Assembly: GCA_965197585.1 (NCBI GenBank) | Contig: OZ240215.1 | Span: forward strand, 1-64,000 | Direction of reading: 5' to 3' | Length of the DNA stretch: 64,000 nt | Origin: Dehalococcoidia bacterium | GTDB lineage: Bacteria > Chloroflexota > Dehalococcoidia > Plut-88900 | In this document: piece after piece, positions 1-64,000 of the stretch | Numbering within the stretch: the first letter of the stretch is position 1 | How the letters are laid out: each line of letters starts with the position of its first letter | Notes under the pieces: generated by a model | The model's database searches: none | Told to the model about the DNA's origin: nothing | The model's input: only the letters and a program-made list of their open reading frames with translations | Made by a program: the position numbers and the translations under genes

Positions 1-3047
<3,047 letters not shown>

Positions 3048-3989
3048 ATGAGGACAGCCGTAAAACTGGACCTTTCGGTCAATCTGGCGCCTCTGCATCC
3101 GCGGGGCCTGGTCATCAGCAATCCAGTGATCGGGGCCTCGGGGACGGTTGCCTACGGCAAGGAGCTGGGAGAGGTCTCGGACCTGTCCCGTATCGGGGCG
3201 ATAGTGTGCAAGGGGATCACCCGATACCCGCGCGCCGGAAACCCACAGCCTCGCCTGGCCGAGACCTCTGCCGGACTGCTTAACACTATCGGCCTTCAGA
3301 ACGTCGGTGCGGAGGCCGCGGCGGACACTCTCGCTCCACAGTGGGCAACGTGGCCGATCAAAGTCATAGCTAACATATCCGGAGAGACCGCGACCGAGTT
3401 CGGTGAGATTGCCCGAATACTGGATGGCCGGCCGGGCATCAGCGGTCTCGAAGTTAATATAGGGTGCCCGAATGTGGAGCGGGGGGGTCTGGAGTTTGGT
3501 GTCGATGCACGGGCGGCGGCTCTGGTGACCGAGGCAGTCAAGAAAAACACCTCGCTCCCAGTCATGGTCAAGCTCACCCCCAACGTGACCGACATTGCCG
3601 AGATATCCAGGGCTGTGGTTGATAGTGGGGCGGACTGCATATCCCTGGTGAACACCTACGTAGGGCTCACTATAGACGTGCCCAAACGCAGACCTACGCT
3701 GAGCACGGTGACGGGCGGGCTTTCGGGGCCGGCAATCAAACCGTTGGCCCTGGCTATGGTATACAAGGCCGCGGGTGCGGTAGACGTGCCGGTGGTCGGG
3801 ATGGGGGGCATAAGCAACGCACAGGATGCCCTGGAATTCATAATGGCAGGCGCTACTGCAGTCCAGGTGGGGACAGCCAACTTCACCAATCCCCGGGCCT
3901 GCATGGACGTGGCGGAGGGGTTGAGGGAGTACATGGAACAGCAGGGCGTAGACACCTTGTCCAGTATCGTGGGGGCGGCCAGGGCCTAG
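3048..3989 (+). CDS. pyrD: Dihydroorotate dehydrogenase, family 1 catalytic subunit
   Basis: GNPQPRLAET, NIGCPNV (catalytic Cys), VKLTPNVTDI, GGLSGPAIKP, GATAVQVGTANF. Confidence 0.95.
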   Translation: MRTAVKLDLSVNLAPLHPRGLVISNPVIGASGTVAYGKELGEVSDLSRIGAIVCKGITRYPRAGNPQPRLAETSAGLLNTIGLQNVGAEAAADTLAPQWATWPIKVIANISGETATEFGEIARILDGRPGISGLEVNIGCPNVERGGLEFGVDARAAALVTEAVKKNTSLPVMVKLTPNVTDIAEISRAVVDSGADCISLVNTYVGLTIDVPKRRPTLSTVTGGLSGPAIKPLALAMVYKAAGAVDVPVVGMGGISNAQDALEFIMAGATAVQVGTANFTNPRACMDVAEGLREYMEQQGVDTLSSIVGAARA

Positions 3990-4112
3990 GGTCGGGGCCG
4001 GCCGGGATGATCGTCCCTCCAAAACTGCGTTATGATAGAATATCTTCCGTTATCATAATGAGAATTTCGCACTTGACGGAATCCCGTCGCAAAGGACCAA
4101 GGAGGGGCTAAG

Positions 4113-4994
4113 ATGGACAAGGGGACATGGAAAGTAAAGGCGGGACTGGCGCAGATGCTGAAGGGCGGGGTGATCATGGACGTGGTAACCGCGGAGCAGG
4201 CCAAGATCGCTGAGGACGCGGGTGCATGCGCGGTTATGGCCCTCGAACGGGTCCCCGCGGACATCAGGAGGGACGGCGGCGTTGCCCGGATGTCGGACCC
4301 CGAGATAATCAAAGCCATCAAGGACGCGGTCACGATTCCGGTCATGGCGAAATGCCGCATCGGCCACTTCGCAGAGGCCCAGGTGCTTGAGGCAATCGCT
4401 GTCGACTACATCGACGAGTCGGAGGTCCTTACGCCTGCCGACGAGAAATATCACGTCTGGAAGCACAATTTCAATGTCCCCTTCGTATGTGGGTGCCGTA
4501 ACCTGGGCGAGGCCCTCCGGCGCATCGACGAAGGCGCGGCGATGATCAGGACTAAGGGCGAGGCCGGTACCGGAGACATCGTAGAGGCCGTCAACCACCT
4601 GCGTACTGTTACGGAGGGTATCGAAGGGCTGCGTGAGCTGGATGACGACCAGCTGACCATCGCAGCCGAGGAGATGCGTGCATCCCGTGAGCTAGTCGCC
4701 GAGGTCAGGGAAAGCGGCAAGTTGCCGGTGGTGAACTTCTGCGCAGGCGGCATAGCGACCCCTGCTGATGCTGCCCTGGTCATGCAGCTTGGCGCCGAGG
4801 GTGTGTTCGTGGGCTCCGGCATCTTCAAGTCCGATGACCCTGCCCCGAGGGCCCGGGCGATAGTCGAGGCGACGACCCATTACAAGGACGCGGACATCGT
4901 GGCTCGAGTCTCGGAGGGCCTGGGAACGCCGATGAAGGGGATGTCTGCAAAGGACCTGCCGCCGGAGGCTCTCCTGGCCTCCAGGGGCTGGTAG
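4113..4994 (+). CDS. pdxS: Pyridoxal 5'-phosphate synthase lyase subunit
   Basis: [47 protein letters not shown]; AAGGAGG RBS. Confidence 0.98.
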
Positions 4995-5018
4995 ACTCGC
5001 GGAGGTGTCCCTTCTCTG

Positions 5019-5594
5019 ATGGAGAAGGTAGGAGTCCTGGCGATCCAGGGAGACTTCGCCGAGCACTGTAAGATATTCAGTGACCTGGGTGTCGAGACCT
5101 CGGAAGTCCGGTTGCCGCGGCAACTTGACGAACTCGACGGCTTGGTAATTCCCGGCGGCGAAAGCACTACCATCACGAAGCTCATGGAAATTTACGGGCT
5201 CGTGGAGCCCGTGAAGCAGTTTGCAGAGTCCGGTAAGCCTTTGTGGGGTACGTGCGCGGGCATGATCGTTTCCTCTCGCCGCGTGATTGGGGATGTTCTG
5301 GTGCCGATGGGTCTTATAGACCTGGACGTGAGACGGAATGCGTTCGGGTCTCAAATAGACAGCTTCGAGGCGGACCTCCCTGTCCCAGCATTAGGTGGAA
5401 GTCCATTTCATGCGGTGTTCATCAGGGCGCCCTGGATAGAACGGATGGGGCCGGGAGTCGATCTCATCACCCAGCTGGAAAACGGTACGCCGGTGGCGGC
5501 GCGCCAGGATAACGTCCTGGTAACCTCATTCCATCCCGAACTCACCGACGATTCCCGGTTCCACAAGTTGTTCCTGGAGATGGGCCGCCGTTGA
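5019..5594 (+). CDS. pdxT: Pyridoxal 5'-phosphate synthase glutaminase subunit
   Basis: GVLAIQGDFAEH, PGGESTT, GTCAG, RNAFGSQIDSFE, FHPELT; directly follows pdxS. Confidence 0.97.
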   Translation: MEKVGVLAIQGDFAEHCKIFSDLGVETSEVRLPRQLDELDGLVIPGGESTTITKLMEIYGLVEPVKQFAESGKPLWGTCAGMIVSSRRVIGDVLVPMGLIDLDVRRNAFGSQIDSFEADLPVPALGGSPFHAVFIRAPWIERMGPGVDLITQLENGTPVAARQDNVLVTSFHPELTDDSRFHKLFLEMGRR

Positions 5595-5652
5595 CGGGGC
5601 CCGGTTCGGAGTACACACATATACGGATGACGGGCGGGCAGACTCGGGGACT

Positions 5653-6588
5653 ATGATAAGGACCATCAGCCCTTTCGATCTGGTCAGGCTGGTCTTTTCC
5701 GGCATGGGAAAGCTGCCCAACCAAGCAAAACCCCACAGGAAGCTGGGCTCGGACCGTCTGTCCATGCTGGACGTAATCTCCCCCAAGCCCTTGCTGGGCC
5801 TCGCTCCCCGTAGGCACACCTGCGTCCTGACCAGGGGATTCAAGGTGAAGGGGCTGGCCCTGGCCCAGAACATGGGAAGCCCTACGGTTTGGGAGGTGAG
5901 TTCCCTGGCCCTTTCCCCGGACCTGGAGCATTCGCTTATGGACCTGCTCAATGGTCTTATCCTCAACGCAGGCCGGCGGGGAGTCGACAGGTTGTTTATA
6001 AGGGTTGCGGAAGATAGCCCGTGCCGGGACGGGGTCCGGGCCGTGGGATTCACCTTTTACCTGCGAGAGAGCCTTTTCCGTCGGGACACACGTTCCGCAA
6101 CGGAAACTGCGGGCAGTGGAACGGACGCTGAACTGCAACCGGTGACGCAATCCAACGAGTTCACTGTGTTCCAGCTCTACAACGCCGTGTATCCTTTCCA
6201 CGTGAGAGTGGTGGAGGGCCAGACCCTTGATTACTGGAGGCAGACCCGGGCAGGAAACTGGACAGGACGAAACTCCGGGCAGTTTTTTGTTGTGGAGAAG
6301 GGTCTGACGGTAGGATGGGTGGGCACTCGGGTGCAGGGGAGGGCGGGCTACTTCAGTATTATGATCAGGCCCGGGGCCTCGATATCCCCCGACGACATCC
6401 TGTACCTGGTGGAGAGTCGGATGGCTCACCTGGAGACTGTGTACTGTATGGCCACAGAGTTCGAAACGCCACTTATGCAGGCCCTGGAGGCCCGAGGGTA
6501 CACATTGGTGCAGAAGTATTCCAGGGGCGTGCGAAACGTCACGGCCAAGATCAAGCGGCCTTCGCTGGTGCCCATAGGTGCGGAATAG
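5653..6588 (+). CDS. Hypothetical protein, possibly tandem GNAT-like fold
   Basis: 311-aa ORF co-oriented in the operon; two segments ending in GNAT-like motifs (VRAVGF, ALEARGY); no firm family motif. Confidence 0.6.
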   Translation: MIRTISPFDLVRLVFSGMGKLPNQAKPHRKLGSDRLSMLDVISPKPLLGLAPRRHTCVLTRGFKVKGLALAQNMGSPTVWEVSSLALSPDLEHSLMDLLNGLILNAGRRGVDRLFIRVAEDSPCRDGVRAVGFTFYLRESLFRRDTRSATETAGSGTDAELQPVTQSNEFTVFQLYNAVYPFHVRVVEGQTLDYWRQTRAGNWTGRNSGQFFVVEKGLTVGWVGTRVQGRAGYFSIMIRPGASISPDDILYLVESRMAHLETVYCMATEFETPLMQALEARGYTLVQKYSRGVRNVTAKIKRPSLVPIGAE

Positions 6589-6611
6589 CAGCAATAGGCG
6601 GTTAAACGGGA

Positions 6612-8156
6612 ATGGAAAAACAGATAACGGACGATCTGGGGGCGCTGCTCCAGACTCTGCCGTCTCACCTGCAGGAGCGGCTGCGGGAACGGCAGGACGG
6701 GAAGGAGCTTTTGGAAGTGGTCATGGACCTGGGTCGGAAGCCCGAGGCCCGCTTCCCTGACGGCGAGGCATACCTTCAGGACACCGAGGTGACTCAGGAG
6801 GAACTGGACTTCGTCGCGGAGCGTATAGGCAGCTTCGGGGATGACAACCGGGCGGGAATCGAAAGGACGCTGCACCGCATATCTGCGTTAAGGAACCGGA
6901 AGGGGAATATCGTAGGACTGACGTGCCGGGTGGGTCGGGCAGTCTACGGCACGATACGGGTTATTGATGACCTGGTAAAGTCGGGCAAGAGCATTCTCCT
7001 TCTGGGGAGGCCGGGTGTTGGGAAGACGACGATGCTGCGGGAGGTGGCTCGGGTGCTGGCTGACGACATGCGGAAGCGGGTCGTCATCGTGGACACTTCC
7101 AACGAGATAGCCGGAGACGGAGACATTCCCCATCCGGCCATCGGCCGGGCACGCCGGATGCAGGTCCCGACCCCCGCCTTTCAACATGCCGTGATGATTG
7201 AGGCCGTGGAGAACCACATGCCCCAGGTGATCATCATCGACGAGATCGGCACGGAGCTTGAGGCAACCGCCGCCCGAACAATAGGGGAGCGGGGTGTGCA
7301 GCTGGTGGCCACGGCCCACGGGAACAACCTGGACAACCTGATCCAGAACCCCACGCTTTCGGACCTGATCGGGGGCATTCAGTCAGTGACGCTGGGTGAT
7401 GACGAGGCGCGGCGAAGAGGAACGCAGAAGTCCATTCTGGAGCGGAAGGCCCCCCCGACATTCGACATAGTGGTAGAGATACAGAGCTGGGACAAGGTGG
7501 CAGTACACACGGACGTGTCGACGACGGTGGACTTGACGTTGCGGCAGAGATCCGCGCCCCCGGAAGAGCGCTGGCTGGACGAGGAAGGTAACGTCAGCAA
7601 GAATGTAGCGACTCGGACTCCGGCGCCTGGCCCATCCGTCGAGCCCAGGCCCAAGATGCTGGCAGGGATTTCCCGCATCTACTCTTTTGGCGTAAATCGT
7701 GGTCGGATGGAAAGCGTAATCAAGAAGCTGAAACTCCCCGTAAGCCTTGTGGAGGGATTCCGGGACGCCGACCTTGTGATAACCACGAAGACCTTCTACC
7801 GGAAGAGACCCCAGGCCCTCCGGGCCGCGGAATCCGAGGGCGTGCCCGTCTTCGTGCTGCGCCACAGCAGCGTGAGCCAGATTGAGCAGTACCTGATGGC
7901 GGTGTTCGGTCTGGAGAAGAAGGGCGACCCGTTAAACTCGGCGATAAAGGAGGCTGAGGACGCTGTACGGCAAGTGGAGACGGGAGAGGACTCGGTGGCG
8001 TTGAGCCCCCAGAGCAGCTTTATCCGACGGCTTCAGCACCAGACGGCGGAGCGTTCCAACCTGGAGTCTTTTAGTGTGGGGACGGACCCGATGCGGCACG
8101 TTAACATCTCGCGGCCCGGCGGTCAGCCGACCAGAAGGAACCCAGCCCCCTATTAG
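6612..8156 (+). CDS. Ycf45/SpoIIIAA-like AAA ATPase with C-terminal R3H domain
   Basis: EVVMDLGRKPEARF, RAGIERTLHRIS, Walker A GRPGVGKT, Walker B IIIDEIG, C-terminal IRRLQH (R3H). Confidence 0.9.
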   Translation: MEKQITDDLGALLQTLPSHLQERLRERQDGKELLEVVMDLGRKPEARFPDGEAYLQDTEVTQEELDFVAERIGSFGDDNRAGIERTLHRISALRNRKGNIVGLTCRVGRAVYGTIRVIDDLVKSGKSILLLGRPGVGKTTMLREVARVLADDMRKRVVIVDTSNEIAGDGDIPHPAIGRARRMQVPTPAFQHAVMIEAVENHMPQVIIIDEIGTELEATAARTIGERGVQLVATAHGNNLDNLIQNPTLSDLIGGIQSVTLGDDEARRRGTQKSILERKAPPTFDIVVEIQSWDKVAVHTDVSTTVDLTLRQRSAPPEERWLDEEGNVSKNVATRTPAPGPSVEPRPKMLAGISRIYSFGVNRGRMESVIKKLKLPVSLVEGFRDADLVITTKTFYRKRPQALRAAESEGVPVFVLRHSSVSQIEQYLMAVFGLEKKGDPLNSAIKEAEDAVRQVETGEDSVALSPQSSFIRRLQHQTAERSNLESFSVGTDPMRHVNISRPGGQPTRRNPAPY

Positions 8157-8174
8157 GCGGGGCTGTCACACTCT

Positions 8175-8909
8175 ATGGGACTTTTCATAACCTTCGAAGG
8201 CGGCGAGGGGACGGGCAAGACTTCTCAGGCCCGACAACTGTGGGATAGACTGAGGACGGAAGGCTACGTTTGCTCGCTGGTGAGGGAACCGGGGGGAACG
8301 GCCCTCGGAGAAAAGCTCAGGCCGCTGCTCAAGGGCCTGACCCCCCCGACACCAATTGCGGAGCTTCTCCTTTTCTCGGCGGCGAGGGCGGAACTGGTAA
8401 CCAGGCACATCGGGCCCGAGTTGGAACGGGGGTCTATCGTCATAGCGGACCGTTACGTGCACTCCACCATCGCTTACCAGGGCTACGGTTACGAGGGCCG
8501 GAAGGGTGGGCCGACACAAAAGCAGATCCAGGCCGTCAACCTGATCGCTACCAAAGATGTCATGCCCGACCTTACGATACTGCTGGACATGGAGCCCGAG
8601 GAGGCCTTGAAACGGATTGCTGCCCTTACACCGGAGCTTTCGGTAGGAGAGAACACCGGGCAGGGCGGTCGGATGGACAAAGAAGGCCGAAAGTTCGAGG
8701 ATGAGAACATCACATTCCACAAGAGGGTCCGGGAAGGTTATTTGAAGCAGGCCAGGCGGGACCCGGAAAGATGGCTTGTTGTGGATGCCGCCCAGGGGCC
8801 TGAGGCCGTGTCCACAGTGATCTGGGCAAGAGTGAAGCCGCTCTTGCCCTCAAAAGTGACTAAAGCTTCGGTAACCCTGTCTGGAGAGAAGAGAAGAAGG
8901 CTGATTTGA
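8175..8909 (+). CDS. tmk: Thymidylate kinase
   Basis: FITFEGGEGTGKT, REPGGT, ELLLFSAARA, DRYVHSTIAYQGYG. Confidence 0.95.
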   Translation: MGLFITFEGGEGTGKTSQARQLWDRLRTEGYVCSLVREPGGTALGEKLRPLLKGLTPPTPIAELLLFSAARAELVTRHIGPELERGSIVIADRYVHSTIAYQGYGYEGRKGGPTQKQIQAVNLIATKDVMPDLTILLDMEPEEALKRIAALTPELSVGENTGQGGRMDKEGRKFEDENITFHKRVREGYLKQARRDPERWLVVDAAQGPEAVSTVIWARVKPLLPSKVTKASVTLSGEKRRRLI

Positions 8910-9217
8910 GTCCAAGTAAACGATCTAGAACAGCAAGGCCTGGAAAGCAAAACCCCGATTCCCGCACAGGAATATTCAGCCCGCTGAGGCGCTCCGACAC
9001 TGAGCTGTTGGGGTGGGCGCTCGGTGGGCTGATAGTCGGCGTGGTCATCGGGGTGACGACGTTAGTGGCGTTCCTGATCATGATAATCTTGTTGGCGGCA
9101 ATAGCGCGGCTTTACCTGGAGAAGACGGAGAGGAACATCCGCCCGAGTCTCGGGATGGTGCCGGTGTTTATTGGGACGTACAGTATCGGGCTCTTCTTAC
9201 GGGCCCTGGGAGGGTGA
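8906..9217 (+). CDS. Small hypothetical membrane protein
   Basis: TTG start overlaps the tmk stop; two to three hydrophobic segments. Confidence 0.6.
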   Translation: MSPSKRSRTARPGKQNPDSRTGIFSPLRRSDTELLGWALGGLIVGVVIGVTTLVAFLIMIILLAAIARLYLEKTERNIRPSLGMVPVFIGTYSIGLFLRALGG

Positions 9218-9257
9218 GTGTACCCAATACTCCCCTGTTCCTATGAGAATGGACACG

Positions 9258-9288
9258 AATAAGCGGTTGGCTTAGCCAACCGCTTATT
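9258..9288. terminator. Perfect inverted repeat, probable intrinsic terminator
   Basis: AATAAGCGGTTGGC-TTA-GCCAACCGCTTATT downstream of the tmk operon. Confidence 0.75.
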
Positions 9289-9304
9289 TATACGGCAGAT
9301 TTTC

Positions 9305-9334
9305 TTGACGTTGAGGGTGTGGGATTGGTATATT
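9305..9334 (+). promoter_or_regulatory. Sigma70-type promoter of the nuo operon
   Basis: TTGACG-18 bp-TATATT with extended -10 TG. Confidence 0.6.
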
Positions 9335-9467
9335 GCTATTCCGATCTCGCTTGGCCGCCGGGCGGAAAAGCACCTCCGATTTTGGCATTGTTATGAAGGG
9401 CTGTAAGCGCGACTAAAAGGGATTTGCTCAGGGCCCAGCCCAGGGCCCTAGATAACGAATAAGGCAC

Positions 9468-9836
9468 GTGCCGGAACAGTACTCTCTCGAATACACCGCC
9501 GTTCTTATCGCCGTCATTGCGGGCACCCTGATGGTGCTTTTCGCGTTCCTTGGATCAATGCTCCTCGCTCCGAAGAGCAAGTCCGAGGCGAAAGACATCC
9601 CCTACGAGTGCGGCATCCCTCCCGTGGGCCGATTCTGGTCCCAGATCCACATCCGCTACTACATCTTCGCCATCCTCTTCCTCATTTTCGACGTCGAAGC
9701 CGCCTTCCTGTTTCCCTGGGCAGTGATATTCAAGAGCAACGGCCCTGTCATCTTCTACGAGATGATGCTGTTCATCGCCATTCTGCTATTCGGTTTGCTG
9801 TACAGCTGGCGCAAAGGGATGCTCCGGTGGAAGTAA
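9468..9836 (+). CDS. nuoA: NADH-quinone oxidoreductase subunit A
   Basis: [33 protein letters not shown]. Confidence 0.96.
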
Positions 9837-10345
9837 ATCCCGGCGACCGGCGCAACTGGCCGGGGAAGAGCCTGTTCAAGAGCGCAGCCCCGGGGATCAT
9901 CACCGCCAAGGCCGACCAGATATTTGCCATGGCGCGCAAATCTTCACTTTGGCCGTTGCAGTTCGGGCTTGCGTGCTGTGCCATCGAGATGATAAGCACG
10001 TTCATGTCTCACCATGACCTGGACAGGTTCGGGATAGTCCCGTGGCCATCGCCCCGGCAATCGGACCTGATGATCGTGGCGGGGACGGTGGTGAAGAAGA
10101 TGGAGGAGCCCATCAAGCTTCTCTATGAGCAGATGCCATCTCCGAAGTGGGTGATTGCAATGGGCAGCTGCGCCAGCGCCGGGGGACCTTACCAGAAGTC
10201 CTACTCGGTGGTGATGGGAGTGGACAAAATCATCCCCGTTGACGTGTATGTGCCTGGCTGTCCCCCCCGCCCCGAGGCGCTGATGGACGGCATCCTGAAA
10301 CTGCAGGAAAAGATCATGCGCGAGCGCGGCGAGGTCGGGACCTAG
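9827..10345 (+). CDS. nuoB: NADH-quinone oxidoreductase subunit B
   Basis: [42 protein letters not shown]; start moved to the GTG at 9827 overlapping the nuoA end. Confidence 0.96.
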
Positions 10346-10347
10346 GT

Positions 10348-10866
10348 ATGCCGCCCAAGGGGAAAAAGGGCCCCCCGCCCCCCAAGCCGGACCCCAAAGC
10401 GCTGGCGACTCTCGATATGCTAAAAGAAGTCTTCTCCGACAGGGAACCGACCCTTAACCTTAATCAGGTGGAGATGTCGATAGAGCCGGAACAGGCAGAT
10501 GACATCTGCCGCACGGCCAAGGAAGACCCGAGGCTCCGGTTCGACTTCCTGAGCTGCCTCTCAGTAGTCGAATACGACGACGTGTTTCAGACCGTCTACC
10601 ATCTATACTCCACGAGCCTCGGGCATGGGGCCGTGTTCAAGGCCAGCGCTCCCAGGGACAATCCGGTCTTTGCCTCCGTGTCACTGGTATGGGCGGCCGC
10701 GGAATGGTTCGAAAGAGAGGGCGCGGAGCTATTCGGGGTAGCGTACACGGGACACCCTGACCCCCGGCCTTTACTGCTTTGGGAGGGGTTCGAAGGGTTC
10801 CCGGGCCGCAAGGAGTATCCCTTCGCCGAGATACAGATACCGGACGACATCGAGGTGCCCCAGTGA
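10348..10866 (+). CDS. nuoC: NADH-quinone oxidoreductase subunit C
   Basis: VYHLYS, WAAAEWFEREGAELFG, GHPDPRPLL, RKEYP. Confidence 0.92.
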   Translation: MPPKGKKGPPPPKPDPKALATLDMLKEVFSDREPTLNLNQVEMSIEPEQADDICRTAKEDPRLRFDFLSCLSVVEYDDVFQTVYHLYSTSLGHGAVFKASAPRDNPVFASVSLVWAAAEWFEREGAELFGVAYTGHPDPRPLLLWEGFEGFPGRKEYPFAEIQIPDDIEVPQ

Positions 10867-11975
10867 CCATCGATCAGCCGCTCGACACTGTCGACATGAT
10901 GCTGAACATGGGGCCTCAGCACCCCAGCACTCATGGTGTGTTCCGCATGGTGCTGACCGTTGACGGCGAGAACATAGTCGACGTCGTGCCGCACATCGGG
11001 TATCTGCACCGGGGGTCGGAGAAGCTGTGCGAGGCGGAGGACTACCGCCAGATCATCGACCTCTTCGACAGGCTCGACTACGTATCTTCTTTCAACAACG
11101 AGCTTCCCTACGTGATGGCGGTTGAGAAGCTGATGGGGCTCGAGGTCCCGGAGCGGGCCCAGTACATCCGATTGATAATGTGCGAGCTGAACCGGATAGC
11201 GAGCCACCTGCTCTTCTACGGCGCATTCGGCGCAGACTGCGGGGCCATCACCCCGTTCCTGTACGGGTTCCGGGAGAGGGAGCAGATGCAGGCCCTCTTC
11301 GAGTCGGTGAGCGGCGCCCGGATGATGCACGGCTATTTCCGCGTGGGAGGTGTATTCCGGGACCTGCCGGACGACTTCAACCAGAGGCTCGACGCCCTCC
11401 TCCCGGTGCTCGAAAAGGGCATCACTGAGTGTGAAGACCTGTTGTCGAAGAACGAGCTTTTCCTGGAGCGCACCATCGGCGTAGGCGTCATCGACGCGGA
11501 GACGGCTATCGACTTCGGGGTGACGGGCCCCAACTTACGGGCCTCGGGGCTGGCCTACGACCTGCGTAAAGACGATCCTTACCTCCTCTACCCGAGATTC
11601 GACTTCAATGTACCCATCGGCGCCAGCGGTGACTGTTTCGACCGGTACATGGTGCGGATGGAGGAGATGTGGGAGTCGATAAAGATAGTGAAGCAGGCCG
11701 TGGCGCAGATGCCCCAGGGCCCGACAATGGCCAAGACCCCCCGCACCCTCCGCCCGCCCAAGGGCGACGTGTACGTGCGGACGGAGAATCCCCGGGGTGA
11801 GATGGGCGTCTACCTGGTGAGCGAGGGCAAGGACAAGCCCCACAGGATAAAGATGAGGACGCCGTCCTTCTGCAACCTGGTGGCGCTTAGACATATGCTC
11901 ATAGGGTCCTACCTGGCGGACTCGGTGGTGATACTGGGCTCGATAGACATAGTGCTGGGAGACGTGGACCGTTGA
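10863..11975 (+). CDS. nuoD: NADH-quinone oxidoreductase subunit D
   Basis: NMGPQHPSTHGV, GYLHRGSEK, RLDY, ELNRIASHL, GSIDIVLGDVDR; GTG start overlapping the nuoC stop. Confidence 0.97.
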   Translation: MTIDQPLDTVDMMLNMGPQHPSTHGVFRMVLTVDGENIVDVVPHIGYLHRGSEKLCEAEDYRQIIDLFDRLDYVSSFNNELPYVMAVEKLMGLEVPERAQYIRLIMCELNRIASHLLFYGAFGADCGAITPFLYGFREREQMQALFESVSGARMMHGYFRVGGVFRDLPDDFNQRLDALLPVLEKGITECEDLLSKNELFLERTIGVGVIDAETAIDFGVTGPNLRASGLAYDLRKDDPYLLYPRFDFNVPIGASGDCFDRYMVRMEEMWESIKIVKQAVAQMPQGPTMAKTPRTLRPPKGDVYVRTENPRGEMGVYLVSEGKDKPHRIKMRTPSFCNLVALRHMLIGSYLADSVVILGSIDIVLGDVDR

Positions 11976-13063
11976 GCTGGCTGGACGTGCTCTTCACTGT
12001 CCTGAAGGTGCTCGCCATCATCGGGCTGATCACGGTGGTGGTGTTGCTGCTCACGTACCTCGAGCGCAAGGTCCTGGGTCGTTTCCAGATGAGGATGGGC
12101 CCGATGCGGACCGGCTTTCACGGCATCTTCCAGCCTATCGCCGACGCCCTGAAGCTGCTCCTGAAGGAGGATATAACACCCTCCGTTCGGGACAGGTCTG
12201 CCTTCTGGATCGCGCCGATTATCGTCTTTGTACCAGCGTTCATATTGTGGGTCACCATACCCTTCACCGAGGACCTAGTCGTCAGGAACCTGGAGTACGG
12301 GATCCTCTACATCATCGCGGTGACCGTGGTGTCGATTGTTGGGATCATCATGGCGAGCTGGGGGTCGAACAACAAATACGCACTGCTGGGCGGGGCCCGA
12401 GCCGCTGCGCAACTCATAAGCTACGAGCTGCCGATAATCCTGGTGATACTTGCGGTTGTGATGCTGTCAGGCACCCTCGACATGCGTGAGATAGTCCAGG
12501 GACAGGGAAGCTATCCCTACGTTTATCTGCAGCCCCTGGGCCTGGTTGTCTTCCTGGTGGCGGGGCTGGCGGAGCTTGGACGCACGCCCTTCGACATAGC
12601 GACTGCGGAGTCGGAGATCGTGGGTGGGCCGTACGTCGAGTACAGCGGCATGCACTGGTCCATATTCTTCCTCGCCGAGTATGCCAACACCTTCGCCATC
12701 GGGGCGCTGGCCACGGTGCTGTTCCTGGGAGGCTGGAGCGGGCCTCTGCTCCCGGGGGTGATCTGGTTCGCCATCAAGACCACTGCGATAATAATGGCGA
12801 TATTCTGGCTGCGGGCGACACTGCCCCGCTTCCGCATAGACCAGCTCATGACCATTTGCTGGCAGTTCCTGATTCCCCTGACCTTCGCCAACATCCTGGT
12901 TACGGGCATATACGCATTCTACGGGTGGCCCTCGTGGTCGATGTTCCTGATGTCTATGGCGCTGTTGGCAGTGAGCGGGGTGGTGGTCAGGATTCGGCAA
13001 AAATCACGGACGGCGAAGTTCGAAGAGGCCTTGAGAGTCCGTAAGGAGAAGCTGGCGGCATGA
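11972..13063 (+). CDS. nuoH: NADH-quinone oxidoreductase subunit H
   Basis: ERKVLGRFQMRMGP, QPIADALKLLLKE, RTPFD, EYSG, LPRFRIDQL. Confidence 0.97.
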   Translation: MSWLDVLFTVLKVLAIIGLITVVVLLLTYLERKVLGRFQMRMGPMRTGFHGIFQPIADALKLLLKEDITPSVRDRSAFWIAPIIVFVPAFILWVTIPFTEDLVVRNLEYGILYIIAVTVVSIVGIIMASWGSNNKYALLGGARAAAQLISYELPIILVILAVVMLSGTLDMREIVQGQGSYPYVYLQPLGLVVFLVAGLAELGRTPFDIATAESEIVGGPYVEYSGMHWSIFFLAEYANTFAIGALATVLFLGGWSGPLLPGVIWFAIKTTAIIMAIFWLRATLPRFRIDQLMTICWQFLIPLTFANILVTGIYAFYGWPSWSMFLMSMALLAVSGVVVRIRQKSRTAKFEEALRVRKEKLAA

Positions 13064-13551
13064 TAGGCGTAATCAAGGGTCTCGCCACGACAATCAAGAC
13101 GTTGCTCAGGCCACCGGTAACAGTGCAATACCCGAAGGAGCATCTGCCGGTTTCCGACAGATTTATGGGCTTTCCGGGGCTGCTGTGGGACGACGTGATT
13201 GGGGAGTCCAAGTGTGTCGGGTGCCAGGTCTGCGCCCGATACTGCCCGACTGACTGCATGTACGTCACCATGAAGCCGAATGAGAACTACGAAGCGGGTA
13301 CCAGCAAGCGTAAGAAGATGGTCGAGGACTTCAAGCTGGACCTGTCCCGGTGCATCGTCTGCGGTATCTGCGTGGAGGTGTGCAACTTCGATGCGATAGT
13401 GATGACCCAGGAGCACGAGATAGGACAGTATGGCCGCAGGGGCCTTTGGGCCGACCTGGACGCCCTCCACGCCCTCGGGCAGGACTACGAAGAAAAGCAC
13501 GGCCCGGCGTACCCGGAGGCCGTGCCGGCAGGGGAGGTCGAAGAAGAGTAG
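13060..13551 (+). CDS. nuoI: NADH-quinone oxidoreductase subunit I
   Basis: VTVQYP and two CxxCxxCxxxC 4Fe-4S motifs. Confidence 0.95.
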   Translation: MIGVIKGLATTIKTLLRPPVTVQYPKEHLPVSDRFMGFPGLLWDDVIGESKCVGCQVCARYCPTDCMYVTMKPNENYEAGTSKRKKMVEDFKLDLSRCIVCGICVEVCNFDAIVMTQEHEIGQYGRRGLWADLDALHALGQDYEEKHGPAYPEAVPAGEVEEE

Positions 13552-14048
13552 TGACCACTGTACTGGTCTTCTTCTTCATCCTGGCCGCGATGACCATGAT
13601 CGGGGCTGTGGGCACGGTTGCGGCACGTAACGTGGTTCATGCGGCCCTGTTTCTTATTCTGTCCCTGCTGGCGGTGTCGGGACTGTTTGTCCTTCTGCTC
13701 GCCGAGTTCCTGGCCATAGTCCAGGTCCTTATATACGGCGGTGCAATCACGATATTGCTGCTGTTCGCTCTCATGCTGACCCGGGCCCGGGAGTCGGCGC
13801 TGAAGCTGGACAACAACCAGCGGGTATTGGCCTTCCTGGCTACCGGCGCCGTGTTTGCAGCGCTGACGGTGATATTCCTGATGTCGGACTGGCCGGGCCC
13901 CGTGGAGGACCCTCAGCGTCCGGGATTCACCGGGATATCGGAAGTGTTGTTCCAGCAGTGGGCCATACCGTTCGAAATTGCGTCGATAGTGCTGCTGGTG
14001 GCCCTGATTGGGGCGATAGTGATCTCGCGGCCGGGGCCCGAGGAATAG
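13551..14048 (+). CDS. nuoJ: NADH-quinone oxidoreductase subunit J
   Basis: NVVHAALFL, AEFLAIVQVLIYGGAI, PFEIASIVLLVALIGA; GTG start at 13551 overlaps the nuoI stop. Confidence 0.95.
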   Translation: MTTVLVFFFILAAMTMIGAVGTVAARNVVHAALFLILSLLAVSGLFVLLLAEFLAIVQVLIYGGAITILLLFALMLTRARESALKLDNNQRVLAFLATGAVFAALTVIFLMSDWPGPVEDPQRPGFTGISEVLFQQWAIPFEIASIVLLVALIGAIVISRPGPEE

Positions 14049-14059
14049 GAGCCTAGCCT

Positions 14060-14380
14060 TTGATAGAGATCGAATACTATCTCATTCTGGCCGCCGCTCT
14101 CTTTGCCGTGGGCGCGTACGGGGTCCTGGTTCGCAGGAACGCCGTCCTTATCCTCATGTCCATCGAGCTTATGCTCCAGGCCGTGAACATTAACCTTATT
14201 GCCTTTTCGACGTACCTGGTACCGAGGGGCGAGACTGAAAAACACCTGGGCTTCATATTCGCAATCTTCGTCATAACCATAGCTGCCGCAGAGGTCGGGC
14301 TGGCACTGGGCATAGTGCTCAGGTTGTACAGGAACCGGTCCTCGGTGAACGTGGACGAACTTAACCGGATGAAATGGTGA
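14060..14380 (+). CDS. nuoK: NADH-quinone oxidoreductase subunit K
   Basis: RRNAVLILMSIELML, IAAAEVGLAL. Confidence 0.96.
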   Translation: MIEIEYYLILAAALFAVGAYGVLVRRNAVLILMSIELMLQAVNINLIAFSTYLVPRGETEKHLGFIFAIFVITIAAAEVGLALGIVLRLYRNRSSVNVDELNRMKW

Positions 14381-14390
14381 CCCCGGCTTC

Positions 14391-16292
14391 ATGAACGGAA
14401 CCGAAGCAATTGGGCTGCACTGGGCCTGGCTGGCTCCCGCAGCCTGCGTGGGTGCATTCACGGCGTTGGCCCTTTTCGGGAAATATCTCCCGTGGAAGGG
14501 CCCGTACATTGCCATCGGAGCTATAGGCTTCGGTTTTGTGCTGTTCTGGTTCCTTCTTAACGACCTGCTTAATGGTGCAGGGCGCGAATTCTCGGCTACG
14601 TGGTTCGAGGCGGGGGGTGGGGTGTTCGATTTGGGTATGACGATCGACCCCGTTGCGATAGTGATGATGGGAGTTATCACCTTCGTATCCCTGCTGGTCC
14701 AGATATATTCCCTTGGCTACATGCGCGGGGAGTCGAGACTCGCGTGGTATTTCGCCGTCCACTCCCTCTTTGTCGCCTCGATGCTAGGTCTGGTGCTTTC
14801 GAACAACCTTCTGGTGCTGTACGTGGGCTGGGAGCTGGTCGGCATATGCTCATACCTGCTGATAGGTTTCTGGTACGAGCGGAGGTCGGCGGCGGAGGCG
14901 GCGAAGAAGGCGTTCATCACGACGCGCATCGGAGACGTTGGGCTGCTGGTGGGGATACTGCTCCTGTACAACAAATTGGGCACTTTCCATATCCCGACCA
15001 TTCTGGAGGCGGTCGAGGCCGGGGAGTTGAGCAGCGGCATTATGACCCTGAGCGCCATCCTGATCTTCCTCGGCGCTATGGGGAAGTCGGCGCAGTTCCC
15101 GCTCCACGTCTGGCTCCCCGACGCCATGGAAGGCCCGACTCCCGTGAGTGCCCTGATACACGCCGCTACGATGGTTGTGGCAGGGGTCTATCTGGTAGCG
15201 AGGATGCTGCCCCTTTTCGAGGCTGCGCCGGGTGCAGGGGAACTCGTCATTGCCATCGGGCTCATCACGGCGGTGATGGGGGCCACAATGGCCTTGTCGT
15301 CGACGGACCTGAAACGGATCTTGGCATACTCCACGGTTAGCCAGATCGGGTTCATGATGCTCGCGCTGGGCCACGGCGCCCTCGCCGCTGCTATGTTCCA
15401 CCTGGCTACCCACGCGCTGTTCAAGGCGCTCTTGTTCCTGGGCGCGGGGAACGTATTGCACGCGGTCGGGGAGCATTCGGACGTGGACATCCGTCGGTTG
15501 GGAGGGCTGAGGTCTCGGATGCCGGTGACGAGCGTCGTATTTGTTATCGCCGCCCTCGCTCTGTCCGGTATCCCGCCCCTCAGCGGCTTCTGGAGCAAGG
15601 ACGAGATCCTGCAGGGCATATGGAAGGACGGAAACCCCGCTACCCTTGTTATTACCATAGGAGCGTTCTTCCTCAGTGCCCTGTACATGACCCGCCTCTG
15701 CTGGCTGGTCTTCTTTGGGAAGCTGAAACCCGAGAATGAGTCCGCGCACGAAGCACCCTTCGTGATGACCAGCCCGATAGCCCTGCTCGGTGTCCTAACT
15801 TTGGTCTTCGGCTTCACCGCCCCCGACTGGTTGGACAACGTGTTCGGCCTTCCGGGTGAGGCCACGGGATTCGGAAGCTTCGTGCTGGACAAGGCTGACA
15901 GCTTCCACGAACACGTCGTTCTGGCAGCGATATCTTCGGTCGTTGCCCTTGTCGGTATAGCATCGGGCCTCGCTCTGTACAGACAGGGCATGAAGCTGCC
16001 CCAAGGCGTGGACCGCGCCCTGTCTACCGTCCGTACCGTCGTAGCCAACAAGTACTACCTGGATGATGCCTACCAGTGGACTATCGATAGGGTGGTCCTC
16101 GCAATAGGCGGTGCAACGGCGTGGTTCGACCGGCACGTTGTGAACGACGCGGGGGTCGATGGTACGGGACTGTTCACTGTGAAGATGAGCCGGATATTGC
16201 GTCGGCACCAGACGGGTCAGGTCTCGAACTACGTTCTGGGGATCACTGTGGGCACATTGATATTCGTGGTAGCCATCACTCTGGCGGCCTAA
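14391..16292 (+). CDS. nuoL: NADH-quinone oxidoreductase subunit L
   Basis: WELVGICSYLLIGFW, KSAQFPLHVWLPDAMEGPTPVSALIHAATMV, GFWSKDEI. Confidence 0.97.
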   Translation: MNGTEAIGLHWAWLAPAACVGAFTALALFGKYLPWKGPYIAIGAIGFGFVLFWFLLNDLLNGAGREFSATWFEAGGGVFDLGMTIDPVAIVMMGVITFVSLLVQIYSLGYMRGESRLAWYFAVHSLFVASMLGLVLSNNLLVLYVGWELVGICSYLLIGFWYERRSAAEAAKKAFITTRIGDVGLLVGILLLYNKLGTFHIPTILEAVEAGELSSGIMTLSAILIFLGAMGKSAQFPLHVWLPDAMEGPTPVSALIHAATMVVAGVYLVARMLPLFEAAPGAGELVIAIGLITAVMGATMALSSTDLKRILAYSTVSQIGFMMLALGHGALAAAMFHLATHALFKALLFLGAGNVLHAVGEHSDVDIRRLGGLRSRMPVTSVVFVIAALALSGIPPLSGFWSKDEILQGIWKDGNPATLVITIGAFFLSALYMTRLCWLVFFGKLKPENESAHEAPFVMTSPIALLGVLTLVFGFTAPDWLDNVFGLPGEATGFGSFVLDKADSFHEHVVLAAISSVVALVGIASGLALYRQGMKLPQGVDRALSTVRTVVANKYYLDDAYQWTIDRVVLAIGGATAWFDRHVVNDAGVDGTGLFTVKMSRILRRHQTGQVSNYVLGITVGTLIFVVAITLAA

Positions 16293-16302
16293 GGAGACGG
16301 AC

Positions 16303-17772
16303 CTGGACGGCAACGTACTCATAGCGCTCCTGTTCCTCCCCGCTGCGGGTGGAGTGATCGCGGTCCTCCTTCCCGAGAGCAAGCGCGAGCTGATGAAGTG
16401 GTCTATGGCGGCGATTGCTGCTGTGACCCTTGCCCTCTCCATCTACGTTTTCGTCGCCTACGACAACGACGTGGGTGGCTACCAGTTCATGACGGAAAAG
16501 TACCACTGGTTGCCGGGCCTCGGAGTGACCTTCCACTTGGCCGTCGACGGTATCGCCACGCCCATGGTGCTTCTCACGGGCATCGTGATGGTTACTGCGG
16601 TGTTCATGGCGTGGAACACCGCGCCTCGGGCCAAGGACTTCTTTGCCCTGTTCATGGCCCTGGTCTGCGGGGTGTACGGAGTCTTCCTGTCCCTTGACCT
16701 CTTCTTCCTGTTCTTCTTCTACGAGCTGGCCGTAGTGCCGATGTACCTGCTTATCGGGGTCTGGGGAAGCACGCGTAAGGAGTACGGGGCGCTGAAACTG
16801 GTCCTTTATCTTGTAGCGAGCAGCGTGCTGGTGTGGGTCGGGTTAATAGCGATCTACGTCCATGCTGGTCTTGGGACCTTCAACCTTCTGGAACTGGAAC
16901 AGGCCGGCTTCGATGCAACCTTCCAGAGAGTGGTGTTCCCACTCCTGATGTTCGGGTTCGGAGTGTTAGCCGGCCTGTGGCCCTTCCATACGTGGTCCCC
17001 GGACGGCCACGCTGCAGCCCCGACTTCCGTGAGCATGCTTCACGCCGGCGTCCTGATGAAGCTGGGTGCGTTCGGAATAATCCGTGTCGGGCTGGATCTG
17101 CTGCCCCAGGGCGCCGAGGACTGGCAGCTTGTATTGGTCGGGCTGGCGACAGTGAATGTGGTGTATGGCGCGATGTCGGCGTTGGCGCAGAAGGACATGA
17201 AGTTCATCATCGGCTATTCCAGCGTGAGCCACATGGGCTACGTGCTTATGGGCATCGCCACCCTGGACCCGAAGGGCTTGACCGGCGCGGTCTACCAGAT
17301 GTTCTCCCACGGGATAATGACGGCCCTCTTCTTCGCCCTGGTCGGTGTGGTATACGACCGGGCCCACACGCGGGACATCTCGATATTCCAGGGACTCTCC
17401 AAGCGCATGGGGGTGACCGCAGCGTTCTTCGCGGTGGCGGGACTGACGTCGCTGGGGCTGCCGGGATTAAGCGGGTTCATCGCCGAGTTCCTGGTCTTCG
17501 TGGGGCTGTTCAATACGTATCCTGCATTGGCGGTGCTCGGCATCATCGGGGCGGCGATTACTGCGGTGTACATACTGAGGCTGCTGGCAAAGGTCTTCTT
17601 CGGGCCGCTGGACGAGCGATGGGAGAAGCTCCCCGATGCCTCGAACCTTGAGAAAGTCTCAATGCTGGCCCTGGTGGCTGTGCTGATTTTCGGCGGGGTA
17701 TACCCGCAACCCTTCACCCGCATGATCGACGTAGGCATCGCCCCTATTCTGGCTAGGATTGCAGCGGCATGA
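16303..17772 (+). CDS. nuoM: NADH-quinone oxidoreductase subunit M
   Basis: FFFYEL..PMYLLIGVWG, PFHTWSPDGHAAAPT, GVLMKLG, YSSVSHMG; start placed at the in-frame CTG 16303 behind AAGGAG (ORF track start 16354). Confidence 0.95.
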   Translation: MDGNVLIALLFLPAAGGVIAVLLPESKRELMKWSMAAIAAVTLALSIYVFVAYDNDVGGYQFMTEKYHWLPGLGVTFHLAVDGIATPMVLLTGIVMVTAVFMAWNTAPRAKDFFALFMALVCGVYGVFLSLDLFFLFFFYELAVVPMYLLIGVWGSTRKEYGALKLVLYLVASSVLVWVGLIAIYVHAGLGTFNLLELEQAGFDATFQRVVFPLLMFGFGVLAGLWPFHTWSPDGHAAAPTSVSMLHAGVLMKLGAFGIIRVGLDLLPQGAEDWQLVLVGLATVNVVYGAMSALAQKDMKFIIGYSSVSHMGYVLMGIATLDPKGLTGAVYQMFSHGIMTALFFALVGVVYDRAHTRDISIFQGLSKRMGVTAAFFAVAGLTSLGLPGLSGFIAEFLVFVGLFNTYPALAVLGIIGAAITAVYILRLLAKVFFGPLDERWEKLPDASNLEKVSMLALVAVLIFGGVYPQPFTRMIDVGIAPILARIAAA

Positions 17773-19205
17773 ACATCGACTTCGCACTCCTGGTCCCCGA
17801 GTTCCTGCTTGTCGGGCTGGCCTTTGTACTATTCGGGGTGGACCTGTTCATTCCCGAAAACAAGAAAGGTGTACTGCCCTTCCTCGCCGTTGCGGGACTG
17901 CTGGCGGTCATGGGGTCGGCGTTCACGCTGCTCGGAAATGAAGGTGAGCTGTACGCGGGCATCTACGTCGTCGACAACTATGCCATCTTCTTCAAGGTGT
18001 TCCTGCCGATAGTCGGGGCGGTGATGGTGCTCGCTTCCAGGGACTTCGTGAGGAAGCACCTGGAGAACCCGGGGGAATTCTACAGCCTGATAATGTTGTC
18101 GGTGCTGGGAATGATGATGATGGTCTCGGCCAACGAGCTTTTGACGGCCTACATCTCCCTGGAGCTCCTGAGCTTCTGCCTCTACGTGATGGCGGCCTAC
18201 GCCAAGCGGGAAGCCCGCTCCAACGAGGCCGGAGTAAAGTACATCCTGATCGGGGCATTCTCCTCCGCGGTGCTGCTGTACGGCATGAGCCTGATCTACG
18301 GCTCCCTGGGCACGACCACCTTCGAGGGGATGGGAGAGGTCCTGCGTTCGGGAGAACAACTGCAACTGGCGTTCCTTGCAGGTCTGACTCTTCTCATTGC
18401 CGGGTTCGGGTTCAAGGTCGTGGCTGTGCCCTTCCACATGTGGGCGCCCGACGTATACGAAGGGGCCCCGGTCCCCGTTACGGCCTACCTATCCGTCGCT
18501 TCCAAGGCGGCGAGCTTCGCTTTGCTGCTGCGCCTATTCGCCGTCGGGTTCCAGCCGGTTATCGACGACTGGAAGCCGATAGTCGCTGTAATCGCGGCTC
18601 TGACTATGACCGTGGGGAACGTCATAGCGATTTCGCAAAGCAACATAAAACGACTGCTGGCCTATTCGAGTATCGGCCATGCGGGATTCTTGCTGGTGGG
18701 GATCGCGGCACTTTCGGAGATGGCGTCGACTGCGCTGGTGCTGTACCTCGTTGGGTATGCAGCCACGACCTTCGCAGCCTTCAGCTGCGTGATCATCTAC
18801 TTCAACCTGACAGGCAGTGAGAAGATCGAGGAGTATGCGGGGCTGGCCAAGCGGTCGCCGGTGCTCGCCCTGGCATTGACCGTGAGCCTGTTCTCGCTGG
18901 CCGGGTTGCCTTTCTTCGCAGGTTTCACCATCAAGTTCTACATATTCACTGCGGCGGCGAAGGAAGGGTTGCTGTGGCTGGTGGCTATCGCCGTGGCGAA
19001 CAGCCTGATATCTGTTTACTACTACCTGATGGTAATCAGGCAGATGTACATCAAACCCGCGCCGGTTGGCTCGAAATCCCTGACCATGCCGAAGATAGCC
19101 GGGGGAGTGCTGCTCACGCTGGTCGGAGTGGTCTTCCTGATCGGCATCTACCCGCAGTCGATAACCGGGCTGATAGAGAAGGCGACCCCAGGGTTGTTCG
19201 GGTAG
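17769..19205 (+). CDS. nuoN: NADH-quinone oxidoreductase subunit N
   Basis: EAGVKY, FKVVAVPFHMWAPDVYEGAP, KRLLAYSSIGHAG, SVYYYL. Confidence 0.97.
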   Translation: MNIDFALLVPEFLLVGLAFVLFGVDLFIPENKKGVLPFLAVAGLLAVMGSAFTLLGNEGELYAGIYVVDNYAIFFKVFLPIVGAVMVLASRDFVRKHLENPGEFYSLIMLSVLGMMMMVSANELLTAYISLELLSFCLYVMAAYAKREARSNEAGVKYILIGAFSSAVLLYGMSLIYGSLGTTTFEGMGEVLRSGEQLQLAFLAGLTLLIAGFGFKVVAVPFHMWAPDVYEGAPVPVTAYLSVASKAASFALLLRLFAVGFQPVIDDWKPIVAVIAALTMTVGNVIAISQSNIKRLLAYSSIGHAGFLLVGIAALSEMASTALVLYLVGYAATTFAAFSCVIIYFNLTGSEKIEEYAGLAKRSPVLALALTVSLFSLAGLPFFAGFTIKFYIFTAAAKEGLLWLVAIAVANSLISVYYYLMVIRQMYIKPAPVGSKSLTMPKIAGGVLLTLVGVVFLIGIYPQSITGLIEKATPGLFG

Positions 19206-19251
19206 GGGGCTCAGGAGGTTTTGCGACACGGCCCTTGGTGTTTGCACCCGC

Positions 19252-19280
19252 TTGACCCCCTCCCCACCCCCCGTTAACAT
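19252..19280 (+). promoter_or_regulatory. Sigma70-type promoter
   Basis: TTGACC-17 bp-TAACAT upstream of the aldehyde dehydrogenase. Confidence 0.55.
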
Positions 19281-19327
19281 TCCGAACGTCCCACGGCGCA
19301 TTTGTTCATCTTCGGGGAGGAAAGATT

Positions 19328-20818
19328 ATGGCTGAGTCCCGGTCCACTTTGCTGGAAGTCAAGCAGTACTACGGGAGGTTGCAGAACTATATCAATGGAG
19401 AGTGGGTCGACTCATCGACAGACAACTGGCTGGACGTCCAGGAGCCGGCCAGCGGTCGAGTGATAGCCGAGGTACCGCTTTCGACGGCGGCGGAAGTTAA
19501 TGCGGCAGTCGCAGCTGCGCAGTCGGCGTTCAAGTCGTGGCGAGATACTCCGCCCCCGGACCGGGTGCAGCTGCTTTGGAACTACAAGAACCTGCTGGAA
19601 GAGAACCGGGAAGAGCTGTCGCGTATCGTGAGCCACGAGAACGGGAAGTCGATCGGCGACGCCCGCGGCGAGGTCCGGCGCGCGATACAGAACGTCGAGG
19701 TGCCCTCAGGGATCAGCTCCCTGATGATGGGCTACAACCTGGAAGACATAGCGCGCAACATCGACGAGGATTGCGTGAGACAGCCGCTTGGAGTGTGCGC
19801 GGGCATCGTGCCGTTCAACTTCCCAGCCATGGTGTCGCACTGGTTCATGCCCTACGCCATCGCTTGTGGGAACACCTACGTGCTGAAGCCGTCGGAGCAG
19901 GTGCCGCTCAGCATGTCGTACTGCATCGGCCTGATGGACCGAGCGGGGTTCCCGAATGGGGTCATCAATCTGGTTAACGGAGCGAAGGAAGCGGTGGATG
20001 CCCTGCTGGATAACTCCGACGTGCGTGCCATTTCCTTCGTAGGCTCGACTGCCATTGCGAAATATGTCTACCAGCGAGCCACGACTAACGGGAAGCGGGC
20101 TCAGTGCCAGGGCGGGGCCAAGAACTTCATGGTAGCCATGCCCGACGCCGACGTGGACAAGACGATAGACAACATGATCGGATCGTTGTACGGCGGTGCG
20201 GGACAGCGGTGTCTCGCGGGGTCGGTTGTACTTACGGTGGGCGAAGCCTACGAGCCGATTAAAGACAAGCTCATGGAGGCGGCGAAGGCAATTAAAGTCG
20301 GGAACCCGCTCGATGAGTCGTCTGACATGGGGCCGGTTATCTCATCGAAGCACCGGGAGAAGGTGATCGGATACATCGACCAGGGAGTGAAGGAAGGGGC
20401 AAAACTGATACTGGATGGTCGCAGCGTGTCGGTGGAGGGGTTCCCGGAGGGGTCATTCGTCGGACCGACCATCTTCGATGACGTGGATCCGGGAATGACG
20501 ATAGCCCAGGAAGAGATATTCGGGCCCGTGGCCTCGATAGTGCAGGTAGACAGCCTTGAGCAGGCGATGGACATCATAGAGGCGAACCGCTACGGAAACG
20601 CTGCGAGCATCTTCACGTCCAGCGGGCGCTCGGCAAGGGACTTCAAGCATCGGGTGCGGGCGGGCAACGTCGGGATCAACGTGGGAGTAGCCGCGCCGAT
20701 GGCCTTCTTCCCGTTCAGCGGGATGAAGGAGTCGTTCTTCGGAGACCTGCATGGGCAGGGTCGGGACGCCGTAGATTTCTTCACCGAGAAGAAGGTGGTG
20801 ATAACGAGGTGGTTTTAG
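19328..20818 (+). CDS. mmsA: CoA-acylating methylmalonate-semialdehyde dehydrogenase
   Basis: PFNFPAMV, KPSEQVP, SFVGST, GGAKNF, AGQRCLA, EEIFGPV, SFFGDLHGQG, KKVVITRW. Confidence 0.9.
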   Translation: MAESRSTLLEVKQYYGRLQNYINGEWVDSSTDNWLDVQEPASGRVIAEVPLSTAAEVNAAVAAAQSAFKSWRDTPPPDRVQLLWNYKNLLEENREELSRIVSHENGKSIGDARGEVRRAIQNVEVPSGISSLMMGYNLEDIARNIDEDCVRQPLGVCAGIVPFNFPAMVSHWFMPYAIACGNTYVLKPSEQVPLSMSYCIGLMDRAGFPNGVINLVNGAKEAVDALLDNSDVRAISFVGSTAIAKYVYQRATTNGKRAQCQGGAKNFMVAMPDADVDKTIDNMIGSLYGGAGQRCLAGSVVLTVGEAYEPIKDKLMEAAKAIKVGNPLDESSDMGPVISSKHREKVIGYIDQGVKEGAKLILDGRSVSVEGFPEGSFVGPTIFDDVDPGMTIAQEEIFGPVASIVQVDSLEQAMDIIEANRYGNAASIFTSSGRSARDFKHRVRAGNVGINVGVAAPMAFFPFSGMKESFFGDLHGQGRDAVDFFTEKKVVITRWF

Positions 20819-20851
20819 GGGATTAGCCCTAAGACACCCAGATCGTAAAAG

Positions 20852-20890
20852 AAAAAAGGCGGGATGCGCCACGCGCATCCCGCCTTTTTT
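20852..20890. terminator. Bidirectional intrinsic terminator
   Basis: AAAAAAGGCGGGATGCGC-CAC-GCGCATCCCGCCTTTTTT between convergent mmsA and hicB. Confidence 0.9.
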
Positions 20891-20902
20891 TGTTGCGCTA
20901 AG

Positions 20903-21382
20903 CTACCCTGCGACAGGGATGAGGGCGGGTTTGGTTATAGGTACATCCTCGACGATGAGGGAACGGCCTACAGCCCTAAGTGCTCTTTCAACTTGGGTGA
21001 AGTGGGTCCGGTAGTTGGGGTCGAGGAGCTTCCGGATAGCGTCTTCTTCAAGGCCAAGCTTTTTGCCCAGAGCCTCTTTGGTGATCCCCTTTTCTCGCAT
21101 AGCGGAATTGATAGTGAGTTTCGCGGCTACCAAAGGAGGTACGGGTATGAGGACTTGGCCCTCGGTGGGGAGGCTGGGGTTGGGTATGTAACCCTCGTGC
21201 ACGCAATAGTGAGCGAGACAAAGTCCAAGGACATCCTCGGCCATTTCTACGGCTTCGTCCCAGGACCAACCGCATGTGATGGCTTCCGGCAAATCTGGGA
21301 AAGTTACGTTGTAAGCCTCCCTTCCCGTTAGGTTTGCCTCCTCTTCGTCTCGTTTTATATTGCAAGGGTAGACATATCTCAT
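20903..21382 (-). CDS. hicB: HicB-family antitoxin with C-terminal HTH (copy 1)
   Basis: YNVTFPDLPEAITCG-W-DEAVEMAEDVL, IPNPS, then an HTH-like region; follows hicA. Confidence 0.88.
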   Translation of the reverse strand: MRYVYPCNIKRDEEEANLTGREAYNVTFPDLPEAITCGWSWDEAVEMAEDVLGLCLAHYCVHEGYIPNPSLPTEGQVLIPVPPLVAAKLTINSAMREKGITKEALGKKLGLEEDAIRKLLDPNYRTHFTQVERALRAVGRSLIVEDVPITKPALIPVAG

Positions 21383-21385
21383 TGA

Positions 21386-21592
21386 TCAAAACTCCTTGCG
21401 GTCTATACCAAGCTGCCTAAACATGTCGGCCAATGTTCCTGGGGCTATTTCCCCATTTGGTATATGCGTGAAACGATTGCCGACGGTTAGCTTTGCGTGG
21501 CTCCCCTTGCCGCTCTTAGTATCAAGAATGAAATCCAACCGATTCTTTCGTGCGTATCGCCTAGCCTTCTTCACAAATTCTCGGTTCGTCAC
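21386..21592 (-). CDS. hicA: HicA-family toxin (copy 1)
   Basis: 68-aa basic protein with GKGSH and GEIAPGTL..M..QLG, immediately upstream of hicB. Confidence 0.85.
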   Translation of the reverse strand: MTNREFVKKARRYARKNRLDFILDTKSGKGSHAKLTVGNRFTHIPNGEIAPGTLADMFRQLGIDRKEF

Positions 21593-21801
21593 TCATACAT
21601 GTTAGCATTTGTGTAGCATTACTGTCTGGCAATCGGTAAGAGGATAGGATCGGTTGCCGGTGTATCTTCGACTAAAAGTGGGCAATCCTTGCTCCAGTAC
21701 CTCTTTCTTCTTCATCTGGGACTATGTTGTACGGGCGAACGTACTGCTTAGCTCGAACACCAGACCCACAACCTGTCTCATATTAGCACACACACTAATC
21801 A

Positions 21802-21892
21802 CCGCCGAAATCCCCAACTGGTACAATAGCCCAAGCTACGGGGATGTGATGTTGGGATCAGGTTGAAGTAGTAGAGTTGCAGGGGGAGTTAT
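21802..21892 (+). promoter_or_regulatory. Promoter/leader of BVMO-1 (duplicated in front of BVMO-2)
   Basis: CCGCCGAAATCC...TGGTACAAT (extended -10)...GTAGAGTTGCAGGGGGAG RBS; same blocks and 91-bp spacing at 23662-23752. Confidence 0.7.
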
Positions 21893-23572
21893 ATGGTTGG
21901 TTCGAAGAACGGCGGAGATTTTGATGCGGTAGTGATCGGGGCGGGGTTCTCGGGGATGGGGATGCTTAGACGGCTGAGAGACGAGATGGGAATGTCTGTC
22001 CAGGTCTACGAGGCGGGCAGCGGGGTGGGGGGAACGTGGTACTGGAACCGGTATCCCGGCGCCCGATGCGACTCCGAGAGCTACACCTATTGTTTCACCT
22101 TCTCGAAGGAGCTGCTCCAGGAATGGAGCTGGAGTGGCAGATACCCCGAGCAGCCCGAGATTCTGACCTACCTCAACCACGTCGCCGACCGGTTCGACTT
22201 CCGGCGCAACATCCAGTTCAACACCAAGGTCACCTCGGCCACATTCCTTGAAGACAGCAACCTGTGGGAGATAAGCACGGACCAGGGGGACCGGGTCACG
22301 GCTCGGCATCTGATCACGGGTATCGGGTGCATATCCACGGGCAACATCCCCAAGATTAAAGGGCTGGATTCCTTCGAAGGGGACTGGTATCACACCGGCA
22401 ATTGGCCCCACCACCCCGTGGACTTCTCCGGCAAACAGGTTGCGGTCATAGGTACGGGGTCGAGCGGCGTGCAGTCGATACCCGTGATCGCTGAGCAGGC
22501 CGGGCATCTCACGGTGTTCCAGCGGACGCCCCAGTACACCGTACCGGCAAGGCACGGCAGCATAGACCGGAGGTTCATTGAGGAAGAGGTCAAACCCAAC
22601 TACGACGCCATCATTGAAAAGGGAAAATGGACCAGTGGGGGCTCACCTATGACTCCCGAATCCGGCTCAGCCTTGGCTCTTACCGAAGAGGAACGCAACA
22701 GCATATTTGAGAAGTTCTGGGAGATAGGCGGTAACTACTTCATCTATGGATCCTTTGATGACACTTTGAGCGACAAGAAAGCCAATGATATCGTCGCCGA
22801 GTTCATCCGCTCCAAGATTCGGGAGACGGTCAAGGACCCCGAGACCAGCCAAAAGCTCCTGCCATTGGACCACCCTTACGGCTCGAAGCGGGCTCTTATG
22901 GATACCAACTACTTCGAGACTTACAACCGGGAGAACGTCCATCTCGTAGATCTGCGCCAGACGCCTATCCAGGAGATTACCGCAAAGGGAATACGGACTT
23001 CTGAGGAGGATTTCGAGTTCGACATCATAGTCTTCGCTACGGGGTTCGACGCCATGACCGGCACATTCATGAAAATCGACATCCGGGGCCGGCACGGATT
23101 GACCCTTAAGGCGAAATGGTCCGAGGGCCCGAAGACCTACCTGGGCCTGCAGACCGCGGGATTCCCCAACATGTTCATGATCACTGGCCCCGGGAGTCCC
23201 TCCGTGCTTTGCAACATGCCCGTGTGCATCGAGCAGCACATAGACTGGGTTGGAGACTTAATAGGCTGGATGCGCGAGCGGGACATTGAAACCGCCGAGG
23301 CCGACACACGCGCCGAGGAAGAGTGGTGCGACCACGTCAACGAGGAAGCCAACAAGACCCTATTTGTATATGCTAACTCCTGGTATCTGGGAGCTAACAT
23401 TCCCGGAAAACCCCGGGTCTTCATGCCATACGCGGGCGGACAGGGCGCCTATCGTAAGCGATGCAATGAAGTAGCGGAGAACGGGTATGAGGGATTCGTG
23501 CTGGGGACGGGTGGCGATCGACTTCCTCACGTAGAAAAAGGCGGTGATAACGCGGTGGTTGTAACTTCCTAG
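21893..23572 (+). CDS. Type I Baeyer-Villiger monooxygenase (cyclohexanone/steroid monooxygenase family), copy 1
   Basis: GAGFSG, GGTWYWNRYPGARCDSE, fingerprint FEGDWYHTGNWP (FxGxxxHxxxW), GTGSSG, ATGFDA, SWYLGANIPGKP. Confidence 0.95.
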   Translation: MVGSKNGGDFDAVVIGAGFSGMGMLRRLRDEMGMSVQVYEAGSGVGGTWYWNRYPGARCDSESYTYCFTFSKELLQEWSWSGRYPEQPEILTYLNHVADRFDFRRNIQFNTKVTSATFLEDSNLWEISTDQGDRVTARHLITGIGCISTGNIPKIKGLDSFEGDWYHTGNWPHHPVDFSGKQVAVIGTGSSGVQSIPVIAEQAGHLTVFQRTPQYTVPARHGSIDRRFIEEEVKPNYDAIIEKGKWTSGGSPMTPESGSALALTEEERNSIFEKFWEIGGNYFIYGSFDDTLSDKKANDIVAEFIRSKIRETVKDPETSQKLLPLDHPYGSKRALMDTNYFETYNRENVHLVDLRQTPIQEITAKGIRTSEEDFEFDIIVFATGFDAMTGTFMKIDIRGRHGLTLKAKWSEGPKTYLGLQTAGFPNMFMITGPGSPSVLCNMPVCIEQHIDWVGDLIGWMRERDIETAEADTRAEEEWCDHVNEEANKTLFVYANSWYLGANIPGKPRVFMPYAGGQGAYRKRCNEVAENGYEGFVLGTGGDRLPHVEKGGDNAVVVTS

Positions 23573-23600
23573 CCCGTCCTAACCCTGCATTACTGGAAAT

Positions 23601-23634
23601 GAACCGGGGAAGTGCTTTGCGCTTCCCCGGTTTC
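23601..23634 (+). terminator. Probable intrinsic terminator between the BVMO copies
   Basis: AACCGGGGAAG...CTTCCCCGGTT stem followed by a short T tract. Confidence 0.6.
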
Positions 23635-23661
23635 CTGTCTTCAGGACTAAGCGCCTAACCC

Positions 23662-23752
23662 CCGCCGAAATCCATTGCTGGTACAATAAGGCCGGTTATG
23701 TGGGAAGGGGAAGAAGGCAAGGCTGAAGTTGTAGAGTTGCAGGGGGAGTCAT
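23662..23752 (+). promoter_or_regulatory. Promoter/leader of BVMO-2
   Basis: Paralog of 21802-21892 with TGGTACAAT and GGGGGAG RBS. Confidence 0.7.
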
Positions 23753-25399
23753 ATGGCTAGCTTGAAGAACGGCGGCGATTTCGATGCGGTGGTGATCGGG
23801 GCGGGGTTTTCGGGGTTGGGGATGCTGTGGCGGCTGAGGGACGACATGGGGATGTCTGTCCAGGTCTACGAGGCGGGGACCGGGGTTGGTGGGACCTGGT
23901 ACTGGAACCGGTATCCCGGCGCCCGATGCGACTCCGAGAGCTACACCTACTGCTTCACCTTCTCCAAAGAGCTGCTCCAGGAATGGGAATGGAGCGGCAA
24001 ATACCCCGAGCAACCCGAGATTCTGACCTACCTCAACCACGTCGCCGACCGGTTCGACATGCGGCGCAACATCCAGTTCGAGACCCGTGTTACCTCCGCC
24101 ACTTTCCTTGAAGACCGAAACCTCTGGGAGATCGAGACGGACCAGGGCGATCGGGTCACGGCCCAGCACCTGGTAACGGGAATCGGGTGCATATCCACGG
24201 GCAACATCCCCAAGATCAAGGGGCTGGACTCCTTCGAAGGGGACTGGTATCACACCGGCAATTGGCCTCACCACCCCGTGGACTTTTCCGGGAAGCGGGT
24301 TGCGGTGGTAGGTACGGGCTCGAGCGGCGTGCAGTCGATACCCGTGATCGCCAAACAGGCCGGGCATGTCACTGTGTTCCAGCGGACACCCCAGTACACC
24401 GTACCGGCTAGGCACGGCAGCATAGACAAGAGGTTCATTGAGGAAGAGGTCAAGCCGAACTACGACGAGATCATCGAAAAAGCGAAATGGACCCACGGCG
24501 GCACACCTCAAACCCCGGTGGCCCGGTCGGCGTTTGACGTTACGATGGAGGAACGTAGGAAGATTTTCGAACAGGCCTGGAGTGTCGGCGGGAACGACTT
24601 CATCTATGGCTCCTTCGAAGACATCATGATCGACAAGGAGGCCAACGACACCGCTTCCGAGTTCATACGCTCCAAGATTCGGGAGATGGTCAATGATCCC
24701 GAGACCTGCCAGAAACTCCTGCCATTGGACCACCCTTTCGGCTCCAAAAGAGCTCTTATCGACACCAACTACTTCGAGACCTACAACCGTGAGAACATCG
24801 ACCTGGTAGACCTGCGCCAGACGCCTATCCAGGAGATCAACGCCAAGGGGATAAGGACCTCCGAGAAGGACTTCGAGTTCGACGCGATAGTCTTCGCCAC
24901 GGGATTCGACGCCATGACCGGGACCTTTATGAAGATGGACATCCGAGGTCGGGATGGACTGACACTGAGTGAGAAATGGGCCGAGGGCCCGAAGACCTAC
25001 CTTGGCCTGCAGGTCGCTGGATTCCCCAACATGTTCATGCTGACAGGCCCCGGGAGCCCTTCCGTATTGACCAATATGCCCGTCGCCATCGAGCAGCATA
25101 TAGAGTGGGTAGCCGACTTCATAGGCTGGATGCGTAATTACGGTCTCGAAACCGCTGAAGCCGACGCACAGGCCGAAAAGGACTGGGATGCCCACGTCCA
25201 GGAAGAAGCCAACAAGACCCTATATATGCAAGCCAACTCTTGGTACCTCGGCGCAAACATACCGGGCAAGCCCCGGGTCTTCATGCCCTACACCGGCGGC
25301 ATGGGTACATATCGCAAAAGGTGCCACGAGATTGCAGAGAACGGCTACGAGGGGTTTGTGCTCGATGCAGCGCCTACCAAAAGCGCGGCCGTCGGATAA
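23753..25399 (+). CDS. Type I Baeyer-Villiger monooxygenase, copy 2 (tandem paralog)
   Basis: Same BVMO motifs; long stretches identical to copy 1. Confidence 0.95.
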   Translation: MASLKNGGDFDAVVIGAGFSGLGMLWRLRDDMGMSVQVYEAGTGVGGTWYWNRYPGARCDSESYTYCFTFSKELLQEWEWSGKYPEQPEILTYLNHVADRFDMRRNIQFETRVTSATFLEDRNLWEIETDQGDRVTAQHLVTGIGCISTGNIPKIKGLDSFEGDWYHTGNWPHHPVDFSGKRVAVVGTGSSGVQSIPVIAKQAGHVTVFQRTPQYTVPARHGSIDKRFIEEEVKPNYDEIIEKAKWTHGGTPQTPVARSAFDVTMEERRKIFEQAWSVGGNDFIYGSFEDIMIDKEANDTASEFIRSKIREMVNDPETCQKLLPLDHPFGSKRALIDTNYFETYNRENIDLVDLRQTPIQEINAKGIRTSEKDFEFDAIVFATGFDAMTGTFMKMDIRGRDGLTLSEKWAEGPKTYLGLQVAGFPNMFMLTGPGSPSVLTNMPVAIEQHIEWVADFIGWMRNYGLETAEADAQAEKDWDAHVQEEANKTLYMQANSWYLGANIPGKPRVFMPYTGGMGTYRKRCHEIAENGYEGFVLDAAPTKSAAVG

Positions 25400-25435
25400 A
25401 AGGCGGTGAAAGAGCGAGAGTTCAGAAACCAGGAG

Positions 25436-25561
25436 ATGGCGGGGAGACATCCCTCGGCCTGCACGTGCGTTCGTTGCAGCCAACAGAGGTTGCAGAACGT
25501 ACGACAGGGTGGCAACCCCCTGAAGAAAATACTGGACTTCCTGTTGCGCAGGCGTAGATAA
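25436..25561 (+). CDS. Small Cys-rich cationic peptide (41 aa; 51 aa if started at GTG 25406), not in ORF track
   Basis: Manual translation MAGRHPSACTCVRCSQQRLQNVRQGGNPLKKILDFLLRRRR*; fills the intergenic gap and ends 10 nt before the ABC ATPase start. Confidence 0.5.
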   Translation: MAGRHPSACTCVRCSQQRLQNVRQGGNPLKKILDFLLRRRR

Positions 25562-25571
25562 TGCCTGGCCT

Positions 25572-26486
25572 ATGAACGACTCCGTAATCCGCACCCAAGG
25601 TCTGACCAAGAAATACGGTTCACTCGTGGCCGTGGACGGCCTGTCGATGGAAGTGCCCCGGGGCCGGATTTTCGGGCTGCTGGGGCCCAATGGCTCGGGT
25701 AAGACCACAACCCTCAGCATTCTTCTCGGCCTTACGAGGCAGACCTCCGGCAACTTCAGTCTGTTTGGAGGGGGAGGCTCCCACACCGAGGCCTTGCACC
25801 GCATCGGCGCAATCGTGGAAACTCCGGCTTTCTACCCTTATCTGTCGGGCCGAAGGAACTTGGCCTATTTTCAGGGAATAACGGGAAAGGGCAACCGGGC
25901 CGAGCTGGATTCGCTTCTGGACACCGTGGGCCTGGGCACTAGGGCCAACGACAAGTTCCAGAACTATTCCCTCGGCATGAAGCAGCGCCTGGGCCTCGCC
26001 TACGCCCTCCTCGGCGACCCCGAGATCCTTATTCTCGACGAACCGACCAACGGCATGGACCCAGCCGGAATGGCCGAGATCCGGGACCTCGTCCGCAGGC
26101 TCGGCACCGGTGGCCGCACTGTCCTTCTCTCCAGCCACCTCCTCCACGAGGTTGAGGCAGTCTGTGACAGCGTGGCGATCCTCTCCAGAGGCAAGCTCAT
26201 CGCGCAGGGAGATGTTTCAGAGCTGGTGAAGTCGGGTGAACAGGTGCAACTCAAGACGACGGATGACGCCAAGGCCAAAGAGGTTCTTTCGATGGTGGAC
26301 TGGGTCAGTGAGGTGGAGGAGGAAGAAGGATACCTGGTGGCCTCTGCCCCGAGCAGCAGGTCGGGGGAGCTGACGGCGGCGTTGAGCGGCGCAGGCGTGT
26401 ACGTCACCGAGATGAGGCCTAGAGCCAAGAGCCTGGAGCAATACTTCCTGGAAGTGACCGGGGGAGCAAACGGAGAATCGGTTTGA
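25572..26486 (+). CDS. ABC-2 type exporter ATP-binding subunit (BcrA-like)
   Basis: GPNGSGKT, signature YSLGMKQR, LILDEPTNGMDP, SSHLL, SLEQYFL. Confidence 0.95.
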   Translation: MNDSVIRTQGLTKKYGSLVAVDGLSMEVPRGRIFGLLGPNGSGKTTTLSILLGLTRQTSGNFSLFGGGGSHTEALHRIGAIVETPAFYPYLSGRRNLAYFQGITGKGNRAELDSLLDTVGLGTRANDKFQNYSLGMKQRLGLAYALLGDPEILILDEPTNGMDPAGMAEIRDLVRRLGTGGRTVLLSSHLLHEVEAVCDSVAILSRGKLIAQGDVSELVKSGEQVQLKTTDDAKAKEVLSMVDWVSEVEEEEGYLVASAPSSRSGELTAALSGAGVYVTEMRPRAKSLEQYFLEVTGGANGESV

Positions 26487-27337
26487 TACTGCACCTTCTG
26501 TCGCTGATGAGGTGGGAGTGGTTCAAGCTGCGGCATCGGTGGTTCCCCTGGGTGTTGCTGGTTATCTTCACTCTGTTTACCCAGATGCTTGTCTGGATCG
26601 GCTATCTGGTACATCGCGGCGAAGGAGAGGTTGGAGCAGCCGAGTTATTCCTCCTGCCGGGCAGCGTGACCCTGGGTCTCAGATCGATGTTTGGACTGGC
26701 AATAGTGCTGATTGTGACACTATCGTCGTCAATGATGGGAACGGAGTACGGTTGGGGCACACTGCGTACGGCTCTGGCACGGGGCCCGGGGCGGTGGCAG
26801 CTTCTTGTGGCAAAGTTCGGGATCTCCGCCCTGGCGGGACTTGGCGGCCTGATTATCGCTGCTGTTTTCATCGGGATTAGCAGCCTGGTTACCGCCGGAC
26901 TTGCGGAAAACAGTACCGAATTGACGTCGTCCGGCGAGTGGTCGGAAGCTATTTTGACAATTGTCAAAGCGGCTTTTACGTTGATACCATACGCACTCTT
27001 GGCCGCAGCCCTGACTATCTTGACGTCTTCCGCGACTGTCGGACTGGCAATAACTGTGGGTTACCACATAGCGGAGCAGATAGTCGTTCCTATCCTTACG
27101 GTGTTCGTCGACGGGTTCGATAAAATAGCGGGATTCACCCTTGGAATCAGTGCCCACGCCCTGATTAGCGAGGAGGGCGCTCAGGACTTTATCTTCCTTG
27201 TCACCACCCTTGGCGATGGTGAATTACCAAATACGATGCAGGCGTTTCTGGTCCTGCTGGGTTACAGCATAATATTTGGCGGCGCGGCACTGTTCATGTT
27301 CCAGAGACGGGACATCACCGGGGCCAAGGGCACTTAG
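26483..27337 (+). CDS. ABC-2 type exporter permease
   Basis: EWFKL, EYGWGTLRT, about six TM segments, C-terminal FQRRDI; overlaps the ATPase stop. Confidence 0.9.
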   Translation: MILHLLSLMRWEWFKLRHRWFPWVLLVIFTLFTQMLVWIGYLVHRGEGEVGAAELFLLPGSVTLGLRSMFGLAIVLIVTLSSSMMGTEYGWGTLRTALARGPGRWQLLVAKFGISALAGLGGLIIAAVFIGISSLVTAGLAENSTELTSSGEWSEAILTIVKAAFTLIPYALLAAALTILTSSATVGLAITVGYHIAEQIVVPILTVFVDGFDKIAGFTLGISAHALISEEGAQDFIFLVTTLGDGELPNTMQAFLVLLGYSIIFGGAALFMFQRRDITGAKGT

Positions 27338-27347
27338 CAATAGGCGT

Positions 27348-28829
27348 CTAAGCCGAGACCGACGCCTTCGCCGCCTCCGAGCCTGCGATCCGCCCGAACA
27401 CCGATCCCGCCATCAGCCCCGACCCACCGGCGTAGTTGTAGTAGAAGAGCCCGCCCACAAGTTCCCCCGCCGCGTAGAGGCCCGGTATTGGCGCGTCCTC
27501 CGTGTCCAGGACACGGGCGTCGGGGTTGATCTTGAGACCTCCGAAGGTGAAGGTAATGCCGCAAGTCACGGCGTAGCCGATGAATGGCGGAGAATCGAGC
27601 CTCTGGGCCCAGTTGGACTTGGGCGGCTCGATTCCTGTGGTCCCCTTGCCGTCGAGAACGGCGGGGTTGAACTCCCCCTCTGTGACGGCGGCATTGAAGC
27701 TCTGTACGGTGTCGATGAATTTCTGCTTGTCTATGCCGAGGGCGTCCGCAAGGCCCGGAATGGTGTCCGACTCCGCTTTCGTGGCACGGGCAATGTAATA
27801 CTCGTCCCGAAGTTTCCCGGAGACCTTGGCATCGAAGATCTGGAAAGCTGCGCGGTGGGGCTGCTTCAATATCTCTCGTCCGTACTTGGCATAGGTGTAG
27901 TTGCGTAAGTCAGCACCCTCGTCTAGGAAGCGCTTGCCCTCAACGTTGACTACGATGCCGAGGGGGTAGGAGTGCTTCTGAAATAGGTCGGCGACGTTGC
28001 GGTCGCCGAAAGTGGGTGCGTTGAGGTCCCAGGCGACCGCGTGGCAGGAACTCCAGTGGCCGTGGGACTGTGCCCCCGCGTCCAGGGCGATGCGGATGCC
28101 GTCTCCCGTGTTATACCGAGTGCCGCGCACCTTGGCCAGCTCCCACCCGGGGCCCAGGTAGCGGGTCCGCATCTCCGGGTTCGACTCGAAGCCGCCGCAG
28201 GCTAGGACCACCGCGCCTGCCTCGAAGTCACGGCTTCCTTCAGGTGTGCGTGCCGATACCCCGGTCACGTGTCCTATATCGTCGGTCAGGAGGCCCGTGA
28301 CCTTGGCCCCGTAGGCGATGTCGATGCCTCGGGCCTGGGCAGCGTCGAACAGGGAGTCTACCAGGCCCTTGCCACCCCCCACCGCCTCCGTTATCAGGCC
28401 ACCGTAGAAATGCTGCTTCCCCCCGACTTCAAAAGACTGGCGGCCGTACATCAACACCCAGTGGAGCCCTTGTTCCCTCATCCATTGTACGGTCGGATAG
28501 GCGCGGGTGACGAGGGTCTCGATGAGGTCGGCATCGGAGAGGCCCTCTGTGACGCGCATGATGTCGTCGTACATTTGGGACTGGGGATAAGAGCCGATTT
28601 CGATGGAGTTGGCCTCCTCGTCGGCCATCTCGGGGATTAGGCCCCGGATGTCCTCCAGACCTTCGTAGGGGAAACGGAATCCGCCGCCGGTGAAATAGGA
28701 GTTGCCGCCGCGCATGTGCTCGGGGGCCTTTTCCAGCACCAGCACCCGAGCCCCGTTCTCCCGGGCGGATAGGGCGGCGCAAAGAGCCGCGTTGCCTGCC
28801 CCAACCACAATTACGTCGGCTATATTCAA
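27348..28829 (-). CDS. tcuA: FAD-dependent tricarballylate dehydrogenase TcuA family
   Basis: VVGAGNAALCAALSARE, RGGNSYFT, LACGGFESN, VRGTRYNTGDG, GITFTFGGL, NYAGGSGL. Confidence 0.85.
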   Translation of the reverse strand: MNIADVIVVGAGNAALCAALSARENGARVLVLEKAPEHMRGGNSYFTGGGFRFPYEGLEDIRGLIPEMADEEANSIEIGSYPQSQMYDDIMRVTEGLSDADLIETLVTRAYPTVQWMREQGLHWVLMYGRQSFEVGGKQHFYGGLITEAVGGGKGLVDSLFDAAQARGIDIAYGAKVTGLLTDDIGHVTGVSARTPEGSRDFEAGAVVLACGGFESNPEMRTRYLGPGWELAKVRGTRYNTGDGIRIALDAGAQSHGHWSSCHAVAWDLNAPTFGDRNVADLFQKHSYPLGIVVNVEGKRFLDEGADLRNYTYAKYGREILKQPHRAAFQIFDAKVSGKLRDEYYIARATKAESDTIPGLADALGIDKQKFIDTVQSFNAAVTEGEFNPAVLDGKGTTGIEPPKSNWAQRLDSPPFIGYAVTCGITFTFGGLKINPDARVLDTEDAPIPGLYAAGELVGGLFYYNYAGGSGLMAGSVFGRIAGSEAAKASVSA

Positions 28830-28853
28830 GACTCACTCTCCTATGAATTACTA

Positions 28854-28879
28854 CGCCGCTCCGTGTTCACGGAGCGGCG
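28854..28879. terminator. GC-rich perfect hairpin between ACAD and tcuA
   Basis: CGCCGCTCCGTG-TT-CACGGAGCGGCG; no clear U tract, may instead be REP-like. Confidence 0.45.
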
Positions 28880-28907
28880 CGGCAATTGCGGTCTTATGGT
28901 GTCGGGG

Positions 28908-30077
28908 CTACTGCCGAGGCAGGCCCAGGCCCCGGGTGGCGATGATGTTGCGCTGAATCTCCGAAGTTCCGCTCTGTATGGTATCCGAGACGCTCTTCAG
29001 ATAGTTGGTCTCGACCCAGCCGTGCAGGGGGGTGCGGGAGGAGGAAGGGGTGAGCTGACCATAGAGGCCCAGGATGCGCATCGCCATCTGCATGATGTGC
29101 TGCTCGACCTCCGTGCCGAAGCTCTTGCCCATGGACGCTTCCTTGTTCGGCACCTCTCCCTTGCTCTGTATGTAGGCAATCTGGTAGGAGAGCATGTAGG
29201 AGACTTCGACGTTGACGGCCATCTCTGAAATGGTGTTACGGACCATGGGTAGGTCTATGAGGGACTTGCCGTTATATTTGGTCTCGCTGGCGAACTTCCG
29301 GGTCTCGTCAAGGGCCCGGCGGGCGACTGCGGCGTACTCGACACCGGAGCGCTCGAAGTCAAGCAGGGTCATTCCGGCATACCAGCCCCGGTTGACCTCG
29401 GCGACTACGTTGCCCTTGGGTACTCGGACGTTGTCGAAGAAAGTCTCGTTGAAGTGGTGGCCGCCGGTCATGTCGACAATGGGCCTGACGGAAACGCCGG
29501 GAGTCCTCATGTCGGCGAGGAACATGGTAATGCCCCGGTGCTTGGGGGCATTGGGGTCGGTGCGTGCCAGTAGGAGGATCCAGTCGGCGACGTGGGCCTG
29601 GGAGGTCCAGATCTTCTGTCCGTTTATGACCCACTCGTCACCTTCGAGGACGGCGCGAGTCTGGAGGGACGCGAGGTCGGAACCCGACTCGGGCTCCGAA
29701 TAACCTTGTGCCCAGACAACTTCACCGCGCGCTATGCCGCCGATGTGCTCTTTCTTCTGCTCCTCGGTCCCGTGCACCATTATGGCCGGGCCGATATAGC
29801 CGATACCCTCGCCATCGCGGCCTGGTGCGTGGGCGTAGGACCATTCGTCGGTGAAGATGACCTGCTGCATTACGGAGGCGTCGGAGCCGCCGTACTCTTC
29901 CGGCCAGGAGAGGGCCAGCCAGCCCTTGTCGGCCAGCTTCTTGCGCATGCCCATTTCCACGGCATGTGCCTCTGCACTGCCGGGTACGAGGTCGTGGTCC
30001 TCTGTCCATTCCGTAGCAAGGAAGTCCTTGACCTCCTGCCTGAATGCCTGCTCTTCCGGGGTGAAGTTAAATCGCAT
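28908..30077 (-). CDS. Acyl-CoA dehydrogenase family protein (FadE-like)
   Basis: WPEEYGG, QGYSEPESGSDLASL, NGQKIWTS, FNETFFDNVRVP, GTSEIQRNII; start moved to MRFNF behind AGGAGG. Confidence 0.93.
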   Translation of the reverse strand: MRFNFTPEEQAFRQEVKDFLATEWTEDHDLVPGSAEAHAVEMGMRKKLADKGWLALSWPEEYGGSDASVMQQVIFTDEWSYAHAPGRDGEGIGYIGPAIMVHGTEEQKKEHIGGIARGEVVWAQGYSEPESGSDLASLQTRAVLEGDEWVINGQKIWTSQAHVADWILLLARTDPNAPKHRGITMFLADMRTPGVSVRPIVDMTGGHHFNETFFDNVRVPKGNVVAEVNRGWYAGMTLLDFERSGVEYAAVARRALDETRKFASETKYNGKSLIDLPMVRNTISEMAVNVEVSYMLSYQIAYIQSKGEVPNKEASMGKSFGTEVEQHIMQMAMRILGLYGQLTPSSSRTPLHGWVETNYLKSVSDTIQSGTSEIQRNIIATRGLGLPRQ

Positions 30078-30284
30078 GTGGTTCCTCCTGGCTCGCGTGG
30101 CCGGTGACAATGATACCGGCATAGGAGAGGAGGGACAAGTCCAAAGACGAGAATGAGGGAGGGCAAAGACGCATGTTTTCGAGAGATTGCGACTCGCACT
30201 AAACGCGGGCGACGAGTATCATTCGCGGCGTCCGGGCCACGGGGCCCGAGCGGCTTGATGGCAGTATCGGTGGAGGCTTGGTGA

Positions 30285-31271
30285 TTGGCTATGACCGCAG
30301 TGATAATCAATGGCCGCTGGATAGCCGAGAACATCCGATTGGGCGTGAAGTACGCGGTGGAGGAGCTTAGCTCGCAGACGGGTGTGGTGCCCGGGCTGGC
30401 GGTGGTGCTTGTATCGGATGACCCGGCTTCTGGGAGATACGTAGCCGCGAAGGAGAAGGCGGCGCAGGAGTCGGCCATCTACTCCCAGACCTTCAGGCTG
30501 CCCGGCAACACAACCGAGGCCGAACTGCTCAGGAAGATCGATCAGTTGAACTCGGACGATAGGTTCCACGGCATCCTGGTCCAGTTCCCAGTGCCCCGCG
30601 GCATCGACATGCTAAAGGTCATACACGCCGTCGATCCCCTTAAGGACATTGAGGGGTTGCACCCGCTTGACGTGGGCTGGCTGATGGCGGGGGAGCCGCG
30701 CTTTGTGCCGTGCACGCCGGCAGGGATACACCGGATGCTCGTGTCGGTGGGGCACCACCCGGAGGGGAAACACGTGGTGTTGGTCGGGGGCAGCCTGATA
30801 GTGGGCCGACCATTGGCTGCGCTGCTGCTCCAGGAGAAGCCGTGGGCCAACGCGACGGTGACGATATGCCACCTCGGGACCAGGAACCTGCCCAGCATCA
30901 CCCGAATGGCCGACATCCTTGTCGTCGCGACAGGCAACCCCCAGGGCATAACGGGGGACATGGTGAGGCCGGGGGTGGTGGTGGTAGACGTCGGGATCCA
31001 CGCCATACCGGACCCTACCAAGAAAAGAGGCTACCGGCTTGTGGGCGACGTAGACTTCGATTCAGTCAAGGAGAAGGCCCAAGCCATAACTCCCGTACCG
31101 GGTGGGGTCGGGGTGATGACCGTGGCCATGCTTATGGTCAACACCCTCAAGGCGGCAAGGCTGACCACCAACCCGTTGATGCCTCCCTTCAGGGTGGAAG
31201 ACTACATGCACCTGCACGCCGACGAGTCACACGTCGCAGACCCGGACAGGCGGACCGCTACCAGCCGATAG
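30285..31271 (+). CDS. folD: Bifunctional methylene-THF dehydrogenase/cyclohydrolase
   Basis: PGLAVVLV..DPAS..YV..K, HGILVQ, PCTPAG, NATVTICH, GDVDF, ITPVPGGVG.MTVAML. Confidence 0.93.
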   Translation: MAMTAVIINGRWIAENIRLGVKYAVEELSSQTGVVPGLAVVLVSDDPASGRYVAAKEKAAQESAIYSQTFRLPGNTTEAELLRKIDQLNSDDRFHGILVQFPVPRGIDMLKVIHAVDPLKDIEGLHPLDVGWLMAGEPRFVPCTPAGIHRMLVSVGHHPEGKHVVLVGGSLIVGRPLAALLLQEKPWANATVTICHLGTRNLPSITRMADILVVATGNPQGITGDMVRPGVVVVDVGIHAIPDPTKKRGYRLVGDVDFDSVKEKAQAITPVPGGVGVMTVAMLMVNTLKAARLTTNPLMPPFRVEDYMHLHADESHVADPDRRTATSR

Positions 31272-32970
31272 CGTAGCCGTCCCGACGAGGGTCAGCCGCC
31301 CCGAAGAGGGCCCCGGTTGACGGGTCCCGGCGAATCATAACCTCGCTGCCGGAAGCTCCCCAGTCGGGGAGAATTTGAAGCGTGTGCCCCCTGGCCTCGA
31401 GGCTGGACCTCGTTTCCTCGGAGAAGCGCCCTTCCATCTGGAGCCGGTCGGCGAACTTACGGGGTTCGGTGGACTCGGTCTGATTTTGCAGGTGTCTCCA
31501 CCTGGGCGCTTCTACTGCCTCGGAAACGTTAAGGCCGAAATCCAGTACGTGAGTTATGACCTGCATGTTGGTCTGCACCTGGGTGTCGGCGCCGGGGGTG
31601 CCGCAGGCCAGGACGAGCTCTCCGTTGGCAGCAGCGTCATCCTCGCCTGCGAAGACCATTACGGGGTTCATGGTGTGACGGACCCGGTGGCCGGGTGTCA
31701 GGCAGTTGATGTGACCGGGGTCGAGATGCCAATATGTCATGCGATTATTGAGCAGAATCCCCGTTCCATCAACCACCACCCTCGACCCGAATGCGCTCTG
31801 CTGGCTCTGCAGCTGGCTCACGGCATTCCCCCACCGGTCGACGACGACGAAGCAGGTGGTATCCCCGCCTTTTTCGGAGCCGTGAGTCTTCTTTGGGGAA
31901 CGCGGTGGGGCAGGGTCGTCCTGGTAGAGATAGGGGTTGCTAGGGGCCACATTCGGGTTGACCCTTTGCCTGTCGATGAGGGAGGCTCGTTCCCAGGCGT
32001 ACATCTTGGAAAGCATGCCTACCATGGGGATGTCGAGGAAGTCGGGGTCTGCGACATAGGCCTCGCGGTCGGCGAAGGCGAGTTTCTTGGCCTCGACCAT
32101 CACGTGTATGGCCTCCGGGGTGTTGCACCCGAGCCCCTGAATGTCGAACTGCTCGATGATGTTCAACTCCTGGAGTAAAACGTGGCCGCTGGAGTTTGGC
32201 GGCGCCTCAAAGACGGTATGACCGCGATATGTGGTGGATATGGGGTCCTGCCACTCACCGTGGAACCGACCAAGGTCTTCAAGGGAGAGTAGGCCTCCGT
32301 TCACACGGTGATAGCGGGCAATAGCTGCGGCAATCTCGCCGCGGTAGAAGACTTCTGCGCCTCCGACGGCGATTTGTTCAAAGGTGTCGGCGAGGTCGCG
32401 CTGGCACAGGATTTCCCCGGGGCCCAGGGCCCGGCCCCCCGGTGCGAATATCGGCCCCGAGGCCGGGTGGTTGCACAGGAAAGTGTCGGCGGCGATATCC
32501 CCCGACAGCTTCCGGCTCACCGGAAAACCGTCCCGAGCGAGCCCAATCGCCGGAGCTAGGACCTTAGCAAGGGGTAGGTTGCCGTACTTCTCGTGGGCCG
32601 AGAGCCATGCGTCCAGGAGACCTGGGACCGAGACGGATAGTAGGCCCTTTTCGGGGATGCCGGTGTCGGCGTAGCGTTCCCGGGTCGCCGCAAGGGGCGC
32701 GGGGCCCGTGCCATTGGCAACCTCGATCTTGCCGAGGTCCCGCCGGTAGACCATGATGAACCCATCGCCCCCTATACCGGACATCTGGGGTTCCACAACG
32801 TTGACGGCGGCGGCCACGGCTATGGCAGCGTCGATTGCGTTGCCGCCCTGCTGAAGAATTGAGATGCCTGCTTGGGAACCCAGCGGATGTCCGGAGGCGA
32901 CCATGCCGTTGCGGCCCATGATATCGGGCCTGTGGGACGTAAACTGAACGCCGTGAGGTGAGCTGGGCAT
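31258..32970 (-). CDS. ggt: Gamma-glutamyltransferase family (Ntn hydrolase)
   Basis: GGNAIDAAIA, VVEPQMSGIGGDGF, SVSVPG, KLAFADR, catalytic Thr in DTTCFVVVDRWGN, GAADPRRDG; start moved to MPSSPH. Confidence 0.92.
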   Translation of the reverse strand: MPSSPHGVQFTSHRPDIMGRNGMVASGHPLGSQAGISILQQGGNAIDAAIAVAAAVNVVEPQMSGIGGDGFIMVYRRDLGKIEVANGTGPAPLAATRERYADTGIPEKGLLSVSVPGLLDAWLSAHEKYGNLPLAKVLAPAIGLARDGFPVSRKLSGDIAADTFLCNHPASGPIFAPGGRALGPGEILCQRDLADTFEQIAVGGAEVFYRGEIAAAIARYHRVNGGLLSLEDLGRFHGEWQDPISTTYRGHTVFEAPPNSSGHVLLQELNIIEQFDIQGLGCNTPEAIHVMVEAKKLAFADREAYVADPDFLDIPMVGMLSKMYAWERASLIDRQRVNPNVAPSNPYLYQDDPAPPRSPKKTHGSEKGGDTTCFVVVDRWGNAVSQLQSQQSAFGSRVVVDGTGILLNNRMTYWHLDPGHINCLTPGHRVRHTMNPVMVFAGEDDAAANGELVLACGTPGADTQVQTNMQVITHVLDFGLNVSEAVEAPRWRHLQNQTESTEPRKFADRLQMEGRFSEETRSSLEARGHTLQILPDWGASGSEVMIRRDPSTGALFGAADPRRDGYAIGW

Positions 32971-33098
32971 GGGGGCCTCCGAGAGGGCAGAGATTGAGAG
33001 GATTATAGCGGATGCACGGGCTCGGATTGCGTAGCATCCATGTCGGGGATAGACTGTTTGGGTCTCGGGGCAGCTTTCAGTAATTTTGGAGGATATCC

Positions 33099-34163
33099 AT
33101 GCAACTTCCATTCGGGGTGATAGACGCGGACGGACACATCATTGAAGACCAGGCCCGGATCAGGGAGTACATGACTCCCCCGTACAACGAGTTCCTGATG
33201 GACAACCTCCCCGACGCCCAGGGCAGGGTCGGGCACGGGAGTGCGATCACCAACCGGGCATTTGCGGACTCGACCCTTGGGGGGAGGATGGGGGGTCTCG
33301 GGCCTGCGGGCTATCCGTTTCCCAAGGACTGGCTCGACGCCCTTGAATGGGGCGGCATGGAGATGACCTTCCTCTTCCCGACGACGCTGCTGACCTACGG
33401 GACCATCTGGGACCCGGACTATCTGAAGGCCGTTACCAGCGCCTACAACCGTTGGATGGCCGACGAGTGGATGAGCGTTAGCCCTAAACTGAAGGCCGTG
33501 TCCCTGGTCCCGCTAACCGACGTGGACGCCGGAACGAAGGAGATGCGCAGGACGGTGACGGAGGCGGGCTTCTCGGGGGTGATGCTGCCGGCGGTTGGGT
33601 TTGGCGGTTTCGGGGAGCGGAAATTCGACCCGTTCTTCGAAGAAGCGCAGTCCCTCGGATGCCTGGTGGCGGTACACGGCGGCACCTCCGAATACATGAA
33701 GTACACCAAGTTCATCCAGCGCCACACGACCGCATTTCCGATATCCAACATGCTGCAGTCGGTGCACATGGTTTACGGCGGTGTCTTCGAAAGGTTCCCG
33801 GACTTGAAAGTCGGATACCTGGAGACGGGGTGCACGTGGGTGCCCTTCTTCCTGGATAGGATGGACGAGGAATGGGAGAAGCGGGGCTGGCTCGAAACAC
33901 CGGACTGCACTCGCAAGCCCAGCGAGTACCTGAAGGGCGACAAGGTATGGTTCCACGCCGAGCCAAGCGAGACCCTGGTTCCCCAGGTGATCGACATCCT
34001 TGGCGAGGATTCCCTGTTCTACGCCTCGGACTGGCCGCACTGGGACAACGAATACCCGGAGAGCGTCGGGAACTTTTGGAATCGGGAGGATCTCTCGGAA
34101 GACGTGAAGAAGAAGATCCTGCGCGACAACTGCCTGGCTATGTACGGGGTAAACGGGGCATAG
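33099..34163 (+). CDS. Amidohydrolase_2 family metal-dependent hydrolase/decarboxylase
   Basis: IDADGHI, LFPT, AYNRW, GVFERFPDLKVGYLETG..WVP, YASDWPHWD. Confidence 0.88.
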   Translation: MQLPFGVIDADGHIIEDQARIREYMTPPYNEFLMDNLPDAQGRVGHGSAITNRAFADSTLGGRMGGLGPAGYPFPKDWLDALEWGGMEMTFLFPTTLLTYGTIWDPDYLKAVTSAYNRWMADEWMSVSPKLKAVSLVPLTDVDAGTKEMRRTVTEAGFSGVMLPAVGFGGFGERKFDPFFEEAQSLGCLVAVHGGTSEYMKYTKFIQRHTTAFPISNMLQSVHMVYGGVFERFPDLKVGYLETGCTWVPFFLDRMDEEWEKRGWLETPDCTRKPSEYLKGDKVWFHAEPSETLVPQVIDILGEDSLFYASDWPHWDNEYPESVGNFWNREDLSEDVKKKILRDNCLAMYGVNGA

Positions 34164-34172
34164 CCCGCCCAG

Positions 34173-35282
34173 TTATTCGTCCGACCCCAGCCTCTCCAGT
34201 ATCCACTGGTTGAACTTGTGTGGCAGGTGTTCCTGGGCGGAGTAGACCCCCTGCCGGTGCGCCCGAGACCTGAGCGCCTTCTGCACTTCTTCGCAGATGT
34301 CATAGTCCTGCTTTAAGACCCGGTCTAGGAAACCGACAGTGTCTGATGGGTCGAAGTCCGGGGACTCGATCACCGATTTCTCGAAAAGCCAGTCGACTGT
34401 GAGGCGGCAAGTGGTTGAAGAGACGGGCCACTTGTAGAAGACGAAGACTTGGTCCGGGAGCAGGCCGAAGAAAAGGTTGGGGTAGATGGTGACACTGCGG
34501 AACTTGGCTACGTCTTCCTGTGAGAGGGTGCTGATGATGGGCCGGGGCCCGAAACCCGTTTCCGAATAGGTCGTCGCTCCGTTGATAAGAGGTGCACCGT
34601 CCAGGGCCTCCTGGCCTATTGCGCCGTCCCTGAATGTAGGGTGGATTTCACAGAGCTCGGGGTGGACGCCGGGGCAATGATAGCACTCGACGTTGTTTTC
34701 CAGTACCAGCTTCCAGTTGGCTTTAATGTCGTAGACGTTCCGATGGCCGATTCGGAGATTGGCCAGGTTGTACTTGGGAAGCTTATCCGCAAGGACGCCG
34801 AGCTCCGGGACGAATGTTTCAGGATCACGAGACAAGTTCAAGAATATAAAACCTTCCCACAGTTGCACGACGACGGGATACAGGGAGAGTGGATCGCCAT
34901 TCAGGGAGGGCCGTGCGGTCATGTTGGGCGTGGCGACGAGGTCGCCGTCCAGGTTGTAGGTCCAGCCGTGGTAGCCGCAAACGAAGGCCTTGCCCCTGGC
35001 CTTCCCCGACTCGGTGGAGCAGAGACGGTTGCCGCGGTGTCGGCAGACGTTGTAGAAGGCCTTGATCTCACCGCTCTTAGACCTGACGACGATAATGCTT
35101 TCGTCGGCAATCTCACGGCGTAGGTAGTCACCCTCGCTGGGGAGTTCCTCGACTCGCGCGGCGCAGATCCAGGAGCGGTAAAAGATGCGCTCTTTCTCCT
35201 GCTCGTAGATGCCGGGATCGTAGTAGTAGGGGCTCGGGAGGGTGCGATTGAGGGCCGAGACCGCGGTGAGCTCTGCAACCAT
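34173..35282 (-). CDS. Rieske non-heme iron oxygenase alpha subunit (GbcA/choline monooxygenase/Stc2-like)
   Basis: Rieske CRHRG...CGYHGW, mononuclear Fe site NWKLVLENNVECYHCPGVH, C-terminal QD..ICE.VQ; start moved to MVAEL behind AGGAG. Confidence 0.9.
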   Translation of the reverse strand: MVAELTAVSALNRTLPSPYYYDPGIYEQEKERIFYRSWICAARVEELPSEGDYLRREIADESIIVVRSKSGEIKAFYNVCRHRGNRLCSTESGKARGKAFVCGYHGWTYNLDGDLVATPNMTARPSLNGDPLSLYPVVVQLWEGFIFLNLSRDPETFVPELGVLADKLPKYNLANLRIGHRNVYDIKANWKLVLENNVECYHCPGVHPELCEIHPTFRDGAIGQEALDGAPLINGATTYSETGFGPRPIISTLSQEDVAKFRSVTIYPNLFFGLLPDQVFVFYKWPVSSTTCRLTVDWLFEKSVIESPDFDPSDTVGFLDRVLKQDYDICEEVQKALRSRAHRQGVYSAQEHLPHKFNQWILERLGSDE

Positions 35283-35651
35283 GGCGACGCTCCTATCTCC
35301 AATGGGACCTGTGCTGTTCAGGAACCCCCGAATTTCTCCCCTTATGGCATGCACCCAAGCCATTCAGTTTGAGCCAATTCAAGGCCCTGGAAACGGCTTG
35401 GGTGCTTCAATGCGCCCAACTGAGCGTACCTCGTATTTGCCTACGTTACGGTCACTGTGTTCCGATGTGTTTGATTCGTGCGTCTGGTATGCGGGAGTCC
35501 ACGCTTGGCTGTCTTTGCGGGTGGGATTCGGGGTGCAGTAGTTCTCGATCGGTTCCCTTGGCGAACCGGCACGGATGCTTGCTGCAATTTCGCACTTTAT
35601 CAACCGAGCGGGACCGGGACCCTCGTCGCGCGTATGCCTCGGGAGCTAGCC

Positions 35652-35882
35652 CTACTTCTCCCAGGGAAAGGGCAAGTTGCGAAGGGTTAAGGTTCCGAAG
35701 AGTCCAATGGCTCCGAAGAGGACGAGCAGGAAGCTCAACTCGTTACCGAAGCCGGGTTCGCCGGCCAGTAGAGATCCGCGATCCGGATCGGAGTCTACCA
35801 TCCATCCACTGAATGATATGACGGCCCCGGCGATTATCATGCCGACGAACAAGACTTTAAGCGCCTGTCCAAGCACATTCAT
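35652..35882 (-). CDS. Small two-TM hypothetical membrane protein
   Basis: 76 aa, two hydrophobic helices, AAGGAGAGG RBS. Confidence 0.65.
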   Translation of the reverse strand: MNVLGQALKVLFVGMIIAGAVISFSGWMVDSDPDRGSLLAGEPGFGNELSFLLVLFGAIGLFGTLTLRNLPFPWEK

Positions 35883-35982
35883 GGTTACCTCTCCTTGTCT
35901 ATGCTGTAGTCACATTTGTAGAGGATGGTAAGGCTACCGGTAACCAGTGTCAAATCCTCTCGGTGAATGATGGAGGGTTATG

Positions 35983-37398
35983 CTATTGCGGGTTGGCGAT
36001 GGCGGGACGACGCCGGTCCGTCTGGCAACCTTCCAGGGCCTTTGCGGCCCTGAGCAGGGTGTGCTCGTCGAAGTGCCGGGCCACGAGCTGCACGCCAATG
36101 GGCAGGCCCTCTTCGCTCCAGCCGAAGGGAACGTTCATGGCGGGGGAGCCAGTAAGGTCCCAGGGGACGGTGGCCCGGAGGCTGTGCCTTGCGCCCATGG
36201 TCTTGCCGTCAATAACGAACTCTTCCCGACCTGCCTCGTAGGCGGGCATGGGTACTGTGGGGCAGAGGAAGATGTCGTAGCGGGTGAAGTACTCGCCGAC
36301 CTCCCACTTCAGCGACTCCCAGTTGAAGCTCGCCTCTAAGTACTCGTCGAACGTCTTGGCCGGGGCGTCGATGTAGCGCTTACGCAGCAACGGTGTCAGC
36401 TCCGACTCCCGTCCCCTGATTACGTCCATTAGAAACGCTTTTCCTTCCACCGTGTAAACCGCTGATGAGATCACTTGCGCATCATTTGTCCCCAGCCCTG
36501 GTATTTCCACCGGATCCACCTCCATCCCCAGCCCCGAGAGCGCGTCTGCCGCCTTTGCCACCACCTTCTGCACTTCCTCTTCTACCGGCGTCCCGCCCGT
36601 CGGGCTCCACCCGATCCGTAGCTTGGGCAAAGGACCATCCAGGTCGGTGTAATCGGGGACGGGGACGGGTGGGGCGTAGATGTCCTCGCCGTCGGCGCCG
36701 GCCATTATGGACAGGGCCAGGGCCACGTCCTGGACGTTTCGAGCCATGGGCCCGACGTGAATGGCCCGAAATAGTGTCTGTGGCACGACCCGCGTGTAGG
36801 GAACCCGGCCCAGAGTGGGCTTGAGGCCCGCCAAACCGCAGAAGCTGGACGGCTGCCGTATGGACCCCCCGAGGTCGGTCCCAACTCCCAGGGGTGACAT
36901 TCCGGTCGCCAGGGACGCACCCTCCCCACCGCTGGAACCACCGGGGGTGTAGCCGAGTTTCCAAGGGTTTTGGGTCGCCCCGAAGAGGAGGTTGTTGGTC
37001 TCCCACCAGAGGGCAAACTCGGGAAGATTGGTCTTGCCGAGGAGGATTCCACCCGCGCCCTTCAGCCGACTGTAAACGGTGGAATCGCCAGTGGAGATGT
37101 TGTCCGCAAGAATCTTGGAGCCCTGCGTGGCCAGCAGTCCAGCTACTTCAACGCAGTCCTTTAGGGTGAACGGCACTCCGTGCAAGGGCCCGAGCTCATC
37201 GCCGCGGGCGATTGCGGCGTCGGCTTCCTTGGCTAAGGTCAGGGGGTCTGGCGCGAACGTGACGATGGCGTTGAGAGTCGGGTTGAGGGCCGCAATGCGG
37301 TCCAGGTGCGCCTGCACGACCTCCTGCGAAGAGAACTTCTTGCCTCGAATGCCTTCAGCCAACTCCGTCGCCGAGAGCCAGCAGATGTCTTGGGTCAT
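35983..37398 (-). CDS. Amidase signature family protein
   Basis: GPLHGVPFTLKD, GKTNLPEF, PGGSSGG, GTDLGGSIRQP, GLPIGVQL. Confidence 0.95.
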   Translation of the reverse strand: MTQDICWLSATELAEGIRGKKFSSQEVVQAHLDRIAALNPTLNAIVTFAPDPLTLAKEADAAIARGDELGPLHGVPFTLKDCVEVAGLLATQGSKILADNISTGDSTVYSRLKGAGGILLGKTNLPEFALWWETNNLLFGATQNPWKLGYTPGGSSGGEGASLATGMSPLGVGTDLGGSIRQPSSFCGLAGLKPTLGRVPYTRVVPQTLFRAIHVGPMARNVQDVALALSIMAGADGEDIYAPPVPVPDYTDLDGPLPKLRIGWSPTGGTPVEEEVQKVVAKAADALSGLGMEVDPVEIPGLGTNDAQVISSAVYTVEGKAFLMDVIRGRESELTPLLRKRYIDAPAKTFDEYLEASFNWESLKWEVGEYFTRYDIFLCPTVPMPAYEAGREEFVIDGKTMGARHSLRATVPWDLTGSPAMNVPFGWSEEGLPIGVQLVARHFDEHTLLRAAKALEGCQTDRRRPAIANPQ

Positions 37399-37552
37399 GG
37401 TCGGGCCTCCTGGGTAAGTCTTGTTGTTATACTCTGCACAGAATATGTTACCAATGGCAATCCGGCAATCCGGCGGGCCTTAGGCGGCACACTGAATTCC
37501 CGGGGCAAGCTCTTTTGCTGGCATTGGTAGTTCCGCGTCGTGGGGAGGCACC

Positions 37553-39091
37553 GTGTTATCGAAGAAAGCTTGGTTGGTATTAGGGCTCTTGGCTTTAGGC
37601 ATCGTACTAGCTGCATGTGCCTCTGACCTGGAAGCCCCTCCCCCCACCCAGGACGTTGATGCTGCGGTGCGTACCGCCATAGCGGAAGCGCTTCCGACCC
37701 CCACCCCAACTCCAGTCCCAGATATCAGCGCCACCGTACAGGCGGAAGGTGAGGCGACTATAGCCGCCCAACCCACCCCGACTCCCATACCCGCGCCAAC
37801 TCCCATACCCGCGCCAACTCCCGCTCCCACTCCTACACCACTCCCCACTCCAACACCTACCCCCACTCCCACCCCACTGGCCACTCCAACACCTGCTCCC
37901 ACCCCTACTCCCACCGCGACACCCACTCCAACCCCGACTCCGTTTCCCACTCCGACTCCCATCCCCACCCCTGAACCCTCCACACCGCGCCCCCGTTCCC
38001 AGTGGACTCCCGATAACCCTGCCACCAGAGAAGAGATAGAGATCGAGCTGCAGAAATACCGGGGCGAAAGCCTTGTGTTCAGCTCCTGGGGCGGTGCATA
38101 TCAGCTAGCTCAGCGACAGGCTTACGCAATTCCATTCGAGGACCAATTTGGAATACAGATTGTCGACGTTTCTTCACCAACTCTCGGTAAGGTCAGGTCC
38201 ATACAGGAGTCCGGGAATGTCACATGGCACATTATCGATACAAGGGCTGGCTCTCTCCGCGACCTCGGCAGGAGCGGTCATCTCGAAAGCCTGAACTTCG
38301 GCATTATTGATAATCGAGACTTCCTGGACGTATTGAAGTCACCATACATAGGGGGTGGTGGGGTCACCTGGTCCGAGGTCTGGGCCTACAACACCGACCT
38401 GTTTCCAGAAGCTCGGAGACCACGCTCGATGGCCGACATATACAACACAGCTAAGTTCCCGGGAAGCCGGGGTTGGGCCCATTACCCTGATGCTGAGATG
38501 ATATTCGTACTCCTGTCGGAGAATCCCAGCCTCTTGAACACGGAGGAAGGACGGGCGAGTCTGTCTGCCTTAACTCCTGCTCAGGCGGATCGCGCATTCG
38601 AACTATTTGATGAGTATCGGGACCAGGTATCCATGATTTGGCAAAACAACACAGACTGTCCTTGGCGTCTCTCTAGGGGAGATTTGGCCTTGTGCAGTGG
38701 GTTCAATGACAGCATCTACGATGACGCCATTGAAGGGAACCCTATCCGGATTTGCTGGGAGTGTGGTCACGTCGTAAACACTGACGGTTGGAGCATCATA
38801 AGGGGTCTCAGGCGCCAGGACCCCCAAACCTTCGAGCTTGCCCAGCTCTATATGGCCTGGACAGGCCTACCCGAGAACAACGCCCGAGTGGCTCAATTCA
38901 TCGCCTACGGCCCCGTGAACCTGAGGTCACTGCCGCATCTGAATGGACCTGAATACAACGCAGTGCGCAATGACCTGCCTACCTCGCCTTCCAACCTGCC
39001 TTATGCCATCTTCAAGGATGAGGTCCACGTAGGGCGGTATACCGATACATGGCGTGAGCGCTGGATTTCATTCCAGCAGTCTATTCAGTAG
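37553..39091 (+). CDS. Lipoprotein with Pro/Thr-rich stalk and PotD/polyamine-type extracellular solute-binding domain
   Basis: Lipobox VLAAC, long (PT)n tract, then SWGGAYQ.AQRQA, V.SGNVTW.IID-like, AYNTD, KFPG.RG, IAYGPVN. Confidence 0.82.
37695..37975 (+). repeat. Coding low-complexity repeat encoding [11 protein letters not shown]
   Basis: Hexamer-based degenerate repeats (CCCACT/CCAACT/CCCACC); exact 18-bp duplication ACTCCCATACCCGCGCCA. Confidence 0.9.
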
Positions 39092-39179
39092 GGCCACCAG
39101 CACTTTTCGTGCCCGGTGTCAAGGAGATGGGCCTGTACAGTGCCTTCTCCCGATCTTGATAAGAAGTAGTTCCCTAGCC

Positions 39180-40397
39180 CTAATGCAGCGCCGCCGACGA
39201 AGCCGCACCCTTCTCATTTACCAGCCTGCCGTCCTTGAAGCGGTCTAACGAGAACGGCTTTATCAGGTCCGGCGTGTCCCCGGTGTCGATTAGCTCCGCC
39301 ATCATCTTCCCGGAAATGGGCGCGGCCTTGAATCCGTAGGTGCCCCAGCCGCAGTCGAGCAGGAATCCGTCCAGCCCCGAGACCGGCCCCATGATGGGCG
39401 CGTAGTCGGGGGTCATGTCACATATGCCGGTCCACTGCCGGAGGATGTTCACGTCTTTCAGGAAGGGGAACATTCTCAGCGCCCCGGCGGAAAGCTCCTC
39501 CATCATCGGGAAAGTCGACTTCTGAGAGTAGCTGGTGTAATGGTCGACGGCACCGCCCATGACGAGCTCACCGCGGTCGGTCTGGTAGACGTAGACGTGG
39601 AAATTGGTTGACGAGACACCGAGCTTTAGGATCGGTTTGAGGGGCTCGGTGACCATGGCCTGCAAGGGGTGAGTGATCATCGGAAGGTCAAGCCCGACCA
39701 TCGCGGCGATGGTCGAACTCCAAGCGGCGGTGCAGTTGATGACCAGGTCGGTCTGGATGGGGCCCCGGTTGGTCTCGACCCCCGTGACCCGGCCATTGCT
39801 CTGGTTTATGGCGGTTATCTCGGTGAAGGGGTGAATCTCTGCGCCCCGGCGGTCGGCGGCACGGGCGTAGGCCCAGATCACGGCGTCATGGCGGATGACA
39901 CCGGCGGGCGGATGGTAGAGCCCCGCCAGAACTGGGAGATCGTTACCCTCGCGCATGTCGAGAACGGGTACGAGCTCGCGGATATCGTCGGTGCCGATAA
40001 TCTTGCTGTCGACACCCAGGGCGGCGTTGGCCTCCGCGCGGAGGCGGAGGGCATAGACCGAGGACTCGGTGTGGGCAAGCTCAAGTCGGCCCGTCTGGCT
40101 GAAGAGCAGGTTGTATCCCAGGTCCTGCGAGAGGTCTTCGTAGAGCTTGACGCTTTCGTAGAAGAATGGGATGCCCTCGGGCGTCACGTAGTTGGCCCTG
40201 ATGATGGCCGTAGAGCGGGCACTGGCCCCACCCCCCAGATACCCCTTGTCCAGGACGGCGACGTTGGTAATACCCCGCTGCCCGAGGTAATAGGCGATTG
40301 CAAGGCCGTGCACCCCGGCCCCGGCTATGACAATGTCATACTGGGGCTTGAGGTGCGGGTCCCGCCACATCCGCTCCTTTTTGAATAGCTGGAACAT
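39180..40397 (-). CDS. soxB: Sarcosine oxidase beta / N-methylglutamate dehydrogenase subunit A (MgdA-like)
   Basis: YDIVIAGAGVHGLAIAYYL, RSTAIIRANY, RHDAVIWAYARAAD, HPLQAMVTEP, CDMTPD, GWGTYGFKA; start at MFQLF overlapping the upstream stop (TGATG). Confidence 0.92.
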   Translation of the reverse strand: MFQLFKKERMWRDPHLKPQYDIVIAGAGVHGLAIAYYLGQRGITNVAVLDKGYLGGGASARSTAIIRANYVTPEGIPFFYESVKLYEDLSQDLGYNLLFSQTGRLELAHTESSVYALRLRAEANAALGVDSKIIGTDDIRELVPVLDMREGNDLPVLAGLYHPPAGVIRHDAVIWAYARAADRRGAEIHPFTEITAINQSNGRVTGVETNRGPIQTDLVINCTAAWSSTIAAMVGLDLPMITHPLQAMVTEPLKPILKLGVSSTNFHVYVYQTDRGELVMGGAVDHYTSYSQKSTFPMMEELSAGALRMFPFLKDVNILRQWTGICDMTPDYAPIMGPVSGLDGFLLDCGWGTYGFKAAPISGKMMAELIDTGDTPDLIKPFSLDRFKDGRLVNEKGAASSAALH

Positions 40398-41590
40398 CAG
40401 AGGGGCACCACCCGCAGAGACCTCTCCTGGGCAGTCAGTGACTCCCAACCGGTCTCGGTGACAAGGACGGTCTCGCTGAAGCCGACACCCCGCTTCCCTG
40501 GCACATGGATTGTGAGGGGCGTGTGGAAGGTCATGCCCGGCAGTAAGGGCTCGTCCACACCCTCTGCGATGAAGATCAGGTCCTCTCCCCAGATCGAGGG
40601 CACGCCTATGCCCACGGAATAGCCGAAGTTCTCTATGAAAAACGCCTCCTCGGCGACGGACCCGACAGCCTTCTTCGCCTCCATCGCAACGTCGTGGCAT
40701 GTGCGGCCTGGCCTGATGTTGGAGGTCAGCACGTCGAATGTGCGAAGCATGGCGTCGGTCATTCTTAGGGTGAGGTCGTCTGGCGGGCCGAGCGATGCGG
40801 AGCGCATCATCAGGGCGTCGTAGCGCTTGTAGGACGCTCCGAGCTCCATGTATACCAGGTCACCGGGTGCAATGGGGAACCGTGCATGGAAGGAGTGGTG
40901 AAAGCCGGTGCGATGCCCGGTCATGATGTTCTGCCACTTGGTGAAATACTCGCTTCCGGCGCGGATCATGGCCTCGTGGCAGGCGGCAGAGAGGTCGTTG
41001 TCCGTTTTGCCGGGGGCGATCTCGGCCATCGCCGCCTCGATGCCCAGGACGGTTAGCCGCCCAGCCTCCCGCATGTACTCTATCTCCGCCGCAGACTTTG
41101 TCTTGCGGACCTGGTAGACGAGCCGGGAGGCGTCGATGAAAGAGGCGTTGGGAAGGGTCTCGGTCAGGCGTCGGTGTTGGTTGACGTGCAGCCCCGACAC
41201 CCCAGTCTCGACGCCGATGGCCTTGGAATCGAGGCCCTTCTCCTTGAGAATTCCACCAAGCAGGTCCATGGCCCATGCGGCGTCGTAATAGTGATATAGC
41301 TCGACGTCCCGGATCCAGCCGGTGGCGAACACTGCGCCAAGCTCGACGTCTGCAATGTGAATCGTCGGCGAGCCCTCGATGGGAAGGATGAGACAGGCGT
41401 AGCGGTTGGGGATGATGGTGTTATAGCCGGTGAGATAGTAGAGGTTGGGGAGATGGGTGATGAGAAGAACCTCGACGCCCGCGTCGGCCATTAGAGAACG
41501 CACCTTGGCAATGCGGCCCTGGAACTCGGCCTCGGGGAAGGGGGTCTCTGAGGGCGTCGGATTTTCCTGTAAAAATTTTAGTGGGTCCAT
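40397..41590 (-). CDS. M24-fold hydrolase, ectoine hydrolase (DoeA/EutD)/creatinase-like
   Basis: F.EAEF..RIAKVR, NLYYLTGY, KSAAEIEYMREAG, GYSVGIG.P..WGE, LLPGMTFH, SETVLVTETG; canonical Xaa-Pro peptidase metal ligands mostly substituted; start moved to MDPLK. Confidence 0.8.
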   Translation of the reverse strand: MDPLKFLQENPTPSETPFPEAEFQGRIAKVRSLMADAGVEVLLITHLPNLYYLTGYNTIIPNRYACLILPIEGSPTIHIADVELGAVFATGWIRDVELYHYYDAAWAMDLLGGILKEKGLDSKAIGVETGVSGLHVNQHRRLTETLPNASFIDASRLVYQVRKTKSAAEIEYMREAGRLTVLGIEAAMAEIAPGKTDNDLSAACHEAMIRAGSEYFTKWQNIMTGHRTGFHHSFHARFPIAPGDLVYMELGASYKRYDALMMRSASLGPPDDLTLRMTDAMLRTFDVLTSNIRPGRTCHDVAMEAKKAVGSVAEEAFFIENFGYSVGIGVPSIWGEDLIFIAEGVDEPLLPGMTFHTPLTIHVPGKRGVGFSETVLVTETGWESLTAQERSLRVVPL

Positions 41591-41603
41591 ATTCTCAATT
41601 CCG

Positions 41604-42347
41604 TTACCAGGGTATTCCTGGGTTGTCCGAGGAAATCTGTTCAAAGGCCCCGATTCCGATGGGTGACACGCCGACACCCTTACCCGCATGGACCAGGGCG
41701 TCCCACACGTATTCTCCATAGTCGCGGGTAACGTACAGTTGGCAGGCGTAGTGCCCCGAGACGTCGCCGCGAACAAGGAGAGAGTGGACCTCGGCTGTCT
41801 TGGCTTGCGCACATGCGCCATCGAGGAACCTGTCGGGGTCCAAGTCCAGCTCGACGAGCTTTGCAAGGGCTTCCCGGCTGCGAGGCCCCATGATCCCGAT
41901 ACCCGCCCACGCAGAGGTCAGGTCGATCATGTGGGCGCAGCCTGAAAGCGCCTCTTCAAGGGCCTCGGCGATGGAGTCCCGTGACCCGGGAGAAGTCAGC
42001 ACCAGCGCCTCATCATAGGTGAGAGCCGCTACCGTGACCGACTCTCGGCTGTCCTCGCTGGCCGTCGGGCTCGGGCATCTTATGGCTCTGCCAACGGTGA
42101 GGGACTCCGGGAAGGCAAGGGCGCGCGGCAGTTCAGTCAACACGTCTGCGCCCTGAAAAGATAGCTTGCCAATCGGACTGATATCGAATATCCCGCCGCC
42201 GTTGATGGCCCGGGACACCTCATCGTCGCTGGAGGAGTAGTGAGAGGGCAGCTTCCATCCGTCTCGATATAGGAACTCGGCGCCCAACACCTGGTGGGCC
42301 CCGTGCATCGCGGTGAGCTTGGCTAGCGCTGCCGTAGTTGAATCCAT
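41604..42347 (-). CDS. soxG: Sarcosine oxidase gamma-like / MgdD-like subunit (GcvT folate-binding fold)
   Basis: FDISPIGKL, DLTSAW..I.I.GPRSREALAK...LDL, RDYGEYVWDAL; position directly after soxA. Confidence 0.75.
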   Translation of the reverse strand: MDSTTAALAKLTAMHGAHQVLGAEFLYRDGWKLPSHYSSSDDEVSRAINGGGIFDISPIGKLSFQGADVLTELPRALAFPESLTVGRAIRCPSPTASEDSRESVTVAALTYDEALVLTSPGSRDSIAEALEEALSGCAHMIDLTSAWAGIGIMGPRSREALAKLVELDLDPDRFLDGACAQAKTAEVHSLLVRGDVSGHYACQLYVTRDYGEYVWDALVHAGKGVGVSPIGIGAFEQISSDNPGIPW

Positions 42348-42357
42348 AAAAGTCGCC

Positions 42358-45300
42358 TTACTCCCTCAGGCGTACGCCTTCAGGATCGTAGACGGGTGCA
42401 TGGCGGACTCGGGCGTAGGCGACCCCGCCTGGCACCCGAATCTCGATTCGCTGACCCTCAGCGGCGAGCCGGTCGGGGACCCAGGCCAGCCCGAATCCCT
42501 TGCCGATGGACGGGCTGAACCGCGAGCTTGTTACCTTGCCCACCGGCCACCCGTGCTCCAGGACTGGGCTCCCGTCTTCGGCCACCGCTCCGTTTTCCAT
42601 TACGAACCCGACCATCCGGTTGCGGTAACCGCGTTCGGAGACCTGCTTGAGGGCCTCTCGGCCTATGAAATCGTCCTTTTCGAACTTGACGGCCCACGCC
42701 ATGTCGGCTTCAAGTGGGTTGGACATGACGTCGGTGTCCTGACCGGGTATCAGGTGCTTCTTCTCCAGCCGGAGGACACGCTGGGCCTCCACCCCGAAGG
42801 GCAAGATGCCAAACTCCTCCCCGGCTTCCAGCAGGGCCTCCCAGACGTGCTCACCGGCCTCGGCGGGGAAGTGAAGCTCCCAACCCGCCTCCCCGACGAA
42901 CCCGACGCGAAGGAGAAGGGTCGGTACTCCGGCAACCTGGCCCTTGGCGCTGCGCATGTATCTAAACTTGTCCTTGGACAGATCAACATCGGTGAGCTTC
43001 TGAAGGGTGTCTCGGGCCCGGGGCCCGGCGACGTTCACTGCGGCGAACCCGGGGGTCACGTTGGCGATGTGGGCACACATATCCGTGCCGACCAACCACC
43101 ACCTGAACCACTCCTCGATAAGGTCTATGTTGCCGGTCCCGGTGGTGACATAATAACGGTCGTCGGCGAGCCGCGTGACAGTGCCGTCGTCCATGATGAT
43201 TCCGCTGTCCGAGCAGATAATCCCATACCGGATCCACCCGACTCTCAGGTTGGAGAAATAGTGAGTGTAGATATGGTCAAGTAGCGCCGGTGCGTCCTTC
43301 CCGACTACGTCCAGCTTGCCAAGGGTGCTCACGTCGATGATGCCGACGCGGTTTCGGACTGCCTCGATCTCCTCCATGGGATCCCGGTAGGAGTGGGGTC
43401 TCTTCCATTGCCCGACCTCGGCGATCTTTCCACCGGCCCTTACGTGAGCGTAGTGGATGGGGGTCATCCTGAAGGGCATGTGCCCCGGCCCGGCTATTGC
43501 GCCGAGGGGTGTGGGTCGGAAGGGAGGCCGGGAGGTCGTCCCACCCACAGCGTCAAGGCTCCGCCCCGTGGCTTGCGAGATGACCTTCGTGTAGCTCTTG
43601 TGGCACATCTTCCCCTGGCAGGGCCCCATTGAGACAGTGCTATAACGCTTGAGCGACTGGACATCGGCGAAGCCCTCGTCTATGGCTTGCCGGACGTCCT
43701 TCTCGGTTACGTCTTCACATATACATACAAATTTCTTGGCACGGGCGGCCTTCTTGCCGGAGATTCCTCCCGTGATGCGGGGTGGGGTGGAGGATAGCTC
43801 GTCCCGGTAGGCCTTTTCACGGCGGTCAAGCTCGGCCTTCAGACTCGAAAGAGCCTCCGAGTCTGCGTTGCCTGCGCCCGATGCCTCCGCAGCCTCGAGG
43901 CCCGCAACCCGACCCTGCACCATATTGATTTCGGAGTCATGGATGCCTGTTACGTCACCGGCGGCATATATGGAGTCAGGCAGACTCACAGGAACGGACG
44001 CGACTAGGGTTTCGTCGTAGGTCAGCTTTGCGTCGGCGTGGGAAAGGAGGGCGGTGACGGGGTCGGGGTTGGGGGCCAGGCAGAGGAAACCGCACTCAAG
44101 ACGATGTTCGCCGCTCCCAGCGTTGCTTTCGAGAAGCACTGCTTCTATCTTCCTTACGCCCTCCGCCTTTACCACTCTCCATCCATTGAGCAGACCGACT
44201 CCTCGCCCCCGGAGGTCCCTAGCTAAGGGGGTATCGCGGTGGGGCCGGTAATCTACTACGGCGCTTACGTTTACGCCCGCGTCCGTCAATTGAACGGCAG
44301 CTTTTAGGCCTTCGTCGCTGTCCGTTACTATCACGCCCCGGCCCCCGGGGCTCACGCCGTACAGATTGGCCAGCCGCAGTGCGCCACTGCTGAGCATGAT
44401 TCCGGGAAGGTCGTTGTTGGGGAATACGGCAGGCGATTCCTGGGCTCCGGCGGCTACCACAACTTGACCCGCTCTCAGCTTAACTATGCGCTCGCTCTGG
44501 TGGACGGTAACCATGTTGCCTTGGTAGACGGCCATTGCGGAGGCGTCAGATAGGACTTGGATTCGGCTATTTGCGTGGACGGATTCGGCGAGGCGTCTGG
44601 CGAGTTCATAACCGAGAACAGGAGAATTACCCTGCCTTTCTCCCGTCTGGGGAGAGGGGAGGATGTTGTAACGCAGATGTCCCCCGAGGGAGGGTTGGTC
44701 ATCTACGAGTGTGACCCGCACTCCGGCCTCCGCGGTCGCAAGTGCTGCGCTCAAACCGGCGGGCCCGCCACCGATTACCGCTACGTCGGTATAGGCGTTG
44801 ACGTGCTCATACTCGGTGTCCGGGATTCGACTCGTATCCACGGTGCCGAGCCCGGCGACCCGCCTGATTACCGGCTCGGCGAGATGCCAAGCGACCTTGG
44901 GCCGGATCAGGGTCTTGTAGTAGAAACCGACCGGCATCAGCCGGTCGAAGTACTGCAAGGCGGAAAGGGCGTCGTTCTCGACGGAAGGCCAGGCGTTCTG
45001 CCCCGCTACATCCATGCCGTCGGCCGCGGCGCAAGCGCAGGCACGGACGTTAGGAGCGCCGTCCACGTTCATCATGCAGTTCGGGCATCGGCCCGACACG
45101 CAAAGGAGCCCCCTCGGCCGGTGGTATTTGAAACTGCGGCCGAAGATATCTATGCCGGACGCGTAGAGCGCCGAGGCAACAGTGTCACCGGGATAGGCGA
45201 GTATGCGCTTGCCTTCGTGGTTGAAATAGACGTTGCGTGACCGGTCTATGATCTGGGATGGGTGGGCTGGGAGCCTGCGTTGCCTCAACTCAACCCTCAT
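42358..45300 (-). CDS. soxA: Sarcosine oxidase alpha / NMG dehydrogenase large subunit (2Fe-2S, Rossmann, BFD-like and GcvT domains)
   Basis: GDTVASAL, RSFKYHRPRG, C..G.CPNC, GGGPAGL, CICEDV, KRYSTVSMGPCQGKMC, DVSTLGKL, LRLEK. Confidence 0.93.
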   Translation of the reverse strand: MRVELRQRRLPAHPSQIIDRSRNVYFNHEGKRILAYPGDTVASALYASGIDIFGRSFKYHRPRGLLCVSGRCPNCMMNVDGAPNVRACACAAADGMDVAGQNAWPSVENDALSALQYFDRLMPVGFYYKTLIRPKVAWHLAEPVIRRVAGLGTVDTSRIPDTEYEHVNAYTDVAVIGGGPAGLSAALATAEAGVRVTLVDDQPSLGGHLRYNILPSPQTGERQGNSPVLGYELARRLAESVHANSRIQVLSDASAMAVYQGNMVTVHQSERIVKLRAGQVVVAAGAQESPAVFPNNDLPGIMLSSGALRLANLYGVSPGGRGVIVTDSDEGLKAAVQLTDAGVNVSAVVDYRPHRDTPLARDLRGRGVGLLNGWRVVKAEGVRKIEAVLLESNAGSGEHRLECGFLCLAPNPDPVTALLSHADAKLTYDETLVASVPVSLPDSIYAAGDVTGIHDSEINMVQGRVAGLEAAEASGAGNADSEALSSLKAELDRREKAYRDELSSTPPRITGGISGKKAARAKKFVCICEDVTEKDVRQAIDEGFADVQSLKRYSTVSMGPCQGKMCHKSYTKVISQATGRSLDAVGGTTSRPPFRPTPLGAIAGPGHMPFRMTPIHYAHVRAGGKIAEVGQWKRPHSYRDPMEEIEAVRNRVGIIDVSTLGKLDVVGKDAPALLDHIYTHYFSNLRVGWIRYGIICSDSGIIMDDGTVTRLADDRYYVTTGTGNIDLIEEWFRWWLVGTDMCAHIANVTPGFAAVNVAGPRARDTLQKLTDVDLSKDKFRYMRSAKGQVAGVPTLLLRVGFVGEAGWELHFPAEAGEHVWEALLEAGEEFGILPFGVEAQRVLRLEKKHLIPGQDTDVMSNPLEADMAWAVKFEKDDFIGREALKQVSERGYRNRMVGFVMENGAVAEDGSPVLEHGWPVGKVTSSRFSPSIGKGFGLAWVPDRLAAEGQRIEIRVPGGVAYARVRHAPVYDPEGVRLRE

Positions 45301-45574
45301 TCCCGGCAGGTAAACTCGGGCCCTGCCCCGGCCAGTAGGTGGCCGATACCCGGTTGTTCAGTGTATTGCGCTGGGCATGAAACCAGCGTCGGCAGCCGTA
45401 CTTGTGATACCACCACTCCTGCTGAAGACCGGCAACATTCTTGCTCAGGTAAAAATAGGCTGACCATGTCTCCTCTGGGTCGCCGGGGGAGGGGCGGGCT
45501 GAGACCTCGCCGCCGAAACGGAAGTCGTTGACAGACCTGGGGCCGCAGTTCGGGCAGCTTAAAAGGAAGGACAT
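45290..45574 (-). CDS. soxD: Sarcosine oxidase delta / MgdB-like Zn-binding subunit
   Basis: CPNCGPR, FRFGGE, EWWYH..GCRRWF...RNT. Confidence 0.92.
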   Translation of the reverse strand: MSFLLSCPNCGPRSVNDFRFGGEVSARPSPGDPEETWSAYFYLSKNVAGLQQEWWYHKYGCRRWFHAQRNTLNNRVSATYWPGQGPSLPAGNEG

Positions 45575-45669
45575 GGCGCTATGACGGGAGGCGCGGGCTC
45601 ATGTGGCGGGGGTTGCAGAGCTTGAGTTTGATTGCCTTGGAACGCAAGAGTACAGATTGACCGGGGCCT

Positions 45670-47040
45670 CTAGAACATGGTGAGGTACCGGTCCACCTCC
45701 CATTGACTCACCTGCCGGTGATAGTCGACCCACTCTGCCTCTTTCACCTTCATAAACTCGTCGTAGATAGGCCCAAGGGCCTCCCGCACGACCTGATCGT
45801 TTTTCAGCTCGTTTAGGGCCTCGGGGAGGCTCTGTGGGAGGACCCGGATGCCGCGCCTGTTGATCTCCTCCATACCGAGGGCGTAGGTGTTTTCGAAGTT
45901 CGCCGCGCCGGGATCCATCTCGTTCTTGACGCCGTCCATTCCGGCCAGGACGTATGCTGAGAAGGCGAGATAGGGGTTGCACCCCGAGGACATCGTCCGG
46001 TCCTCCAGGTGTCCGGGCCCCGCGGTACGGATCATCTGCGTTCGGTTGTTGTCGCCGTAAGAGATAAAGGCGGGCGTCCATGTAAAGCCCGACCGCGAAC
46101 CGGTGAGAGCAGAACCCATCTGGAGCCGCTTGTAGCAGTTCACCGTCGGCGAGTTGATGGCGCAGAGGGCCGGCGCGTGTTTCAGAATACCGCCGATGAA
46201 GTGGTACGCCATCTTGGACAGCCCGAGACCCTGGGGGTCGGAATTGTCTATCAAGACGTTCTCCCCCGTCTTGGCGTCGGCTACGTGGAAGTGGATGTGG
46301 CCGGCGCTGCCGGTCCTGTCTCCGAAGGGCTTGGCCATGTGGGTGGCGATTGCACCATGCTTTCGGGCTACCTGGCTGGTCATCATCTTGAAGAAGGTGT
46401 AGCGGTCGGCGGTGGTGAGGGCGTCGGAATAATCGAAGTTGATCTCGTACTGGCCGCTGCCGTCCTCATGGTCGGACTGGTAGACGCCCCACCCGAGGCC
46501 GTTCAGGCCGTCGGTCATCTCCTTCAGATAGCCGAGGACGCCGGATATGCCCTTGTAGTCGTAACAGGGCTTTTCGAGGTTGTCGACGTCAGCCGGGTCG
46601 AAGATCTTAATCTTGCCTTTCCTTTTGCCTTTCTTTTTGCGTTTTACAAGAAAGTGCTCGGGTTCAATCCCGACGTTAAATACGAAACCCTGGTCCCGCA
46701 GCTCTCCCAGCACCTTCTTCATGTGCTGCCGGGGGCAGTAGGGGTGAGGCTCGCCGTCTACGAACAGATCGGAAGCGAAGCGCGCGGTATCGGGGTCCCA
46801 GGGGAGGGGAGTGTAGGAGTCGATGTCGATACGGGCGGCCATGTCGTGGGCGTTGGGGCCCTGGCCCATGCCGTGGAGCGAACCCCCGGCGAAGCCCGCG
46901 CCATCGTCGACAACGTTATCAAATGTGGAAGCGGGGACAAGCTTGACCTTGGCGGCCCCATGAATGTCGACGAACTGGGTGAGGATGTACTTGATCCCGT
47001 CCCGGGTCATCCGCTCCCGTATCTGCTCTCTGTTGGCCAT
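45670..47040 (-). CDS. gmaS: Gamma-glutamylmethylamide synthetase (GlnT-type glutamine synthetase homolog)
   Basis: QFVDIHG..K.KLVP, GAGFAG, KPCYD, DHEDGSGQYEINF, NSPTVNCYKRL, TW.PAFISYGDNNRT; sits between mgsC and sox genes. Confidence 0.88.
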   Translation of the reverse strand: MANREQIRERMTRDGIKYILTQFVDIHGAAKVKLVPASTFDNVVDDGAGFAGGSLHGMGQGPNAHDMAARIDIDSYTPLPWDPDTARFASDLFVDGEPHPYCPRQHMKKVLGELRDQGFVFNVGIEPEHFLVKRKKKGKRKGKIKIFDPADVDNLEKPCYDYKGISGVLGYLKEMTDGLNGLGWGVYQSDHEDGSGQYEINFDYSDALTTADRYTFFKMMTSQVARKHGAIATHMAKPFGDRTGSAGHIHFHVADAKTGENVLIDNSDPQGLGLSKMAYHFIGGILKHAPALCAINSPTVNCYKRLQMGSALTGSRSGFTWTPAFISYGDNNRTQMIRTAGPGHLEDRTMSSGCNPYLAFSAYVLAGMDGVKNEMDPGAANFENTYALGMEEINRRGIRVLPQSLPEALNELKNDQVVREALGPIYDEFMKVKEAEWVDYHRQVSQWEVDRYLTMF

Positions 47041-47088
47041 GCTCTGCTCCGGTTGAGGCTCTAGCCTGTTCGAGATGCGTTCGGGCGG

Positions 47089-48393
47089 CTAGTCAAACCC
47101 GAACACCTTGTCGGTGCCTACCAGCGGGATGCGGGCCATGGCGGAGGCTTCGATTGTCAGGGCCGCCAGGTCCTCGGGCTCGAGACTGTGAACGTCGCTC
47201 TTGCCGAGGGACCGGGTGATGAGTGCCAGCTCCATCGTCATGGCGTTGAGGAAGTTAGCGACGCGTGCGCCGCCCTCTTCGGGGTCGAGCCTCTTCTCAA
47301 GCTCCGGGTCCTGCGTGGCGATGCCCACTGGGCACTTGCCCGTCTGACAGTGGTGACACATCCCTGCAGGAACTCCGACCTCTTCTTCGAAGTTGGCTTC
47401 CGGGATGTCCCGGTTGCAGTTGAGTGCGATGAGAGCGGAGATGCCAATGGCTACTGCGTCGGCGCCGAGGGCCAGGGCCTTGGCCACGTCCACCCCGCTC
47501 CTGATTCCTCCCGAGGCTATGAGGGTCACCTTCCCGTACATCCCGATCTCCCGCAGCGCCTCGCGGGCAAGGACAATGGCTGGTACGGTGGGAATGCCTG
47601 AGTGATCGAGGAGGATTTCGGAGGAAGCGCCCGTGCCAGCTAACATGCTGTCAATGACTATGGCGTCAGCGCCGGCCTTGGCGGCCAGCTTAACGTCGTC
47701 CTTGACTCGGCAGGCCCCCAGCTTGATGCTGATGGGAACGCGCCAGTCCGTGGCTTCCCTCAGCTGTTCTATCTTGATGGGAAGGTCGTCCGGCCCGAGC
47801 CAGTCGGGGTGTCGAGTGGGACTGCGCTGGTCGATACCCGTGGGCAGGTCCCGCATCTCGGCGATGTGGTCCAGCACCTTGACGCCCATGAGCATGCCAC
47901 CGGTGCCGGGCTTCGCGCCCTGCCCGACGCAGATTTCAATGGCGTCGGCCATCATGATGTGGTGAGGATTGACGCCGTAGCGGCTGGGCAGAATCTGATA
48001 TATGAGCTTGTCGGAGGCTTCCCGCTCGGCCATGAGCATTCCGCCGTCGCCGGTGCAGGTGGCGGTGCCCACCTCCGAGGCCCCCTTCCCGAGGGATACC
48101 TTGGCATTGCGGGACAGAGCGCCGTAGCTCATCCCCGTGATGTATATGGGTGTTTCCAGCACCAGGGGGTTCTTGGCGTTTCCTTCTCCAATCACCGTGC
48201 GGGTGCTGCACTTCTCCTTGTAGCCTTCCAGTGGGATTCGGGTGAGGCCCGTGGAGAGGAAGGTCAGATCGTCGAAGTGGGTTACCTTCTGAAAGGTAGA
48301 GAAGCCGCGGATGCGGTAACGGCCAAGGTCGGCCTTGGCGTGGATGTCTTCCATGACCCAGGGGGAGTAGATCTGGCTGCTGTTCATTACCAT
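47089..48393 (-). CDS. mgsC: N-methylglutamate synthase subunit C (FMN-binding glutamate synthase family)
   Basis: GRYRIRG, FDDLTF, PLEGYKEKC, GMSYGALS, GQGAKPGTGG, IDQRSPTRHPDW.GPDDL, CHHCQTGKCPVGIATQDPEL; start moved to MVMNS behind AAGGA. Confidence 0.9.
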   Translation of the reverse strand: MVMNSSQIYSPWVMEDIHAKADLGRYRIRGFSTFQKVTHFDDLTFLSTGLTRIPLEGYKEKCSTRTVIGEGNAKNPLVLETPIYITGMSYGALSRNAKVSLGKGASEVGTATCTGDGGMLMAEREASDKLIYQILPSRYGVNPHHIMMADAIEICVGQGAKPGTGGMLMGVKVLDHIAEMRDLPTGIDQRSPTRHPDWLGPDDLPIKIEQLREATDWRVPISIKLGACRVKDDVKLAAKAGADAIVIDSMLAGTGASSEILLDHSGIPTVPAIVLAREALREIGMYGKVTLIASGGIRSGVDVAKALALGADAVAIGISALIALNCNRDIPEANFEEEVGVPAGMCHHCQTGKCPVGIATQDPELEKRLDPEEGGARVANFLNAMTMELALITRSLGKSDVHSLEPEDLAALTIEASAMARIPLVGTDKVFGFD

Positions 48394-48403
48394 GGCAGAA
48401 TCC

Positions 48404-49087
48404 TTAGACGACCCTTTTCTCGAAGCGCTCAAGCGCGTCGAAGTGGTAGAGCTTCTTGGCGGAGACCACCTTCTTGAACTGGAAGCGTTCGCTTATACCG
48501 AAGCTCTGGAGCGTTTCCCAAATTTCCAGTAGTTCGTCCTCGGAGGCAGTCTCCTCCTTGGCGTCGCTCCCGAGCGAGCCAATGTTACCGGCGACGTATA
48601 TCTCGCCCTCGTACATAGAGTCCCCGACCGCGTCTCCGACATCGCCGCAGATGATAATGCGGCCTTTCTGCATCATATAGCCGGTTAGGAATCCGGCGTT
48701 GCCCCGGATGATTAGGTCTCCGCCCTTCATGGAGATGCCTGCCCGTGCCCCGGCGTCCCCCCCAACGAACATTTGTCCACCCCTGAGGGTCGCGGCAACT
48801 GATGCGCCCGCGCTGCGGGTCAGGGTTATGCGGCCACTCATCATGTTCTCGCCCAGGGCCCATCCGGCGTTGCCGTTGATAGTAACCTCAGGGCCGTCCA
48901 GGAGGCTGGCACACAGGTACCCAACGCTTCCCTCGACTGTTATCTTGCATTCCTTCAGCACCCCGATAACCAGGTTGTGCCGCGCCTGGGGGTCGATAAT
49001 GTGAACCTCTTCCCCTGCGTTCACCAGCTCCTTGACCCGGGTGTTGATCTCCCGGATGGTCATGTCTCTGGCGTTTATATCAACCAA
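48404..49087 (-). CDS. mgsB: N-methylglutamate synthase subunit B (GXGXG/GltB C-terminal beta-helix)
   Basis: GSVGY, GNAGW..GENMMSG, RAGISMKGG, GDSMYEG.IYV.G. Confidence 0.9.
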   Translation of the reverse strand: MVDINARDMTIREINTRVKELVNAGEEVHIIDPQARHNLVIGVLKECKITVEGSVGYLCASLLDGPEVTINGNAGWALGENMMSGRITLTRSAGASVAATLRGGQMFVGGDAGARAGISMKGGDLIIRGNAGFLTGYMMQKGRIIICGDVGDAVGDSMYEGEIYVAGNIGSLGSDAKEETASEDELLEIWETLQSFGISERFQFKKVVSAKKLYHFDALERFEKRVV

Positions 49088-49989
49088 GTCATGACCTCGT
49101 TCTGCTGGGGCTCGACCCGCTCTATCTCCTCGTCGAACACGGAGCGGAGGGCGACTTCCTCGGAGGCGAGGGCTACCACGTCGTCGGTCTCCATGAGGAC
49201 CAGGGGCTTGAGGGCGAGGGAGTCCTTGGCGGATCCCATGCCCTGGTCGGTAGAGACCAGGTAGGTGAATGAACCGTCCAGATCATCCAGTGAGGCGTAG
49301 AGGGCGTCTTCGAGGGCCGCGCCGCGGGCAAGCTTCTCGGCCAGGTAGACGGCGATAAGCTCGGAGTCATTCCCGGTCTGGAAGCGATGACCTTCGTCCT
49401 CGTACTTGCGCTTCATCTTGTGATAGTTGGTCAGCTGGCCGTTGTGTACGACGGTAACGTCAGGGAAGGGGTAGGCCCAGAAGGGGTGGGAGTGGGTGAT
49501 GTCGACCCGGCTCTCGGTGGCTAGGCGCACGTGCCCGATGCCGTGCGTCCCTTTCATAGTGCCAATGCCGTGCTTGTCGTCGAGTTCCACGCCCGTGCCC
49601 ACGTCCTTCACGACCTCGGAGTTCTGGCCGATGCTGTGGATAGTCACGCCGGGCAGCTCGTATAACGAGGCCGCGAGGGAGTTGAGGTCACCTTCATAGT
49701 TGACGTTGAGGCGTAGAAATTCGTCCGTCGACTGCCGGTTTCTTACAACCCCGCCTTTGGCAACCACCGCCTCTTCGACCGCTCTGAAGCGGCCCCGGTA
49801 GTCGGCGTCGGGATCGGACCAGACCCTGACAATGAAGTCGGAATTGGAGTCTTCCCCGGCCACGGTGATGCCCGTGGAGTCGATTCCCCGGTGCTTCATG
49901 GCATCCAGCATACGGACGAGCTCTTCGCCTATGGGAGCCAGGGCGGAGGCTCCCGCATGCTTATGCATTATTCCGCTAATACCACACAT
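49075..49989 (-). CDS. mgsA: N-methylglutamate synthase subunit A (class II glutamine amidotransferase)
   Basis: N-terminal MCGI nucleophile, HRG.DSTG, IGHVRLATES, HPF, VHNGQL.N, NDSE, LDGSFT. Confidence 0.9.
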   Translation of the reverse strand: MCGISGIMHKHAGASALAPIGEELVRMLDAMKHRGIDSTGITVAGEDSNSDFIVRVWSDPDADYRGRFRAVEEAVVAKGGVVRNRQSTDEFLRLNVNYEGDLNSLAASLYELPGVTIHSIGQNSEVVKDVGTGVELDDKHGIGTMKGTHGIGHVRLATESRVDITHSHPFWAYPFPDVTVVHNGQLTNYHKMKRKYEDEGHRFQTGNDSELIAVYLAEKLARGAALEDALYASLDDLDGSFTYLVSTDQGMGSAKDSLALKPLVLMETDDVVALASEEVALRSVFDEEIERVEPQQNEVMTWLI

Positions 49990-50067
49990 CTCTTTACTCC
50001 CTAGAGATCATGTCAAAGGAATTTGGGCCTGCATAACTGTCAGCATCCCAGCCTAGACAACCGCACC

Positions 50068-50096
50068 ATTATATATGTGGGTGTATGAGTGGGCAA
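50068..50096 (-). promoter_or_regulatory. Sigma70-type promoter of the mgs/gmaS/sox cluster
   Basis: Minus strand TTGCCC-17 bp-TATAAT, about 80 bp upstream of mgsA. Confidence 0.7.
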
Positions 50097-50113
50097 GGAA
50101 GAACGGGCCTCCC

Positions 50114-50644
50114 TCAGGGGCGTAAGGCCCTTCTGGGAGGCCTTTCGAAGACGCGGAACTCAACGTCTATGGAGGTCGGGTAAAGGGTCAGCATGGCCAC
50201 TGACCCCGGCATCATGAAGTCCGGGTAACCGGGGCCAGGATTCACGATAAGCGTATCGCCGACGTAGTGTTCGACACGTTCGTGCGTGTGCCCGTAGAGG
50301 ATGACGTCCTGGGCGCCCAGCTCTTGCAGAATGCGGTCCTCTATCCCGTCGGGTTCCATGCCCCACCAGGGATGAATGATTCCGAACCTCCACTGCCCGA
50401 TTGCGAAGAACTGCTTGTCGGGTAGGATGCGCCGGGTCTCGTCCTTATCGGTGTTCCCGAATACTCCTACAAACTTGGGGTGGTCCTCTATCAGCTGATG
50501 GACCAGGGTGGGGCCTGTAAAGTCGCCGGTGTGGACGACCCAGTCGGCCTCTTTGAGCGCTTCCTTCACGACGGGGTGAAGCTCATCCTTTTCCCGAACG
50601 TGGGTGTCGGAGAAGTGAAGGAGTTTGATGGGTGCGTGACGCAT
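50114..50644 (-). CDS. YfcE/MJ0936-family metallophosphoesterase
   Basis: SDTH, HTGD, GNTD, GHTH, NPG motifs. Confidence 0.88.
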   Translation of the reverse strand: MRHAPIKLLHFSDTHVREKDELHPVVKEALKEADWVVHTGDFTGPTLVHQLIEDHPKFVGVFGNTDKDETRRILPDKQFFAIGQWRFGIIHPWWGMEPDGIEDRILQELGAQDVILYGHTHERVEHYVGDTLIVNPGPGYPDFMMPGSVAMLTLYPTSIDVEFRVFERPPRRALRP

Positions 50645-50701
50645 GAAGGTAGTATAGCCTAGCGGGTCTCGTGTGAGTACAATGAATATGGAGGTGGGTA
50701 A

Positions 50702-51076
50702 ATGGGTCTTTTTCGCACGGCATTAGAAGTAGGCAATCCGACGGATGGAATATTCGTTGAAATAGAGCCGATTGTCGATACTGGCGCTACCTACTCTATG
50801 CTGCCGACCTCCTTGTTGAAGGAAAAGCTAGGTCTGTCTCCGTTGGAGGAGATGACGTTCACTCTGGCCGACGGAAGTCGGCAGGCTTACGGCCTGGGAG
50901 AGGCCCGGTTCAAGCATGAAGGCCGGGAGCGGACTAGCCCTGTGATATTCGGGCCCGAAGACTTGTACCTTCTCGGGGCGGTGTCCCTTCAGAGTCTCGG
51001 CCTGATCGCCGACACAACGCACCACCAACTCATCCCATCTCCTGAACTCTATCTGGTAGGCATTCAGCAGGGCTAA
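50702..51076 (+). CDS. Clan AA (retropepsin-like) aspartic protease
   Basis: IVDTGATYS, F.LADG, LLGAVSL..LGL; GGAGG RBS. Confidence 0.85.
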   Translation: MGLFRTALEVGNPTDGIFVEIEPIVDTGATYSMLPTSLLKEKLGLSPLEEMTFTLADGSRQAYGLGEARFKHEGRERTSPVIFGPEDLYLLGAVSLQSLGLIADTTHHQLIPSPELYLVGIQQG

Positions 51077-51292
51077 GGCGTATCTGGCTTAGCCGCAGAA
51101 TTAAGAAATTAACCTCGTTCCTTTGGCTCTGCTAGTTGGACGAGGTTTTGTTTAGGATGCGAGGAAGCAAGCGCCGACGCCAGCACCCGTTCCAGGAATG
51201 CCATCTGTGCAGGCGTGAAGGGCACGAGTCTTGGTGAGGGGCACGCGTCGAGAGCCTCTTTCATGGCCAGGCTGACCCGGGCCTGGATTTCG

Positions 51293-51856
51293 TTATTCTC
51301 GGGTTGAGCGGTCAAGAGCGGCCTCCTTGGACGGGTCTCTGCATTCTTCGATTGAAACCTCGATTTGGCGGTCCCGATACATGGGGATAGCTGAAATGTA
51401 GTCTTCGTCATCACCGGCCCTCTGCATACCCGGAGGCAGGTCGCCGACCACCGCACCCGGAACCCCCATCACCACCTTTCGCGCCGCCACCTCTGCCTTT
51501 GGGGCCACTACCGAGCCCGCTGCCACCACCACCCCATCCCCGAGACGCACCCCGTCTAGGACTACGGCGTTCATCGCCACCAGGACCCCCTCTCCCAGGA
51601 CTGAGCCGTGGACTACCGCCCCGTGTCCCATGCGGCACTTGGGCCCGAGCACCGTCTTGCCGTGGATCACGCAGTTGTCCTGCACATCCGACCCGTCCTC
51701 GATTCTGATGCTGTGGTCGTCACCTCGTATCGTGGCGTTGGGCCCTATCCAGCAGTTCTCGCCAATCGTCACGTCGCCGATGATTACGGCGGTCGGGTGG
51801 ATGTAAGCGGATCGGGCAATGGTCGGACGTTTGCCGTCCAGTTCGTAGATGGGCAT
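51293..51856 (-). CDS. Gamma carbonic anhydrase family (PaaY/YrdA-like hexapeptide repeat)
   Basis: YIHPTAVIIGDV.IG, IRGD, VQDNCVIH, GHGAVVHG, G.PG. Confidence 0.9.
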   Translation of the reverse strand: MPIYELDGKRPTIARSAYIHPTAVIIGDVTIGENCWIGPNATIRGDDHSIRIEDGSDVQDNCVIHGKTVLGPKCRMGHGAVVHGSVLGEGVLVAMNAVVLDGVRLGDGVVVAAGSVVAPKAEVAARKVVMGVPGAVVGDLPPGMQRAGDDEDYISAIPMYRDRQIEVSIEECRDPSKEAALDRSTRE

Positions 51857-51965
51857 GGTCTGTGCATCCTGCCTTCTGGGTTTAGCGTTCGGGCATTGTA
51901 TAACAGTAAGGCGGCGGAGGGGATGTATAATAATCTAAAGAATATTTTTAGGTTAGGGTGGGACT

Positions 51966-53159
51966 ATGAAATGGGCTTCAGCCATATCAGAGCAGCATAC
52001 CTTGAAGGCCGCGGTGCAGGAGGCGGCCGAGCGCGTTAAGGCGGACCTCGGCGGGGGTACGCCTGACCTCCTTATGGTCTTCGTATCCAACACACACCGC
52101 GCTGAATACGACCAAGTCCCGGACATAATTTCCGAAATCAGCCCCGTCGAGAACCTGATCGGCTGCTCGGGCGGAGGCGTCATCGGGGAGGGTAAGGAGG
52201 TCGAGAACCGGCCGGCGGTCTCCATCACCGGCGCTATCCTCCCGGATGTTCACCTGAACTTCTTCCACGTTGATGATGCCGACTTGCCGACACCCGATGA
52301 TGGACCCGCGTCTTGGGAGCAAATTGTAGGCGTCAATGCCGACCAAAAGCCTCACTTCGTAGTCCTGCCGGACCCGTTCACCATCCACGCCGATAGCCTG
52401 GTCGCCGGACTGGACTTTGCGTTCAATGAAGGTGTGAAGATTGGTGGGTTGGCCAGCGGGGGAATGAGCGCCGGGGCCAATGCCCTCTTCCTTGGCAAGG
52501 ACGTCTATCACTCGGGAGCGGTGGGGATGGCGATGTACGGGAACGTGAAGGTGGACACGATTGTCGCGCAGGGGTGCCGACCCATCGGGCAGTCGGGCGT
52601 GATTACCAAGTGCCAGGGGAACCTGCTGGTGGAGTTGGACGGACAGAGCCCGATGGAAGCCCTTCGCAAGGTCTTCAATGAGTCGGACAGCCACGACAGG
52701 AGACTCATAAATTCAGCGCTGCACCTGGGCGTCGTGATGGACCCCCTCAAAGACCAGTTCAGGCCCGGCGATTTCCTGATCCGCAACGTGATGGGCCTCC
52801 ACCAGGAAACCGGGGCCCTGGTCATAGGGGAAATGCTGAGCGAAGGTCAGGTCGTGCAGTTCCACGTTCGGGACGCCGAGACGGCCAGGCAGGACCTGGA
52901 GGCCGTGATGGACCGCTACGTGGAGGACAACGACTATTCAGGCACGTCCGGGGCGCTGCTCTTCTCCTGCCTCGGCAGAGGCGAGCACCTCTTCGGGCGT
53001 CCCAACCATGACAGCGACATTTTCCTGAATCGCATTTCCCGTGCGCCGCTGGCCGGGTTCTTCTGCAACGGAGAGATCGGGCAGGTGGGCGGATCGACCT
53101 TCCTGCACGGTTTCACAAGCTCCTTTGCGATGTTCAGCGAAGGGCCGGGTACCGGGTGA
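51966..53159 (+). CDS. FIST N/C domain small-ligand sensory protein
   Basis: IGCSGGGVIG, DPF, IGGLASG, VAQGCRPIG, FLIRNVMG, VQFHVRD, FSCLGRG, GFFCNGEIG, LHGFT. Confidence 0.9.
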   Translation: MKWASAISEQHTLKAAVQEAAERVKADLGGGTPDLLMVFVSNTHRAEYDQVPDIISEISPVENLIGCSGGGVIGEGKEVENRPAVSITGAILPDVHLNFFHVDDADLPTPDDGPASWEQIVGVNADQKPHFVVLPDPFTIHADSLVAGLDFAFNEGVKIGGLASGGMSAGANALFLGKDVYHSGAVGMAMYGNVKVDTIVAQGCRPIGQSGVITKCQGNLLVELDGQSPMEALRKVFNESDSHDRRLINSALHLGVVMDPLKDQFRPGDFLIRNVMGLHQETGALVIGEMLSEGQVVQFHVRDAETARQDLEAVMDRYVEDNDYSGTSGALLFSCLGRGEHLFGRPNHDSDIFLNRISRAPLAGFFCNGEIGQVGGSTFLHGFTSSFAMFSEGPGTG

Positions 53160-53230
53160 CGGGTCCCGCAATCTGATATATTGCTTCTGAGGCCGTTTCA
53201 CCGACCCTTATAAGCGAAAGAGGTGGGTAT

Positions 53231-53881
53231 ATGGCAATGGCACAAGCCCAGGATATGGCAGGGGAACCCTCGGCCCCGATAGTAGTCAGCGTACAACACC
53301 CCGAGAAGCTGTCCCGGCTGCACCTTCTACTGAAGACGTTCTTTGGCTTTATTTACGTGGGCATCCCTCATGGGATCATCTTGTGGGCCTTGAGCATCGC
53401 GGCCTGGGTGGTCTCCCTGGCTGCCTTCGTGGTTATCCTATTCACGGGTCGATACCCGAAGAGCCTATTCGACTTCGCCGTCGCGTATCAACGGTGGAAC
53501 CTGAGGGTTCTGGCGTACGCAGGCCCTTTCTTGGGCAACTTCATGGTGGACAAGTACCCGCCCTTCTCCTTCGAGGAGGACCCCGACGACCCGGTGATCC
53601 TCAGGGTGGAGTACCCGGAGACCCTGTCCAGGCCCCACGCCGTACTCAAGCTGCTGTTGGGCTGGCTCTATGTGGGCATACCCCACGGGTTCATCCTCCT
53701 CTTCTACGGCATCGCGTTGATGATTGCCCTTTTCTTTGTGTGGTTCATAATACTGTTCACCGGCAAGTTCCCCGAGGCGGTTTTCAGGTTCGCGGAGGGG
53801 TACATGCGCTGGGGCACGAGAGTGAACCTCTACCTGGCCTTCGCCACGGACAAATACCCCAAGTTCAGCCCCAGCCCCTAG
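53231..53881 (+). CDS. DUF4389-type membrane protein with two internal repeats
   Basis: Twice P(E)xLSR...IPH...ILFTG(R/K)(Y/F)P...RW..RV..Y....DKYP.FS. Confidence 0.85.
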   Translation: MAMAQAQDMAGEPSAPIVVSVQHPEKLSRLHLLLKTFFGFIYVGIPHGIILWALSIAAWVVSLAAFVVILFTGRYPKSLFDFAVAYQRWNLRVLAYAGPFLGNFMVDKYPPFSFEEDPDDPVILRVEYPETLSRPHAVLKLLLGWLYVGIPHGFILLFYGIALMIALFFVWFIILFTGKFPEAVFRFAEGYMRWGTRVNLYLAFATDKYPKFSPSP

Positions 53882-53909
53882 ACCCTAGTCAAGAAACAGA
53901 TGGTAAAGA

Positions 53910-53938
53910 AAAGCGTCGGCGCACCGCGCCGACGCTTT
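53910..53938. terminator. Bidirectional terminator between convergent genes
   Basis: AAAGCGTCGGCGC-ACC-GCGCCGACGCTTT. Confidence 0.8.
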
Positions 53939-53959
53939 ACATTCCCCAGTTACCCGGCC

Positions 53960-55174
53960 CTAGATCACCACGCCCGCCTCTTTGAACCCGACAATCTCCT
54001 CCCAGGTGTACCCCAGTTCCAGCAGCACGTTCCTGGTGGACCCGCCGAACTCAGGAGCCGAGACCTTTGAAGCAAAGCTCTCGTTGCCGATGCGGAATGG
54101 GGAGGCCAGCTCTTTGAGGGAACCGTGCTGCGGATGTTCCACCTCTACAATCGAGCCCGTAGCCTCCAGTTGAGGACTCAGCCCAACTTCATCGACGCTG
54201 GAAATAGGCTCCCACGGCAAGCCCGCTTCGTCCAGCCGTGCAGCCCAGTAGTCCCGAGGCTGTGTTTGGAAGTGCGCCTCCAGGATGGCCGTGAGCTCCT
54301 CGCTGTGAACCGCCCTGTCTTGGAGCGACCCATATTTAGGCTCTTCCGCTAGGTCGGGCCTTGCAATGGCTGCACAGAAGGGGAGCCACGCTCGGTCGCT
54401 CTGGAGCAGGCACAGTTGGGCCCATTTGCCGTCGCCGCACTGGTAGTACTTGACCAGTGGGTTGATGCTAATGAATTCGGCAAGGGACTTAAGAGGCCTG
54501 CCGGAGATCAGCGTAGACCAGATTGATTCGGCGCTGCCCCAGATGCCAGCGTTGTATAGGGAGGTATCAACCACGGCGCCTTTGCCCGTCCGCTCCCGCG
54601 TATAAAGCGCCATCATTATGGCCCCGAAAAGGAAAGTTCCGGTGTTTACGTCTCCTAGCGAACACGGTAGGTCGACAGGCGGCCCGTCCACCGGACTGAT
54701 CGCCGACATCAAGCCGGAACGCGCCCAATAGCTCAGCATGTCGTAACCGGGACGGTCTTTGTCAGGCCCATCTATTCCATAGGCGGTGAGCCTCCCGTAA
54801 ACGAGGGCAGGATTGATCGCACTTAAACTCTCATAGTCGATACCAAGCGCCGCCGCCGTCCCAACCCGCAAGTTGGTAACCATTACGTCCGAGTACTTGA
54901 TAAGCCTTGCGAATATCTCCTTCCCCTTTTCGGAACCGAGATTCAGCGCCAGGCTGCGCTTACCTCGGTTGATCTGCTCGAAGACGTAGTTGACCAGGTC
55001 GGGCGTAGGGTCGATGTTGGGTATCCAGCCCCTTGTCGGGTCGCCACCCGACTTCAGATGTTCAACCTTGATTACCTCGGCCCCGTAATCGGCCAGCATA
55101 ACGCCGCAGGTCGGGCCCGACACCCAGTTGGATACCTCTACGACTTTGACACCCTCTAACGGCTTGAGACTCAA
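53960..55174 (-). CDS. Family III CoA-transferase (CaiB/BaiF)
   Basis: PLEGVKVVE, LADYGAEVIKVE, NRGKRSLALNL, GYD, SGLM, GDV..G, APEFG. Confidence 0.93.
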   Translation of the reverse strand: MSLKPLEGVKVVEVSNWVSGPTCGVMLADYGAEVIKVEHLKSGGDPTRGWIPNIDPTPDLVNYVFEQINRGKRSLALNLGSEKGKEIFARLIKYSDVMVTNLRVGTAAALGIDYESLSAINPALVYGRLTAYGIDGPDKDRPGYDMLSYWARSGLMSAISPVDGPPVDLPCSLGDVNTGTFLFGAIMMALYTRERTGKGAVVDTSLYNAGIWGSAESIWSTLISGRPLKSLAEFISINPLVKYYQCGDGKWAQLCLLQSDRAWLPFCAAIARPDLAEEPKYGSLQDRAVHSEELTAILEAHFQTQPRDYWAARLDEAGLPWEPISSVDEVGLSPQLEATGSIVEVEHPQHGSLKELASPFRIGNESFASKVSAPEFGGSTRNVLLELGYTWEEIVGFKEAGVVI

Positions 55175-55192
55175 GACTTAAACCTCCTATAG

Positions 55193-55426
55193 GAGACCTT
55201 TGCAAATCTTTGACGAAGAAGGGCTGAAGGCGAGGGTCAGCCCCTCTCCCTCGACGAGACCTTGTCGTAACCTTAGCGGAGAGGGCAAGCCGTGGTGTCC
55301 TACCCCCTCTCCCTCGATGGGAGAGGGTTGGGGTGAGGGTGAAACGCATACCCGCAATGCACCTATGTACAGACCTCCCCACCTAATTCCAGCCAACCCG
55401 TCATTCCGAGGCTCCGCGAGGAATCT
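55193..55426. repeat. Cluster of REP-like palindromes, possible degenerate MITE
   Basis: CCCCTCTCCCTCGA repeated (55241, 55304), hairpin CCCTCTCCC-TCGAT-GGGAGAGGG followed by TTGGGGTGAGGGTG, GTCATTCCGAG...GAGGAATCT, left end GAGACCTTTGCAAA. Confidence 0.55.
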
Positions 55427-55449
55427 GGGGCGGGGTTTCGGCATCCACC

Positions 55450-56787
55450 CTACATCATCCCCATTTTGCGTACATCTTTTAGCGACTCCTTCATCGCATC
55501 CACTATCGTGTCCACGTCCTCATCACTGTGCGCTGTAGACGTGAATCCCAAGTGTATCCCCGGCACGATAACCCCGCGGTCTAGCAGATGGAGGTAGAAC
55601 TGTATCTCCGCGTCATGCAGTGATGAATCGATGTCCCGAGAGCTGTTTATCGGGGCACGCTGGAAGCGCAAGTAGAACAACGACTGGGCGCTCATCATCT
55701 GGACGGGCAGCTCCTCGGCCATGCAGAAGGAGTTGATCTCCTCTGAGAGCCGAGCCCCGCGCTCCTCAAGCTGTGAATACAGCTCCGGGTGATTCTTCAG
55801 GTGGTTAACCGCCGCGTGACCTGCGATCATGCTGATGGGGTTGCCGCTGAACGTCCCTCCGGAGAAGATCCGCCGAGGCCCGGACTTGTCCCCTTCCCGG
55901 GACCCCGAGAACACCCCCATGATGTCTTCCGACCCTGCCAATGCCCCGATCGGCGTCCCACCCCCGATTATCTTTCCGTAGGCCGCCAGGTCCGGCACGA
56001 CGTCGAAATACTCCTGAGCGCCTCCGTACCCAAGCCTGAATCCGGTAATGACCTCATCAATGAGGAACAGGACTTCGCATTCGCGGCAGACCTGCTGCAA
56101 TTGCCTGAGGAAGTCTCCGTGGTCCAGCCTCGGGTTGGAGCTTTGCACCCCTTCGATCATTACGACTGCAAGCTCGTCCTTGTGCTCACGGATAATCTCG
56201 AATGCCTCATCCTCCCGGTAGGGAAGCAGGATGACGTTCTCCGTGGTCTGTAGAGTTATTCCCCCGCCCAACCCCCGGGCTATGGGCCGATTGCGAGGGC
56301 TTTCACGCCGGGCCCCGGCCAGTACCTGGTCATGCGCACCGTGATAGCCGCCGTCGAACATGCCAATCTTGTTCTTGCCTGTATAGGATCTCGCGACGCG
56401 GACGCCGTACATGGTGGCCTCAGTGCCGGAGTTTGCGAAGACGACCTTGTCGGCGCAGGGCGCACCCTCTACCATTAGTGCTGCCAGTGGCTCCTGGTAC
56501 GGGTTGTGAAGCCCGAACTGCAGCCCCCGAGACACGGCCTCGGTCACCGCTTCCACTACGACGTCGGGGGCGTGGCCCAGGATGTGAGGCCCGAACCCCA
56601 TCGTCATGTCGATATACTCGTTACCGTCTACGTCGGTGATCCGGGATCCCTTTGCCTCCTTGATATAAAGGGGATAGGGCATGTCGACGGTTCCCACCAC
56701 CTCCTGCGCCACGACCTCCCGGGTGCGCTTGAACACCTCCTGGGATTTACGCGTCCTGCTCTCCAACCGCTCGAGTACGCTCACCAT
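55450..56787 (-). CDS. Class III PLP aminotransferase, glutamate-1-semialdehyde aminomutase-like
   Basis: DVDGNEYID, ILGHA, NSGTEAT, GGYHG, DEVITGFR, PLP Lys in YGKIIGGG, GTFSGNP. Confidence 0.88.
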   Translation of the reverse strand: MVSVLERLESRTRKSQEVFKRTREVVAQEVVGTVDMPYPLYIKEAKGSRITDVDGNEYIDMTMGFGPHILGHAPDVVVEAVTEAVSRGLQFGLHNPYQEPLAALMVEGAPCADKVVFANSGTEATMYGVRVARSYTGKNKIGMFDGGYHGAHDQVLAGARRESPRNRPIARGLGGGITLQTTENVILLPYREDEAFEIIREHKDELAVVMIEGVQSSNPRLDHGDFLRQLQQVCRECEVLFLIDEVITGFRLGYGGAQEYFDVVPDLAAYGKIIGGGTPIGALAGSEDIMGVFSGSREGDKSGPRRIFSGGTFSGNPISMIAGHAAVNHLKNHPELYSQLEERGARLSEEINSFCMAEELPVQMMSAQSLFYLRFQRAPINSSRDIDSSLHDAEIQFYLHLLDRGVIVPGIHLGFTSTAHSDEDVDTIVDAMKESLKDVRKMGMM

Positions 56788-57020
56788 GGACTGCCTCCCA
56801 TATCCCGAAACTGCGTGACCTTAACCCCGGCCCCGATTGCCCAATGGTATGGCGCGGCGCATGACTAGTCAACGAAATGTCCATCACTGATGCCCTGCTC
56901 TTTAGGACTGTCAGACAATAACTGGACTAATTCCTCTACTGTGACTATGTTGTGGCGTGATGATACTGTGGCACTGTCTGGTCGGCGGTGTTTCAATGAT
57001 TTCGGGGAGGTTTGTCTAAC

Positions 57021-58079
57021 ATGTTCAACATAGCGCTGTCCTGGCCCGTTAACCAAGACGAACTGCGAAAACTCCAGGGTTATGTTTCCGATGTTTGCCG
57101 GATACTTTCGCCCAGGTCCTACCATATCCAGGACCTGCTGACCGTGGCCCCCGACGCCCATGCCATCGTAGGCGGATACATACCGGAGCAGATGATCGAA
57201 CGAGCCCCTAATGTGCAGCTGGTACAGGTACTCCACTCCGGCGTAACCCACCGCTCGATAGTCGGTGCGGACCTCGGTTTCTCATTCAACACCCTGAGAG
57301 TACGGAACATATTGCTCGGCAACATAGCCGGGGCCAACGCTGTCGCCGTGGCGGAGATGGCTTTCGCACAGACAATGGCCCTGGCCAAGCGGGTCCTCCC
57401 CGCCCACCGAGCCATAGCCCAAGGCTCCTGGTACCCCTACACCCGAGATACCATGGGCTGCGAGCTGGCTGGCAAGACTATGGGAATCGTTGGCCTGGGC
57501 GCTATCGGGGTGGAACTCGCGAAGAGGGCCGGCGCCTTCGGGATGCGGATTCTGGCTACCAAGCGGACCCCGGCCCCCGACCTCGTTGAAGAGTTGGGGC
57601 TCGACTTCCTGGGCGGCCCCGAAGACCTCTCCCGCGTCCTGGAAGAATCGGACTTCGTCGAGCTTTGCATCCCTTGGATGCCCACCACAGACAAGCTCAT
57701 CGGCGATGCCGCCCTGAAATCCATGAAACCAACGGCTTATCTCGTCAACATCGCCCGGGCCCGCATCGTCGACGAAGAGGCCCTCTACAGGGCCCTGACC
57801 GAGAACTGGATCGCAGGCTTCGGAACAGACGTGTGGTGGGACTACGATATGATGCCCGGCCCCTCGGATGCCGTACCTTTCATCCATTGGGGTGTTGCAA
57901 ATCCCATTGTCTCCCGCATGGGCATCCACAAGCTGGACAACGTTGTCATGACCGGTGACCGTGCCGCCTACAACCCCGAGACCCTTGAAAACTTCCTCAA
58001 AGTGGGTATGGAGAACGTAGACATGCTCGCCCGAGGCCAAACACCCCTCCACCTCGTCGACCTCGGGACTCAGGGGTGA
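57021..58079 (+). CDS. D-isomer-specific 2-hydroxyacid dehydrogenase family protein
   Basis: NAVAVAE, GKTMGIVGLGAIG, MKPTAYLVNIARA, GTDVWW; ATG 10 nt after GGAGG. Confidence 0.85.
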   Translation: MFNIALSWPVNQDELRKLQGYVSDVCRILSPRSYHIQDLLTVAPDAHAIVGGYIPEQMIERAPNVQLVQVLHSGVTHRSIVGADLGFSFNTLRVRNILLGNIAGANAVAVAEMAFAQTMALAKRVLPAHRAIAQGSWYPYTRDTMGCELAGKTMGIVGLGAIGVELAKRAGAFGMRILATKRTPAPDLVEELGLDFLGGPEDLSRVLEESDFVELCIPWMPTTDKLIGDAALKSMKPTAYLVNIARARIVDEEALYRALTENWIAGFGTDVWWDYDMMPGPSDAVPFIHWGVANPIVSRMGIHKLDNVVMTGDRAAYNPETLENFLKVGMENVDMLARGQTPLHLVDLGTQG

Positions 58080-58101
58080 ATGGCGCCAGCAGGTTTAACC
58101 C

Positions 58102-60357
58102 CTAAGGCACAGCCTCCTCCGAAGAAAACCGCTTCAGCACGTTACCCGTGACCCGAGAAACCGTGTTGTCGTATTCGTTGTAAGAGAGGCTTCCGCACCA
58201 GCTGATCGAGCCCACGGAGAACACCGCGCCGTTCCTCGGATAGCGCAGGTACACCATGTCCGCCTTCACCAGCGGGTTTGTGGTCCCGCCCTGCTTTGAG
58301 GTTGATTGATCGACCTCCTCCACGACATGCTGGTAGGAGTCGGAGAAGCCCGTGGCTGTGGCAAGGTGGATGGTGTGGGGCGGCGTCCCGAACCGGGGCT
58401 CCATCCTGTCGAGCTCAAAACCCGCGGCCCCATAGTCCATCACGAGAGATGGGAAGTCCCCGATAAGCTCGTCATCCCCGACGCCCTCGAATATAAAGGC
58501 GGTCCGCGGGTCCCGGCTGCCGGGTTCCCGGCGGTACGGCGCGTTGACGTCGTTGCCCTGGGAGGTGAACCCGATGCCGAGCATCCGCTGGGGCGCGCGG
58601 CCCCTGTCCCGCCAGATGCCCCCGGGCTCACCCGTAAAGCTGATACGTGCCTCGCCCGCGTCGGCTCGCCAGGTCTGGGTGCCGCCCCAGCGCCGGATCT
58701 CGATCGTGTGCCCCGACTCTGGGTCGAGAGCCGTCACCCAGTAAAAGCCGTTGCCGCCCAGGTACATGAGCCTGCCGCCGTCCCGCAGGTAGGTCTCCAT
58801 CGCGTCGAGCATGGCGGCGGACCAGTACTCGGGGTGTGAGCCGGTGACTATCACCTTATAGGACTTCAGAAGGGCGAGCCCATCCTTGTGCAGGTCGTGG
58901 TCGGTTATGACATCGTAGGGGTGCTCCTCGGCTTCCAGCCAGTCGACGAGATGGAGGTCGGCGCTGAGCTGATGTGGGCTGCCTTTGCCGGAGGCCAGCC
59001 CGACCGAATAGTACCCGGGACGCATGTTGACTATTGGCCTGAGCCACGACGAATGGCAACCCCCCGAGCCGTCGGTGTGAGAGTTGTAGAGGCTGACCAG
59101 CCCGTTATCGACGATGTAGTGGTCTTCCGGTTTGACCGGATACTTGAAGCCGGGAACGAAATAGTCGGAGAAGTTGCCGGCGGTATCCTCGGTATGCTGG
59201 CCGTTGCCGTAGGCCATGTAGCTGAAGGTGGGTACGAGGAAGGCGGTGGGGGCGGTGGGAGCGCCGGTCTCGGGGCGGACGAAGAATGGTACGTGGTCGA
59301 CAGCGTCCCCGGCCTGGAGCCGAGCAGCGTAGACCCCGCTCTTCATCCCCTCTGGTACGGTGAACTCGAAATCCACGTCCCAACCGGCGTTGTCCAGATC
59401 GTCGTCGTGGAAGTGGATCGCGCCGTATTCCTCGGGACGCAGAGGAAAGGCGTTGTCCCGACCCGTCCAGTTGTGGCCGGTCATGCCCCTGGCCGGTCTA
59501 TTGACCGTGCGGCCATGAAGCGCATGCACCGAGTTATCCGTGGCCCGAGTCGAGCCGATGTCCTTCGAAAAGTCCCAATCCCCGATCAGGCTCCCCCCGA
59601 AGGACGAGGGTTGCGCCCCCCGCTTGAGCGATGATAAATCGGCGGCGTACAAGCCGGAATCGAAGAGCCTCGGGCCGTCGATCTTGCCATTGTAATAACC
59701 AGCTATTTGCAGTTTGCCATCGACGGTCCCGTTGGAATAGGCGGCCATGATCAGAGGGGCGTTGGTCGGCCCGGGCCCCGAGGCCACACTTATCCAACGG
59801 GTGACGTTATGCAGGCCTTGGTCGGGCCAGGGAGGGACGGGTTCCTGGGATAGGACTACCGTCTTGGAGTCCGCGTCGAAACTGGCCGCCACGAAATACC
59901 ATACCCAGCGATGGAGGGGAACTTCGGAGCTCACCTCGACAATCGAGCCCTCCCCATCCCCGAGCTTGAAACTTAAACAACCTTCTTCGTCGATGAAGAG
60001 CCCGTACCCCCGTGACTCGGCCCCCGACCACTTGGTCACGATGCCCTGCAATCCCTTGTCGGGGGTGGTGGGCCAAATCCAGGCCTGAATGCACACCGAC
60101 TTTGGATTGCGTATCAGGGGATTGTCGGGAACAACGACGTAGGAGCCCTTCGTTATTACCTGCTCCCGACCCTCGTATTCCCTGTTCACATCTGCCTCGA
60201 ATACCTCTTCCCTGAGCCCCGGCCCGGTGGGGTTGGGGTCCCCATGTATCAGCCTGACAATATCCGCCCGGTACGTCCCCCTCCGAGAGCTCACCATGAA
60301 CTTCACGGTCTCCCCAACCTTCACACTCGGCCTATCCGTATAACCAACTACGTCCAT
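58102..60357 (-). CDS. N,N-dimethylformamidase large (beta) subunit family protein
   Basis: GYTDRPSV..GE, LamG-like domain, HFHDDDL, SGVYA, PTFSYMAYGN, SLY..H.DG, GSHPEYWS, YLGGNGFYW, GAVFSVGSISW. Confidence 0.88.
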   Translation of the reverse strand: MDVVGYTDRPSVKVGETVKFMVSSRRGTYRADIVRLIHGDPNPTGPGLREEVFEADVNREYEGREQVITKGSYVVVPDNPLIRNPKSVCIQAWIWPTTPDKGLQGIVTKWSGAESRGYGLFIDEEGCLSFKLGDGEGSIVEVSSEVPLHRWVWYFVAASFDADSKTVVLSQEPVPPWPDQGLHNVTRWISVASGPGPTNAPLIMAAYSNGTVDGKLQIAGYYNGKIDGPRLFDSGLYAADLSSLKRGAQPSSFGGSLIGDWDFSKDIGSTRATDNSVHALHGRTVNRPARGMTGHNWTGRDNAFPLRPEEYGAIHFHDDDLDNAGWDVDFEFTVPEGMKSGVYAARLQAGDAVDHVPFFVRPETGAPTAPTAFLVPTFSYMAYGNGQHTEDTAGNFSDYFVPGFKYPVKPEDHYIVDNGLVSLYNSHTDGSGGCHSSWLRPIVNMRPGYYSVGLASGKGSPHQLSADLHLVDWLEAEEHPYDVITDHDLHKDGLALLKSYKVIVTGSHPEYWSAAMLDAMETYLRDGGRLMYLGGNGFYWVTALDPESGHTIEIRRWGGTQTWRADAGEARISFTGEPGGIWRDRGRAPQRMLGIGFTSQGNDVNAPYRREPGSRDPRTAFIFEGVGDDELIGDFPSLVMDYGAAGFELDRMEPRFGTPPHTIHLATATGFSDSYQHVVEEVDQSTSKQGGTTNPLVKADMVYLRYPRNGAVFSVGSISWCGSLSYNEYDNTVSRVTGNVLKRFSSEEAVP

Positions 60358-60388
60358 GTTATTACCCCCGCCGGACTGATGAGCCTGT

Positions 60389-60886
60389 TTACCCGAGGGC
60401 TATCGCTTCTTTAGTCTTCGACGTTTGTTTCGACGAGGGGAGGGAGGGTGGCCACGGGGTTTCCTCTACGACTAGATTGCGGCCAAGGAGACGCAGTGCT
60501 CTCTCTATAGTGCTAAGGTGGGAGTACGTGTCGGGGTTGCAGAGCTTTTGGACTGCAGGCGTAGTCAACCCCATTTTCTCGGCAAGATTCTCGATAGTAA
60601 CGCCTTGCCTTCTCATGGCTGTGTTCAAAGCTACTTTGGCAGCGGCGATGGGAGGAAGTGGAATCGGGACCTGCCCGTCGGCAATGGGGCTGGGCAGAGG
60701 AATGTCCTCCTGCTGACGATAGTAGGCGCCTAGTGCGGCAACCAGGGCATCCTCGGCATTGCCCAAGGCCTCTTCCCACGACCATCCTCCCGTCGAGGCC
60801 CCGTATACATCGGGGAATGTGACCACGTAGGCTTCCCAGTCCGCCTCCTCATCAAGGACTATGTTGCAGGGATAGACATACTTCAC
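60389..60886 (-). CDS. hicB: HicB-family antitoxin with C-terminal HTH (copy 2)
   Basis: YVVTFPDV.GA.TGG.SWEEAL.NAEDAL, IPLPS; clear paralog of 20903-21382. Confidence 0.88.
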   Translation of the reverse strand: MKYVYPCNIVLDEEADWEAYVVTFPDVYGASTGGWSWEEALGNAEDALVAALGAYYRQQEDIPLPSPIADGQVPIPLPPIAAAKVALNTAMRRQGVTIENLAEKMGLTTPAVQKLCNPDTYSHLSTIERALRLLGRNLVVEETPWPPSLPSSKQTSKTKEAIALG

Positions 60887-60888
60887 AA

Positions 60889-61095
60889 TTAGAAGTCCTC
60901 TCGCCTGATTCTCAGGTCCCTCAGCATGGAAAGGAAAGTCCCAGGGCCGATCTCGCCGTATTGTACCGGCGTTCTGCGCGCTCCGATATAGATGAGTTGG
61001 TGGCTCCCCTTCCCTCGACGGCTATCGAGATAAAAGTCCAAGCCATTCCTCCGGGCATACCGTCTCGCGCGCCTCACAAACTCCCTGCCGTTCAC
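60889..61095 (-). CDS. hicA: HicA-family toxin (copy 2)
   Basis: GKGSH, GEIGPGT; paralog of 21386-21592, same length. Confidence 0.85.
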   Translation of the reverse strand: MNGREFVRRARRYARRNGLDFYLDSRRGKGSHQLIYIGARRTPVQYGEIGPGTFLSMLRDLRIRREDF

Positions 61096-61300
61096 TCACC
61101 TATGTTCGCACGCGATACGGCTATTATAAAGCCCTGTAGCTGGAGTGTGTGCCGTTCACCCATCTCGGCATCCGGCATTGTCACGGTAGTTGATTCGTCT
61201 TGAAGTTACATGAATAACCTGAGTTAGTAACCGCTGCAGGGTCAGGTAGACATTGCAGCACTTGGGGCGGCATTGTCGATCGTGTTTCAACTCCCACCCC

Positions 61301-61329
61301 TTGACAGACTTGTGATTCTAAATTAGCGT
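61301..61329 (+). promoter_or_regulatory. Sigma70-type promoter with no protein gene downstream
   Basis: TTGACA-17 bp-TAGCGT. Confidence 0.6.
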
Positions 61330-61335
61330 AGTAAT

Positions 61336-61454
61336 TGAACGGCTCCTCCTTAGCGCTCCTGAGGACACCCTTGGTTCATCTCCAAGCTTCTCCCAGCGGC
61401 ATTGAGGACACCCCGTTGCAACGGCCCCCAGAGGATGACTGGGGGCCGTTTTTT
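61336..61454 (+). ncRNA. Candidate small RNA (about 120 nt)
   Basis: Bounded by the promoter at 61301 and a strong terminator; contains CTCCTCCTT and two copies of TGAGGACACCC. Confidence 0.45.
61420..61454 (+). terminator. Intrinsic terminator
   Basis: AACGGCCCCCAG-AGGATGA-CTGGGGGCCGTT followed by TTTT. Confidence 0.85.
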
Positions 61455-61536
61455 GCACCTTGTATCACCTGTGGCTTGAAGAGGAGGGGAGTAGACGTAG
61501 GTAGATGTTTCAGTCAGTTTGGTTGGCAAATGGTTG

Positions 61537-62109
61537 TTAAGATGGGTCCCATTCCTCTACCTCTGAGTCGGAAAAGGCTTTGAAGAAAACTACTCTTTTG
61601 CCTCTCACGGTCTGTGTTGCAGAACGCCAATCCACCTCGATGTCAGGTCGCTGCCCGTCTCCCATTGATCTCTGCACATTCACACCCGATATGCGATCCT
61701 TCCAAGAGTTGCCGCTGTGGCAAAAGCCCACTCTCCCCGACCACCTACCAAGTTCGGCATAAGACCACATATTGCCGTCATAGAGAAAGCCGAGAACACT
61801 GGTTTGATATCCTCTTTGGTTCTTTATGTTCCTTGGAGATTCAGGAATCAAGAGAACCTCAAATGAGGAGTCTCTCACCGCATCTTCATATTTCGTTAAC
61901 TCAGAGAAATCCTGAACCTCTTCCCATTGCAATGACCCTTTACACTCAACGTAGACAGAGGTCTCCCCTTTCAGAAGAAAGTCTGGCAGCCATCCTCCCA
62001 AGGGATGTCTCGGTCTTTCCCATCTCCACCCATATCTTTCAAAAAGGGCCGAGCAGGTAGCTTCATGTTCACTGTCGAACTCATTGTTGTTGAAAGTCGT
62101 TTTTGGCAT
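61537..62109 (-). CDS. Hypothetical PD-(D/E)XK-type nuclease
   Basis: F.SEHEA..ALF...GW.W, WLPDFLL, VYVECKG (PD...ExK); visibly more AT-rich than flanking catabolic genes. Confidence 0.65.
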   Translation of the reverse strand: MPKTTFNNNEFDSEHEATCSALFERYGWRWERPRHPLGGWLPDFLLKGETSVYVECKGSLQWEEVQDFSELTKYEDAVRDSSFEVLLIPESPRNIKNQRGYQTSVLGFLYDGNMWSYAELGRWSGRVGFCHSGNSWKDRISGVNVQRSMGDGQRPDIEVDWRSATQTVRGKRVVFFKAFSDSEVEEWDPS

Positions 62110-62211
62110 AACTGTCCTCGTTTACTTCTCTCTATCCGGACCCAAGCTCTTGTACGGTTGCTTGTTCCAACTAAATAGCGTACTGAAAGACTGTACCATA
62201 AGCTTTGAGAT

Positions 62212-62299
62212 TGGTGCCCAACTCCACCCTCCAAACCGGGACAGGGTTTCCCCCATCGGCTTTTGAGACCACCGTCTCTGCCTATTCCCCCACTTCGGC
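62212..62299 (-). pseudogene. Decayed full-length copy of tRNA-Leu(CAA)
   Basis: Aligns end to end with 62614-62700 (GCCGAAGTGG.GGAATAGGCAGA..CGGTGGTCTCAAAA...TGGGGGAAACCCTGTCCCGGTT...GGCACCA); D stem, anticodon stem, T arm and acceptor pairing disrupted. Confidence 0.85.
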
Positions 62300-62300
62300 C

Positions 62301-62591
62301 CTAACTCTCCGTTGCGCGGGCTAAGAAGTTGGAGGCGCGGCGGGCGCGGGCGAAGTCCTCGTCCGTCCATTCCCAAGTATCGGGGTCCCTGGCGATGCCG
62401 GAGTTGATTGCAGTCTCCTCACCGTACTCGGCCTCAATCTGGGCAAAGGTCATATCGCTAGCGACGATTTCCTGGAAGGAGAGCTTGGGCTTGTTCGGGT
62501 CTCCGAATTCGGCGGCGCCCCGCTCGCCCATGACCTGCGCGTATTCCTCAAAGGGAAGGCTGTCTATATCGGCCTCTTCGTAATGGTTCAT
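62301..62591 (-). CDS. Small acidic hypothetical protein (96 aa) with a BrnA-antitoxin-like segment
   Basis: Start moved to MNHYEE because the ORF track reads through the tRNAs; DPDTWEWTDEDFARARRA resembles the DPD..E.T.E.FARA segment of BrnA-type antitoxins. Confidence 0.5.
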   Translation of the reverse strand: MNHYEEADIDSLPFEEYAQVMGERGAAEFGDPNKPKLSFQEIVASDMTFAQIEAEYGEETAINSGIARDPDTWEWTDEDFARARRASNFLARATES

Positions 62592-62613
62592 AGTTGGTCC
62601 CAAAAGGATACGC

Positions 62614-62700
62614 TGGTGCCGAAGCCCGGACTCGAACCGGGACAGGGTTTCCCCCAGTGGTTTTTGAGACCACCGCGTCTGCCTATTCCGCCACTTCGGC
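62614..62700 (-). tRNA. tRNA-Leu (anticodon CAA)
   Basis: GCCGAAG/CTTCGGC acceptor, anticodon loop CT-CAA-AA, long variable arm, GGTTCGAGTCC T arm, encoded CCA. Confidence 0.97.
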
Positions 62701-62727
62701 CCTGGATCGCTCGGTGGGGGTGGGTAG

Positions 62728-62803
<76 letters not shown>

Positions 62804-62814
62804 GTCAGCGATAT

Positions 62815-62842
62815 ATGTTAACACACCCCTTTTCACCGTCAA
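62815..62842 (-). promoter_or_regulatory. Promoter of the tRNA-Phe/tRNA-Leu operon
   Basis: Minus strand TTGACG-16 bp-TAACAT with extended -10 TG, just upstream of tRNA-Phe. Confidence 0.65.
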
Positions 62843-62873
62843 TCGAGCCCAATCCTAATGTGACACGAACCCC

Positions 62874-62903
62874 TTGACTCACGCAAAACATATGTACTAT
62901 ATT
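62874..62903 (+). promoter_or_regulatory. Divergent promoter overlapped by a putative LexA (SOS) box
   Basis: TTGACT...TACTAT/TATATT with AAAAC-ATAT-GTACT (62885-62898) resembling the Gram-positive/Chloroflexota GAAC-N4-GTTC box. Confidence 0.45.
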
Positions 62904-63006
62904 ACCCCCACAGGCCCCGACCTTGTACGTCGGCCCTAATCAAGGAAAGGTGGAACATCCGCCCAGCTGAAAGTCCGCCTTTGGCGGAGCGGAACCAAGG
63001 AGTCCC

Positions 63007-63924
63007 ATGAGTCGCACCAGCCTAATCAGGCCCCGTCGACCCCGAGCGGTATGCCGCCGCCCGGCCAACGGCACGCGCCTCCTCCCTAGTCCTCCGCACC
63101 TCAACACCCACTACAAGCGCTGCCCAAAGGCCCTACGCCTACGCCTTCGCAGCGATCAATCAACGTCCCTCCCGGTCTACGTGACCGGCTATGGAAGGTC
63201 CCCGGACAAAAACTGGCTTGCCCTCTCCAGGGGCCACTGCCAAGTGCGCGCCCCACTCACCCGGCGCATCCCTTTCGCCGCCTCAGGCGACGCCCCGGAG
63301 CACGGCGTCATAGTGCTCCCCTGGGCCATAGCGCCCTTCTCGGACTCCGCCGTCGCAGCCCTTGCCGGCGAGTCCGAACAGTCGGATGAGCGCCGACTCA
63401 AAACCAACGCACCATTTAAGGATTCCGCCGTCGCAGCCCTTGCCGGCCAGTCCGAACAGTCGGAAGAGCGCCGACTCAAAACCAACGCACCCTTTACGGA
63501 TTCCACCGTCGTCACCATCGGACAACTCCGGTCTACGAACGCCGGTCACGGGTCCACGCTCCCATCCCTCAGGGTGGTCGAGCACTTCCGGTGGTTCAGG
63601 CTGCCCCACACCGAGATTTCCTCGCGTCTCCTCCACGTCCTCTCAGAAGCACGGGGCTGTCGCAGAGCCGTCGCCGATGTGGAACATCCGCCTCGGAGGA
63701 TAGAACATCCGCTGTGGCGGACAATATGCATCCGTACAGGCGTCGACGCCTTCCTGCGCAACCGTCCGGGACCTTCCATCCCCTCCCACATGCCCCCACC
63801 ACCCTCCCCCTCTTCACCGGCTCACGCTGCTGAGAGTCCGCCTCAGGTGGGAGCAGCGTCGAAGGATCGAGCGCATCGAAGCGCGCACAAAACCCCCCCA
63901 CCCGCGAAAGGGACCGCCTATTAG
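63007..63924 (+). CDS. Hypothetical protein with 26-aa tandem repeats
   Basis: 305-aa ORF with AAGGAG RBS and in-frame 78-bp repeats; no family motif recognised. Confidence 0.4.
   Translation: MSRTSLIRPRRPRAVCRRPANGTRLLPSPPHLNTHYKRCPKALRLRLRSDQSTSLPVYVTGYGRSPDKNWLALSRGHCQVRAPLTRRIPFAASGDAPEHGVIVLPWAIAPFSDSAVAALAGESEQSDERRLKTNAPFKDSAVAALAGQSEQSEERRLKTNAPFTDSTVVTIGQLRSTNAGHGSTLPSLRVVEHFRWFRLPHTEISSRLLHVLSEARGCRRAVADVEHPPRRIEHPLWRTICIRTGVDAFLRNRPGPSIPSHMPPPPSPSSPAHAAESPPQVGAASKDRAHRSAHKTPPPAKGTAY
63331..63511 (+). repeat. 78-bp tandem repeat, about 2.3 copies
   Basis: Units start at 63331, 63409 and 63487 (partial); core TCCGCCGTCGCAGCCCTTGCCGGC.AGTCCGAACAGTCGGA.GAGCGCCGACTCAAAACCAAC. Confidence 0.92.
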
Positions 63925-64000
63925 CCCACGCCTCCCTAAAGTCCCATCCCTTCCCCATCACCTGCGCCGCCATCCCAAGGATATGGCGGAAAATTTTCCC

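Follow-up and report, generated by a model that had tools for sequence, protein, structure and literature searches.

The 64,000-nucleotide window carries on its minus strand a contiguous, co-oriented run of genes in the order mgsABC-gmaS-soxD-soxA-soxG-[M24]-soxB, which includes all eight genes of the canonical N-methylglutamate (NMG) cluster (gmaS, mgsABC, mgdABCD). At its head lie an mgsA-like class-II amidotransferase subunit (49075..49989; Pfam GATase_6/7), an mgsB-like GXGXG subunit (48404..49087; Pfam GXGXG, 70.7 bits) and an mgsC-like FMN glutamate-synthase-domain subunit (47089..48432; Pfam Glu_synthase, 326 bits), the start of which is uncertain because alignments of relatives begin at residue 11–13. 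The gmaS-like type III glutamine-synthetase homolog (45670..47040; Gln-synt_C) scores 537.5 bits against TIGR03105, above the cut-off of 469.6. The dehydrogenase subunits comprise a soxD/mgdB-like protein of 94 residues (45290..45574; Pfam SoxD, 88.7 bits), a soxA/mgdC-like protein of 980 residues (42358..45300; Pfam GCV_T, Fer2_4, SO_alpha_A3 and GCV_T_C; TIGR01372, 773 bits, below cut-off), a soxG/mgdD-like protein of 247 residues with a GCV_T domain (41604..42347; 111 bits; TIGR01375, 38.7 bits, below cut-off) and a soxB/mgdA-like FAD subunit of 405 residues (39180..40397; Pfam DAO, 251 bits; TIGR01373, 438 bits, below the cut-off of 529). These domain matches bear out the neighbour identities proposed in a first-pass annotation of the sequence. 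The three-enzyme set agrees with the description in PMC5023228. Unlike in the canonical cluster, a ninth gene separates the gamma-like subunit of the dehydrogenase from the beta-like one, whose gene stands last.

The ninth gene encodes a 397-residue M24 protein (40397..41590, minus strand), with its ATG at 41590–41588 and its TGA at 40399–40397, as given by the open reading frame and its translation. Read on the minus strand, soxG ends as ...CCC TGG TAA-CGGAATTGAGAAT-ATG, that is, the soxG stop, a 13-nt spacer (41591..41603) with a weak GAG/GGA Shine-Dalgarno-like stretch, and the M24 start. At the other end the sequence runs ...CCC CTC TGATG TTC, where the M24 stop and the soxB start codon share one base (TGATG, 40395..40399). 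Coordinates, translation and both junctions therefore agree with the placement and translational coupling first described for the gene, and the four sequence motifs quoted with them, GYSVG, TFHTP and SET included, all occur in the translation. The short spacer and the overlapping stop and start argue for a single transcript. Two RNA libraries from a single study yielded contigs with about 92% identity to the window, which span soxA-soxG-M24-soxB (39572–43628) and soxG-M24-soxB (40074–41804), though DNA carry-over is possible in both. A sigma-70-like promoter match just upstream of mgsA (50068..50096; 10 of 12 positions) is the sole one in 38800–50400, and it is weak, since one site was found where shuffling predicts 3.0. 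The GC content of the M24 gene (0.611; GC3 0.789) is in line with that of its neighbours.

Source databases name the M24 protein (P0001) 'Xaa-Pro aminopeptidase' or 'M24 family metallopeptidase'. At the level of the fold it belongs to the Peptidase M24 / creatinase-prolidase superfamily, with a Creatinase_N domain (PF01321; 69.4 bits, cut-off 22) followed by a pita-bread M24 domain (PF00557, Peptidase_M24; 106.1 bits, cut-off 23). Foldseek searches with an AF2 model (pLDDT 95.3) retrieved DoeA, prolidases and creatinases, all with a probability of 1.00, and a search of the ESM Atlas returned nothing beyond generic M24 clusters. The nearest solved relative, by sequence as well as by predicted structure, is the ectoine hydrolase DoeA/EutD of Halomonas elongata (PDB 6twj/6twk/6yo9), which has the same two-domain fold (TM 0.86–0.88) and gives the best PDB sequence match (E = 2.4e-38); the best NCBIfam model is DoeA_2. 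The initial impression of an ectoine-hydrolase-like protein is upheld in this respect.

The metal-ligand columns were located by a HMMER alignment to PepE (PDB 4ege) and a MAFFT alignment with canonical paralogs from the same genome. Xaa-Pro dipeptidases (PepE 4ege; PepQ/prolidase 1pv9 and 1wy2) resemble the M24 protein in fold and domain order, but where M24B peptidases have the D/D/H/E/E metal site, the M24 protein has E249, L260, Y324, P358 and E373, so that only E373 is kept. The pattern had been written as E/L/Y/H/E, a fair shorthand; strictly it is E/L/Y/P/E plus a family-specific histidine, H356, two residues ahead of the canonical glutamate column. An alignment of 113 homologs shows no variation at R256 and Y257 and at least 90% conservation of H232, E249, Y324, H356 and E373. 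A pairwise alignment with 6twj showed that the metal ligands are replaced alike in DoeA and that all of these conserved residues (H232, E249, R256-Y257, Y324, H356, E373) are common to both proteins. Beside the putative catalytic residues the two proteins differ, with HH in place of PH at positions 231–232, D258 in place of histidine, L260 in place of proline and T357 in place of phenylalanine. The M24 protein is a cytoplasmic pita-bread enzyme (Creatinase_N + M24) of a large, mostly uncharacterised DoeA-like branch; as judged from the alignments, the dinuclear metal site has been lost in this branch, and the His232/Glu249/Arg256-Tyr257/Tyr324/His356/Glu373 constellation is retained. Most of the DoeA-like proteins that we examined, named 'Xaa-Pro peptidases' in databases, are without the metal site.

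Creatinase (creatine amidinohydrolase; PDB 1chm, 1kp0, 7yto) also shares the fold (TM 0.83–0.84), at a lower identity of 20–22% (E = 3.5e-18 to 2e-14). Two proteins were considered and rejected as creatinase references: locus L044, which is a canonical prolidase, and a paralog from the same genome with an N/D/Y pattern, whose best match was again DoeA. The product of creatinase, sarcosine, is oxidised by enzymes of the sox type, and genes of this type stand on either side of the M24 gene. The flanking oxidase belongs to the mgs/gmaS operon, and the canonical soxBDAG operon of the genome lies elsewhere. According to PMC3187862, creatinase is, like DoeA, an M24 C–N hydrolase other than a metallopeptidase, the one acting on a guanidine and the other on an amidine, and DoeA opens the ring of a cyclic amidine carboxylate.

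The M24 gene is present in all nine genomes of the genus, and the gene order is identical in the eight congeners, which retain the precise insertion at identities down to 87%. The stop/start overlap with soxB is kept in every one of them, as TGATG in four and TAATG in four. In seven of eight comparisons, those in which dS was not saturated, dN/dS of the M24 gene was 0.027–0.057, against 0.027–0.054 for soxB and 0.063–0.124 for soxA; these rates indicate purifying selection as strong as that on the core genes. Beyond the genus the picture differs. None of the five complete mgs-gmaS-sox operons from other genera (G010, G011, G273, G359 and G194, two of them from sister genera of the same family) carries the M24 gene, soxG running directly into soxB; four further NMG clusters, incomplete in the retrieved sequence, stand outside this count. 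The flanks of these operons held no alternative hydrolase able to replace it. Among about 870 genomes there was no ortholog above 50% identity outside the genus, and a synteny scan of genome contigs beyond the eight congeners gave matches of at most 35% identity, none with sox genes. The search across the order of G042 covered that genome alone. Metagenomic protein homologs 60–81% identical do exist (P0005–P0012, including P0005, P0006, P0008, P0009 and P0012), and the metagenome synteny scan yielded a single 1315-bp contig.

By this comparison, the M24 gene joined the soxG-soxB junction of the NMG operon in the ancestor of one genus of uncultured Dehalococcoidia and took over the stop/start coupling to soxB. 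It is a lineage-specific addition, because the operon in sister genera is the same but for this gene, and the NMG pathway can run without it, being found in five of five cases with no such gene. The co-occurrence of orthologs with mgs, gmaS and sox genes that the first-pass annotation had called for thus holds among congeners and fails in other genera, and its broader proposal of a variant of the pathway in general is not supported in that form: the gene is, on comparative grounds, a genus-specific, selected accessory and not a general pathway component. Our literature search found no report of NMG clusters associated with genes of the M24, creatinase or DoeA-like kind. In the genomes compared, the gene did not arrive together with a transporter or a second enzyme that would indicate the substrate; the adjacent solute-binding protein shares only 31–57% identity among the congeners.

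We tentatively favour a reading in which the M24 protein is a metal-independent amidine or guanidine hydrolase tied to the NMG pathway. Acting like DoeA and creatinase, it would hydrolyse, without metal, a C–N bond in some small cation of the amidine or guanidine type and so set free a methylated amine or N-methyl amino acid. Methylguanidine, for example, might yield methylamine and urea, or a creatine-like compound an N-methyl amino acid and urea; the released product would then be oxidised by GmaS, Mgs and Mgd. Since its synthesis would keep pace with that of the NMG dehydrogenase, the enzyme would most likely link such a compound to this pathway. We count in favour of this reading that none of the operon spacers is large enough for an internal promoter, and against it the low identity to creatinase, the absence of the gene from the complete operons of other genera and the lack of a co-gained gene pointing to a substrate. 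The urease alpha gene found in the genome implies that urea could be used. The stronger form of the proposal, that the protein is a metal-independent M24 amidinohydrolase opening a new entry to the NMG pathway from methylated guanidines or amidines, with urea and methylamine or an N-methyl amino acid as products, is rather unlikely as it stands.

The main rival to a pathway-linked hydrolase is a passenger: a DoeA-like M24 paralog that landed between soxG and soxB, acts on some substrate outside methylamine oxidation and shares only the regulation of the operon, for instance under nitrogen or C1 limitation. Such paralogs abound, the gene being one of 28 M24 matches in its genome, and 14 of 24 tabulated paralogs have the E...Y signature. 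Its nearest paralogs and distant homologs occur in heterogeneous, unrelated contexts (SDR, LysR, DUF1989, ABC permease, RidA; M20/racemase/amino-acid ABC genes). The G359 operon, besides being among the five without the M24 gene, carries inserts of its own, namely a HIT gene together with a toxin-antitoxin-like pair (DUF433 and DUF5615/PIN-like), and because that operon took up such plainly unrelated genes, operon position alone is no proof of a role in the pathway. Against a passenger stand the precise insertion and overlap kept throughout the congeners and dN/dS values equal to those of core subunits; moreover, a place between two subunits of one enzyme would be costly unless co-expression were useful, and a distant homolog (37% identity), carried by a Mesorhizobium plasmid, also lies near sox genes, about 4 kb from soxBDAG. 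On balance we regard a passenger as possible, if on the unlikely side.

Alternatively, the enzyme might serve in metabolite repair or by-product hydrolysis, re-opening a cyclic amidine or related ring derived from a pathway metabolite. Candidates would be cyclised gamma-glutamylmethylamide, an N-methylated counterpart of the cyclic amidine that work on ectoine synthase has described for glutamine, or an adduct that formaldehyde forms with a diamino or amido acid. The catalytic constellation held in common with DoeA, with its ring-opening reaction, is consistent with this idea, as is the position of the gene beside a formaldehyde-producing dehydrogenase. In a separate cluster of the genome, two EctC-like genes lie beside M24 and DAO genes, which makes cyclic-amidine chemistry plausible in this organism. 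However, sister genera operate the same operon without the gene, we found no sign of such rings arising from the intermediates of the pathway, and in water the formation of a lactam or amidine from gamma-glutamyl amides normally expels the amine. A repair function is accordingly improbable in our estimate.

A non-catalytic, scaffolding partner of the NMG dehydrogenase, stoichiometric with SoxG and SoxB, would suit a gene placed between two subunit genes and translationally coupled to soxB. It is very improbable, given that the putative catalytic residues H232, E249, Y324, H356 and E373 are all conserved and that the dehydrogenase operon is complete without the gene in other genera; the M24 relatives known to us are, moreover, free-standing enzymes.

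Although DoeA leads the PDB and fold matches and DoeA_2 the NCBIfam models, a true ectoine hydrolase is most improbable. Identity to DoeA is only 28–29%, and the scores of 160.6 bits (cut-off 613) and 206.5 bits (cut-off 575) against TIGR02993 and NF038259 fall far short of what the family models demand. DoeA has its context in ectoine catabolism, whereas that of the M24 gene is methylamine oxidation. EutD requires a juxtaposed EutE, according to PMC8739950, but no eutE/doeB was detected by TIGR02994 or PF04952 in the 92%-complete genome, nor among the neighbours in the window. The database names and the Pfam Peptidase_M24 match would suggest an ordinary Xaa-Pro dipeptidase or aminopeptidase that depends on metal. 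This is scarcely credible with four of the five ligand positions replaced, glutamate rather than aspartate at the first of them, and PepQ models scoring 94 bits (cut-off 630); the first-pass annotation, which had set the protein apart from plain Xaa-Pro metallopeptidases, was right on this point.

The NMG pathway is commonly taken to be a fixed module of eight genes, for which gmaS serves as the marker. The presence of a conserved ninth gene, albeit in a single genus, means that this module has been extended in uncultured marine Chloroflexi, and the M24 gene offers a tangible starting point for work on the very large, unassigned DoeA-like branch within the M24 family. Should the enzyme convert a guanidine or amidine compound to a methylated amine, two pools of dissolved organic nitrogen would be joined through it; and if the new entry to the pathway proved true, an orphan activity would gain its sequence, and the large DoeA-like M24 expansion of these bacteria its first function. 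If the gene were only a passenger, it would be a warning against assigning function by operon position in genomes with rampant paralogy.

The window carries, on its minus strand, a block of nine co-oriented genes: mgsA (49075–49989; class-II amidotransferase domain by Pfam/NCBIfam), mgsB (48404–49087; GXGXG domain), mgsC (47089–48432; Glu_synthase domain), gmaS (45670–47040; type III glutamine synthetase model, 537.5, above the cut-off of 469.6), soxD (45290–45574; SoxD domain), soxA (42358–45300; SoxA domain set), soxG (41604–42347; GCV_T domain), the M24 gene (40397–41590; Creatinase_N and Peptidase_M24 domains), encoding the 397-residue protein P0001, and soxB (39180–40397; DAO domain). The window's sox subunits score under the cut-offs of the NCBIfam subunit models, which we read as divergence in this phylum. 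A passage of PMC5023228 gives the N-methylglutamate (NMG) pathway three enzymes, GMAS, NMGS and NMGDH. Since the 3.43-Mb genome carries one copy each of mgsB and mgsC, its only further gmaS-like match is partial (32% identical), and a canonical soxB-soxD-soxA-soxG operon with a methylenetetrahydrofolate reductase gene after it lies at 2.318–2.323 Mb (L097, G000:C1:2318533-2323037), the window's sox-type genes are best read as the NMG dehydrogenase of an NMG operon. The second operon has a Pfam SoxG-type gamma subunit and is probably the genome's true sarcosine-type oxidase. The window's own gamma-like subunit (247 aa) matches the folate-binding GCV_T domain at 111 bits, not the SoxG family of Pfam; it shares 32% identity with the GCV_T portion of soxA next to it.

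The M24 gene is embedded in this operon and coupled to soxB. Reading of the minus strand bears out its placement by the first-pass annotation: soxG ends in ...TGG TAA, a 13-nt spacer precedes the M24 ATG, and the A of the M24 stop codon (TGA) is also the first base of the soxB ATG. The overlap is kept in all eight other genomes of the genus, as TGATG in four and TAATG in four. Between 38800 and 50400 the single sigma-70-like site lies just upstream of mgsA, which is weak evidence (one found against 3.0 expected by shuffling). Two RNA contigs, roughly 92% identical to the window and drawn from two metatranscriptomic libraries of one study, cover 39572–43628 (soxB-M24-soxG-soxA) and 40074–41804 (soxB-M24-soxG). 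DNA carry-over is possible for both; what they establish is the presence, in the libraries, of a relative sharing the gene arrangement; they do not prove a single transcript.

Gene order from mgsA to soxB, M24 included, is identical in 8/8 congeners, where P0001 orthologs are 87–98% identical. The gene is under selection, with dN/dS against the window copy of 0.027–0.057 in comparisons with unsaturated dS; soxB gives 0.027–0.054, gmaS 0.035–0.089 and soxA 0.063–0.124. Its GC (0.611) and GC3 (0.789) resemble those of neighbouring genes. Outside the genus the best matches fall to 39–46% identity, the level of paralogs: no match above 50% was found beyond the genus in a class sample of 401 genomes, a search of the whole order (12 genomes) again gave no ortholog-level match outside it, and a phylum sample of 401 returned only the window's own genome, which both samples include. 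P0001 groups with metagenomic proteins down to 60% identity in a FastTree of 137 family members; the clade has support of 100, and the tree resolves its placement at that level only.

True mgsC orthologs (59–86% identity) occur in nine genomes of other genera in the class sample. Four of these loci are incomplete, because contigs end early (G042, G335) or the operon runs past the fetched stretch (G244, G332). The M24 gene is absent from all five complete operons (G010 and G011, of the same family, and G273, G359 and G194), in which soxG is followed directly by soxB, and no alternative hydrolase takes its place at other-genus operons. Overlap of the soxG stop with the soxB start (TGATG) is seen in G273, so before the insertion soxG was probably coupled to soxB in the way that M24 is now. 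On both flanks G010 keeps the window's gene order (Metallophos, operon, amidase, Amidohydro_2), with no M24 gene, solute-binding protein gene or Rieske gene. The most economical reading of these comparisons is a single gain in the genus ancestor. Synteny with the NMG genes thus holds within the genus, where the gene is real and selected, and does not extend to the complete operons of other genera, which dispense with the gene. The gene amounts to an addition, confined to one genus, to a known operon; it comes from an enzyme branch that is itself known but poorly characterised.

Because the M24 gene is probably co-expressed with the dehydrogenase subunits, our tentative preference, at somewhat less than even likelihood, is for an accessory role tied to the NMG pathway. 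The main rival, possible and somewhat less probable, is that P0001 is a paralog carried as a passenger and sharing the operon's regulation. Caution in reading function from position is warranted because the operon of G359 (L081, G359:C34), which belongs to another Dehalococcoidia lineage, has taken up unrelated genes: mgsC and gmaS are separated by a HIT-domain gene (5617–6078), gmaS and soxD by a toxin-antitoxin-like DUF433 and DUF5615/PIN-like pair (7704–8344). P0001's closest paralogs and homologs are likewise found in unrelated contexts, beside SDR and LysR genes, DUF1989, an ABC permease, RidA with a metallo-beta-lactamase-fold gene, or an aminotransferase; plasmid homologs accompany amino-acid ABC transporters, M20 and C45 peptidases and a racemase. 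On Mesorhizobium plasmid NZ_AP023251.1 (L092, 8184–19053), a 37%-identical DoeA-like M24 gene sits beside a GntR regulator, N-formylglutamate amidohydrolase, aldehyde and alcohol dehydrogenases and a soxBDAG operon, by gene content a second, independent pairing of this branch with sox genes. No paper linking NMG clusters with M24-type genes turned up in the library searched.

The AlphaFold2 model of P0001, built from 113 homologs, is a confident one, with a pLDDT of 95.3 and a pTM of 0.93. Foldseek places DoeA entries on top (TM 0.86–0.88, 28–29% identity), ahead of creatinases (TM 0.83–0.84, 20–22%). PDB sequence ranking likewise puts Halomonas elongata DoeA first (E 2.4e-38), followed by dipeptidase PepE (2.1e-23) and creatinases (3.5e-18 to 2e-14). 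The five metal-ligand columns, located by alignment to canonical PepE and by a family alignment including canonical own-genome paralogs, hold E249, L260, Y324, P358 and E373; in DoeA the corresponding residues are E, P, Y, a residue other than Glu, and E. Across the 113-sequence alignment R256 and Y257 never vary, and each of H232, E249, Y324, H356 and E373 is kept by at least 90% of rows. With four of the five ligand columns replaced and DoeA-type residues conserved, P0001 is assigned by sequence to a large DoeA-like M24 branch without a metal site, whose members the sources name 'Xaa-Pro peptidase'.

By analogy with DoeA and creatinase, P0001 would be a metal-independent hydrolase of a C–N bond in a cationic amidine or guanidine compound; its products would be methylamine or an N-methyl amino acid, together with urea or an acyl compound. 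A urease is encoded in the genome. A ring-opening repair enzyme is an unlikely alternative description of this protein, and a non-catalytic partner distinctly more so. DoeA is described in part of PMC3187862 as a creatinase-like hydrolase of ectoine, a cyclic amidine, and a section of PMC8739950 has EutD acting with a juxtaposed deacetylase, EutE. That P0001 is itself a true ectoine hydrolase is highly improbable: the two ectoine-hydrolase models are its best curated matches, yet it scores 206.5 against a cut-off of 575 and 160.6 against 613, and no EutE-type gene was found in the 92%-complete genome. By every membership test applied P0001 is therefore not a DoeA, though it probably works like one. 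Least probable of all is a plain prolidase, given that four of the five metal-ligand columns are replaced and prolidase models score lower still.

M24 homologs are greatly expanded in the genome, P0001 matching 28 places, the next best 41% identical. Among 24 tabulated paralogs, 14 carry the Glu...Tyr signature and only three the full canonical D/D/H/E/(D) set; judged by these residues, most proteins here that would be annotated 'Xaa-Pro peptidase' are probably not metallopeptidases. At a separate locus (L096, G000:C1:2578000-2590000), two 277-aa genes in tandem, both carrying a pair of Ectoine_synth (EctC-like cupin) stretches, are followed by a PD40/DPPIV_N protein and then two M24 paralogs separated by a DAO-family oxidase, a gene set that looks built for cyclic-amidine or ectoine-like chemistry.

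Beside the operon lies an amidase-signature amidase (35983–37398, minus strand). Because its 63%-identical ortholog in G010, a sister genus, comes right after soxB on the same strand, with a 42-nt gap, it may be an older accessory gene of the operon than M24. Convergent with the operon is a solute-binding protein (SBP_bac_8; 37553–39091, plus strand) with a long Pro/Thr-rich N-terminal linker, only 31–57% identical among congeners against 87–98% for operon genes; an antisense ORF at 37480–38025 was rejected as a low-complexity artefact of the same Pro/Thr repeat. A C1/amine-related stretch (30285–35363) comprises FolD (30285–31271, plus), a gamma-glutamyltransferase above its NCBIfam cut-off (31258–33111, minus), Amidohydro_2 (33099–34163, plus) and a GbcA-like Rieske oxygenase (34173–35363, minus; 232 bits against a cut-off of 670).
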